Below are positions 1-64,000 of a stretch of DNA of 64,000 bases, in pieces (the stretch's first letter is position 1; each line of letters begins with the position of its first letter). Under the pieces are notes generated by a model, which searched no databases, was not told where the DNA came from, and saw nothing but the letters and a program-made list of their open reading frames with translations. The DNA comes from Antedon mediterranea. Taxonomy: Eukaryota > Animalia > Echinodermata. Made by a program: the position numbers and the translations under genes. The stretch covers positions 26,461,175 through 26,525,174 of the forward strand of contig NC_092677.1 in assembly GCF_964355755.1 (NCBI RefSeq), given 5' to 3'.

Positions 1-1828
1 GTAAAATAATAGGTAACAAATTGAACTCACGATTATTATTCACAAACACAATATTACTGGTTGTATGAATTATAATTTCGATATGTCCACCGTTGCAAGT
101 ATTTATATGTTTAATCGTAAATACATGGTTTGAAAAGTAATAATAATAGTTCAGGTGTGAATTCAATAACGTTGAAAAATAAATGGCGATGTTGTTTTAT
201 AGTTTTAATCCCCTACCGACACACATCGATCAAATCATAAAAGCTGTGTTTATTTCTATAACATTTATTAATGCGGCAAGTAGTGATTGTAACAGAGTTC
301 TTATATTATAGAATAAACACTGTGTGTTGTTTACTTATTCTTCCTTGGTTCTTCACTGTTTATTATATAGTTTATCATGTATGTATCCATTTTTGTCGAC
401 AGGACCACAATGTAAAACAAGTAGGCCTATATTTCTACTTGATTGTGTATAATCCTGTATAAATATGTTGTTAAATAAATAAATAAATAAATAAAAAAAT
501 AAAAGGGTAGTATTATATTGCCACTTTCCAAATTATTTACTGTGTAGGAGACACTTGTCCGATAGTTTCCAGAATTCATCTCGATTCCACAATCTAAAAT
601 CTTTTCTTTAAAAAAAGTTGTTAATCACTTCGTTCAAAGAAATACCCTGGTCTGTGGTAGTAAACTTTCCTACGTAATAATTAGGTGCAAGGTTATTCAA
701 TTCACACGTTATTTGCATTCTATACGGCCACCGATTACGAACGGTATCTATTTCTGGATTTTGTTCGTCAATATTGCGTAATAATCGTTAAAGCTCTTAG
801 TTGACCCCCACAAATTTAAATGATATTTCTTTTCAACATAGTCTTTGCCCTTTTCGGTCAACAATACAAACATACAAGTCCAAAACAGCTTTAACGATAG
901 GCTAATCTAGAACATTTTAATGCAAAAAGTATGTACATGTGACTTTCCGTTAACGAGTTAATGAATGTTTAAGTAAATTGGCCTCTGAAAATAATATGGT
1001 CGCCTTGCTATGTTTATTTGATTACTCTTTTCTCATTATTCATCCGTCAAAAGAAGATGTCTTCCATATCTTGAAAAAGGCGTATTCCAGTGGAACTATC
1101 CGCGACTCCGGGATGTTGAGTTCCTGGCCTTCCTATGTGCTTTGCATCTCATTAATTACTAATGTTCAAAGAAATGTGATAACAGAGCAACATATACATT
1201 TCATGCGAATGTGCTGAAAACACCAGACAGAAGTCTGAGCACTGTGTTTAAATTAAAATGTGTAGTTAAATTATGGTCATATGTAAATTTGTTACGCTTT
1301 TGTTTTCTTCAGTGCTGAATAACTGGCACACTTCAAAGTAAACAATATTACTTTATTGATATTTTACATATTTGACATTAAGATGAAATTTAGGGAACAT
1401 ACAAATAATGTATTTTAAATGTACCAAAGAACGTCTGAACCTCTATCATTTTATATCAAAGTATTTAGGTGGGGCGGATCCAGGGGTAGCGATTGCTTTG
1501 CGCTACCATTTTTGAAAGCCAAATTTAGATACGACAAAAAAATTAACACGCCTCCGTACAATGCTCCCCCCCCCCCCTCCTACCCTACTTAAAATCAAAG
1601 ATACACCCCTGACCCCACACTTTAAAAATCGTCTCCGCGCCGCTGGTAATTATAAGCAAACCTACAAATATCAACATTAATTGTATATGTTTTTTTATCA
1701 TTGTATATGAATAATATGATGGTTTGGACTCCAGTTTTTTTAATCATTGTATCAGAACTTAGCATACGTACAGGCAATAACAATTTCCAATAATGATGTT
1801 TTTTTTTTAATCTGGACTCCTTTTTAGG

Positions 1829-1893
1829 TATGTGAAATTCACCCTTCGAGTCAAGATATCCTGTAACTTCTTGGGTTATCTTTGTTTCCAGCT
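1829..1893 (-). pseudogene. Relic fragment of a family A last exon
   Basis: Nucleotide similarity to about 2851-2920. Reads AGNKD.../EVTGYLDSKGEFHI with a frameshift. Confidence 0.65.
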
Positions 1894-2809
1894 AAACTAT
1901 AGAATTGAGTAATTATAAAAGGTTGTTACACGTTTAGGCCTAATTACGGACAATTAAAGTGATCAATGTAGGCCTAATGCAAGATTTTTCAATTGCCGCA
2001 GCTGGTGTTTTTACGCCCAAAATGATTTATATTTCTAGAAATTAGTAGTCCGTCATTGCGTAATAAACTTTAAAACCTTACCTTTCATCTTACGCTTTTA
2101 CGATTTAATTCATGCATAGTTTAAAAATTGAAAACGTGAATAATATTAATAAAATAAGCGTTCGTGTACTGATGTGTTATAAATAAAAAGTAACATAATC
2201 ATAATCATACGATCGAAAGATTAATGGTTATTTATAATTTCAATGTAATTGTTTCCATTTTGTACATTTTTTACGATACAAAATTAATTATATTAATATT
2301 AATTTGTTAAGCAAACTAAATTATGGGACGTGGAAAACCATGCTACGTAGCCCTATGAAATGTTAATTAAACCGTCTTTATAATAACCGATGCCATTTAA
2401 TGTACACTTACAATAATTAATACAAAGTCAACAACATTTAACGAATTAACTTCTGGAATTAATCACATGATCATTTTACCCTCTCGTTGAAACTTGATTC
2501 TTCGTGAGCATGAAGCCATTGTTATACTTTAGTGTACTGTATTTTTAAAACAAAAAATGCGTATTTCAAAAGCATTTTAAAATCAAAATAAGAATTGAAT
2601 GAAATAGTTGACTCGTTTCGAAAACATTTACAGACATAAACGAATGGTTAGTATTTAAGTTTAGGCCTAACAGTGGTGTATCCGAAGGAAAAAAAAAGAA
2701 AAAAAATTGGCTTTATGGCCTCTACTGGTAACAGAATGATATTCCGTTATCATGAAATGTCTTTATTTTTTGTTTCATTCAATCTAACCTATTTTGGAAA
2801 TAAGTGTTT

Positions 2810-3818
2810 TCAAGAGATTATGCATTGACTAGAGGAATAATTCTTTTCTTGTATGTGGAATTCTCCCTTCGAGTCAACATAACCTATAACTTGTTTTTGT
2901 TTATCTTTATTCCCAGCTGAAATGTGAAACGAAGAATCACCCTGACCGTAAAGAGACATTTTAACGTCAGTGTAACTTGTTACTTTATCAGCCTCCAACT
3001 TGGTCATGAACGCTTGTAGTAGTCTCCGTAGTCCAGCCTGTTCTTTTGTTTGTTCAGCTCCTTCATTTCCACAGAGTTTTAGAATGATATTTGCCAGTGC
3101 ACGTTTGTTTATCTCGTCGACCCGAAACTTAAAGATAAAAACTAGTTGTTATAAATCATGTTAATATTGCTGTTACGGTATAGGCCACCTCAAAATCTAC
3201 TAAGAAAAAAAATGTTATGATGTGATATCTACGACCTTCGCTTTCTATGACTATAACTGTGTACGGAATATTTTCAGTTTCACTAGATACTATTTTACAT
3301 CAAAAAGGAGATAATTATTTAATAATAAAAATTTACTTTGCATTGCATATTCCGACAATTTGCACAAATAATGTATAATAATGTTCCTTTAATCAAATTA
3401 AAACTATTAAAATATAAGAAACCAAGGTTATTTTATTATAACATTACACTGAGTAGGACTAATGTTTATTAAGACCTACCATAACTTCTTCGTGTTTTTT
3501 TTCGTTCTGGTGAACCATTATAGTGGACTTGACACGATTCGTTTTGAATGTAACTTGTTCCCCATTCAAACCACAGAATATTAGTTTCAAGTTAGAAAAA
3601 CCTTTTTTTCGAAAAGAACTTGTAAACTTTGTCCAGTATGATAGAAGATTTGTCCAATCTTCAGAAGGATTATCACGTAAGTCAGCGGACAAGAATTCGT
3701 CAAAAACACCAGACATAAATCTGTGGCTTTCTTCGTCGGCAAGACACGAACAATTTGGAATGTCTATCTTCAACTATAAAAATGCAATATAGCTACTTTA
3801 GAGAACAAACAATACATT

Positions 3819-3886
<68 letters not shown>

Positions 3887-5416
3887 ACGGTACTTCACAA
3901 AGACTAATATTTATTATTTGTGTTTATTTACAGATAAGCATTAATGAAAACATATAGGCCTACGGTAATAATGATAAATGTTTGCTAAAGACCGTAGATT
4001 AACATTTAGACTTAAACACAATACTCTAACCAATAAATGTATTTAATTAATTAAACTTAAGTTAATATAAATGTTATTACATTGACATTTATTCTTCTTT
4101 TACTTGGTATCTTCATCTTCAACGTGTACTCGGCAACTGTCGCTTTGCACACATTGGTATTCGATGTAATCGTACCGACGCTGTCTCCAGTTTTTGCTCG
4201 AAGAAAATCTGCGCACTTGTTTGCAAATTGATTCAATTCTTTGTTCGTTCGATGGTTTATTTGATCATTTGCAAATTTCTTAAGTTTACTGGCACTGAAT
4301 TCACTTTCTTTGGGTTCCTATGAAAAATAGTGAAGGGGTAATGGCGTATTTATTTTACTAATTGCGAACAATGCCAAATTAAGAAAGGTAAAAAGGTAAA
4401 GGTCCCGTATTTATTCAAGTCTGAACATAGGGTAACGAGCTGTTAGGAGCTCATTTTACTAAGCCTATGTATATTATGTGGTATCATTAACAGCTAATTA
4501 GACTGGGAGTTGTCGGGAATTGATCCCAGGTCTCTCTGTATGACAGTCAAGTGTCCTAACCACTAATAAAATAGACCTAAAAAGCAAAAACCCAAGCTGA
4601 AAATATAATGTGGGGATTAATCTAATCATGTGATAATTAAATACTGCCCTCTATAGGTGTTACTACCCCCTATAATTGTAACAGTCTTTTTCAAATGATT
4701 TGCTTTCTTTTGGATTCATGAACCGGTCAAGGAAGCAGATAATTTTGTCTCTTACTTAATTAAAGATCTGATTAAAAGGACCATACTGATCTCTATTGTT
4801 ATGCTAAAAACAAATGAAAACCAAATACACCACCGGATCGTGGTAAAGGTGATAAAAGGCGTGTCTTTCCTTTTGTGTTGTCGTCCACATCCTTACATAT
4901 ATTTAAAGATGTAGGCCTATTGTCCCCCCTTTTTTGCTGAATATGAAATTTTAATGTCGCATAATAGTTATCCACTTTGATTATTGATAAAAAAATGATT
5001 TACAGTACTTGAAAAACTGTAATTTAAAGCAAGCCAACCAATGGTGCCAGCCAATGGGTTTTTGGTTGAAATCAACCATTTATTTTGTCATTTTGTAGGC
5101 ATAATTAGTGAAAACATTTTTTTTTGTTTCCACCACACAAACATAGGCCTACACATTGAAATAAATAACATAATATACAACCTAATAATATTAGGATGTA
5201 AAAAAAGTATATAAAACGTCTACAGTTTAGGATAGTATGCATATTCAAGATAATAAAATCTCTAATTTAAAAAAATCTCATTTCTACCAATATTGTACAT
5301 GTCAGTAAATTACGACGATGTTCAATCATAATTATAAATTAAAAGTGGAAATAAAACAATTTTTTTTTTACCTTATTGTCAGCAAATGATTTGGTATTGT
5401 GCATTTTCTGAGGCAT
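2810..5416 (-). CDS. Family A gene A1: unknown ~297-aa three-module protein with C-terminal CaaX (CIIS)
   Basis: Coding exons 5372-5416 (MPQKMHNTKSFADNK), 4081-4317 (EPKESEF...FANKCADFLRAKTGDSVGTITS...KRRINVN), 3480-3773 (LKIDIPNCSCLAD...NLKLIFCG...HEEVM) and 2810-3127 (FRVDEINKR...SLYGQGDSSFHISAG...VIGYVDSKGEF...CIIS*). All introns are GT-AG and phase 0, and the frame is open throughout. Exons 2 and 4 align with paralog A4. Confidence 0.8.
3823..3882. repeat. (TA)n microsatellite
   Basis: About 30 TA units. Confidence 0.97.
4384..4565 (-). mobile_element. tRNA-derived SINE remnant
   Basis: Minus strand reads tagtggttaggacacttgac...cctgggatcaattcccg (A/B-box-like) with a (TTTTACCT)n-like tail. 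Confidence 0.6.
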
Positions 5417-5650
5417 TGTCGTAGAGAACTAGGCTCACCTGAACTAAAAGAAGAATTGAGTGAAGCCTACTGTGTGCCAATAAATTTATGATAGATTATA
5501 TCCTCCAGAAAGTAAATATTCAATATTTGTAATGACATGACCAGCGAGTGAGATTACACTGAAAACAGATAATCGGACATAATATATTAATATGATCGAG
5601 TTCACGTCATTTCACACAAGACTGACAACTCGGCAGACAACATCTCTGCT
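5417..5650. promoter_or_regulatory. Putative bidirectional promoter between A1 and B1
   Basis: The A1 ATG (5416, minus) and the first B1 donor (5698, plus) are under 300 bp apart and divergent. Positional inference only. Confidence 0.45.
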
Positions 5651-6177
5651 GCTAAACATTGTTCTTTTGAGCTGAATCACCAAAAACAATTAAAAGTGTA
5701 AGTAATTTTTTAATTTGTTTATTACAGGCTATACAATTAATTTGGTCACAATGATGGACGGCTCTAAAGTAAAATGTACATGATTTTGCAAATCTAAGCT
5801 GTGTCTATGAGGAGAGGCGACAGTGACGGACTCGTTTGAGTCTATGTCGTTCCTCAAAGTGCTTTCCCGATTGCGTAGTAGAGAATGCAACAGTACCGTA
5901 TAACGCGAACTGGGTCTACAGTTAAAATTTAAGTAGATCGATTTTTTACCATAATCAATATTTACTGTAAAATGTTGAACTAATCCGAATTAGTTCCGCC
6001 CCTAATTTCTTTACGAATAATTTAGCAGCCAGGTAAAATCTGAACTAGATGATACCCTGTCACAATCTGAGGTTCGGTGTCCCTGCATATAAGTTTTAAG
6101 TTTGATATTTATTATTGTCTATATTTTGTTTAGAAGAAACCTGTATAATCGGTTACTGTCCAGCACTATCATCAAAC

Positions 6178-6938
6178 ATGAAAACGGTAGGGTATTACGG
6201 ACAATTTCTATTGTCAATTCTGTCAAAAAGAATCTAGTTGTTATTCCCAGTGGCATCCACTGCAACATGAAGGAGTGAGATATTCTGATTCAAATCCTGA
6301 CATGTCATATAAGCCTAAAAAGAATTTCCAGTTACAAAAATGGATTCGCGCTGAATCATAAAATAAACTCTGAATCATAAAATAAACTCTAAAATCTAAA
6401 CCCTAACCCTAAAATCTGAAATAAAACTCTAAAAAATAAAATGTATAAAAATACATTTTCTTCACAGCTAATTTTACTTCCGTGCTTTTAACAGCTAATT
6501 TAGAAAAACATCTTGATTGATTACATAATAATTACAATAATAATAGACTTACGTCCTTATTTTATTTTAAAGATAAAGAAAAATTGTGGGGATGAGATTA
6601 CAGTTGGAGACATTCATAAATTACAAATAAAAGATCAAAGATATAGTGATATGGCTATAGATCTGATAATGGTCAAAGGCAAATGGATGTCTAATGCAGA
6701 AATTGCTATAGCTTCAGAGCCATCATACTTATTATATACAGGCCAACGTAGTAATAAATTTGGGGTTTATAGACGCGAAGAAGAGAATTACAAATGGACT
6801 ACAAGGAGAAGGGGTTGGCGGTTATGGCTGGACGACAAAATATGGAAACCGGCGAAAGATTTTGCCGTTAAAAGAGCGCTACCAGCTGTGGCGGGATTTA
6901 TTGGCCTCAGTCTTTTGAATGCTATTGAAGACTTGTGA
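6178..6938 (+). CDS. Family B gene B1: unknown ~124-aa protein
   Basis: Probable non-coding exon ending at 5697 (GTAAGT donor). Exon 6134-6186 carries ATG AAA ACG (MKT) before a GTAGGG donor. Exon 6573-6938 follows a ttttaaAG acceptor in phase 0: IKKNCGDEITVGDIHKL...YTGQRSNKFGVY...RRRGWRLWLDDKIW...ALPAVAGFIGLSLLNAIEDL*. Same 3-codon start-exon layout as B3. Confidence 0.78.
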
Positions 6939-8319
6939 TTTATTTTTGTATTATAGAATGTGTAATTAGAATTAACCATGAATACAAATATATGATTTAT
7001 GTACCAAAAGAATAGGACATATGCCTATATAATAATAAATTGGAGAGGCATAGAAATCTTTCTCTCTCTTTCTCAATGTTTTAAACGTGCTTTTAGTTAT
7101 TTTTTTCTTAGTTAATTTTTATAATAATTTACAAACTGAGCTCCGGGAATGCAAAATTGAAAATACATTTAAACTTAAATTGAAAAGATAGGCCTATTAA
7201 ACTTTTAGCCTTCGATATATTTGTTTTAAACGATGATTGTTATTGTCAATTGTTGCAATGTATTTAATTATTAAACTAGTTTTAACATGAAGCGAGATAA
7301 GTAGAAATAAGTGGAAACTTAATGGAATACCTGAAGTGAAAAGTCATCATTAACTCATATATGGGAGATATTAAATATATAAACAGATAAGAATGAGATA
7401 GTGCTTGTGATATTATAGTCATATTGTACAATATTTTTACTGCTAAAAAGTTAGAAACAAAAGGGTGCTTTCACATAGGGCGTATGATTACAAATGAATA
7501 AATATTGAATTAATAAATTATGAAATCAAACAGGAGCTGTTGTGTCGTTCAATTATCTGGAACTTTGAATTTGAATCAACGAATCCTATGACGTGATTTG
7601 CATCAGGTGATTTACCCGCCACCACATGGAATGACGTATCATCTTTACCACAGAGAGAAAGTTTAGTGTTTTCCCAACAAATGTTATTTCGTTTCTCCAG
7701 TGCAGTTATACACGCCTGAATGAGTCGTCTGAGGGCGGCTTATTCAGTTGTTTGACTGACGCCCTCATTACCGAGTAACCAAAGCATGATTCGACCCAAA
7801 GTACGTTTATTAATTGCATCAACTTCAAACTACAGAAAGAAAAAAAGGTTTGTAATATTCGATATGTAAATGTCATGATTATAACAGAATTGTTTAGAAT
7901 TCAGAATTAAAATAATCAGTTTAAAAATAATTATAGACTATTTCAACCAATATTGTCATGTGAAACGCCGCGTTTATCAAATGTTTAACTTACAACAATC
8001 TCCCCTTGTAGTTTAGCATTCAAAACTGCAGCAATAGTTGTTTTAATCGTACCGCATTTTATCTTGATTCTTTCTTCATACTCTCCATATAATCTCAACT
8101 GTGCAGTACGCATTGCTTCTGGTCTTACATTCTTGCTGAACTTTGACAAACTTTCCAGAAGTTCTTTCCAAGTTAAAAATCCAGACGCTGATAATTTGTT
8201 CAATAGTGACGATATACCTCGTTCGCAAGCTGGATCAGAGAGTCTATTTACTTCCACAGTTACCTGTTGAATGAATAGTAGGCTACATCAAAGCATGAAT
8301 ATATCATGTACAGGTAGGC

Positions 8320-8400
8320 CTATAACCCGGTAATATCGTAGGCCTAACCCGGTAATATCGTAGGCCTAACCCGGTAATACCGTAGGCCTAACTCGGTACT
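8320..8400. repeat. 22-bp tandem repeat
   Basis: aacccggtaatatcgtaggcct x3-4. Confidence 0.85.
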
Positions 8401-9239
8401 CAATTCCAAATTAAAACAATGGGAACGTAGGCCACGACGGGTCCTTCGAAGGCACTCCAATATCCCATGGATGATTTGACTAATTTAAGTAATTTTTATT
8501 ATTATACCTTAGGCCTATAATCATTTTTCCACTGACCAAGGTATAACCAATGCAGGACCTCTAGTTGGTCAAGAGAAAGGGAGATCGCACAGGCGTACAA
8601 ATAACTTATTTGTATCGAATTAACTACAGCAAAAATAATATATATACGTATAGTAGAGTGAGCCACATTAACTAGTTTAAATCAAACATGACATAAAATA
8701 TGACTTTCCATTTAATTAACCATTCTTGAGTAGTCCCATAGTGGCAATTGAGATATGCTTAACAGAGAATGCGAGTATCTAGACCTACTAGTGACGTAAC
8801 GAGAAGTCACGCATGAGTACCCAGTGCGTTTATCCTTGCTCGATAATTACACGCAGTGTTTTATGCGCGCCGTCTCTTGCGTTACAAAAATTGAACTCGA
8901 ATAAAAAGGAAGACGTCATCACAAAATGAATTCCACCTCAAAATCTAAAGCTCTGTCTACACTATCAAACTAGTTTGACAACAAAAGTGTGATGTGCCCA
9001 AATATGGTAGTGATATGCCCAAACATGGTAGTGATATGCCCAAACATGGTAGTGATATGACATCATCATGGATAATAATGAGGGCGCTATGTAAATGAAG
9101 ACGTATAGTTACTGAGCTCCGTCAAAGCTAAATCTTATCGAACTCCCAAAAGTAAGTTAAAGGATGAAATAAACTGAACGTAAGTTTTAAACAGCTTCTA
9201 CAATCAAATAAAAGTAAAATAAGAAGTCGATTGTAAAAA

Positions 9240-10051
9240 ATGAGTGCTACTAGAGCGAAATCTAAACAAATATCTGAAACTACTGAGGCAACGCCTATGC
9301 CACGTCAGCTTAAAGTTCCCGCGACTACCGACTTGAAGACTGACATCTTCTGAAATTAAGGCCCTGCGGAAAGATCTAAAAGAGATGTTTGTTGATATTA
9401 ATAAAAAAAATCGAAGATGGAATATCGTCGATCAAATCCAATCAACAAGTACTAATTGAAAGAATAACAAAAGTGGAAGAAACACAACGTATTATGGACC
9501 AGTCATTGGAATATTACACAACATCCACTACGGAAACTCAAGCGAGTGGAAGTAGATTAAATACACGTATTGACAACATTGAAACAGAACTGAAGGAGAA
9601 AAATAAGCAAATTAGTAACCTAGAAGGGGATATTCATAGAATGGAAAGATATTCAAGAGGATTTAATTTACGATTTGGAGGAATAAATGAAGAAGACAAC
9701 GAAAATACACTAGATAAATTAAATACACTTATAAGCGATAAACTACACTTGAAGGATATTAACATTGAAAACGCCCATAGAACCGGTAAGCAGACCAGAG
9801 GAGACCAAAAACCTAGGCAAATAATTGCTAAATTTATCTATAGGCCAGAACGAAACGAGGTTCTTAAGAAGGTAAATTCACTGAAAAATATAGATTTTTA
9901 TGCAATGGAGGACCTTACAGCAGCAGATGCCAAGAAGAAACGTGAGTACCGAGACATAATGTTGAAAGCATACAATGAAGGAAGACATCCTGTATTTAGA
10001 AATGGATCATTATATATAGATGGGAGACTATACCGTGAACCTACAAAGTGA
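9240..10051 (+). pseudogene. LINE ORF1 (L1-type coiled-coil + RRM, Transposase_22-like), frameshifted near the 5' end
   Basis: ATG at 9240. ORF 9389-10051 has a coiled coil followed by NLRFGGINEE, IENAHRTG, PRQIIAKF and EDLT motifs typical of L1-like ORF1p. Confidence 0.8.
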
Positions 10052-10389
10052 CCAGACCACACTCTGTTAGTAAGAAACACACTTATTTAACATGAGATGG
10101 TATTTATGTAATTTGGACAAAATACTATCCATGTCTTGTTATTATACACAGCCCCACATTGCTGCTGTGAACTGTTGCATACAGTGCATTCATATAAGTT
10201 GGGGTTGTTTATAAAATTGTATATTTTGTATTACTACATTCATTAATAAGGGGTCACGGTAAAATAAAATACTTTATGACGGGTAGCTAATGTACAGATA
10301 TAGCAAATAAGGTTATATTTATTATCAAATATTTCTTTTGTCATTAGGCCCTATAATTAACTGATATTTATTTATATTAACGAAATTAT

Positions 10390-13140
10390 ATGTTTTCAAT
10401 TCTAAATATTGATAATTTTAATTACGAAGACGAAAATACAACCGCATTTAACTATAAGGAAAACTATTACTTTAGTATTGATACATTTAAATCCACGTTC
10501 AGTCAAACGTCAACTAATAGTTTTTCTATGTTTGCATTAAATTGTAGAAGTATTGTTAACAAATTTGAAGAATTTAAAAATTATGTATCCTCTCTCGATT
10601 TTGAATTTAATGTAATAGGACTTACTGAAACTTGGCTTTCAAGCAAACATCACCTTGGTTTATATACACTTCCAAACTATACACCTATCTTTAAAAACAG
10701 AGAAACCCAGACAGGGGGATGTGTAGCATTGTACATACACTCAAATATATCATATCAAATAAGAAATGACTTGTCTGCTATGATAAACGAGAGAGAGTGC
10801 ATTATAATTGAATTAAAAAATAATGATAAATCAATTATATGTGGAATAATCTACAGGCCCCCTAAAGCCCATATTCCAACATTTAATAATCAACTTAGTG
10901 AATTAGTGCACATGATAAACAATGAAAATAAAAAGGCATACCTAATGGGTGACTTTAACCTAGATCTACAAAAATATAACTGTGACAATAATGTTCAAAC
11001 TCACGTAGACAACATGCTAACAGAATCTTTCATTCCACTAGTCAATAAACCCAATCGAATCATAAAAGATACCGCAACAGTAATTGACAATATTTATACA
11101 AATTATCAGGAATTCCAAAATATTAACACAGGGATATTAGTTAACGACATATCTGACCACTTTGCAGTTTTCTGCATGGATGATTCAGAAAATTATTCAT
11201 TACCACGATCAGAAAAATTTATAATAAAAAGAAGCTATACTGATCAACAAAAACGGCAATTTAGACTTGAATTACAGGGCTATGATTGGCAATATGTAAC
11301 TAACATTGAATATGAAAATGAATCATATAAACGTTTCTCAGATTCTTTAAAAACAATGATAGATAAGCATTTCCCACTAAAAAGAGTTAGGTTAAAAGTA
11401 GATACAATTAAATCCCCGTGGATAACATATGGAATTCAAAAATCTCTTTGTACCAAAAATAAATTATACATCAAATATAAACAGAAACCAACAGATATAA
11501 ATAAATCTAAATATAAGAAATACAAAAATAAGTTAACATCAATAATAAGAGAAAGAAAAACTACTTATTACAAAAATGAATTTGAAAAGCACAAGAGTAA
11601 TATAAAGAAAACATGGGGTGTCATAAACTCATTATTAGGTAGGAAGAAACATCAAGACATGCCTCACAAAATGAAAATCAACTCCCATCAACTTAATGAC
11701 CCAACATCCATAGCCAATGCGTTTAACACATACTTTATAAATATAGGTGACCAAATGACAGGTGATGATAACCGTAATAGTAACACCGAATATAAAATAC
11801 AACATGACATTTTGAATTCAATGTTTTTTAGAGCTGTATCCGAGTTCGATATCATTAAATACATTAATGACTTAAATGTAAATAAGTCAAGTGGTTGTGA
11901 TGACATTGGTACCTTTTATATAAAAAATAACTCGGATATACTGGCTATATAAATATAGTTTATTTTATATCATTGTTGTTACTTTGGGAGTACGGAACCT
12001 GAACTCTTGTTATAGTGATTAGGTTCACTTTTAGGTTCCTGCCTACTCCCTTAGTTTCTGTGTTTTGTTTGTTTGTAACTGGTTTTTGGCAATAAATAAT
12101 AATAATAATAAACCGTTATCTCATATAATCAATGTATCCCTTCAATCGGGTGTATTTCCTTGTCAACTAAAAATTGCTAAAACAATTCCTGTGTATAAAA
12201 AAGGAGCAAGGGAGAACATAGAAAATTATAGACCGATATCGATATTACCATGTATATCTAAGGTATTTGAAAGGGTCGTATATGACCAAACAATCGCTTT
12301 TTTGTGTAAATATGAAATGTTACATGAATCTCAATATGGATTCAGGGCAGGTCATTCAACTAACCACGCCCTCCTACAAGTCCTTGATAAAATAACAACA
12401 GCCGTTGACAACAAGCAGTTTATGATTGGCGTATTTTTGGATTTATCCAAGGCGTCCGATTCGATAGATCATGAATTATTGCTCACAAAATTGCCCCATT
12501 ATGGAATAAGAGGCGTGGTTCTTGATTGGTACCGTAGCTACCTTAGAGAAAGACAACAATTCGTACAAATTGGGAAGTGTCAGTCTGTAACCAAAATAAT
12601 AAAACAAGGCGTTCCACAAGGGTCAATCCTTGGACCCCTGCTGTTTTTGATATTCATAAATGACATGTTTTCTGTAAGTAACGTCGTTGATTTAATAATG
12701 TTTGCAGATGATACGAATATGTTTTTACAACACAATGATATCGTCACTGCCTTTACAATAATGACAAATGAACTAAATAAAATTGAGAAATGGTGTAAAA
12801 CTAATAGATTAAATATTAATACAACCAAGACTACGTATATGTTATTTAGTGGAAAGAATACCAACATTGACACATCCCAATTTGTACTTTCAATAAATAG
12901 AGTTTCAATAGATAGAGTACCATATACTAAATTTCTCGGTGTCATCATTGATGAGAAACTGAACTTTAGACACCATACAAATGCAGTTTCTTGTATGGAA
13001 TCAACTTATAAGAAATATAAGAGAGAGTGAAAATATATCAATATTTAAAAAACTATTACTAAATAAATGCATTAATAGTTATAAAGAAACAATATATCTT
13101 TGCGAAAACAACATTTGTAAAATATGTCTAACATTAACTT
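10390..13140 (+). pseudogene. LINE ORF2: APE endonuclease + reverse transcriptase, disrupted
   Basis: APE motifs LNCRSI, GLTETWL, IYRPP, MGDFN, IDNI, SDH. RT motifs YRPISILP, QYGFR, FLDLSKA(S)DSIDH, GVPQGSILGPLLF, FADD. Interrupted by an insertion at about 11948-12110 and by an internal deletion near 12990, after which the C-terminal LVWNQL...FKKLLL segment follows in another frame. Confidence 0.9.
11948..12110 (+). mobile_element. 5'-truncated 3' tail of a second retroelement inserted in LINE ORF2
   Basis: Removing it restores ILA-KPLSHIIN. It ends in AATAAA and a (TAA)n tail. Confidence 0.7.
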
Positions 13141-13849
13141 AATTAATTACATTTTCGTATATATTCTGAGACTGTGAGGTATACATATATATTATATTAT
13201 AGTACGTTGTATTTTCGTTCATTTATTTACTACATGAAAACATTTTTGTAATATATTTGTAAATTTATATTTTAAGTTAGGGTGCCACAGATTAAAAGCT
13301 TTGCTTGCTTGTGGTTACCCTGTTTTTCACACTTTATTGTACTTAATTTTTTATTTATATTTTTATGAATGTTGTGTGAAAAATAAAAGAATCAATCAAT
13401 CAATCAATATGGGCACATAATGTTTGATAGTATAGACAAGGGTTAAGCTTAACTTACGGTTGTTTCAACGCCTCCGTCTTTTGTCTCTCTTAGCTTCAGT
13501 TTACATTCGTTAGATACAGCTTTGATCACAAACAGCTGGGTGGGGAGGGTAACATTATAGGCCTATAATCATGGAAACGAGAATTGTAACGAAAATATTT
13601 TTCAAACTGTATGGCATCTCTACATATAGAGAAAAATATACAGAAAATTCTGGTCTAGAAAAGTTGGATGGCAATTTGTCCCCTTTCGGGTGGTGATATC
13701 CCCCCTCCTGCCACCGGACTAATAACCCATCTAAAATATATCGCACGTGATTTAGGCCTAGATTAATTTCCTTATTTTTGAGAGAAGTTGCAAGGCGCTG
13801 AATTCTGTTTCCAAACAGTACAGTTTTGTTCCTCCCACTGATGCCAGTG

Positions 13850-14056
13850 GCAGTCTTCTCTAGCATCCAAATATATGCTGGGTTCGACTGTTTTTAACCC
13901 CTCCTCCCACCCGGCCCCAGAGAGCAGAGTGGTTTCAGTCACTGTCAGTCGCATCCAAGAGGCAGTCTTCTCTAGCGTCCAAATATATACTGGGTCCGAC
14001 TGTTTTTAACCCCCCTCCCACCCGGCCCCAGAGAGCAGAGTGCAGGTTTCAGTCAC
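13850..14056. repeat. ~120-bp tandem duplication
   Basis: ggcagtcttctctagc...cccagagagcagagtg...gtttcagtcac occurs twice. Confidence 0.8.
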
Positions 14057-14411
14057 ATGGTTTTAAAATACTATCCTGCCCTCAACGTTTAAATTTAGTT
14101 AGACTGTACGCCAATTTGTCCTTACGCCAATTTTTGTCCTTACGCTAATTTTTGTCCTTTCGGCAATTTAACCATACGGCAATTTGTTCATACGGCAATG
14201 TGTGCGTTTGTTGTCCGTACGGCAATATTTGTTTTTCACACGATGAATTATGTCTTTAACGCCATTTGTTTGGCTTACGGGAGCGAAATTGTTCGTACAG
14301 CAACGTTTGTCTATTTTGGCCCTAATGGCCGCCCATATTTGTTTGGCTTACGGGAGCGGAATTGTTCGTACAGCAAGGTTTGTCTATTTTGGCCTTAATG
14401 GCCGCCCATAC

Positions 14412-14574
14412 GGTAGAGCTAATAAATTTGGGATTTATAAACGCGGAGGCGTGTACACATAATAGTACAAGGAGTAGAGGTTGGCGGTTATGGCTGATGG
14501 ACAACGTATGGAAACCGGCGAAAGAGTTTTTCTTTAAAAGAGCGATACCCGCTGTGGGTATGAGACACGAATAA
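14412..14574 (+). pseudogene. Family B paralog B1' (3' fragment, frameshifted)
   Basis: GRANKFGIYKRGGVYT* then, in another frame, STRSRGWRLWLMDNVWKPAKEFFFKRAIPAVG, matching B1. Downstream 14585-15420 duplicates the B1 3' region and the A2 last exon (about 6960-7860). Confidence 0.8.
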
Positions 14575-15105
14575 AAAAAAACTTTAAATACTAATATTTG
14601 ATTTATAATGTACCAAAAGAACAGGACATAATATATAGTGAATTCGACAGGCATGGAAATCTTTCTCTGTTTATGTTTTAAAAGTGTTTTTAGTTATATT
14701 TTTTCTATTTTTATAATAATTTAAACTGAGCTCCGGGAATGCAAAATTGAAAATACATTGAAAAGATATATTTTAAACTTTTAGCCTTCGATATATTTGT
14801 TTTAAACGATGATTGTTATTGTTAATTGCTGCAATGTATTTAATTATTAAACTAGTTTTAACATGAAGCGAGATAAGAAGAAATAAGTGGAAACTATTCC
14901 TCACATAGAATACCAGAGGTGAAAAGTCATCATTAACTCATATATGGGAGATATTAAGTATATAAACAGATAAGAATGAGATAGTGCTTGTGATATTATA
15001 GTCATATTGTACAATATTTTTAATTTACTGCTAAAAAGTTAGAAACAAAAAGGTGCTTTCACACAGGGCGTATGATTACAAATGAATAAATATTGAATTA
15101 ATAAA

Positions 15106-16103
15106 TTATGAAATCAAACAGGAGCTGTTGTGTCGTTCAATTATCTGGAACTCTGAATTTGAATCAACGAATCCTATGACGTGATTTGCATCAGGTGATT
15201 TACCCGCCACCACATGGAATGACGTATCATCTTTACCGTAGACCGAAAGTTTAGTGTTTTCCCAACAAATATTATTTCGTTTCTCCAGTGCACTTATACA
15301 CGCCTGAATGAGTCGTCTGAGGGCGGCTTGTTCAGTTGTTTGACTGACGCCCTCATTACCGAGTAACCAAAGCATGATTCGACCCAAAGTACTTTTATTA
15401 ATTTCATCAACTTCAAACTGTAATAAGAAAAGGTTTTAAATATTTGATATGTAGGCCTAAATGTAAATACACGTTTAGAAGAAAAAGAATCATTTAAAAA
15501 AAAGACTTAGTATTTAATGTAACATGCATTGCGCCGCAATGAGTTTATCAAAATAACGTGCGCTTTAAGTGTTAATATTACATAGCCTATGTAAATACGT
15601 GAACGTGATTGGTTGAAACTGCATTACATGACTACCGCTGCGAGGATCGTAATATAATATATCCTCGAGTACGATGATATTGACTGGGTAATTTTCGCGT
15701 AATTATCGTGTCCCTGTCATTTAACATATAAAATCCAGCCAATTCTTGAGTACGATGATATTGACTGTGTAATTTTCGTGTGGCATGCAACACTCGCGGT
15801 TGGCGGTATATAAACAAAAGTCAACTACTGAGACTTGAACTCGCGAAGATTTTTCCACACCATTACAAGACAACGTTTTACAAGCCGCGCTACGCAACTT
15901 GCTTTGATGAAATTAATCAACTAATTTAAAAACTCTGTATAATGTTAACTTACTACAATCTCCCCTTGTTCTTTATCATTTAAAACTGCAGCAATAGTTG
16001 TTTTAATCGTCCTGCATTTTATCTTGATTCTTTCGTCATACTCTCCATATAATATCAACTGTGCAGTACGCATTGCTTCTGGTCTTACATTATTGCTGAA
16101 CTT
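15106..16103 (-). pseudogene. Family A gene A3 (5'-truncated)
   Basis: Intact last exon 15106-15417 (ends SSCLIS*). The penultimate exon 15954-16103 matches A4 20212 onward, but identity stops abruptly at 16103. Confidence 0.8.
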
Positions 16104-17937
16104 GGTTGGTGTGCTGTCGCCACGGTCCAGCGAGATCACCTTGAGAGGTATGAGGCTGTCGTCAAGACCCAGCAGGAGATCAGAACGTAGAGAAATACAA
16201 AGACTCCGCCAATGCGTATAAAGAGGTTTGTAAATATTTGTTCCCAAATAATTAATTTATCTACGGTTATTCTTATTTATCTGAACGCTTTATAAAGACG
16301 TGTTCAGATACTTTTTATAAAGCGTTATGTTTGTTTATAGTTTTTTTAACATTGTGTATTTTCGTACAAACAATAACATTTACCGTATATCTTTCGTTCT
16401 TCAATCTGTCTACCAGACGTCCAAAAAAGCCATGGAGGTCCTTAAAGAAAACACCAAAGCCGAACGTAAAGAACATGCCAGAAAAACGCGTGAGGCTGAA
16501 GCCAACGCAAAGGCAGAACGTGAAGTAAAAGCCAAGAGACTTAGAGCAGAACGTGAAGAACATGCCAGAAGAATGCATGAGGCTGAAGCCAAAGCCCAGG
16601 CCGCACGTGAAGAATATGCCAGACGAATACGCGAGGCAGAAGCCGCAGCAGCTGCTGCTGCTGCTGCTGCCCAGGGCAGAACGTGAAGAGCGTGCCAGAC
16701 AAAAACGCGAGGCCGAAGCCGCAGCTGCTGCCAGGGCAGAACGTAAAGAGCGTGCCAGACGAAAACGCGAGGCCGAAGCCGCAGCTGCTGCCAGGGCAGA
16801 GCGTGAAGCATTTGCCAGAATACGCGAGGACGCTGCCAGGGAAGCTGCTGCTGCTGCTGCTGCCACGGCAGAACGTGAAGAGCGTGCCAGACAAAAACGC
16901 GAGGCCGAAGCCGCAGCTGCTGCCAGTGCAGAACGTAAAGAGCGTGCCAGACGAGAACGCGAGGCCGAAGCCGCAGCTGCTGCCAGGGCAGAACGTGAAG
17001 CATTTGCCAGAATACGCGAGGACGCTGCCAGGGAAGCTGCTGCTGCTGCTGCTGCCACGGCAGAACGTGAAGAGCGTGCCAGACAAAAACGCGAGGCCGA
17101 AGCCGCAGCTGCTGTCAGTGCAGAACGTAAAGAGCGTGCGTGCCAGACGAGAACGCGAGGCCGAAGCCGCAGCTGCTGCCAGGGCAGAACGTGAAGCATT
17201 TGCCAGAATACGCGAGGCCCGTGCCAGGGGAGCTGCTGCCAGGGCAGCACATGAAGCTAGAGCTGAAGCCGAACGAAGGGTTTGTACAAAATGTATTTCC
17301 CTTAATTATATCTGTCAGAATGTTTAAATTCCACTTAGTTGAGCAAAAATATATTTTAAGTGTACGTACTCTGAACCCTTATGTAAACTTTTATAACTAT
17401 TTTATAATTTCTTTTACTAATAATACAATTATTGATCATTATAAGTCCAGTGTCATTAAAAACAGTTCGCTATGACTACCATGATTATATTATTGTAGTT
17501 TAATTTTAAAATACCTTGTATATTGATTGATTTTTCACAATGTCATGAAACTTTAATTTAATAATAATAATTTTTTTTTTATTTTAACACAGAGAAGAGT
17601 GTCAAAACACATTAATTGTTATAGAAAGATTACGATTGGGCACGCTAATGATCTACAGATAGATGATGATTTGAAGGATGCTACAAAGCAACTGATTAGC
17701 CAATTACCGGATCATGCTCTTAAAGATGCATTAATTGATATAAGGGCAACATCAACCAGCCCAGCAAGCTCACTCTATGCAGGGGGAAAAACTAATAAAT
17801 TTGTCATTTATAAAAGTGGCGGAGACATTGATTTTGAGACGAGGGCAAAAAGTTGGCGGCTTTGGTTCCACACCGGATTAGTCTGGGTAAGAAATCTCTT
17901 CAGAAGTGACGAAAATCAAGAAGCTATTTGCTATTAA
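16104..17937 (+). pseudogene. Family B gene B2 with long E/R/A-rich helical repeat; 5'-truncated, two frameshifts
   Basis: Degenerate exon about 16104-16225. Exon 16417-17279 (TSKKAMEVLKE...AEREERARQKREAEAAAAAR repeats) has a +1 shift near 16671 and a +4 shift near 17137. Phase-0 exon 17593-17937 (RRVSKHINCYRKITIGHANDLQID...YAGGKTNKFVIY...RAKSWRLWF...) is homologous to B1/B3. The frameshifts could be assembly errors within the repeat. Confidence 0.7.
16676..17260 (+). repeat. Coding tandem repeat: 60/60/72-bp units in a 192-bp higher-order repeat
   Basis: acgtgaagagcgtgccagacaaaaacgc recurs at 16681, 16873 and 17065. Confidence 0.9.
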
Positions 17938-18335
17938 ACGGCCTTTACCTCAATGCCAAAATAATACATAGGTCATAGATTGTTATTGATAGATATTGTT
18001 TAAAATAATTAGCATTAATTTAGTACTACGTAAAATGGATTAATTTTCTAAATTATTCAAGTGCAAAAATTATAACCTACACAAAACATAATTTGGTAAA
18101 AATGTTAACAGAATTAACAAATAAATATGATACATAATACATTGTATAGTTTTTGCAAGTAAAATAATATTAATAGCAATAACATTAACATAACATATTA
18201 AACCTTATTAATTTTAAACTTATATTAGTAGTATAACATGTTAAGGTCATTATTGTTCTGATTTTGCTTTACTATTATTATTAGATTATACTCAGTTAAA
18301 GAGCTTTCATATTATGCGTTGATTTCCCTTTCCAA

Positions 18336-18635
18336 TTATTTTTTGGTTAATGTATACGTAATTATATTTTCTATATTTTCGAAATAAAAGATTGAATGAA
18401 TTCCTGGTTTGAATGAATATTCCTGGTTTTGAATGAACTTTATTTCGATTGAAATTGTGTAGATTGATCTTTTGACTGAAGTATGACGTTTATTACCACA
18501 GAATACTATCGATAAGCCTGATCTGTGCAGAAACCACGGGGTGTTGATTTTCTCATTAAATGCCATAGGGCTGGCAAAAAAAAATCCATCTATTAGACAA
18601 GAAACTAGCTGTAAGAATTTAGGCACGAACCATAT
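18336..18635 (-). pseudogene. Possible orphan relic exon related to family A module 2
   Basis: After a tatAG acceptor, in frame: IWFVPKFLQLVSCLID...SGLSIVFCG...IKFIQNQE, versus A1 exon 3 LKIDIPNCSCLAD...SNLKLIFCG...IMVHQNEK. Confidence 0.4.
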
Positions 18636-19361
18636 CTATACTCTTTAAAATGATCTAAACCCCTCGTATAAAATAAATTGTTATTTCATAAAATATGAAT
18701 AGGCCTACTGATTGTGTTGATGCAGGCCATAAAGTTTTCGTTTAACTAGAACCATCGTACTAACAAAATTCTTTTCTTTATTGTTACACTCTGTATGATG
18801 TTTCTTCTTTTGGTAAAAAACATTTGAAATTTCAAACTTTTATTTTGATATCATTGGCATCTTTAAACGGAAAATAATTGTTACAATTAGCAATATAATG
18901 TGCGATATAAAGTTCATAGCCAGCACCCTTTGTCTCACAAGGGCTGCAAATATTTGATCAGTGCTCAAAGTCCGCATAAGTTGGGGACGCCAAATGCCTC
19001 TCTGTACATGCGGGACCCAGGGGTCAAAACCGTATTTTGAGAGAGTTTTAAGCGACTTAAGAGCAGAGCCATATATATAAATATGGCTCTGCTTAGGAGA
19101 GGTTAAATTAGTTTTTTATGGTACATTTTACAGGGATATTTATTGAAAATGTACCCGTTTTGCTGTTTCATTTGAAAACCATTCTTTTATTTGAATTTTT
19201 AAAGAAAATTGGATAAATTATGTCACAAATTGTTCCATTTTCAGAACTACCTATATGACATAGGGCATAGACAATTTAGGTTGTAATGTATGCCTATGTA
19301 TTGTTCTCTTTCTGGCTGCAGACCAATCCGTAGTTTTGTACGTTCATAATGTGCAAAATTA

Positions 19362-22009
19362 TTACGAAATTAAACAGGAGCTGTTGTGCCGCTCAATTAT
19401 CTGGAATTCTGAATTTGAATCAACGAATCCTATGACGTGCTTACGATCACGTGATTTACCCGCCACCACATGGAATGACGTATCATCTTTACCATAGAGA
19501 GAAAGTTTAGTGTTTTCCCAACAAATGTTATTTCGTTTCTCCAGTGCACTTATACACGCCTGAATGAGTCGTCTGAGGGCGGCTTGTTCAGTTGTTTGAC
19601 TGACGCCCTCATTACCGAGTAACCAAAGCATGATTCGACCCAAAGTACGTTTATTAATTTCATCAACTTCAAACTGTAATAAGAAAAGGTTTTAAATATT
19701 TGATATGTAAATGTAAATACACGTTTAGAAGAAAAAGAATCATTTAAAAAAAAAGACTTAGCATTTAATGTAACATGCATTGCGCCGCAATGAGTTTATC
19801 AAAATAACGTGCGCTTTAAGTGTTAATATTACATAGCCTATGTAAATACGTGAACGCGATTGGTTGAAACTGCATTACATGACTACCGCTGCGAGGATCG
19901 TAAATCATTATATCCTCGAGTACGATGATATTGCCTGGGTAATTTTCGCGTAATTATCGTGTCCCTGTCATTTAACATATAAAATCCAGCAAATTCTTGA
20001 GTAGGCCTACGATGATATTGACTGTGTAATTTTCGTGTGGCATGCAACACTCGCGGTTGGCGGTATATAAACAAAAGTCATCTACTGAGACTTGAACTCG
20101 CGAAGATTTTTCCACACCATTTACAAGACAACGTTTTACAAGCCGCGCTACGCAACTTGCTTTGATGAAATTAATCAACTAATTTAAAAACTCTGTATAA
20201 TGTTAACTTACTACAATCTCCCCTTGTTCTTTATCATTTAAAACTGCAGCAATAGTTGTTTTAATCGTCCTGCATTTTATCTTGATTCTCTCGTCATACT
20301 CTCCATATAATATCAACTGTGCAGTACGCATTGCTTCTGGTCTTACATTATTGCTGAACTTTGACCAACTTTCCAGAAGTTCTTTCCCAGTTAAAAATCC
20401 AGACGCTGACAGTTTGTTCAAAAGTGACGATATGCGTCGTTCGCAAGCTGGATCAGAGAGTCTATTTACTTCCACAGTTACCTGTTGAATCATGAATAAT
20501 ACAAATCAAAATATATAATGTAGGCCTTCCCGATAATATTCCAAGTTAAAACAATGGGAATTTAGGCCACGACGGGTCAGTTGAAGGCACTCCCATATCG
20601 GATGGCTGATTTTAAGTAATTTGTATTATTAAAAATCATTACAATCATTTTTCCACTTACCCAAGGTATAAACAAGGCCGGACCACTATAGTCGCCCAAA
20701 AGAAGAGAGATCGTACAGACGTACAAATAACTTATTGTTTATCGAATGCAAAAATAAACCATGCGCCGTATAGTAGCCACATTAATTAGTTTAAATCGAA
20801 CTATCGATTTATCGAATAAAATATAATGACTTTCCTTTTAATAATTAACCATTCTTGAATAGTCCCATGGTGGCAATAGAGATATGCTTAACATACTTTT
20901 CAGAGGATGCGAGGCCTACTAGTGAAGTAACGAGAAGTCATGCATGAGTACCCAGCGCGTTTATCCTTGCTCGATAATTACACGCAGTGTTTTATGCGCG
21001 CCGTCTCTTGCGTTACACTGATAATATACACATTCCCAATTTGGTATTGAAATATAAATTATTATTTTAAACTGAATTATACAGTTATCTTGAAATGAGC
21101 TCGCATAAAAAAGAAGTCATCACCAGAAAATGAATTCCACCTCAAAATCTAAAGACCTGTCTACACTATCAAACTAGTTTGACAACAAAAGTGTGATGTG
21201 CCTAAATATGGTAGTGATATGTCCCGATATGGTAGTGATATGACATCATAATGTCCATATATGGGCACATCACATTTTTTGTCACATAATGTTTGATAGT
21301 GTAGACAATGCTTACGGTTGTTTTAACGCCTCCGTCTTTTGTCTCTCTTAGCTTCAGTTTACATTCATTCGATACAGCTTTGATCACAAACAGTTCAACT
21401 TTGTTGTACGATTCCAATGTTCCTTTACCAATGCCATTGTCTGTCTCCTCGCATATCCAATCTGCGCATGCGTGCGCGTATTTTCGTTGCTTCAATCTGG
21501 TATCTTTGAAACACGAATCACGTCTTAACTTTTGAAATAGCTTTTCAATTGATGATTCGAGTAACAATCTGGTTAAAACATCAGTGACTTTATCAGAAAT
21601 CTGGAGATCAAATAAAATGTATGGAATTATTTTAAAGGCCTATACTAGGATGTCGCCAAAAGGTTTTTGAAGTTGGGTTGGAACCGTTTAACACATCTCA
21701 ATAGCTATATCTACAATATCAAACTTAATGAACATGTGATGTGCCTAAGTTTGATAGAGTTTAGACATAGAGCTTAATGAAAATCTTTTGCCTACGTATA
21801 CAATTCTCCTTCAAAACATGCCCTTTTTAAAAACTAAAGTTTACAGAGAGAAAATCTATACCAATATATTTTGGCTAACTGGGTTTAATTAGTGTTTTTT
21901 TGCCTACCTGTGACTCGTTCGTTGGTTGTTGGGCGTGGTCGTTGTAATTTGGCGTAGAACCTGTAAGCCACCGTAAACCATGTAAAGCCGACGGTATCCA
22001 CCCCGACAT
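19362..22009 (-). CDS. Family A gene A4: unknown ~322-aa three-module protein with C-terminal CaaX (CLIS)
   Basis: Coding exons 21908-22009 (MSGWIPSALHGLRWLTGS...), 21316-21600, 20212-20481 and 19362-19673. All introns are phase-0 GT-AG and the frame is open. Probable 5'-UTR exon ending at 22348. Confidence 0.82.
21153..21307. mobile_element. MITE family 1 (PIF/Harbinger-like)
   Basis: TIR ...tgtctacactatcaaac / gtttgatagtgtagaca, with an internal ccaaatatggtagtgatatg repeat. Confidence 0.85.
21701..21776. mobile_element. MITE family 1, degenerate short copy
   Basis: agctatatctacaatatcaaac...gtttgatagagtttagacatagagct. Confidence 0.55.
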
Positions 22010-22449
22010 AATTGTTATGTGCTGAACTAATTATGCCACTTTACAATCTAGAACAAAATAACAAATATCAAATTTTAAATTAATTAATTACATAAAACTA
22101 TTACACAGTTTAATATAAAAATGACTATGATAAATAGGCCTACGGTATCGTTATTGAGGAAGTACGCCTATAAACACGCAACGCCGCAATGACAATACTT
22201 AAATAGTAGGGTAGTGTATCTTAAATATTTCTTACATTACATTCCTATTTTGAACTATTTCAGTTTCATCTAAAATGAAGATGAAAACCAAAGCTTTGTT
22301 CCTTATAAGTTTAAAAATTATAATCAACATGTTAAAATATATTTTACCTTTCTTATGACGATTTTAGCCCAAAACAATCGCTCGTTTGATGTACGAATCT
22401 TTCCAAAATGTATTATTCCTGTGAATAATTCAGCGTAAATATTTCTTAT

Positions 22450-22800
22450 CATTCGAAGAAGCTAGTGTTGCGATGAGCAAGAATACCGAAGGCGTTAACG
22501 AATTCCCGTGGTTCAAAAACTCATTTGCCAATGCGCAACCAATCGTTCACGATGCGTCGTTAAACGCGATGAATCGAACACCCGATGAAAGAATTTCAAA
22601 TTACTTAGGATAAATTGGCAACGAATTATCTTGAGATGAGGCTCATTGGGAATTAAATGACTCTTCTTAACACTTTCAAAAATTCATCAATCATCATTCT
22701 TTAATTCTCATGACGTTTTATAGTCTTGAACAATATTGAATCAATAATACAATTACCATTTCACTAATAAGGTTGAAATGAACCAATTATTTGAATCTTT
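22450..22800. promoter_or_regulatory. Putative bidirectional promoter between A4 and B3
   Basis: Divergent first-exon donors at 22347 (minus) and 22848 (plus), 500 bp apart, with a locally CpG-richer interval. Positional inference only. Confidence 0.45.
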
Positions 22801-23190
22801 CGTTTGAACGTTGAAAACATTCATACTTTTGCAGTCTTTCCGAAAAGGTAAGTACTAACAAAATATTAACATTGTTAATTATTTTAAATAATTGTAAAAT
22901 GATGGTATTTTGAATGTTTCATCACCGTAATCTCTGGAAAGTCTTCAAATAGTTAAAATGTTTATAACTGTTTAATTATAAGTTTAGTTTGGTATTTTAA
23001 ACTCCATGCATTATAGTAGGTACTGTTGATAAAATACATAAAGGCAGTGTAGTGTCAGATAGTTAGAATGTACTTTGTCATTAACACTAAACACACTAAT
23101 AGTTCGATGATTAAATGAATGCATGTGCGCTGCTAAACATCTGTTTTGTTGTTTTTTTTATATTGCAGTAAATGCGAGGCAGATCAAAGT

Positions 23191-23848
23191 ATGGCTGAGG
23201 TAAATATATCGAAAAAACAATATCAACATTTAATAAAGTTTAGTAGGGTACACCGCATATCGGTGAATGTTTCCCGATACAAAAAAAGCTGCATCGAAAC
23301 GTTTTACAGGCGATGTGTATATAGTTGTAGTAAACGTTATTACATTAAATTCTGTTTTCAGATGAATAAAAACAAATCCAAATGAATTTTATTTTGTTTT
23401 CTAGCCTAATCAACCGATCGACGCCGCTGTGACGGTAATAGATTGCGGAGAAGAGGTGACGTTTGGAGACGTTCACCGTCTCCGAGCTACAATCGGAAAC
23501 GAAAACGACGACAGCAATAAACTATTAGACGTGGCGTTTAATTTCGTAGCCAAAGAACCAAAATGGATTTTCAAAGACGCTGAAATTGCATTTTCGATGC
23601 CGAATCACTGCTACATCATGCATTCTGGGAAAAGAACCAATCAGTATGTTATCCTGATCGGAGAATCTGGACAAGCCGAGGTAAGACTTCGGGAACGAGG
23701 CTGGAAATTATTTATGCGGGATCAAGCTGTAGCTATCTGGAACTGGGCTTGGGAGAATCAAGGCACCATCATAGGCCTGGCTCAACTTATATCTATCCTT
23801 GTTGGCCGAAGAGAGGCAATTGAATTCAGAGAAAATACATCCAGTTAA
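23191..23848 (+). CDS. Family B gene B3: unknown ~150-aa protein
   Basis: Non-coding exon ending at 22847 (GTAAGT). Exon 23169-23199 carries ATG GCT GAG (MAE). Exon 23405-23848 in phase 0: PNQPIDAAVTVIDCGEEVTFGDVHRL...HSGKRTNQYVI...RERGWKLFMRD...IIGLAQLISILVGRR...*. Confidence 0.8.
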
Positions 23849-25669
23849 ATGCGGTAGACTACACTTTTTTAAACTGATTGTTGGTTAAAACTTGCAATAA
23901 TAACGACCGGTTTATTTCTTGTCCTGTAACAAAAAAAAAATATGTTAATCATCAGTGACATCACGAAAATTAAGGCGGACGCGCGCGTACACAAAACGGA
24001 TTTAATTACTATCAGCTTTTGAACGCGCGCGCCAACAAAGAGGTTTAGCATCAGCGTTTGTACGCGCACATACTTTTGTGTACTTCTTCACATATCACTG
24101 ACGAATTGCGTCAAGTCAAATATTATATTGTACATTATTTTGTTATATACCATTTACGTGAAACTTAGTATATTAAATCGTTGTTTTTAATTTTGTAACG
24201 AAAATTATAAAAACTGACAGTAGAAATTAACAGTTATCCAGTAGACTTTACTTTTATACAGAGTACTGTATAAAATTATTTGTTTAATCAAATTGAGGAT
24301 CAGAGATCCCTCAGTGTAATTTACAGATGGACTGCATACTGCATGCTCAACGTGAAAATAAAAAATCAGATAGTTTAAACAAGTATTGTTTTATTAAATT
24401 ATACTCGACACAAGACTTAAATATTGTTTGTTCTCTAATGTTTTATCATACACCTTGTCGTCATGCAATTGTATACTATACATACATTTTAAGTATAAAA
24501 CGTCAAAATTGGTTATTAAATTTTAGAATGATTGCACTCTATACACTTCCATGTTTAAAATATATTTCTTATACATTTATAAACTGGAAGAAACTAGTTT
24601 GTTCATATCAATACCACATTCGGTAAATTCTAGTGGCATTTGTTCGAGACCTAAGTTTGCGCGTAATTTTCCGTAGCAGATTCATGAGTTTGTATTAGAG
24701 TCGGGCGCAGGATATATTTTGTTCGATTAATTAACACCCCAACCTAACATTTGAAATACTTGCCGGCGAAGATCGTGCCGCTTATTTTTGCCGCGCGGTG
24801 TATCATACATTATATTTCTCTGTTTATGACAAAGCCTCTCTGGCAGCCTTATGAATAGTTTCACATTATATTATGAGTTGTAATACGTGAACAAAAAACA
24901 GAAGTGAAGCAATTTAATTCGGAAATGAAAGTTCTTAAAAACTTTGTTACCGTACATAAATTGGCATACGATTACGACCGCTTTCAAAATTCAATTATTC
25001 ATAAATATTGTTGCTATTAATATATGAACTTTTTATGCCCGTTAGTCTCACAGAAGGTCGAAAACCAACCCTTTAGAGGAAAAAAATTAGAATAAAATAT
25101 AAAGCGCGCTCTAAAAATCCTGAGTAAGTACTTAACATAATAAATTCTACTACTGGTACAAACATTCAAAAAAATATACATGTGTAAATAGTATGTAAAT
25201 ATATGCAAATTATACTATAATATGCTAATAATATGCATACTATTGTATTCAGTTAATCTAACATTTGGTCCATAAATTTCTATTACAAATTTTATGGTCT
25301 CTTTAATACATTACTGTAAACTAAAGGCGAGATAAACACATTTATATTTATATATAATATAATTAGTTTTACTAAATAAATAATTTGTTATAGTGTATAT
25401 TTGTGAAAATATATATACGTCAATAGATCGGTTTAATTACGATGCGTTTAGTTACTATAAGAATAATTACTATTAATTATTATTATATTAAAGTGAACTG
25501 GGTTACTATTAAGATACTGTGGCTCGTATTCATCAATCGCACTTAAGTACTAAGTATTTCACTTAATTCAATAAATATTTATGTATTTTCCTTAAATTAT
25601 ATTCATTAACATAGGATTTTTTTTTTTAATTTTAAGGGTGTTTCCCTTAGCCGAAGTGTGATTGGTGAA

Positions 25670-25810
25670 TACGGTTACTAGGTTACTATTAGAGTACTGG
25701 GTTACTAGGTTACTATATTACTGGGTTAAGTTTAGAGTACTGGGTTACTAGGTTACTATTAGAGAACTGGGTAACTACTGTAGGTTACTATTAGAGTTGA
25801 GTACTGAGTT
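25670..25810. repeat. Degenerate ~27-bp tandem repeat
   Basis: ctgggttactaggttactattagagta units. Confidence 0.7.
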
Positions 25811-26268
25811 GCTATTACTAAAATGCAGGCACTTGAAAATAGTAGCCCACCCAGATATTGGTGATTGAGTTGGTCCGCATTTAATCACAGCCTAATATTA
25901 TAAGCTTGACTGTACTTAAATAAAGACAATAAATACACTATTTTATTACACGAATTGTTTTAAGTTCATTAAAATAAAAACAGGTCAAAAAAGTTAATTT
26001 TATTAAAAATAATATTTTGAGTTTATTAATGTCAATAAACAGTATAATTGAATAACTATTCGAAGTAGGGTGTGTAAGGGAGCTGATTGGTCAGTTGTTT
26101 GCCCTCCTACTTTGACGTCATTGTACTTTATGCTAATCTGCAAGTATTCCCAAAACAATACAACAGCAATTATCCTTTCCAACTAAACAAATTAGGAGGA
26201 AAAAATAAATTTAGTTCATCAACGAAAACCAGATATGTTTCAAAATCCGATTTTACACATTTATTTTA

Positions 26269-26385
26269 AGCTCTGTCTACACTATCAAACTAGTGTGCCC
26301 AAATATGGTAGTGATATGACATCACGATCATATATGGGCACACGATAATTTTGGTCACATAAAGTTTGATAGTGCAGACAGAGCT
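26269..26385. mobile_element. MITE family 1
   Basis: 22-bp TIRs; TTA target-site duplication on both sides. Confidence 0.88.
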
Positions 26386-26474
26386 TTACTCTGTAATGAT
26401 CAATTCAAATTTGTAAGTTTGCAAATTAATAAGTATGATATATCTTTGTGGACTAAATAATTATGATTTTTGTT

Positions 26475-29400
26475 TTAATAATGATCACTTATATCATCTT
26501 CAACAATGGCTAAAGGCGGGAGGTTAGTTGAATTAATTGAATAATCATACTCATCATCTACATTATCATACTGTGAAATCAAAGTAGACCGGCTTGCTTT
26601 AAATTCATCAGAAAACGTTGCTAAATTTGGAGAATCTCGCCATTGTATGACGGGGAAGTTCATATATATGTTTTCTTGCGCAGAAGAACTGCTACTTGTT
26701 CTAATATTGGCACCCTCTTGTGTGCTTTCTAATTTAGATTTCATTTCAGATAAAAACACGTTTTCTTCGGTAGGAGACGATACAGGAGATGAATATAAAC
26801 TCATTTTTGCGGCAACGGAACTCATTTTAGCAGAGTTCATTTCATACGCTGCTAACGTTGGACTTTTCTTTTTGAACGATCCCAATTTGATCGGTTTCCT
26901 CTCGCTAAAATTTGAAAATAATTTGGGCGATGAATTATCACTGGTTGAATTGTTACAGCTTATGTTTAGTGAGCTTATGCCCGGTGATACCGAGCCGTCC
27001 ATACATCCGTTTGAGTTCCTGTAACTAAACACGTTCTCTGACGTTTCCGGCGTTGGGGGCGGTGTAAATGGCATGATTGTGGCAGTTTGCGGTCCGGGAA
27101 ATTCAGATTTTGCAAATTCTGTTTGAACATCATCTACTTCAGTTTTTCCTGAATTAATCATTTCAAGTCGTTCTTGTAAATTTAAACCTAAAGACACTTC
27201 ACTTGGTTTACTTTTCTGTCGTACAACAACAGTATGTGGTCCTTCGTTAGAAGCATTATGCTCCATGGTTCGTTCCGAAGACAACACCGGTTTACCCTGT
27301 ATGCTAACATTTTCATACTCATTACTAATTTCTTGTAAAACATCAAAATCCGGAGACAAGGCTTGCGAATTGTATTTTTCGCGTAAGTTGTCATATTCCG
27401 ATAACACAGTATCTAAACTATACCGATTTTTTCGCGGTGAAGATAGAAATCCTTCAAAAGCGTCCGTTTGTTGCGGTACTAAAGGCGATAATTTACGGGG
27501 CCTCAAAACAACGCCCTGATGTGTTACTAAACTCTCAGGTTTATCAACATGCCTCCTGGTGTCTACCGGTGACAATGTCGGCCTTTTCTTTACAACAATA
27601 TCATTTGCTTCGTTAGATATTTTTAAATCATGACCAGAGTTTCTTTCTCCTGATTTCCTTTCTTTTTCACATTTTTTTGGCGAGACAGCATGTTTAAGTT
27701 TTTGTAAAACAGACGGTCGCCGTTGTTCTAAGCCAGTTTCTGCAAATTCATCATTCTCAATATTTACATTTGTTTTTTGGTCGCTTGTGGGGTGTGAAGA
27801 TAAAGATACTCTAGGCGCTGGTACAGGCCTTTGAGCCGGCTTAGGTGGAGGCACTGGTTTACTTCTTAACCTAGCCTCTGAAGAGTCTGAAGTTGCTTCT
27901 TTTAAGCAACTATCAACTGACCTTGGTGGTCTTTGAGGGGAGTGAATCTCCCCCGGTAAAGATTTTTGAAAATCAACTTTGCGATCATAAGACTGATCGA
28001 GTATTGGATCAGTATGAGCTCTTGTCCTTACTGTTGGCTGCATCGCCATGTCTCTTGGCGTAGCAAGAGGGGTTAACGGTGATCCTTTGTTTGATGTATC
28101 TGGTGTTTTTATTCCTTCATCAATCCACATGGGACTTGACATCCTACTGTCTACATCGTGCCAATGCATGGCCTCTTCTTCAACCTCAATGCTGTCATCA
28201 GGACTCTGTCCAGTTGCGGACAAGAAATCATTCGTTGCCGCTGCAATGGCAGCTGTCGTTACTGTGCTGTCATCTTCAAAGTAAGAGTCATTAGAACAAG
28301 AACGCCTTAACCCAGAATCTTCAACACATGAGATTGATGACCTCCGACGACGAGGCAATTTATCTGATTCTGAAATAAATGAAAGTTTTGTACAGTATCT
28401 TTCATAAACTAAAACTACAAAAATTAACAGGACATGAACAGCTTTTTTGGAGTACCATCTTTGATCAAGATGAGACATATCAAGATGAAAAAATGATATC
28501 AAGATAACAAGTGATATCAAGATGCAAAATGATAGATGAAAAGTGATATCAAGGTGAAAAATTATATCAAGATAAAAAGTGATATAAAGATAAAAAGTGA
28601 TCTGAAGATGGAAAAAATAAAGATAAAAAATGGTACAAGGTGAAAAGTGATATCAAGATGAAAAGTTAAATAAAGATAACAAATTATATCAAGATGAAAA
28701 ATGATATCAAATGAAATAAAGAAGACTAATGAAATAGACAACAAGTAATAAAGATAAAAAGTGATATCAAGATAAAAAGTGATAAAGGTAAAAAGTGATA
28801 TCAAGATGAAAAATGATATGGTTTTACACAAAGGTGATAAGACTAAAAGTTACTAAAATTGTGCAGGAAAGAATGTTACAAATTGGTTATGCTAATTAGT
28901 AGAGTGGTATAACAGAGGATTGACATTTAAATACAGGTGCATGTGTGATGTTGGTTAAACTGTACAACATAATACTGTTACTTCTGTTTACCTTAATTTA
29001 TTCGTAAGTTACAGGACACCTGCGTAAACCAACTCAGGATAGGAATAAATAGGAATGTATGAAACTGACTAATAATTATGCAACTACGACTAAAACTGTG
29101 CAAAATACCTGGGTGGCGGTCAAAGGTCATTTTAATAGCATTACCCTCGGTGGTCGTCAGGCTCTCAACACTACGCACTGATCGCAGACTGCCTTGTTTT
29201 CCTTTAATCACGTATGACGTCCTTTCTGGCGAATTCTCTCGCTGTGGTTTTTGTTTACCGTCTTTTTGCTTGAAACTAAAGAAATCTCGCCACGTTCCCG
29301 ATTTCTTGAACTTGCTTGAAGGTCGTCGACCCCTATATAGAGGCAAGTAGTGTTTTAAATTTTAGTTTCAGTAAAGAATTTAACATTTAGTATCGCTCTA

Positions 29401-32400
29401 TAGTTTTTGTAAGAAATTGGAAATAATTTTATCTCGCATTTGTTGGATGAAACTTTGAATAACGACTTTATTATATTTGGCGAAAAAATGTTTTTAAATT
29501 AATTGAAACAGTTTACAAGAAAAATAAAACAATCTAAAACAAATTCATTTTAAATTGCTTTAAATTTAATAACACATCCAAACCTTTTTAAGATTACCGT
29601 ACATACTAAATATATTTACACAACTACAAAACGTTTAATACAGTAAACAAATTGACAAAAATAAAATAAGACAAAAACATTACACAACATATTTACAACA
29701 TATAAATGATTGAACACCTTTGTGACAATTAATAAATGGAGAAGATGAGTTTAAGTATTTAAGTGGACGGTGATGAATTTGGTGATTTGGTGATTGTATA
29801 TTTTTTTCCATCATTGTGTTATGTAAATCACAGGTTTGATTGTTGTTATACATACAAATAAAGTGTCATTAAGGATTAGTGAAGTTCTCCCAAAACAATT
29901 TTAAAAGTGAAAGAGTTACTAGTCAATCTGATTTGAACCTACCATAAATGTATCTATATTTCTGCATTTATCGTTGGACGGTTTAGAGTTTTCTCTTTCC
30001 GTAAAAAAAACCCCTGAAATCTTATCTTTTAAATATAATTATACTTGCGCCTATACAATACATTACTTTTATATATTAAACATTTTTCTATGTAAATATC
30101 AAAATAAAGTAAGTTCATTTTTTGTTATTAACAAGTTAGCTCTTTAAATGGTAGAGTACCTCACCTCAATCAAAATAATATGAAAAAAAAATGTAATAAA
30201 TTATTAGTTAAATATTTATCAAGGCTTTTAGCAGTGAGAAATGTAATCACTGCCAGTCTCCAACCTAAGATCTACAAGTCAGGTTAACTAATCTAACTAT
30301 TCCAAAAGTAAGCCCACTGGGCTTGATCATTTGCTGCATAAAGACTAAAGCCCACTGAACTTCTCACATAGTAATAATAATATTTTGTTGGTTTGTAATC
30401 TTACGGAACATCAATGACAGTATGGTACTCTTGTAGTGCAGCCGGGCCACCTCCGACCTCTATGTATTTCTTTTCTTTATCAGGTTCAATGTTTTGAGTA
30501 CGTGCTTGGGCTTCTTCTAGTGATAACAGTTTGGTTGGAAGACTCATTATGACAGACTTGGGCCTTTGCATGTGTTCCTTTGCTACAGCAAGACCTAAAA
30601 TAGATCAATTAATAGTCATGAGTCACAGTGCAATAGTATGATAGACTTAGGCCTTTGCATGTGTTCTTTTGCTACAGCAAGACCTAAAATAGATCAATTA
30701 ATAGTCATGAGTCACAGTGCAATAGTATAAAAAAACGTAGGACTTTGCATGTGTTCCTTTGCTACAGCAAGACCTAAAATAGATCAATTAATAGTCATGA
30801 GTCACAGTGCAATAGTATAAAAAAACGTAGGACTTTGCATGTGTTCCTTTGCTACAGCAAGACCTAGAATAGATTAAAGTAACACAGGTCACAGTAACCA
30901 AATTCTAAATGACATGTTTCATCATGAGCATGATTCATTTTTTTTTTATTTCATTATTTTTAAATTAATTTATTTATTTATTATTTATATCTTTATATTA
31001 TTAATTTTTATTATTAATTTGTCAAGGCAATTCGGCCACAAGAGGTTCATCTTTTTAGGATCTTGCCTTCGTCGTTACCTTTTCAATAATCTCAATCTGT
31101 ATTAACTTTTGTCTTTTGGACGTAAATAAATGTCTTTTGAATTGGATTGAATAAATTTTAAAAATTATCCACTTTCCCAAAACATTTCATTTAATACAAA
31201 GTTATGCTTTACAAGAAAGAGAAAAATTCAACTTAAAATTATTTAAAAATAAATAAAGTATGTTTACCTGGAACATCTGGGAAAAGTTTATTGTTAAAGA
31301 TAAGATCCATGTTACGGATTAAGTATTCTACGACTACAGCTTGAACACGGATTTCCATAAATGCTGCTGCTCCAGACTCAATCTCTTTTGACCTTGAAGA
31401 AATTTAAACAAATTTTTTTCAAAATATGTGAAAAATGGAATGGATTTATGAATGATAAAAGAATTGAAAGGCACTTGGATATGATTGAATGTGTGGAGAA
31501 ACATACAAAAAAGATAGACAAATGAATTTATGAGTGATGGATGGACAAATAGATGTATGAATGGATAGATGGATGAATGAATGAATGAATGGATAGGCCT
31601 ACGAATAGATGGATAAAAAGATATATAAGAAGATAAAAATAGACTATTGTTAGGTTCTTTGTATAGACATTCTCTACAAGATACAACATACCTAAGTAAG
31701 TTAGGAGCCCAGACTATTGCTAGGTTCTTCGTGTTCATGCCTGTCTTTTCTTCCATCTCGGCCATCTTGGATAGATGCTTAATGAGATATTCTAAAGTAC
31801 GATAATGCGGTGGTGGGAGCTGCTGGACGGTGCCATGAATATGCATTAGGCGATTCTCCTCATCAGCTACTGCAACCTATCAAATATGCAAATACCATTT
31901 GTTATTTTATGAATATTCATTAAAAATTCTCGTCAACTACTGTGACTTATAATTATGCAAATAGAGTTTGTTATTTTATTAATATTCATTGAATTCTCTT
32001 CATCAACTACTGTGAATCATAATTATGCAAATAACATTTGTTATTTTATGAATATTCATTAAATTCTCTTTATCAACTACTGTGAATCATAATTAAGCAA
32101 ATAACATTTGTTATTTTATGAATATTCATTAAATTCTCTTTATCAACTACTGCGAATCATAATTAAGAAAATACCATTTGTTATTTTATGAATATTCATT
32201 GAATTCTCTTCATCAACTACTGTGACTTATAATTATGCAAATACCATTTGTTATTTTATGAATATTCATTGAATTCTCTTCATCAACTACTGTGAATCAT
32301 AATTATGCAAGCAACATTTGTTATTTTATTAATATTCATTAAATTCTCTTCATCAACTACTGTGACTTATATAATTATGCAAATAGCATTTTTTATTTAT

Positions 32401-35400
32401 GAATATTCATTAGATGGTTTTTACTGCAATTTGACACTTACTTTGGTACTGTAAATAACATTCAAGTAAGAAACCACTAAATCTATGCAAATTAGTATTT
32501 TGATTAAAAAAACATTTTTCCTTGCAAACTACATCCTATACAAAGTCAATTTGACCTTTAAAGCTTAACTCAATTACATATATTGCCAATTTCAAATTAC
32601 AAAAACTATCTGTTTCATATTAAACTACCAAAAAAAAAGGTAAAAAAAAAAACTTGTTAAAGACTGGTAATTTGAATGTGATAAAACTCACCGCAAAGCG
32701 ATCGTAAAGTTGATAAGTTAGTAATGGGTTTGGCAATTCCCTGAAGTACAATTTGCAAACAGCTGTAACGCAGTGTATGTCTTTTTTAAACTCGTCTAGC
32801 TCCGGCGATTTCTCGCTATCGAACTCATCCCGTAAACGATGGATGTTTGATGCAACTCCTGATAGACGATAGATGCCATCTACAACACCATATTCTTCAA
32901 TGAACTTTGTACATGCTTTCACTAAATCTGGAACTAAGATTTTAAAAAACATCGTATGAAATTATAGCAAAGATTTATTTAAACCTGAATTTTTACAGAA
33001 TCTAGTGCACAAAACTTTTGCTATATCAGAATTAGAACTAAACATAAAGAATACTTGATTTACCATCTTGAGATGTGTTTAAAAGATGTTCGCCTAAATC
33101 ACAGCCAAACACTCGTTCCCGTAGAATACCACGCTGCTTTAAACCGCCTTTTGTTGGTCGTTGAACCAAAAAAGAGCGCAGGAATGTGATTAGTTTTCCA
33201 TGCCGTCGCAATACTAGAAAAGAAAACACATTTTTTCAATTTTGTATAAAGAAGAAAAGTGTATAGCACCCTCTATTTTGAAGGTATATTTTAGTTTATC
33301 ATAGACTTCTATAATGGTTTTCCCATTTTTCTCTACATAATAACTCATTTAAAAAAATTTATATTTATAAATAAAATTAACAATGATGATACTGATTTTG
33401 TGACTATGATGCCAATGATCATGATGATAACCTACTTATATCAATAGTTATGTTATTAATAAAACTTTCAATACGAAATACATTCAAATGCATTCAAAGC
33501 TATATATCGTAGGATCAACATACAGGAGTTGATGATATCACATTCTCATAAATTAGATGTCACAGAAGTGAAACCATTAAGTCATTTCCATAACATGTTA
33601 TGAAAGCCACAAATAGATCAGGTCAAACATGACATACACATAAAAACATGACATCATACACATAAGAACATGAAATCATGACATCATAAACATAAAAACA
33701 TGACATCATACATATAAAAACATAAATTTTCTACCGTGTATATTACTATATAAATGATTTCATAATGGCACAATACACATGGGGTACTATTAATATGACC
33801 AAAATGGTACTTGAAAGGTTTTAAACTACATTTTGACAACTGCCCTGGTATTGGTATCTTTCCTAGAGAAACATAAACAACTGATATTATACAGTAAAAC
33901 ATGACATCATACACATAAAAACATGACATCTTACACATAAAACATGACATCTTACACATAAAACATGACATCTTACATATAAAAACATGACATTATACAA
34001 TAAAACATGACATCTTACACATAAAAACATGACATCTTACACATAAAACATGACATCATACACATAAAACATGATATCGTACACATACAACATGACATCA
34101 TACACATAAAATATGACATCTTACACATAAAAACATGACATCTTACACATACAACATGACATCATACACATGTAAAACATGACATCATACACATGTAAAA
34201 CATGACATTTTACACATTTTAGTCGTACACATAAAACATGACATCATACACACAAAAACATCAGACACATTGTAGTCTTACACATCATGATGCACAGTGC
34301 AAAATACACACAAAATAGTGATGCATTTGTTATTGTCTACCTTGCCTTCCTGTAAGAAGCATAGATGAAGAAAAACAGAAAGAAATACAATATTCACAAA
34401 GCAGCAATGACAACTCTACTATGAGTAAAATAAATACCATACTGACCACATCAATCAATTTGAATATAGTAGTATAACAAATTTAAATTCTTTTTTTTTT
34501 TATATGAACCAATTTTATTCATGCTTACACGTGCACAGCTCATGAAATCATGTTAAACTCTATACTGTGAATTTTAGTTAAATTGGTCAATTTGGTATTT
34601 AAAGCTTTGTCTACACTATCAAACTTGTTTGACAAAAAAAGTGTCATGTGCCTAAATATGGCAGTGATATGCCCAAATATGGTAGTGATATGACATCATT
34701 ATATCCATATATGGGCACATCACATTTTTGTTGTCACATAAAGTTTGATAGTGTAGACAGACCTTTATAGAATATTTATTTGCAGCAGAATTTCACTCAC
34801 AAAAATACAGACATTGATTAGTATGTTTGAGAAAGAAATTGAAAAAGATGATTTAAATGTTTACATTTTAGAATTGACATGAAAAGTTTAGAGATGAGCT
34901 CTGTACTCACCGTAAGGTATTAATCTATTGAAATAGCATATTAAATAACTTAACAAAGAGCAGAAAAGATTGCCACTAATAAGCACAGAAATATAGCTTA
35001 ATTAATGCAAAGGAAGCAAGAAAATCAGACATGAAAACATAAGGAAACTATTAATTAATTCCATATTGTTATTATTATTAGATTTGAAGTTTGGTTGTGC
35101 AAGTAATCATATCTACAGTACAGTGCATATCACACAAATAATGTGGCAATTACCGTATATCCTCGGGTATAATCCCACTTCGGGTCCAATCCCACCCCCT
35201 TCTTTATGTTTGCATTCACAAACAGGCATATCCCTGTGTATAGTCCCAGTATTGATTTTTGGTCTGGATGTAAGCCTCTCTCTTTAACCAGGCTTTCCTC
35301 GGGTACAGTCCCACCCCAATAGTTAGCCAAATTTCATGTTCTAGGGGGTTGGGATTATACCAGAGGATATACAATAATTGAATTAAATCACATTCAACTA

Positions 35401-38400
35401 AATGCACATATCCCATTGAATCTTTAAACCTCAATGTGGCGGTGTCAAGTGCAACAGACTGGACTTAAGATCAGATTTAAGACCAGACTTAAGAGAAGAC
35501 TTAAGTGTTTTTTTTCAATTGTATACCTGGCTTTGGTGTCTTTGGAATCTTGGATGCAACAGCTTGAGGTACAATATCTCCTATTAACTCCACACATTGA
35601 CTGGGAAAAAAGCCTACTTCAAAACCACGTTTGCCATGCCACCAGAGGGAGTCTTCTGCTGGAGGCATGTCAATTACAGATACAATGTCTCCAACCTAAA
35701 GCACATAATGATAAAATAAAAAGTTACTATCTGAATGTTACATTATTGATGATGATAGCGATATTGATGATGAGGATGATGATGATGATAGCAATATTGA
35801 TGATGATAGCGATATTGATGATGATAGCGATATTGATGATAGCAATATTGATGATAGCAATATTGATGATAGCGATATTGATGATAGCGATATTGATGAT
35901 AGCGATATTGATGATAGCGATATTGATGATAGCGATATTGATGATGATATCAATATTGATGATGATATCAATATTGATGATGATATCGATAATGATATCG
36001 ATATTGATGATGATATCGATATTGATGATGATAGCAATATTGACGATAGAGATATTGATGATAGAGATATTGATGATGATGATGATAGAGATATTGATGA
36101 TAGAGATATTGATGATGATAGCGATATTGATGATTATAGAGATATTGATGATGATAGCTATATTGATGATGATATCGATATTGATGATGATATCGATATT
36201 GATGATCATGGCCATATTGATGATGATAGCCATATTGATGATGATGATAGCGATATTGATGATGATGATGATGATGATAGCGATATTGATGATGATAGCA
36301 ATATTGATAATGCTGAAATGATGAAGACAATAATCATTGATGATTATATTGATAACATCAATATTACCACCACTAACCTGTAATGTAATCTCATCTGGTG
36401 CTTGAGCTACGTATCGCTGAATGACATGAGCAGCTGCCACGGCAGGAATATTGATGGCAGAATCATCACCAACGACTAATCTGTTGCCATGGTTATCAAT
36501 CTGAAAACAAAATATAATTTACACATTAGTATTACATAGCTTGATTTATGTTTTAGCCCTGGAGTGGTATCATACATTCATAGCTAATTTGTAGTCTGGT
36601 ATGTATCACATACATTAGATCATAGCCCGAATACATAGTAGTAGCCCAGAAGGCAATGTCTAGTCAACAATTCCAATCATCATCTGTTGTTTCTGCTTGT
36701 CTAGTTACATTTTAAACGCACACACTACAGGCAAGGGAAAAATGTAAACACTTGGTCTAATTAGCAAAACAAGTTAAATGGTAACTTTAAAGGCTTGGAA
36801 ATGTATATCTTGATATTATGAGGCTTAATGTATCTGAAAAGAAGGTTTTAAAAAAGAGCAAAATAAGTTAAATGCAAGACCATTAATATTCTTCTTAACC
36901 ATAAAAGTAGTTATCAAATAATATATGCAGATATAAAGCTCTGTCTACACTATTAAACTTTATGTGAAAAAAGAATGTGATATGCCCATATATGGACATG
37001 ATGTTGTCATATCTCTGACAAAATTAAGTATATCACTACCATATTTGGGCACATCATACTTTTTTGTCAAACTAGTTTGATAGTGTAGATAGAGCTGTAG
37101 AGATGAAAGTATCCCAATATCTAATAGCATTTACTTGGTATGCTCTGAAATGAGAAGCATTTTGATAGCCAGCTTTTGCCTTATAATATCTGCCGTAATT
37201 TTTAAACACACAACATCAAATGCATATTTTTTATGAGCAAACATTATTAATTTCATTTTATTTTAACAGATTCTCCCCACAAAAAACCATTTGTTATTTT
37301 AATTACAAATACTAGTATTTTGCTAGTACAGGTAAAGAAGAATGAATTTAATAAAAATTGGTGTGTGACATCATTATCATCACCACATTGGCCTGTGACA
37401 TCATTATCATCACCACATTGGCCTGTGACATCATTATCATCACCACATTGACATGTGACCTCATTATCATCACCACATTGGCCTGTGAGATCATTATCAT
37501 CACCACATTGGCCTGTGACATCATTATCACCAAGACATTAGCCTGTGACATCATTGTCATCACCACATTAGCCTGTGACATCATTATCATCACCACATTG
37601 GCCTGTGACATCATTATCATCACCACATTGGCCTGTGACATCATTATCATTACCACATTGGCCTGTGACATCATTATCATCACCACATGAGCCTGTGAAA
37701 TCATTATCGCCAATTACCGACATGATGGCTGTATTATTAAAACTGTTTAAATCAAAATATTTTAACAAAATGTGACCCATACAAATTTTTTAGTGTGAAA
37801 TGTATAAACGGTGTACACAAACAATGATCACATTTTGCATGGTGCAAAATTAATTAGGCCTAATGTATATATTTGCTATTTACCACATGGATACATTGAA
37901 TTATGACTAAGGCATGTTTCAGGTGTACAGTCCACACATCACAATCAGAGGATTTTGGTATTCTACTCTGTAAACTGTACTCTATACCCACTTTAGGATT
38001 TACCAAGACGTTCTTATGTCTCCTAACTTGGTAACAAGTAGGTATACTTGAAAAACCTGCACTACACAGCCATAAAAATAACAAGAATATCCATGTGGTA
38101 CAATGACTTTAACGTTTATTTATTATTTCTTTGCTTGGATGCATTAGGGAGAATTTCAAAAATATTCTACTGCAGTTACTGCAGTAACTATGCTTTTTAC
38201 TGAAATATACCATATGATTTAGTTTATTTCAATGAAGAAGTTTATGAGGCAGTCACTGTGTAAGATTACTCAAAAACAAAGCTTCATAAATAATTTGCAT
38301 CTAAAGCCCTCCCTCTGGAGAGCACGGGCTATTGTCGGTTTATACAGGTAAGCTAGGCACGATATAGACTAAATATTAAAGATAGTTACTGCAGTAACTA

Positions 38401-41400
38401 ATTTTTTTACTGCAATATAATGTATGATTTTAGTTGATTTAGAAGTTTATGACGTGGTCACTGTGTATGATTACCGGAAAAAAAGCTTGATAGATAATAA
38501 TAAAATAATCTAAATATTAGACATTCGTTACTGCAGTAATTGCAGTAGAATATGTGATGTTCCCTTAATGTTATACACAACAAATGTTATTAAGCATTCA
38601 CAACCATTCTTTGAATGAAGTAGACCCTACAGTAAGACACACAAATCCAGTGTTATTATATTTTTTTTAATGTTTGTGTAAAAAAAAAAGACAAAATGTG
38701 ACGAAACATCTACTACAAGTGATATGAATACCAATGCTATGATAATTTGAAATACTGAGCATGCTTACAACGAAACAACGGTCTCCTTTGTGGCCCATCT
38801 AAAAATAGAAATTTACATACAAAAACAATGATTCCAATAACACACATAACATTGTGGTGATAAACAAATACTAATTCTAATGAGTGTAATATTAATTATT
38901 TTCTGACTGACAGTAGCATGGATTCTTTCACCACTAAACATACATTTTGCCAGTGGTATTATTCCCTAAAATCTAATACATTAAGCTCGGTCTACACTAT
39001 CAAATATGGTAGTGATATTCCCAAATATGGTAGTGATATGACATCATAATGTTCATATATGGGGCACATCACATTCTTTCACATAAAGTTTGATAGTGTA
39101 GACAAGACATCACAATATCACCAGTGAATTATTTTGTATAATTACTCCAAATTTAAGGGGTTTACACACATATCAGTACAGGTAATGTGACCTTGATTAA
39201 TTATTTGATGTAACTCACCTCCATCCAATTTAATACTGGTCCACAGTTTATCCGATCTCCTGCTATTTCCGAAAATCTGTTAAGATAATGTGCTAACATT
39301 GCTTTTACTGCCTGTAAAACAAAGATATCATTTCATGTCATTTTTGTAGTATTATAGAAAGAAACGCATTGAAATGGGTATCATGTACGGTATTGGTGTC
39401 GCACTACACAGAATGTGTGACGTAGTACGGAATGTTTGACCATACATATACCATATATATATATACATATATGCTAATTTAGTTGATTGCTAACAACACG
39501 ATTCCTAACGATACAACATCACTACTCCTGTGATTTCAAGTACTATGCGAGTATGAAAACGGGAAATCAATCAAGTGTAACAACTTGTTTAAACAATTTC
39601 TGCAGTGTAGAAAAGTTATTACTGTAGTAATGATTGATGTAGTCATGATTTATTTTAATACGGCGTATGTTGCGTGCACGACACATACGTTGCGTTCTAC
39701 ACTTCCCGTAGAGTCAAAATAAAAAAAGAACAAGTATGTTGTGCAACTCTGAACTACGCTACTATGTTTACATGCTCCTGCAAAAACTCCCTAGTAAAAT
39801 TTTCTTACATCTCTGTTTTCCGATAGTGCCTTTGCCTTCGGCAGCTCTGCCAACTGACTAAACCTTCTGTCGTAGATACATCTGTGAATCTGTTTATCTA
39901 GAACACGGAAGTCTTCGTAACATCTTTTAATCAGCCATGTTTTGTTTGTGGAACCGACTTGTACGGTGTACGGTACATCTAGGTGCGTAGCGCCCCCGTT
40001 CTGCTGCACAGCCGACGTCTCATCGTAGCTAGCATTGTCATCAAGAATAGTGAGCTACAAATAAATAAAAATATATGAAATAAGAATAAGAAATTAGTAA
40101 CTATTATCATCTGATCATCTCTGATTTTCTCTTCAACTCATGTCTTTTTAAAATTTGATTGTGTTTATGTTACTGTTAAGGAAGTAAAGGTTTTGTTTTT
40201 TAATTGCATGTCCTCAATCTTAATAAAGAGACAGAAATAACACCAAAAGCAGACACCCATCAATCCTGTAGCCGTTGTTCGTTTTCCACAAAAAAGGAAA
40301 AAAATCGACATGAGCAATTAGTATAGGCTTATATACAATCACATCTATTGCTAGAATAGTTTGAAAAGGGCTTCATGTAACAGGGGGTTCGTTCGTACCC
40401 TTGAAACCTCCCCCTGGCTACAGACATGCTTGTACTGGACCAAAAAGGCCTAGAAAGTCTAGACAGTATTGTAATTTAAATATATTGATATTAGTAATAG
40501 GGGACAAAAAAATGCTTTATCATCAAATTAATTCAAAGTTGCTAGATTTCATTATAATGTCAATATTATATATATCTAAGTTTATATTAATTCCATGCCA
40601 GCAGAAACATCATAATTGACAATATGTACATGAAGCCAATTAGTTGGAAACTTATTAACATAAATTGTGTCTGATGTATTTCCAGTTAATTAAGCTCTAC
40701 TGAATAATATCAGATTTTATCTAGATACAGTATATCCAATCACTATATTTCTGTCAAATAATAAATTGAAACAACAGAAAACAATGTGATATAAGCATAG
40801 CAATAGAAGAACCAATGAATGAAATGCAATAGTATGAAATGCAATAGTATGAAATGCAATAGTATGAAATGCAATAGTATGAAATGCAATAGTATGAAAT
40901 GCAATAGTATGAAATGCAATAGTATGAAATGCAATAGTATGTGGTGGAGGCAGCTAAACTGTGCTATTGAAAAGTTAAAAAAGATAGTTCTGACATTACA
41001 TGTGGTATTTACCAGGGACGTTGGCAAAATTAAGGGGTGGTACCACCAAATAAAGGAGTGAGAAAAATGTTAAGAGTAGACAAAACATACTCTGGACAAG
41101 CCTGTAAAAGGGTTCGTATGGTTCAAAAAACCTTCCTTTTTTCTTGAAGTGCTATACATGACCATCAGTGACCATCAGTGAAAGAAAATGAGCAGTAAAT
41201 AGGCCTAACGCATGACAATGTTGTGAAATTCCCTCCTATCCAGCAAGCAAATTATTTTCATCTACTACTACTGAAGGTAGGCCTAATTCTATCTTTTCTT
41301 CAGTTGCTACTAGGCTTGCATTTGCCCTTACTTTATGGAAAAAAGAACCTCCTGTAAAATCCTGACTAGAGGCTTGCTGGATGCTTCAGTTACAGTACAA

Positions 41401-44400
41401 CACAATAGGAATCTAATTGAAAGTGTCAAACTGCTATACATACTGCACCAACCATTACCAGAATACTTACAGTTATTGTTGTAACTTCCACATTGTCATA
41501 ATGGAAATGAGCACAGTCGTTTAATTTTGGAAATCTACTGCTCCCATCATGATACCTGAAACAAAAAAAAAACATTTATTTATTTATATCCATTTGTGTC
41601 TGTGTATTATTTGGTTCAGCAAAACAGTATTAATTTTCCAGTTTATTATATTCGGAACCAGATGAATTAAATCTAATTGAAATGATAGAGGTTCTAATGT
41701 GTATACCCTCTTAGGTAGCTCTACCACAAAAGCAATCCATTATCTGTTTGTCAGAGGCTTAAGTATGAACCCTGTTGTTTGCATCTCATTAAGATATGAA
41801 AACAGCTATTATTAAAGATAATTAGTATGTTGTCAGGAACCCTATCTATATCAGATCTATGGCCTCAATGAACATTTTTGGGCTAGTAAGCGAACTACTG
41901 TAGCTGTGTATACAAAATGACTGTGCACTCAAACATAACCTCCAAACTGTATTGGTTTAAAACAGGAAATAATTTCAGCAAACCAGGTATGTTACATTAC
42001 AAGGTAATCATACATAAAGTATTGTTTATCTGTGGATGTTAACAAACATTAACAAGGACAGCCAAGGTGGTGGTAATGCTGTAAAACAATGGAATACCAA
42101 GTAATTCTGCCCCATCCTTGAGTATATTAGCCTACCCAAATATAGTGATACAAAAGTAACCGATAGTACTTAATTCAAGTGGTCCTTATGTATTTGCCTA
42201 CCCCTAAACATCTACAGTACCCCCTAAACATCCACAGTACCCCCTAAACATCCACAGTACACCCTAAACATCCACAGTACACCCTAAACATCCACAGTAC
42301 ACCCTAAACATCCACAGTACACCCTAAACATCCACAGTACACCCTAAACATCCACAGTACCCCTTAAACATCTACAGTACCCCTTAAACATCTACAGTAC
42401 CCCTTAAACATCTACAGTACCCCTTAAACATCTACAGTACCCCTTAAACATCTACAGTACCCCTTAAACATCTACAGTACCCCCTAAACATCTATAGTAC
42501 CCCCTAAACCTCTATAGTACACCCTAAACATCCACAGTACCTCTTAAACATCCACAATACACCCTAAACTTCCACAGTACCTCTTAAACATCCACAATAC
42601 ACCCTAAACATCAACAGTACCCCCTAAACATCCACAGTTCGTTCGTTCGTTCGTTTTTATTTCACAATGCATCAAACTTAATATTTTTACATAATAAGTA
42701 TTAAATAAAAAAATGCAAAGCCTGGAAAAGACCAAATAAGCTCAATATAGAGCTTTAAGCCTGGTTTCACCAGTACAAAATACACTAATAATTGTATCAA
42801 TTACAATAGACAATAATTAAATATTAATTAAAGTAGTAGAAATAATATTATATATATATATATATATATATTTATTTTTATTTTTTTATACACAATTACG
42901 CTACAGGACAATACAAACACAACAAGAGGACAAACGTAAAGGGTATAGTATATGTACTATCATATATACTTGCAGGAGGTGAGACAAAAAAAAAAGTTTG
43001 ATGAAAAAGTTTTATTAATACGATCTGTATTGTGATAAAAGGAATTGTTTATATTTGGATTTGAATGTATTTAAGTTATTAGTATTTAGTAAGGATTGAC
43101 TTAAATTATTCCATACTAGAGGACCATGGTATTTGATAGAATTACATTTACAGTATCCCCTAAACATCTATAGTACCCCTAAACATCTACAGTACCCCTT
43201 AAACATACATTACCCCCTAATGTAGGTGTACAGTACCCTCTAAACATCTACTCAAAACATTTTACAAACCAATTTGACTATATTTATAACATTATGTATT
43301 AAGTTTGCCCTGTGTAGTAGGTTACAAATTGCGGCCATATTTCATTATCAATCAATGTTTGAAGGGGTTTTCCCCTTCAAACTGCTAAATAAATCCAAGA
43401 CATGATATAGCATTTATTTGTTTTAAAATAGAAAACTAGGATCACTTCTTTTCACGTGGCTGTACATTAGCTGATGACACATTTCTGTATCTAATCACAG
43501 GACTACTGTATGTTTCATTTTCATCACATACTTAAAAAGTACCTTATAATGGTTGAAAAATCATTAGTTATTTTTTGAAACTGGAAATTTTGGAGTTATT
43601 GAACATACAGTACGTCTATAACAAACAAATGTACTTCTATTCTATCGGAATAAATTTAAAATCTTTTTTCAAGATAGGCCTATATACTGTAAGCTCTAGA
43701 TAACCAAGACTGTTCCCAAATAGTATTTGGATGTAGTGAGGGATGTTGATTGTCCCCAGAACCACCAGCATCCTAGTGTGTACACAACTGTTTCCTACTC
43801 TGCTCTGTACTATCCTAGAGAGTTTTCACAGTACATATTATATATTTAAGTTTAGAAATTATAGTAGAATCCCTATTCAGGAGAAACCCCTACATGAAGG
43901 GACATTTTCCCATGAAACCGAGAAGCAATATGTTACCCTTCAGAGGATACACCTTTTATGCTACAGTGTGTCTACACTATCAAATTAGTTTCGACAAAAA
44001 AATGGTGATGTGCCCAAATATGGTAGTGATATGACATCATCATGTAGTCCATATATAGACACATCACATTTTTTTTGCACATAAATAAAGTTTGATAGTG
44101 TAGACAGAGCCTTAGTAGAGGGACTGTTTGATGGGTTCCACACTCGGTTCCACAGAGATTATATTATATAGAGATGTTACTGTATGTATTATAATACATG
44201 TAGAGAGAGATATAAAGTAGAGATGTTTACTGTATATTATTAATACTGTACATATCCATGGATATAAAGCAAGTTAAAAAGTCTATCCTTTGCTACCTGG
44301 TTATATAAAGTATTTCCTCATTGACATTCACAATGACAGTTACAAAAATTACACAGCTATCGAAATGAATGATAGTTTAGTAGATACCTATAAATCTATA

Positions 44401-47400
44401 TGTAACAATGCATATCATTGGATTTCAAAACAACAGCTGCTACAGAAACTCTAACCGGAAAGAATGTAAAATCTAGTCTATATATGATCCTGCTGTATAG
44501 TAATACTGTAGTTCCACCTTCAGTTATCAATCTAAAATTTAATTGTAAATCTATACTGTTATGTATCTGTACTCACTGTACTAGGCTACCTGTAAAGTTG
44601 TTAGTCTTACTGTAATAATAGCTATCTTTAATAATAATTATAAATCTAAAATTTAACTGTAAATCTATACTGTTATGTATCTGTACTCACTGTACTAGGC
44701 TACCTGTAAAGTTGTTAGTCTTACTGTAATAATAGCTATCTTTAATAATAATTATAAATCTAAAATTTAACTGTAAATCTATACTGTTATGTTACTATAC
44801 TCACTGTACTAGGCTACCTGTAAAGTTGTTTATACTGTAATAATAGTTATCTTTATCTAAAATTTAATTGTAAATCTACTGTTACCTACAATACTGTATG
44901 ACATACAGTGTCACGTATACAGTATGAAAAATAAACTAGCATTGTGAATTATATGGCAGTAAACTCTGATCTTAACAAAAATTATGTCGATATTTACAAA
45001 TTATATTCCAGTATGAAATGAACATTTTTTTTCCTTTATCCATTTAAAAATCCGGTGAAATATCAACATTCCAATTATGTACACGTCTGTAAAATATTCT
45101 TATATTCTTTGTACACTATATTCAATGGAATATGTAATTTTTGTAATACTACAGTATTTAGTTTAAAATTCTGGTAAAGGATTTATTTTTAAAAGGAAAA
45201 AACAACCAATGTACAGTACAGTCTACAAATAAAAATATCCCAGAATCCTATATACAGTTACTCAATACTAATATACTGTACTAAAAATAACGTTAACATT
45301 TCAAAAGAAAGAATTGCTATACAAAGGTAAAAAAATACATACAAAGTATCGATATCCACACAGGAAGAAAAACACAGATCATAAGTAAGTTCCAATTCAC
45401 ATTCAGAATCTTCCGATTCAGAGCTAGAAGATGGGCTAGGCAGGACAGGCCCACCAGCCACTAAATGAACCTCTTCCATCTTTTTAATGCATACCACTTC
45501 CTTACGGATCTCAGCTTGTGAGCTGGGTATCCCAACAAAAGCTACCACTTCCTCTCGTAGCAGCAAATAGTAAGGTCAAATAGATGATGGGATGTTTGTA
45601 AATTAGTAATTTACGGTACAGATGTGTTTATGACATAGCATTTGTCTATTATAATAGTAAGTACTGTACTGTCTTGCTACTGCCATTGCTTACACATGAT
45701 TTTATATTTGTTTTATGGCATCATCAGAACATATGGTGTACACAGACTGACAACCATATTGAATTTTGAAAAAAATAACAAATAAAATTTCTGATCTAAA
45801 TTACAGCACTATCAAAATATGACAACAATTGTAAAATTCGACTTAATCTAATTTGTTAATAGTTTCTTATTATTAGATACAATTTTTTTTTAGTTTAAGA
45901 CAACTAGCAACTGACTGAAGCTCTGTATAGTGTTACACCTAGCGACAAAATTTAGTAAAACAAGCAATAGTTACCCACATAAAATCATTTCAGATAAAAG
46001 TACTCTATATGACTGAGCTAAAAATCCTACACGGCTTATATCCAGTGCCAAAAAGGTAGTCATAATCAACACACTTCATCGCCAGGTACATCAGTACCGT
46101 AAGTACTTACCCTGTCATTTTCTTAAGTCTGAAGCTAGCCTGCGTTTTTTTATTCCGTGTTAATCCGGTACCACCACCACCATCATTGTCTAGTTCCAGA
46201 TGGGTTAAGGGAACCTATTAAAAAAAAAAATAACAGATTTTTTGAAAAATGATAAAGTGATAAAAAGATATTTTAAATTTAAGATTCATTCCTGGTATAT
46301 GAAAGCATAATTTAGATTTAATGACTAATAAAAATGTTCTGATACACTTAACTTGAGTGTTTGTCTTAATTTGATAAGTATAAACTTATAAAGTTATAGT
46401 CTATTTGGCAATTCTGAAGAACAATATATTTCACAGTACTTACTAAAACAACAAGTCATAAGGTATGCTAGGGTCTCACATGGGTACAGTAAAGTTCAAA
46501 TACCAAGGAAACAAAAGGGAAAATAATTTCATGTTGACATATCTACGCATGACAAAACATTGGTTAAAAAAAACAACCAACATTGCATGATTTAAACTTT
46601 ATTTTTTATCAAACTAGAGTTCTATCTAGTTAGCCAGTATAAGAAAAATGATATCGTATATTAAACCAACCATTAAGCTCTGTCTACACTATCAAATTAG
46701 TTTGACAAAAATGATGTACCCAAATATGGTAGAGATATGCCCAAACATGATAGTGATATGACATCATCATGTCCATATATGGGCACATCACATTTTTTGT
46801 CACATAGTAAAGTTTGATGGTGGTGTAGACTTTATAGAAATAAGAAGATGTAACATATTTCAAAAACTTACTTTTAACAGCCAATTTATTTTACAATAAT
46901 CAATTTTTGTGTTTATAAATTCACAAAATATCTTGCTCAATCAAAGTAAAATCCGTAGAAGATTCAACCAGAAATTAATATTATTTCAAATAACGTCAGA
47001 AACACAAAATCTCAATGCAAGTGATACTAATTGACAATAGTGGAATGATAAACAATATAATTTCCTAATAGAGTATCAGACCTTTATATGAAAAAATGAG
47101 CTCATCGACTAATTATATATTGCTGACTATAGATCCATATGTTAAATATAAACACATTAAACCAATCTGTGAAACCACCACTACATTACATCCAGGGTAT
47201 TGCTACTGTATGCACAATTCCAGCAATACAAAAATCAGAGCTATTAATAATCAGTAGAAAAAAAAAACAATGCGTAACACTGTATTAATAATCCTCATTG
47301 ACAAATAGCAAAACAGTGACTATCATCTACTTCAACAAAATGACAACATTAAACTATTGATATTAATAGCTCACATATATTCTTCCTTTTATACTCCAAG

Positions 47401-50400
47401 TATCAATGTTGATATCAGTTAATAACACCAGATAAAAGCTGGTATTATTGGCGTACAGACAGCACCAGACTGAGCGCTTGACGCCTATACCAGACTCCTA
47501 GGAACCTCGCCAAAACCTCTCACCGTAACTATTGTGTGAACTCAATCTGTGCACACATTGTTTTCAGGCCGTCTGATTACACACTGTATAGTTCTTTTCC
47601 AGTTAAAGTGTTTTTCTTTCACAAGTAATTTACTGGATGATGTGGAATTGGTTAACTGGGACAAACTAAAGGTATATAGACACCAAGTTTGTGCTCACTG
47701 ATGCGATAAAAAGAACAATACCCTGCTGACAATAGTAGCCAATACGTGGTATGTGTACACAACAACTAATAGAATACACTTATACCCCTCCTGTGTAATA
47801 GAACAGCCTATTATAATAGTTTTGATATTTGGCAACAGTGGATTTAGCAGGGAAAACCCCTGTACAGTTAAGGGGACACTTTGCTGTGAAAGGAACTAGG
47901 GACAACATGCTTTAACACTATGGAACCTCTATTGAGAGGACACCCCTATAAAGGGAACACTTTCCTGTGAAAGGAACTAGGGACAACATGCTTTAACATT
48001 ATGGAAACCTCTATTAAGAGGACACCCCTATAAAGGGGATCCACTTTCCTGTGAAAGGAACTAGGGACAACATGCTTTAACACTATGGAAACCTCTATTA
48101 AGAGGACACCCCTATAAAGGGGACACTTTCCTGTGAAAGGAACTAGGGACAACATGCTTTCACACTATGGAAACCTCTATTAAGAGGACACCCCTATAAA
48201 GGGGACACTTTTCTGTGACAAAAACAAGGGCTAATATGTTTTAACACTATGGAACCTCTATAATAAGAGGACACTCCTATAAAGGGGACACTTTCCTGTG
48301 AAAGGAACTAGGGACAACATGCTTTAACACTATGGAACCTCTATTAAGAGGACACCCCTATAAAGGGAACACTTTCCTGTGAAAGGAACTAGGGACAACA
48401 TGCTTTAACACTATGGAACCTCTATTAAGAGGACACCCCTATAAAGGGGACACTTTCCTGTGAAAGGAACTAGGGATAACATGCTTTAACACTATGGAAA
48501 CCTCTATTAAGAGGACACCCCTATATATAAAGGGGACACATAGCTACATATCAAGCTATTTATAACAATTGAAAATTTACTATATAGAGAAATTAGAGGG
48601 ATAACCATCAATTACAAATTACACAAACCAGAAATGGTGTTGGTAGTCTATAAGTGCTGCTTACCTGGATAAACCCGACAATAGCCCTTTTCCACGAAGT
48701 GCGAAACAAATACGAAAAGAAGAATTCTACCCGAATTCACCTCATAAAGAATGGTACATTCCGCTCTAGCGCCCTCTCGTGGGACCACTCCCACGTGTTA
48801 CCGTCATCATTTCTTTTCGTACTGTCACGAAGACAAGACGAAGTTTGAGCGTTGCAATACGTCACAAACGAGGGAGAAATACAACCTTATCTGAAGCTAG
48901 CCGAGGCTAAGTTGACCTATTGATATACTATTTATATCTATTAGTATACATTGATTATTGATACGTTGGAAACCGTTGCCCTGTTTGGTTAATCTAACAG
49001 GGCAAAAATACCGTTAGACTAGAGAACTAGTTGTTGGATACGTTGCAAATCGTTGCCTCGTCTACGCACGAGGCAAAAATTTTTTCACATACCGGGACTG
49101 TTCACCGGCTTTGTGTAGCATTTATTAGAATCAGTCAGGCGTATCCTCTGTTACATAGTACGTTAGATACTCTGTTAGGGTGTGTTTGTGTGCTTTGTTT
49201 AGGCGTTCTTCGTCATCATGCCAAAACAAGAATGCATCCAGTGCAGGGGCCCACGAGCAACACTTAAGTGGGACCGCCACATGCGGTGCGTTAGCTGCCG
49301 CACGTGCAGCCAGTCAGACCCGTGCGAAGTTTGCGTACGCTGGACGCCTGCTAAATTCGCATCGCTTCCACGTCCCGCGGGACGTGTTATTGAACAGAAA
49401 GCAGTTGCTATCGCACCTCAGGAGGAAGGCGCAACTGCAATGGACGTTCCGGCTGAGAACGTACCACGCGAGGAGGTGCCTGTTGTACTCGCAGCTCCCG
49501 CGCATGAGCCAGAGGCGGGTTCCGCGCCTGTTCCCGCTGCGGATACTGAGCTATCTCCAGCGGTTATTCAAGCCATCGCGGCAGCGGTGAGGGCTGCTCC
49601 ACGGGACGAGCCCGCGGTGTTCCCTCAACCACGCCCTCCATATATTCCATATATTCCGGTGCCTCCACCTCAGACGCCACTGTCGTATTCTGAGGGACCC
49701 TCAATGGAGGAGGGATACACGAGCGACCGTACTATGCTCACGATCTCCGATGAGGAGAGAGCCGCGCAGTTGCGGAGGCCCGGCGAGGAGGGGCTACAGG
49801 CGCTGGTTAATAAGATTCTTCCGGCGGTATTGGAATATCTAGGCATCGAATACGCTTTTCGCGAACCGAAGCCAACCCCATCTACAAAGCGTTTCTCGAC
49901 GTTTGGGGTACGTACGCCTCTCCGTAAGGTTACAACGTGCCCAGTCGTTCCTCTCGACCCGGAGCTGGTCGACCGCGTGGACGCTATCGCGCGCGAGACC
50001 AGTACGCGTAGACCGGCGCCGAACATTCTTTCATGCGCTTTTCCGGTACCTAGAGCTCAATTCGATAGGTACATTGTTGCGCCAGGCGTGCCTGATGCCG
50101 CCAAGGACCGGGTTCGGGAGGACCAAGGATTAGAAGCGGGAAAGACTACTTACCTTGCTCCGACGGCCGCGAAGACAGAAGATACGCTCCTCACGATCGA
50201 TAGAGCGGCCCGCGAGACACTTCGAGTAACATCCGTCTCCGGCTACTTGCTGTCGTTTTTGGCCGATCCGGACCACCCGCGGGAGTTCGATACAGAGGTC
50301 ATTGCGCTGCTGCAACAGATCACGGGGCTAATTGCCGACCAGCAGGCGTTTGTATCTTTAACTTCTGCCGCCGCGCGTCGTGTCAACGTACTACAAAGTA

Positions 50401-53400
50401 CTGATATCGCGCCAGCGCATTATCGCAGGTTCACGGCTTCTGAGTCCCTCGGGGCTAAGGACTTGTTTTTTGGTAGTTTCGCCCAAAAAGAGGACAAATG
50501 GGCGCGCGAGAGGGAGGCCCGTCGGGAAACGCGCGCTCGTTTCCCACAGAAGCGCCGGGCTAGCCGCGGCCGCTCGGGTCCGTCCAGGCCACCTCCCCCT
50601 CTCCCAGCTCCGGTACCGCCGCAGTCGCGACCGCAGCCGTCGAATGTCCTACCGGCGCGGCCTGATACGCAGGCTTCTACATCTCGCGCGCGCACCCCAT
50701 ACGGCAACAACAGCTACCGATATGGCCGGACTGCACGAGGCAGGGCCGGACGGTCTGACGCTACCCAAAAAAGTGGTAGGCGTCCGGGTGCGTTTGCGCG
50801 CCGCCGGTGACGCGTTCGATGCGCCCGTCCCCCCGAGCGACGGGCAGGTGGGGGGTCGCCTAAAACGGTTCGCCCGAGTGTGGGAGACCCTGTCGGAGGA
50901 CAGGTGGGTTCTCTCCACAATCAAAAACGGCTATTCCATCGAATTCACGAGCCCCCCGATGAGCGGGGGCGCTCGGTCGACGAGGATTCCTCCAGAGCCA
51001 CACATGAGACGTGCGCTCCTGGACGGCCTCTCCACCCTGCTCCAAAAAGGAGCAGTGGAGGAAATCGACGCTCGATGTACCGTCTCCGGGCACGAGTCCA
51101 CCGTCTTCTTGACAGAAAAAAAGACAGGCGACTGGCGACCCATCCTAAATTTAAGGAGTCTAAACAAGCGGTTCATTCACCCCCAGAGGTTTCGGATGGA
51201 GACAATCTCATCCATCCTACTGGGTTTAAAACATGGAGACTGGGCAGCCTCGATAGACCTGAAAGATGCTTACTTTCACGTTCCTATCGCAGAGGCAGAT
51301 CAACGTTGGCTACGTTTCAGAATCCTCGACCGTCTGTACCAATTCGTCGCCCTGCCGTTCGGCCTATCGACGGCTCCGCGCGTGTTTACACGCATAGTCA
51401 GAACGCTGGCGTCGTTCTTCCACAAACATGGCATAAGAGTGTTCATGTACCTCGACGATTGGTTGGTCGTGGCCCAGTCCAAGGACAGACTGATGAGCAG
51501 TCTACAATATGTCCTTCTCGTGACGGAACAGGCAGGTTTCATTGTCAATCGGGAGAAGTCGTGCCTGGTGCCGACACAATCTCCGTTATACCTCGGAGCA
51601 CAGATATATCTCGTTACGGGCTTGGCATCTCCATCCCAACAACGCATCGCGTCTGCAATGAGTGCAGTACGCAATCTAATATCTGCTCATGCTCCGACGG
51701 CTTACGAATGGCTCAGAGCACTGGGTTGTCTGGCCAGCTTCGTTGCCTTAGTTCCGTATTGCCGGCTGCGTATGAGACCTTTACAGCTGCATCTGCTGGC
51801 TCATTACCGACCGCACTTAGACTCCCTACACAAAGTGGTCCTGTCGAATACATTCATTCAGACGCATCTCGAATGGTGGCTGGTGGAAGGCAGGTTGACT
51901 GTGGGAATGCCAATTCAAAAATCTCTGCCGGACGTCCGTATAGAGACGGACGCTTCCGAGACAGGCTGGGGCGGTTGCTCCAAGGCACTTCGCGCCTCCG
52001 GCCTTTGGACGGCCGAGGAGGCGCGATCCCACATCAACCTCCTAGAACTCTGGGCAGTCGAAAGGACCTTGAAGGCCCTTCGACATCACGTGGCCGGTCG
52101 TCACGTCCTTATCCATTCCGACAACTCAACAGTGGTAGCATATATAAATCGTCAAGGAGGCACGAAGTCCCCGACGTTATGCTACCACCTGTGGACACTG
52201 ATGTTGTGGTGCATAGACAACAACATCATGCTCTCGGCTGCCCACATTGCGGGCAGCCTCAATGTTGTTGCGGACGCTTTGTCCCGACAAACACTATGTC
52301 CTACGGAATGGCGCCTTCTACCCAGCATCGCCGCACTGATATTCGACCACTTCGGGCGGCCTCACATAGATCTGTTTGCGACGTCAGACAACACGCAGCT
52401 CCCGACCTTTTGCACACGGTTCCGGGATGCACGTGCGTGGGCGGTGGATGCCCTGTCCATACATTGGGACGGACTATGGGCGTATGCATTCCCACCAATA
52501 TCACTGATTCCAAATGTTCTGACGCGCATTCAGCGCCATCCTTGCCGGGTCCTCCTGATCGCCCCGGGTTGGGCTCGACAAGCGTGGTATCCACTGCTTC
52601 TCGACCTGCTCTACGATCATCCCCTGCGTCTTCCAGATCGCGAGGATCTGCTGACGCAGGGCCGAGCTCTGTTCCCATTGCGGAACTTACAATCCCTGCG
52701 CCTGATTGTATGGCCATTGTCAGGGATCAGCTCCGAGACTCAGGCATTCCAGATGGCCCTGCCGCCCTCGCGGCGAAATCTCGTCGGGAATCTACTCTTA
52801 CCGTCTACAATAGCCGACTAAAACATTTCTTTACATGGTGCAGGCGACAACAGGTAGAGCCGGGGTCGATCACCCTCGGACAAGTTTGCGCCTTCCTGCA
52901 TTACCTGTTCGAGTCAGGTCTTCAGGTCCGCACCATTTCGGGCTATAGATCCGCCATTGGCGCGATCACGCCAACACTTAAAGACGGTTCCTCTATATCG
53001 GCATCTCCCGTTATCACTCAACTGATACGGGGAATGTTCAGAGAACGACCTCCAGTCAAGGTCTTGATTCCTCGATGGGATGTTAACGTCGTCCTAGCCG
53101 CACTTACACGCCCGCCATTTGAGCCTATGAGTAAGGCTACTCTGTATAATGTCTCGCTGAAAACGGCGTTCTTGCTCGCTTTAGCATCATGCAAACGCCG
53201 AGGCGAGTTGCACGCTCTCTCCTTGGAACCAGGTCATGTTAGGTTTGAGCGGGCCGGCGTGAGGCTAGTGTTTAGGAAAGATTTCCTTGCCAAGACACAG
53301 ACGTTAAAATTTTCGCCGCCTGCTGTGTTCGTTCCCACCATCACATCTTTTTCATCGGCAGACGGAGATAAGCTTTGGTGCCCAGTCAGGGCTCTTAAGT

Positions 53401-56400
53401 GGTATATCCACCGCACTAAGACGATTAGAGACGGAGTGTCTCACCTCTTCGTCGCTTCTGTTCCTCCATACCGCGCGGCCGCTAAGGCAACAATAGCGAG
53501 ATGGGTCGTTGCGACTATTCAAGACGCGTACACTTCTTCAGACACACCGCCACCGGCACATATGCACCAAGTGCGCGCGGTTTCCACTTCGTGGGCGTTG
53601 TTCTCGGGCGTCCCTGTAGCTGACATCATGGAAGCGGCGTGGTGGCGAACACAGTCGACATTCACCTCACACTACCTGTCGGACATCTCCGCTAACGTGG
53701 CACCAGTGGCAACGGCGATACTAAAGCCTCGACTATAGGTATGTATAAGTCAATTTTCTAACTTGTCACCCGCCGCCGACTAGATTCCTAGTCCGGTGCT
53801 ACACTGGCTATTGTCGGGTTTATCCAGGTAAGCAGGCACGTAATAATAGACTACACAAACCAGAAATGGTGTTGGTAGTCTATAAGTGCTGCTTACCTGG
53901 ATAAACACCCGCCCGCCGTCCCCTCAGACAAGAGGTCTTGAGAAATGATGACGGTAACACGTGGGAGTGGTCCCACGAGAGGGCGCTAGAGCGGAATGTA
54001 CCATTCTTTATGAGGTGAATTCGGGTAGAATTCTTCTTTTCGTATTTGTTTCGCACTTCGTGGAAAAGGGATGGTTAGTATACTATACTAACCATCAATT
54101 ACAAATTCTGAAATTTGTATCAATTTATATTTGAGGAAATGTTGGCATAATTTTGACAAATTTACCATAAATTTATATTTGTTATGATTGTTATTCATAA
54201 TAAAAGTTTATGAATAGTTGGTATTCAGTGAATGCATATAGTTATACAAGGTACAAACACTTTCATTATCACAGTACCGATTTTAAAAGGCTCACATATT
54301 ACATTGTAAATTAGGCCTATTATATTAGTAAAACTAATTATTATTAATTATTATTAATATTATTATTAATTATTATTAATTATTTTATTAGTAAAAACTG
54401 CGTGTGGCGCAGTGTGTTGCTTGTATGTGTAGGCAAGATACTTTACTTACGTTTGCCTCTCTCCACCCAGGTGTATAAATGGGTACCCAGTTAGATCAAG
54501 ACACAATTTTGCGCTGATTACTAGCTGCATTAGGCGCTATATAAATCCAGGATATTATTATTATTATTAATTTAACATTCCAAAGAAACTATCTATTTGT
54601 CTTTTACTGTATTATCCATTCATCGAATTATCACTCGATTACTGTACCGAGTGTACCGGAAATTGTTAAGACCTCACACCGGACTTGAACACAGAACTCT
54701 GGATTTAAACAGTATTTTATGACCATGCTATTCAACATCACTACAAACAGTAGGCCTATCAATAAAACGATAATTTGCATCTTCCCTGTTACATGTGCCT
54801 AATTAATTACTTACAATACAAGGTCAATATAACACAATATCAACTGCAAATTAATGATTATTACCCATAGTTCATTACTAATGCACTGTATTTGTCATGG
54901 ACAATTTGCTTATGGTACATGAATCTGTGTATTAATAATATCATGCATAATTTAATAATGTTTGATATAATTATCGAACCTGTTAGTGTTACATATTTGT
55001 TACGGACGCAAGGTTATTCACAACCAAATAAACATCAAAACATAAAGCTGTAAATCAGAAGGCCACATAAATATTGAAAAACAAACAAATGCAACTTAAG
55101 CTCTGTCTACACTATTAAACTTTATGTGCCAAAATAAATGTCATATCACTACCATATTTGAGCATATCACTACCATATTTGAGCATATCACTACCATATT
55201 TGGGCATATCACTACCATATTTGGGCACATCACACTTTTCTTGTCAAACTAGTTTGATAGTGTAGACAAAGCTTTGAATGAGGGTACAATTTGGTATGAC
55301 AGTCAGTTTGGTTAATTTTGGAAGAAAAGAAATGTTTTTAAAAAACTAGAAAAATCCAATTGCGTTACATCATAAATACAACATGAATTTGTGTACTCAG
55401 ATTTAACTATTTTAAGATGACGTTCTGACCGCATCCGAAGGTAACTGTCCACTACATGGTTGAACCCAGCAACGACATACTTTTAAAAGGTAGTGTTCAC
55501 ACTGTGTAACATAACAGACAAGTTAGGGACCAACTTCAAAATACAGGTCCCAGAAAAATAGCACCAATCAGACGAGTTAGGGATCAGCTAAAAAAATATA
55601 GGTACCTGTAATTTGGTAACGTGATCTAATTTAAAATCCAGGAAGTTCATTAGAGAATGCATTATCCCAGGTAAATAGATTACCTGGGTATTAGAGAAAG
55701 CGAAGAATACTGAACAACATTTAAGATTATGGCTACAGTACTAATAGGTAGTTAAAAGTGTACTAAGTAGGCTAATAGAGACAGAGAGTGGATAAATAAT
55801 GCACTTATTTTTTTTAGGTTATAAAAATTATAATATAGAGTAGGAAAAACAATAACAAGTGAGTTAATAGGTACTGTACGTTGAGGGAATAAATATTTCA
55901 GGTTGTAATACTGTAAATGACTTTAGTATACTGTACTGTAGAGGGCCTAGGTATGACATTCTGAGATAATCAGAGGTACTCTGACCTGCATTAAAGCTCT
56001 GTCTACACTATCAAACTAGTTTGACAAAGTGTGATATGCCCAAATATGGTAGTGGTATGCTCCAATATGATAGTGATATGACATCATCATGTCCGTATAT
56101 GGGCACATCACATTGTTTTGTCACATAAAGTTTGATAGTGTATACAGAGCTTAATATAAAGTAGGTTACTATTACTCTGAGATGGTAAAAAATTGTCAAC
56201 ACAAGGTAGTCAGATATGACTCAACATCTGGTGCATTGTAAAACAAACTAAACCTGTAAATCTCAAGATTTCCTAAAGTCATGTGCTTCACATCCTGATG
56301 CATACATTCACTATTGTTATATAAATACATACATGTAATTCCTAAAGGCAGACATTTACATAAGACAACAACAAAAGTTAGATTCATGTCCTCTCCTCCC

Positions 56401-59400
56401 TATTTCAAATCATCAAAATTGCATTATCACAGTAGTCAAGCGTATTGAATTTTGTGATGGTGGCGAGAATTTTAAACTACCTTATCATTCTTATGTTGTA
56501 TGCTACAATGGCTAATAATAGGCAGAACCTGTAAATAAGAATCCTACCATTGACAGGACTAATAAGAGTAAAGCCATCATATAACAAGCACGAATGTGCG
56601 ATACTCGGGGTACGTACAGCAAAAGAAGCTGTAATGATGTCATAAGACCGGATGTAACGTCACATACACATCAAATACGGCTATACGGTACCATCTTCGA
56701 GACGTGATATGGCTGCATGCGGTTTGAAATTTAAAAATCCGGCTCTAGCTTCAAGACATGTCCCTGTAGTATATTCATGCAAAATTCTCAGCTAAATACT
56801 ACAACGAATAAGGGAGGAGAAGTACTTTATAAATCGCACTTTTCACTCAATAATGTCCAGATGGACGAAGAGGAGAAGATGTGTAAGTCCTAGACTCGGG
56901 TACCCCAAGTAAAAAATAATTTATTATTCTGTATGTGAAACTAACAATTTCTTACAGTATTTAGACAAATCAGACTCAACCTCAATATCCCAAGTCTGTG
57001 CATAAAGGATGTATATTTAACAAAGAGGTTATTTATCTTGACTAACATGTGTACTTGGAGAATATTTCAGAAGTGTTTACGTAAAATGTTTACATTTTTC
57101 ATTGAAACGTGATATTGAATAAACACTTCAATGTTTTAATAGTGGATATACTAAATCTTTTACTCTAAAGCTCTGTCTATACTGTCAAACTATTTTGAGA
57201 AAAAAAAGTGCGATGTGCCCAATATGATAGTGATATACCCAAATATGGTAGTGATATGACATCACTATGTCCATAATATGGGCACATCACATTTTTTGTC
57301 ACATAAAGTTTGATAGATAGTGTAGACAGAGCTTTATGAAATGATGTTGAAAGTGATTGATATTCAGTACTAATGATGGTCATTCAAATACTTTACTCAG
57401 AGTTTCGTTTCAATTATTATCATTATGATCCAGGAAGCATATATAGGTTATATTTTTTAAACCGTGGGAAAAAATCCAACCACCACCTGTCTATTGCACA
57501 ACTATCTAGCACAAAAATAATATAGCAACAAGTAGCAGAAGAAATGCCATAAAAACTACACACATACAGTACATGGAGAAAACTAATGTGTCTTTGATGA
57601 TTGATTATAAAACCCAAACCTATTCATGTTTCCTGGTTTGATTTTTACTCAATATTAAGCAAATTTGGATTAAGCCCTCAACAGACCCACGGTAGCCATA
57701 GTGCTAGCCTACAAAGAATTGAAATGAGATGGCCCAGTACATGACTGGGGTAACCCTTACTCTTCCACAGAATGGACTGGAATCTGGCACAAGTCAGATG
57801 TGTACACCAACTGGGCCTCCTGTCATTCCTTTTAATTTTATTCAAGAAGACTTGTTCTACAACTACAACTATGGTGAAGGAGAGACTTGAACCTGTGCCT
57901 AATTATGTGGCTACAGTGGCACCCCTTGCCTTGGCCACTGACAAAATATGTTTTAGAAAGATGGAACTAAGGTACTATTATTACCAAAACTAGATGCTGG
58001 CAGAAAAGCTACCAGTAGATTCATAGAGGGAGCTGTACATTGCAACATAATGCTGTACTATGTTTATACACTCCAGGGTGGCAAAAGTTATGGGAGAAAG
58101 GTAAAGACATTTAAACAATATTTAGTAGAGTTTAAATATATTAAGGTCAGAGAAATATACTTTAGACAGTGTGGAAGAGATAGAGTCTGTATTACCCAGC
58201 AGCACCCATGGACAACTATCATTCATGCAAATGGTCAGATGTGGTTATGCTACCGCTAGTGGACAAATTATATATTGAATTTTAATCAAATTTATTAAAG
58301 CAAATTTATTAAAACTTTTCATGTTTAAAAATTCACAGGCTAAATACCAAAACCAACTTTTAAAATTTGATTCAACTTTCTTTTAAATTACATTTTTTTA
58401 ATGAAATTTATGTAAATATTTTGAATTTATGCATGAAATATTAAAACTGAAACTACTTTAGCTACCACTTAGTATAATCTGACCTTCTAAAAATAGAACT
58501 GCAGTTGGCTATTAGGGTTACAGCTCTGAATACATTACGTTCAAACTCAACACACTCCTATTAATTATTTCATGCTACAAAATAAATACATTTTAAAAAT
58601 TCTAAATACTGTACGTACTACTGTAGTTTAATTGAACACATTTTGTAATTTTTCACTTAATTCCTATAATATATTTTAATAAAGAGGTCAACTTTTTCAA
58701 GTTTTTTTAATTTGCTAGTTTCAATTACATTCAAAGTCCCTTTTTGGGACTGATTCCTATGCAGGGACACCCTAATAAAGAAGACACTTTGTTAGTATAT
58801 CCATAATAGTGTCTAATAAATCACATTTTGTAATTGTTTCCCTTTTTTTATAATTTATTTTAAAGAGGTCAACTTTTTCAGTTTTTCTAATTTGCTAGTT
58901 TAGTACCTCCATAATATTTATAATGTTCTGCTGTGTTACTATATTCAAAATTATTATTGAAATAATAGTAATAATAGTGCACTGTAGGCCTACTGATTTT
59001 AAAAACTGACCAATTATTTGTTTTATCTGCCACATCACACAGACAATAATATTGTCAAAATATTATACAGTACGTCACTATTTTAAAACTTAATGAATAA
59101 TACTAACAACACTAACTAACAACCAAATGAACTTTAATTTCAAAATATTTTGAAGCAGGATTTCATTCATTATCCAATTAAAAGTCGCAAATCTAAACGT
59201 GTTCTTTAAATACGACGAATGCTATCGAGGCGACACGTACAACGTTGTCTCAAATCACCGTACTTACCCGACATATATCCATATAGATATTCATCATACA
59301 CCGGACTTCTAAGGCACGCCTTATGGAGACAAGTCAAAGATAAGGCAAGTGTGAAAACATACTAAAACGAAACGGGATAAATGATCGGTATCGCGTCTTG

Positions 59401-62400
59401 CGGCTAACGTGACTCACCTTGGTGTAGAACTGGCTATTTCCTGTCTCGATGCGAAACGAGCTACGTAACGAGTCATTCTCGCTGTCTGACAGCTTCCGAA
59501 CACGTTTACCCCTACAAAGGAAATAATGAAATTATAGCGTTAGCTGGCAATAATGAGAAAGCTACTAATCAGAAGAAAATAAAAATCAGACAAGTTTAAT
59601 TTATTTTTATTACTATTATCATTACAAATGTATTGTTTGTAAAAACTTATGAATAATGTTTTCTACTTTTAATGTTTTTTTAAGTTAGGCAAAATTCCAT
59701 TGTCATATTTTAATATTTATTATATTTTGTTTGCTTTTTAGCCGAGTGCTTTTCTGTTATATTTTTTTTTGTTCATCAAGTTCATGTTGTTTACATTTCT
59801 TCAATAATGCAACTGAATGTGACCTGAGATTCCTTTTTGACCACAAAAAAAATGATTTTATTATTACATTAAAAATATTGTTTACAATTTAAAATTAAGT
59901 TTTATATAATGTAAAATATCTGTCCTATCTTCTCATCATATATGACCATTTAAAAAAGAAAAATCTGTGTTTGCAATTTGTTTCACTCAAAATGGTAGAT
60001 TGCCTAGACTATATGAACAATATTTCAATTTAAATTTAATTTATTTCCACAATATAATAACATACAGGATAATAGCATACAGGATAATAACATACAGGAT
60101 AATAACATACAGGATAATAACATACAGGATAATAACATACAGGATAATAACATACAGGATAATAACATACAGGATAATAACATACAGGATAATAACATAC
60201 AGGATAATAACATACACCTGATAATAAATGCAATGAAGTAATCATGTGGGGGGAGAGTCATATAAGTAAGAAAGACTTTAAGTTTGACCCACCCCAAGAC
60301 ATGACATTAAATACAAATATGAAAAAGAGGAAAACAAAAATACATAAACTATTAACAAATAAAAGAAAACAAAGCTTCAATTTCTATTTAAACCACTTGT
60401 AATATGATTATTAAATTAATTTTGTACATTTAACCCCAACACAATATGACAACATAGCAAATAACAATTAATCATACTATTGAAATAGCAATGATTCAAT
60501 ACTTGTTATGCGTGAATAATTAATTTCAGTTGCAAACTTTTTACAGTTCCGATATTTTCCAGGAAACAAATAGAAAACAAAACTTCAGAACACGTCTTCT
60601 TTACTATTTTTTTTAATGACTAAATTTGTCTAGTCTCATTCACTCTCGCTGCAATAAATTCAATAAAGTAAAACTCTGTCTACACTATCAAACTAGTTTG
60701 ATAAAAAAATATGATGTGCCCAAATATGGACCGGTAGTGTCCATATATGGGCACATCACATTCTTTTTGTGTGTGATATTCCCAAATATGGTAGTGATAT
60801 GCCCAAATATGGTAGTGATATGACATCATTTTTATAAATGGGCACATCATATTTAGGTTTGGAAAGTAGGACCTGTTCAGGCTTAATTATTTACCTTGTG
60901 GTTTCATTAGTCAATTATCGCCATCAAATTTACCTGGGGTAAATAAGAAAGGTTGAATGCACCGAATAGGTGGGTACAAGTAGGCGAGGGAAATTACTTT
61001 TTTGAAAATAAAGCTCAGTCTACACTATCAAAGTTTACGTTATGTGATGTGCCCATATATGGACATGATGTCATATCACTACCATATGTGGGTACTGCAT
61101 ATCACTACCATATTTGGGCACATCACACATTTTTTGTCAAACTAGTTTGATAGTGTAGACAGAGCTTAACTTTTCTATGATTGCTCTAAACTTGATTACC
61201 ATTTCACAAGACTTGATATTTGTTTGACATCAATTATACTATAATAATTTATAAGAGAGAGAACATGCGCTGTAGTGTTATTTAGTTGATGATGAAATAC
61301 AAAGAGAATCACGTCCAAATCACACCTAGAGTGGATAAACACAGCAGGATTGTTTATCGATGGTCAGTCGCGATTAGTTCACAACCAGTGGCCTGGAAAA
61401 AGGCAGCAGCAGTAAGGTTCTGCATGAGTGAACTGAGAGTATTATCAAACTACATGTCATTGCAATAATTACGACTGATATTAGACAATAACCACCGATT
61501 AACCACATCATGTGCTCAATTGGATACTTAGTATAGACTCGGTGACAGCAATTTTTTTTTGCTGTAGAGTAATAACATGTTAGCATTCATACAAATTATT
61601 ACATTGATATTGTGTAATATTTTTTATGAGCTGTACGCGGATTAAACAGATTCTGGAATTAAACAGATTCTGGGATTAAATTAATGGATGAGCGGAAGTG
61701 AGGACTTATGGGTAGATTTTTGTAAAATTATAATGCAAAAGATGGGAAATTACAACAGTAGGTTGAGTTCAACATTTTATTTCACAATTTTTAGGTCCTC
61801 CACTCCACCCATATATTTCAATTTCATAATTATATTTTAGGTAAGATTATTTTAATGAGTTAACAGAGGTTTGAATTGGCAAATTATTAGTACACAAATT
61901 TTTACTTTGTGTGTAAAACTGATTTAAAATTCATAAAGGATAAAATTGTGTCATCATGTTACATAGTAAACAACTTATATACCTGCACAATGGTGAAAAA
62001 TAATATGCAATATGAAACACCAACCATGAAACAATTTGATCAAATAACTATTTTCGGCAAATGATTCTTGCACTTTAAATAATTTTTTTTATATCCTATA
62101 AACATTCGTAGATCACAACAAATTAAAAGAAACACTTCACTATGAGTTTCAGAATAAATAATGTAAATCAAAAGATTTCATGCTCTACAAATATTTTTTT
62201 AAATACTTTAGAATTATTCTGAATAGAAATTTAGACTTGAAAGGTCACGTTGTTTACAGACGGCCATAAATGGCCAGTCACAGCGCATGCACCTGTAACA
62301 GTAACAGGTCAATCATAATATAAAAAAAATGATAATCTCCGACCGTCATCAACCACGTAATATACAAAGTCTTACCCGTGGCGGAAACAAAGAGTGAGTG

Positions 62401-62416
62401 ATCGTCTTCTCGTCAT
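26475..62416 (-). CDS. ARHGAP32: Rho GTPase-activating protein, ARHGAP32/ARHGAP33 family (PX-like, SH3, RhoGAP, long S/P-rich tail), about 1321 aa
   Basis: Phase-compatible GT-AG exons: 62376-62416, 59418-59511, 46111-46214, 41471-41555 (FPKLNDCAHFHYDNVE), 39809-40054 (PX: WLIKRCYEDFRVLDKQIHRCIYDRRFSQL), 39219-39311 (INCGPVLNWME), 36378-36500 and 35527-35695 (SH3: WWHGKRGFEVGFFP), 33064-33213 (RERVFGCDLGEHL), 32692-32933 (GIYRLSG arginine finger, KLYFRELPNPLLT), 31692-31876 (NLAIVWAPNLLR), 31268-31392, 30405-30594 (RPKS...KLLSLEEAQART), 29109-29332 and 26475-28369. The first two exons are less certain. Probably co-orthologous to vertebrate ARHGAP32/33. Confidence 0.92.
28470..28820. repeat. 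~19-bp degenerate minisatellite
   Basis: gtgatatcaagatgaaaa units. Confidence 0.8.
30554..30870. repeat. 90-bp tandem repeat (3.5 copies) spanning a splice acceptor
   Basis: tttgcatgtgttcctttgctacagcaagacct, with agacct starting at 30591, 30680, 30770 and 30860. Confidence 0.92.
31851..32411. repeat. 60-bp minisatellite (about 9 copies)
   Basis: aattctcttcatcaactactgtgaatcataattatgcaaataacatttgttattttatgaatattcatt units. Confidence 0.92.
33627..34260. repeat. 21-22-bp minisatellite (two blocks)
   Basis: aaacatgacatcatacacata units. Confidence 0.9.
34341..34349 (-). other. Candidate 9-nt microexon of the RhoGAP gene
   Basis: ttctttctgtttttcttcatctaTGCttcttacAG|GAAGGCAAG|GTAGAC. Frame-preserving in a phase-1 intron. 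Confidence 0.5.
34603..34764. mobile_element. MITE family 1
   Basis: TIRs and internal repeat as consensus. Confidence 0.85.
35745..36310. repeat. (GAT)-based compound mini/microsatellite
   Basis: gatgatagcgatatt units; the source of the spurious MI/IN/HQY-rich ORFs. Confidence 0.95.
36937..37096. mobile_element. MITE family 1 (opposite orientation)
   Basis: TIRs; internal atatcactaccatatttggg. Confidence 0.85.
37358..37710. repeat. 30-bp minisatellite (about 11 copies)
   Basis: ttggcctgtgacatcattatcatcaccaca. Confidence 0.95.
38145..38568. mobile_element. Inverted-repeat non-autonomous element containing a DIRS terminal fragment
   Basis: atattctactgcagttactgcagtaac (left) is inverse to gttactgcagtaattgcagtagaatat (right). 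There is an internal ~130-bp direct duplication, and 38326-38371 resembles DIRS 53806-53853. Confidence 0.55.
38984..39105. mobile_element. MITE family 1
   Basis: TIRs and internal repeat. Confidence 0.8.
40819..40940. repeat. 15-bp tandem repeat (8 copies)
   Basis: atgaaatgcaatagt. Confidence 0.95.
42198..43250. repeat. 20-bp minisatellite interrupted by a LINE fragment
   Basis: taccccctaaacatccacag units at 42198-42636 and 43150-43250. Confidence 0.92.
42637..43149 (-). mobile_element. 5'-truncated LINE (L2/Crack-like) inserted in a minisatellite
   Basis: Minus strand encodes the ORF2 C-terminus SIKYHGPLVWNNL...FKSKYKQFLL*, followed by a 3'UTR, AATAAA-like signal and (GAAC)n tail. The 20-bp repeat resumes at 43150. 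Confidence 0.75.
43966..44112. mobile_element. MITE family 1, nested in an older element
   Basis: TIR cores tgtctacactatcaaa / tttgatagtgtagacagagc. Confidence 0.8.
44527..44885. repeat. ~115-bp tandem repeat (3 copies)
   Basis: aatctaaaatttaactgtaaatctatactgttatg...ctaggctacctgtaaagttgtt. Confidence 0.88.
45343..45479 (-). other. Candidate alternative first coding exon of the RhoGAP gene
   Basis: MEEVHLVAGGPVLPSPSSSSESEDSECELE...DT ends in phase 2 at a GTATGT donor, compatible with the exon starting at 41555. Confidence 0.45.
46676..46830. mobile_element. MITE family 1
   Basis: Left TIR intact, right TIR degenerate. Confidence 0.8.
47870..48540. repeat. ~80-bp satellite (about 8 copies)
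   Basis: gacactttcctgtgaaaggaactagggacaacatgctttaacactatggaacctctattaagaggacacccctataaaggg. Confidence 0.93.
49218..50810 (+). CDS. DIRS gag-like ORF1 (N-terminal Cys/His zinc finger)
   Basis: CIQC...DRHMRCVSC...CSQSDPCEVC at the N-terminus, RR motif and R/P-rich C-terminus; 530 aa open. Confidence 0.88.
   Translation: MPKQECIQCRGPRATLKWDRHMRCVSCRTCSQSDPCEVCVRWTPAKFASLPRPAGRVIEQKAVAIAPQEEGATAMDVPAENVPREEVPVVLAAPAHEPEAGSAPVPAADTELSPAVIQAIAAAVRAAPRDEPAVFPQPRPPYIPYIPVPPPQTPLSYSEGPSMEEGYTSDRTMLTISDEERAAQLRRPGEEGLQALVNKILPAVLEYLGIEYAFREPKPTPSTKRFSTFGVRTPLRKVTTCPVVPLDPELVDRVDAIARETSTRRPAPNILSCAFPVPRAQFDRYIVAPGVPDAAKDRVREDQGLEAGKTTYLAPTAAKTEDTLLTIDRAARETLRVTSVSGYLLSFLADPDHPREFDTEVIALLQQITGLIADQQAFVSLTSAAARRVNVLQSTDIAPAHYRRFTASESLGAKDLFFGSFAQKEDKWAREREARRETRARFPQKRRASRGRSGPSRPPPPLPAPVPPQSRPQPSNVLPARPDTQASTSRARTPYGNNSYRYGRTARGRAGRSDATQKSGRRPGAFARRR
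50380..52821 (+). CDS. DIRS pol: reverse transcriptase, RNase H and adenine-methyltransferase-like domain
   Basis: WRPILNL, IDLKDAYFHVPI, LPFGLSTAPRVF, YLDDWL; RNase H TDASETGWG, HINLLEL, SDNSTVVAYINRQGGT, NVVADALSR; MT-like DLFA and YAFPP. True start uncertain (ATGs at 50644 and 50722). Confidence 0.93.
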   Translation: MSTYYKVLISRQRIIAGSRLLSPSGLRTCFLVVSPKKRTNGRARGRPVGKRALVSHRSAGLAAAARVRPGHLPLSQLRYRRSRDRSRRMSYRRGLIRRLLHLARAPHTATTATDMAGLHEAGPDGLTLPKKVVGVRVRLRAAGDAFDAPVPPSDGQVGGRLKRFARVWETLSEDRWVLSTIKNGYSIEFTSPPMSGGARSTRIPPEPHMRRALLDGLSTLLQKGAVEEIDARCTVSGHESTVFLTEKKTGDWRPILNLRSLNKRFIHPQRFRMETISSILLGLKHGDWAASIDLKDAYFHVPIAEADQRWLRFRILDRLYQFVALPFGLSTAPRVFTRIVRTLASFFHKHGIRVFMYLDDWLVVAQSKDRLMSSLQYVLLVTEQAGFIVNREKSCLVPTQSPLYLGAQIYLVTGLASPSQQRIASAMSAVRNLISAHAPTAYEWLRALGCLASFVALVPYCRLRMRPLQLHLLAHYRPHLDSLHKVVLSNTFIQTHLEWWLVEGRLTVGMPIQKSLPDVRIETDASETGWGGCSKALRASGLWTAEEARSHINLLELWAVERTLKALRHHVAGRHVLIHSDNSTVVAYINRQGGTKSPTLCYHLWTLMLWCIDNNIMLSAAHIAGSLNVVADALSRQTLCPTEWRLLPSIAALIFDHFGRPHIDLFATSDNTQLPTFCTRFRDARAWAVDALSIHWDGLWAYAFPPISLIPNVLTRIQRHPCRVLLIAPGWARQAWYPLLLDLLYDHPLRLPDREDLLTQGRALFPLRNLQSLRLIVWPLSGISSETQAFQMALPPSRRNLVGNLLLPSTIAD
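50880..53738 (+). CDS. DIRS tyrosine recombinase ORF3, overlapping pol in another frame
   Basis: Catalytic pattern KRRGEL (R), AKTQ (K), CPVRAL, HQVR (HxxR), AAWW, FTSHY (Y). True start uncertain. Confidence 0.92.
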   Translation: MGDPVGGQVGSLHNQKRLFHRIHEPPDERGRSVDEDSSRATHETCAPGRPLHPAPKRSSGGNRRSMYRLRARVHRLLDRKKDRRLATHPKFKESKQAVHSPPEVSDGDNLIHPTGFKTWRLGSLDRPERCLLSRSYRRGRSTLATFQNPRPSVPIRRPAVRPIDGSARVYTHSQNAGVVLPQTWHKSVHVPRRLVGRGPVQGQTDEQSTICPSRDGTGRFHCQSGEVVPGADTISVIPRSTDISRYGLGISIPTTHRVCNECSTQSNICSCSDGLRMAQSTGLSGQLRCLSSVLPAAYETFTAASAGSLPTALRLPTQSGPVEYIHSDASRMVAGGRQVDCGNANSKISAGRPYRDGRFRDRLGRLLQGTSRLRPLDGRGGAIPHQPPRTLGSRKDLEGPSTSRGRSSRPYPFRQLNSGSIYKSSRRHEVPDVMLPPVDTDVVVHRQQHHALGCPHCGQPQCCCGRFVPTNTMSYGMAPSTQHRRTDIRPLRAASHRSVCDVRQHAAPDLLHTVPGCTCVGGGCPVHTLGRTMGVCIPTNITDSKCSDAHSAPSLPGPPDRPGLGSTSVVSTASRPALRSSPASSRSRGSADAGPSSVPIAELTIPAPDCMAIVRDQLRDSGIPDGPAALAAKSRRESTLTVYNSRLKHFFTWCRRQQVEPGSITLGQVCAFLHYLFESGLQVRTISGYRSAIGAITPTLKDGSSISASPVITQLIRGMFRERPPVKVLIPRWDVNVVLAALTRPPFEPMSKATLYNVSLKTAFLLALASCKRRGELHALSLEPGHVRFERAGVRLVFRKDFLAKTQTLKFSPPAVFVPTITSFSSADGDKLWCPVRALKWYIHRTKTIRDGVSHLFVASVPPYRAAAKATIARWVVATIQDAYTSSDTPPPAHMHQVRAVSTSWALFSGVPVADIMEAAWWRTQSTFTSHYLSDISANVAPVATAILKPRL
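54399..54570 (+). mobile_element. SINE remnant (Deu/Nin-domain-like core)
   Basis: gtggcgcagtg A-box, a ctctccacccaggtgtataaatgggtacc core, then gcgctatataaat and a (TAT)n tail. Confidence 0.65.
55099..55273. mobile_element. MITE family 1 (opposite orientation, four internal 22-bp units)
   Basis: TIRs; catatcactaccatatttg x4. Confidence 0.85.
55995..56151. mobile_element. MITE family 1
   Basis: TIRs; TAA TSD on both sides. Confidence 0.88.
57169..57333. mobile_element. MITE family 1
   Basis: TIRs and internal repeat. Confidence 0.85.
59268..59297 (-). other. Candidate alternative first coding exon of the RhoGAP gene
   Basis: MMNIYMDICR followed by a GTAAGT donor in phase 0, compatible with the exon starting at 46214. 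Confidence 0.35.
60052..60216. repeat. 15-bp tandem repeat (11 copies)
   Basis: ataataacatacagg. Confidence 0.95.
60672..60850. mobile_element. MITE family 1, rearranged/partial
   Basis: Left TIR plus shuffled internal segments; no right TIR. Confidence 0.7.
61012..61166. mobile_element. MITE family 1 (opposite orientation)
   Basis: TIRs; TAA TSD on both sides. Confidence 0.88.
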
Positions 62417-64000
62417 GGCTAGGCTGCTCAAATCCTTACTAAAATCAAGCGCAAGTCCTTCCTTTCTTCCCTTCCGAAATGAACTTGATTCAGCAGGCTT
62501 GAGAGAGGTGGCTTTGTGCTGACTCACGGGAAATCACTTCTTTCCTCCCGCGGCGCAAGTTGTTTTACCCGCGATAGTAAACTAAAATACACGTAGTACG
62601 AGTGAGCAGTCAGGAAACAGGTCTCTCTTCGACAGAGTTGTTCTAGTTTATGAATAAATTCTGTAAAGTACTGTATGAGAGGCTTCCTTGTTTCACAAGC
62701 CTATTTATTTTATTAATTACTTCTCATAGAAATTAAAAGTAAAATTTGAATTTTTTTTTATAAATTTGGGGGTCAGAGGTCAGTTGATGAGAAAGCAGAG
62801 CTTGTTATCATCAGTCTAGTAAACTAGTAAAGGTAATTTGCTAGCCTGCTGTACAACAAGTATTACAATCTCATAATAGGTGGCAACACAGTTACTAGTA
62901 TGAAACGAAAAGTGTGCATTAATTCACTTTTGGTTTGAAAACGTTTCCAATTATCCATACTACTACTATAGTTCCTACTTTAAATTCAATATTTTCAGGA
63001 AATATTAATTATATTGATTGATTAATCACCAGTTATTGTTAATCAAAATTTGTCTCCGATTTTTAAACATTATTCCGTTTATCATTCATGCGTTTATTTA
63101 AAGTTGATGATCTCTTTAGTCCAAAAAACCACAGAAGTGGCTGTCAACAACCACTAACCAATTCATTTATTTTATCGACATAAACCAAATACCGGTAGCA
63201 AATAAGTAATAATAAATAAGTACTGTAACAAGGGCATAAATATAATGCAACCAACTTAATACTAAATGTGCAATGCAGTATAGGTATATAACATTAACAA
63301 ACTCCAAAAAAAAGTGAGGCATGCCATTAAAATTCAATCTTTTTAATTTTATTTATTCATCTTCAGGAAACAAATATCAGACAGGTATCTAATGCAAAAT
63401 AAAATGCGTAATTTATTTTCTTTTAACCTTCAATCGCTTTGTACCTAATCGCTAATTCAAAAGCCTCAAGTCGTTTATGCCTCGCAGCATTTAGTTAGTA
63501 GTAATTGATTTTAGAAATCAAGTTATGATAATTGCTTGAGAACGAGATTCACTTACCCGCTGGAAAAAGACATCACGTTATAATAACTATAAATATTTAC
63601 TGCGAATTAACGGTCACCGATTTTATTGTAGTACTGTAGTATTATTCTATATACAGTGAATTCAATATACAGTAGTATTCCATGGAATTTCACTAATATT
63701 AATATGTGCGTAATCTGGTGAAAAACATGTTGGATTCTACCTTCAGAAGGTTAGATTTAGGAAATCACTTTAGCCTTGTTACGGGCAAAGAAACTCGCAG
63801 AAACAAACAAGTTTCTGTTAGTCGTGATTTGAATACGGATATAAAATATAGTAAATAATATTGTTAAATTACTATAACATATTCAGAACAATGATCTTAT
63901 AATCGCATCGAGCTGTAGCTCATCGATAAATAGTATTAAGTTTGCTTTTTATGAAATAAAAACAAAGAGAAACAAAACATAAGGTATATATCATTTTAAT

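What the first reader, a model, noticed from the sequence alone, without database searches (positions are those of the whole stretch)
2810..23848. Tandem array of head-to-head two-gene cassettes from two unrecognised protein families (candidate two-component system)
Seen in sequence: eight genes or relics alternate strictly: A1(-)/B1(+), A2(-)/B1'(+), A3(-)/B2(+), A4(-)/B3(+). In the intact pairs the 5' ends face each other across only about 0.3-0.5 kb. The pairing persists although the paralogs are very divergent (B1 and B3 share only motifs; A1 and A4 middle modules barely align), so the duplicated unit is the pair, not the gene. Both partners have predicted membrane-targeting C-termini (CaaX in A, amphipathic/hydrophobic helix in B). 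Established knowledge: divergently linked, rapidly evolving pairs with birth-and-death turnover are typical of sensor/executor immune pairs (plant RRS1/RPS4, RGA4/RGA5), and tight two-gene linkage is typical of toxin-antidote elements (nematode peel-1/zeel-1) and allorecognition loci. Inference: an undescribed co-regulated effector/inhibitor or sensor/effector module in an invertebrate. Its function cannot be read from the sequence.
Basis: partly seen in the sequence, partly recalled or inferred. Interest (0 to 1): 0.9.

Follow-up and report, generated by a model that had tools for sequence, protein, structure and literature searches.

The report
Feather-star gene pairs sharing new domain
In a feather star, back-to-back gene pairs encode a large and a small protein built from the same uncatalogued domain, which amphioxus fuses to immune-signalling domains, so the pair likely forms a membrane-bound defence switch in which the large protein would control the small one.

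Summary
The A(-)/B(+) alternation is real, but only A1/B1 and A4/B3 are intact head-to-head pairs. A2, B1', A3 and B2 are headless or frameshifted, and the recent copies came from the tail-to-tail junction. The main correction: A and B are one family. A is three exon-encoded copies of the B domain plus a CaaX box (HH probability 96%, E 3e-9 for module 3). B is one copy plus a hydrophobic tail. A4 and B3 equal Antedon mediterranea RefSeq proteins; spliced contigs of both occur in one RNA-type run. In the crinoid Anneissia, 2 of 3 A genes have a B gene at the next locus number, including the A4 and B3 orthologues; orientation was not seen. The domain matches nothing in Pfam, NCBIfam, PADLOC or PDB. 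It also occurs in amphioxus, fused to CARD or TIR, and in hemichordates as up to six repeats. Best model (0.45): a same-domain scaffold/effector pair acting at membranes in immunity or cell death. Binding, toxicity and induction are untested.

The parts
1811..1896 (-).
   Evidence: self-BLAST 80% to 2843-2921; module-3 HMM i-E 1.5e-4
2810..5416 (-). A1: intact 297-aa ORF; coding exons 5416-5372, 4317-4081, 3773-3480, 3127-2810; three domain copies, ends CIIS
   Evidence: 65% identical to paralogue P0005, 48% to Anneissia P0003/P0004; not returned by the protein search; own transcript not shown
5417..5697 (.). A1/B1 divergent spacer, from the A1 start codon to a predicted first donor of B1 (likely shared promoter, inferred)
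   Evidence: sequence; no RNA joint listed; no similarity to the A4/B3 spacer
6178..6938 (+). B1: intact 124-aa ORF; 3-codon exon 6178-6186 plus exon 6573-6938; one domain plus hydrophobic tail
   Evidence: leave-one-out HMM E 1.4e-12; not returned by the protein searches
7518..13535 (-). A2: headless A4-type copy; breaks inside the module-1 exon at 13535; in-frame stop at 7742-7740
9080..13390 (+). LINE retrotransposon (ORF1, endonuclease, reverse transcriptase) inside an A2 intron; limits approximate
   Evidence: Pfam Exo_endo_phos 1.5e-8 and RVT_1 9e-33; high-copy in DNA runs
14419..14557 (+). B1': headless, frameshifted fragment copied from B1
   Evidence: 82% nucleotide identity to 6752-6891; local score 147 to B1, 37 to B2, 17 to B3
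15106..16103 (-). A3: headless A4-type copy, breaks inside the module-2 exon at 16103; shares its 3' flank with A2
   Evidence: flank score 704 against 19-24 for the other five pairs
16104..17937 (+). B2: old, divergent B paralogue, probably a pseudogene; upstream Ala/Arg/Glu repeat exon with frame breaks (about 16417-17240), domain exon 17593-17937
   Evidence: 27-29% identical to B1 and B3; leave-one-out HMM E 6.9e-9
19362..22367 (-). A4: intact 322-aa gene; coding exons 22009-21908, 21600-21316, 20481-20212, 19673-19362; non-coding first exon from 22348; ends CLIS
   Evidence: equals P0001 = XP_071957707.1; 982-nt spliced contig of an allele or close paralogue in run X5
22368..22554 (.). 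gap of about 190 bp between the 5' ends of the A4 and B3 RNA contigs (likely bidirectional promoter, inferred)
   Evidence: tables 5 and 8
22555..24300 (+). B3: intact 150-aa gene; non-coding exon to 22847, 3-codon coding exon 23191-23199, main exon 23405-23848; RNA contig runs past 24300
   Evidence: equals P0006 = XP_071957712.1; joint 22845-23167 GT..AG and a loose end at 23199 matching the main exon, run X5

Best explanation
A and B are divergently transcribed paralogues built from one uncatalogued alpha/beta domain, and they likely work as a membrane-bound pair in immunity or cell death, in which the CaaX-bearing triple-domain A would bind and control the single-domain, hydrophobic-tailed B. 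Shown: gene geometry, splicing of A4 and B3, shared domain, two architectures, CARD and TIR fusions in amphioxus relatives. Inferred from accession order: conserved neighbourhood in a second crinoid. Inferred and untested: (1) co-regulation from the short spacer; (2) prenylation of A and membrane insertion of the B tail bring both to a membrane; (3) they meet by like-with-like domain contacts, the conserved module 3 being the likely contact and the variable module 1 a likely input; (4) B is the membrane-acting output and A gates it, as inhibitor or as nucleating scaffold (the two cannot be told apart here); (5) in amphioxus TIR or CARD would supply the upstream signal to the same domain.
For: Same domain: hhalign of the 55-domain B alignment against A module 3 gives probability 96, E 2.7e-9; module 2 72, E 3.4e-5; module 1 3.4, E 0.013. 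With only the 44 domains left after removing crinoid-type rows: 96 and 84. 0 of 40 shuffles reach the score for each module; reversed modules give under 0.5. Both AlphaFold models show strand-helix-helix-strands, and A module 3 and B align to the same ranges of 3ke6_B and 6m36_A (Z 4.5-6.0, weak). Neighbourhood: 2 of 3 Anneissia A genes have a B gene at the next LOC number, with adjoining XP numbers and equal contig length; B3 groups with LOC117111682 (53% identity; 100/97) and A4 with LOC117111683 (49%; 100/100). Expression: spliced A4-type and B3 contigs in run X5. Membrane signals: CaaX in 6 of 6 full-length A; a 15-residue Kyte-Doolittle mean of 1.0 or more in the last 55 residues of 23 of 27 tail-class B relatives and 0 of 6 multi-repeat relatives (classes assigned by eye). 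Immune context: CARD + 2 domains (P0012, Pfam 2e-15) and TIR + domain (P0039, 3e-9) in Branchiostoma; these domains hold in leave-one-out HMMs (E 5e-69, 6e-26); the TIR-fused gene Hypp3488 has the number next to the domain-only Hypp3489. Birth-and-death turnover in the window.
Against: Only 2 of the 32 true hits carry CARD or TIR, and amphioxus shuffles these domains widely (PMC2575513, passages), so the fusions are a lead only. The crinoid proteins have no immune domain. 3 of 5 Anneissia B genes found are on contigs with no known A, and the third A (LOC117111706) has no B seen beside it. Orientation in Anneissia was not visible. B1 is not resolved with LOC117113140 in the trees. Recent A4-type copies were made without B3. 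Module 3 and the A2/A3/A4 comparisons show dN below dS (A3-A4 0.025 against 0.146), so there is no sign of positive selection there. No IRF or NF-kB-like motif in either spacer. Models are low confidence (pLDDT 56 and 48).
Confidence: 0.45

Rival explanations
1. The pair is the remnant of one ancient inverted duplication. A and B share a promoter and stay together because the short spacer cannot be broken, but the proteins act independently.
For: A and B are paralogues, so adjacency needs no functional cause. B genes occur without a known A. Recent duplications ignore the pair. The two spacers are not similar.
Against: Cognate A4/B3 adjacency appears to persist in two crinoid genera while the proteins fell to about 50% identity. 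Both partners keep different membrane signals. Multi-repeat and single-plus-tail architectures recur in other deuterostomes.
Confidence: 0.25
2. A and B form a co-expressed heteromer with a non-immune role, such as a membrane scaffold in a secretory, gamete or regenerating cell type, organised like silkmoth chorion A/B pairs.
For: Same layout as chorion pairs: divergent paralogues, about 0.3 kb spacer, tandem array, pseudogenes (PMC4639761, passages). Purifying selection on module 3. Spliced contigs in a run of unknown condition.
Against: CARD and TIR fusions and lineage-specific expansions in amphioxus, hemichordates and crinoids. Fast divergence of B paralogues, 27-31%. The A proteins carry a cytosolic CaaX signal, unlike secreted chorion proteins.
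Confidence: 0.2
3. A selfish toxin-antidote element: B is a membrane toxin delivered to gametes or embryos and A is the linked antidote.
For: Tight linkage, a small protein with a hydrophobic Gly/Ala-rich tail, turnover of copies.
Against: Orthologous pairs appear kept in two genera, the partners are homologous, and B relatives occur without A and with CARD or TIR. peel-1/zeel-1 are unrelated proteins at a polymorphic locus (recalled).
Confidence: 0.08

Closest known systems
Plant paired NLRs (RRS1/RPS4, RGA4/RGA5, Pik-1/Pik-2; PMC9528088, passages)
   Same: Two homologous genes head-to-head with a short shared intergenic region and different architectures.
   Different: No NB-ARC/NACHT, LRR or integrated domain in A or B; proteins of 124-322 aa; co-dependence untested.
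Silkmoth chorion A/B gene pairs (PMC4639761, passages)
   Same: Tandem array of divergent pairs from one superfamily, about 0.3 kb apart, with pseudogenes.
   Different: Chorion proteins are secreted structural proteins in dozens of pairs; here two intact pairs of proteins with cytosolic membrane signals, and no sequence relation.
Fungal NLR / HET-S gene pairs and BCL-2-type same-fold regulator/effector sets (search listing and abstract starts; mechanism recalled)
   Same: A membrane-acting output controlled through a shared module; neighbouring genes in the fungal case.
   Different: No HeLo, BCL-2, gasdermin or amyloid-motif family matched; the domain here is a predicted alpha/beta fold; membrane damage untested.
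TRADD-N adaptor domains of marine invertebrates (PMC8195603, passages)
   Same: Small alpha/beta domain expanded in amphioxus, hemichordates and echinoderms, fused to death-fold domains.
   Different: TRADD-N has an RRM-like fold and usually sits singly between other domains. This domain is predicted strand-helix-helix-strands, is C-terminal or tandem, and no TRADD-N model matched.

Membership tests
Plant-type paired NLR | Head-to-head genes with short shared intergenic region | tested here: met
   A4/B3 by RNA contigs; A1/B1 by sequence only
Plant-type paired NLR | NB-ARC/NACHT plus LRR architecture | tested here: not met
   No Pfam match in 5 A and 1 B full proteins; 297-322 aa are filled by three copies of another domain
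Plant-type paired NLR | [quoted passage not shown] | not testable with these tools
   needs cell assays
Toxin-antidote element (peel-1/zeel-1 type) | Toxicity of one partner rescued by the other, with drive | not testable with these tools
   needs expression tests and crosses
Toxin-antidote element (peel-1/zeel-1 type) | Toxin found only together with its antidote | tested here: inconclusive
   3 of 5 Anneissia B genes lie on contigs without a known A, but the A search was word-based and may have missed genes
Silkmoth chorion-like A/B pairs | Tandem divergent pairs of two families from one superfamily | tested here: met
   only 2 pairs intact
Silkmoth chorion-like A/B pairs | Chorion protein sequence, secreted | tested here: not met
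   no chorion Pfam match; A ends in CaaX
TRADD-N domain | Match to TRADD-N or NCOA6-type sequence models | tested here: not met
   0 of 34 hits matched such a Pfam model at E 0.01; profile-profile search against Pfam was not available
TRADD-N domain | RRM-like fold | tested here: inconclusive
   predicted element order differs, but the models have pLDDT 48-56; not among listed rows
GHKL/RsbW-like ATPase | Bergerat fold with N-box and DxG motifs | tested here: inconclusive
   Z 4.5-6.0 to RsbW chains, under the tool's noise level of about 8; no such motifs seen by eye in the alignments
CaaX-prenylated protein (A) | C-terminal Cys-aliphatic-aliphatic-X conserved across the family | tested here: met
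   6 of 6 full-length A proteins; prenylation itself not shown

The most novel reading that the evidence does not exclude
The shared domain is a new like-with-like signalling module of deuterostome invertebrate immunity. Single-domain members with an amphipathic Gly/Ala-rich tail are a new class of membrane-damaging cell-death executioner, triggered by TIR- or CARD-fused copies in amphioxus and gated in crinoids by a prenylated triple-repeat partner transcribed from the same promoter: an animal counterpart of plant paired immune receptors, built from an unknown fold.
Probability: 0.2. Interest if true: 0.92.

Novelty: new variant of a known kind. Interest (0 to 1): 0.75.

Why it matters
It defines an uncatalogued protein domain shared by crinoids, hemichordates and amphioxus that is wired to TIR and CARD, and gives a small, testable two-gene unit for it. 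Death-fold and TIR proteins of invertebrate deuterostomes carry many unexplained partner domains; this one comes with a predicted regulator, a predicted effector, and cognate and non-cognate controls from two species. If B acts on membranes under A's control, it adds an executioner class and an animal example of divergently paired immune genes. If not, it is still a new domain family with a conserved bidirectional gene pair. The gene layout is of a known kind; the parts are new to the libraries searched.

Tried and rejected
No assembly was held, so genome-wide linkage could not be scored. Pfam gave no match at cut-off for 14 exon products or 6 full proteins; NCBIfam and PADLOC none at cut-off or in more than 1 of 23 members. 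PDB sequence searches: best E 0.38 (A), 0.24 and 0.055 (B). Foldseek against PDB: 0 at E 0.001 for both models; viral library 0 at E 0.001 for A, best 0.0047. VIA-align best Z 5.9 (A) and 6.4 (B), with weak rows for RsbW, ABBA prenyltransferases, beta-barrels and CDC/MACPF chains, all treated as noise. A dynein-light-chain-like fold, guessed from memory, was not among the listed rows. ESM Atlas: no usable feature hit for A or B. Word-based search with the B alignment found only B3 among 1712 candidates and missed the Anneissia genes, so its blanks mean little. With only three B sequences, A-B homology was not significant (6 of 60 shuffles); it became so with 55 domains. P0025 and P0040, 2 of the 34 hits, were dropped as false. 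No relative in viral, metagenome or prokaryote contigs; the one metagenome locus, L001, is an 18-residue match and was set aside unread. In run X5 no joint was listed for A1, B1 or B2 (tables cut); this is no evidence of silence. The sigma-70 scan does not apply to an animal. Two accession searches (12 identifiers) found 0 papers; a five-term search on echinoderm head-to-head immune pairs found 1 paper, on RAG; crinoid genome searches were seen as listings only, and no supplements were read, so a mention there or in subscription journals is not excluded. Four look-ups of earlier scan findings returned nothing.
Full report
What is in the sequence. Six-frame HMM and tBLASTn scans place A-family exons only on the minus strand and B-family exons only on the plus strand, all within 1811-23848, in the order A0 relic, A1, B1, A2, B1', A3, B2, A4, B3. 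A1 (297 aa) and B1 (124 aa) have open frames with GT-AG, phase-0 introns. A4 and B3 match database proteins P0001 and P0006, named Antedon mediterranea XP_071957707.1 and XP_071957712.1. The window is therefore from a feather star. The other four elements are damaged: A2 breaks inside its module-1 exon at 13535 and has a stop at 7742-7740; B1' starts mid-exon and is frameshifted; A3 breaks inside its module-2 exon at 16103; B2 has frame breaks in an upstream Ala/Arg/Glu repeat exon. A LINE fills an A2 intron.

Is the pair the duplicated unit? For recent events, no. The last exons of A2, A3 and A4 are 95-97% identical and A1 is 55-56%. B1' is 82% identical to B1, and B1, B2 and B3 are 39-48% identical at codon-aligned bases. 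A2 and A3 share their 3' flank (score 704 against 19-24 for the other five comparisons). So the segment copied was the tail-to-tail B1/A junction, which creates a false head-to-head junction between two headless relics (A2|B1'). A3|B2 may be a third old pair that lost both heads in one deletion: B2 is an old paralogue and A3 shows dN 0.025 against dS 0.146 to A4; this is inference. The A tree splits into A1-type and A4-type clades, each with Antedon and Anneissia members (100/100; 8 rows, midpoint root).

Conservation of the pair. The word-based search found 5 A proteins among 116 candidates: 2 Antedon, 3 Anneissia japonica. The full HMMER search with a three-sequence B profile found 34 proteins at E 0.001; 2 were false. 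I looked up 20 of the 34. P0009 is Anneissia LOC117111682 (XP_033110551-2), directly before the A4-type LOC117111683 (XP_033110554-7), both on a contig of 1,624,706 bases. P0013 is LOC117113140 (XP_033112281), directly after the A1-type LOC117113139 (XP_033112280), both on 1,206,221 bases. P0009 is the B3 orthologue (53% over 140 aa; 100/97 and 96/98 in two trees). P0013 is B1's best BLAST hit outside the window (36%, E 7e-13, close to the next at 4e-12), but the trees leave B1 unresolved. Thus 2 of 3 Anneissia A genes have a B at the next number, and 2 of 5 Anneissia B genes have a known A. Consecutive numbers imply adjacency only by the usual behaviour of NCBI annotation (own knowledge); orientation was not visible. 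The library shows one protein per 50% cluster, so a B beside LOC117111706 could be hidden.

Expression. Run X5, a different sample and an RNA run by guess, holds a 982-nt contig that skips the A4 introns (21600-21908 CT..AC; 22013-22348; pieces at 20212-20477 and on a last exon) with a few percent differences, so it is an allele or close paralogue. It also holds B3 contigs with a GT..AG joint at 22845-23167 and a loose end at 23199 that matches the start of the main exon. The DNA run X2 shows none of these joints. The 5' ends lie about 190 bp apart; contigs give neither starts nor levels. This is one study. Transcription of A1 and B1 was not shown, and neither was returned by the protein searches.

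A and B are one family. Each A has three phase-0 exons of 79-105 codons. Modules 2 and 3 are repeats (hhalign E 0.0014, 0 of 60 shuffles). An alignment of 55 domains from the B hits and the window aligns to module 3 at probability 96 (E 2.7e-9), module 2 at 72 (E 3.4e-5) and module 1 at 3.4 (E 0.013). Without the 11 crinoid-type rows the values are 96 and 84; 0 of 40 column shuffles reach any of the three scores, and reversed modules give under 0.5. Module 1 is therefore only weakly assigned. AlphaFold models (pLDDT 56 and 48) give both proteins a strand-helix-helix-strands unit, and A module 3 and B align to the same ranges of two RsbW chains at Z 4.5-6.0, which supports a common topology but no family. 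Module 3 is the most conserved part of A (53-56% to A4) and module 1 the least (19-45%).

The wider family. Named members come from crinoids, Branchiostoma and the hemichordates Ptychodera and Saccoglossus; 6 of the 20 looked up have no name and 12 true hits were not looked up, so the range may be wider. Architectures: single domain plus tail (most); CARD plus two domains (P0012); TIR plus domain (P0039/P0043); zinc ribbon with or without a long helical region plus domain (P0015, P0023, P0030); two to six tandem domains (P0008, P0016, P0027, P0034, P0035, P0037). The tail is a Trp-containing amphipathic stretch followed by a Gly/Ala-rich hydrophobic one: 23 of 27 tail-class proteins reach a 15-residue hydropathy of 1.0, against 0 of 6 multi-repeat ones, two of which end mid-domain. 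In B. lanceolatum the TIR-fused Hypp3488 and the domain-only Hypp3489 have consecutive numbers. No library named the domain.

How it most likely works. A short divergent spacer would co-express a triple-domain protein and a single-domain protein. CaaX prenylation (established pathway; motif in 6 of 6) would put A on a cytosolic membrane face, and the tail would put B in a membrane. Domains that occur as tandem repeats and as fusions behind TIR or CARD commonly act by like-with-like assembly (own knowledge), so A would bind B and either hold it inactive or nucleate it, with B as the membrane output. I give this 0.45. Against it: only 2 of 32 relatives carry immune domains, in an animal known for domain shuffling (PMC2575513, passages); there is no sign of positive selection in the comparisons made; no IRF or NF-kB-like motif in the spacers; B genes exist without a known A. 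Rivals: a shared-promoter relic with independent proteins (0.25), a non-immune heteromer (0.2), a selfish toxin-antidote element (0.08).

Comparison and novelty. The layout matches plant paired NLRs (PMC9528088, passages) and silkmoth chorion A/B pairs (PMC4639761, passages), but the defining proteins of both are absent. TRADD-N has a similar phyletic pattern (PMC8195603, passages) but a different described fold, and no model matched. Twelve accession numbers returned 0 papers; this covers open-licence main texts only. I file it as a new variant of a known kind: a known gene layout with an uncatalogued domain. Interest 0.75: the conserved pairing, the shared domain and the TIR/CARD links make a concrete test possible, while function is still inferred.

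Noticed in passing
window 26475-36518 (-): Multi-exon RhoGAP gene, ARHGAP32/33-like by recall; Pfam RhoGAP 7.8e-17 and 4.6e-22 in two exons. It borders the cluster on the right.
   Followed up: partly
window 49203-53738 (+): DIRS-like retroelement with long open overlapping frames: gag-like ORF, RT/RNase H with a weak Dam match, and a tyrosine-recombinase-like ORF.
   Followed up: partly
window 8943-9070, 21147-21313 and about ten more sites to 61169: Very high-copy palindromic short element, MITE-like; one copy sits at the same intron site in A2 and A4.
   Followed up: no
window 16417-17240 (+): B2 carries an Ala/Arg/Glu tandem-repeat exon upstream of its domain, recalling the long helical regions before the domain in amphioxus P0015 and P0030.
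   Followed up: partly
window 2867-3726, runs X5, X1, X4: Contigs 10-15% different from A1 exons occur in the RNA-type and DNA runs, so further A1-type paralogues exist; P0005 and the triple-B protein P0008 are on a contig of the same length as A4 and B3.
   Followed up: partly
P0043 / P0014 (Branchiostoma lanceolatum Hypp3488, Hypp3489): A TIR-fused and a domain-only member have consecutive numbers: a possible second, independent two-gene unit of the same domain.
   Followed up: no
window 35715-36383 and 37253-37713: Long GAT-rich tandem repeats in introns that open spurious Asp/Ile-rich frames.
   Followed up: no
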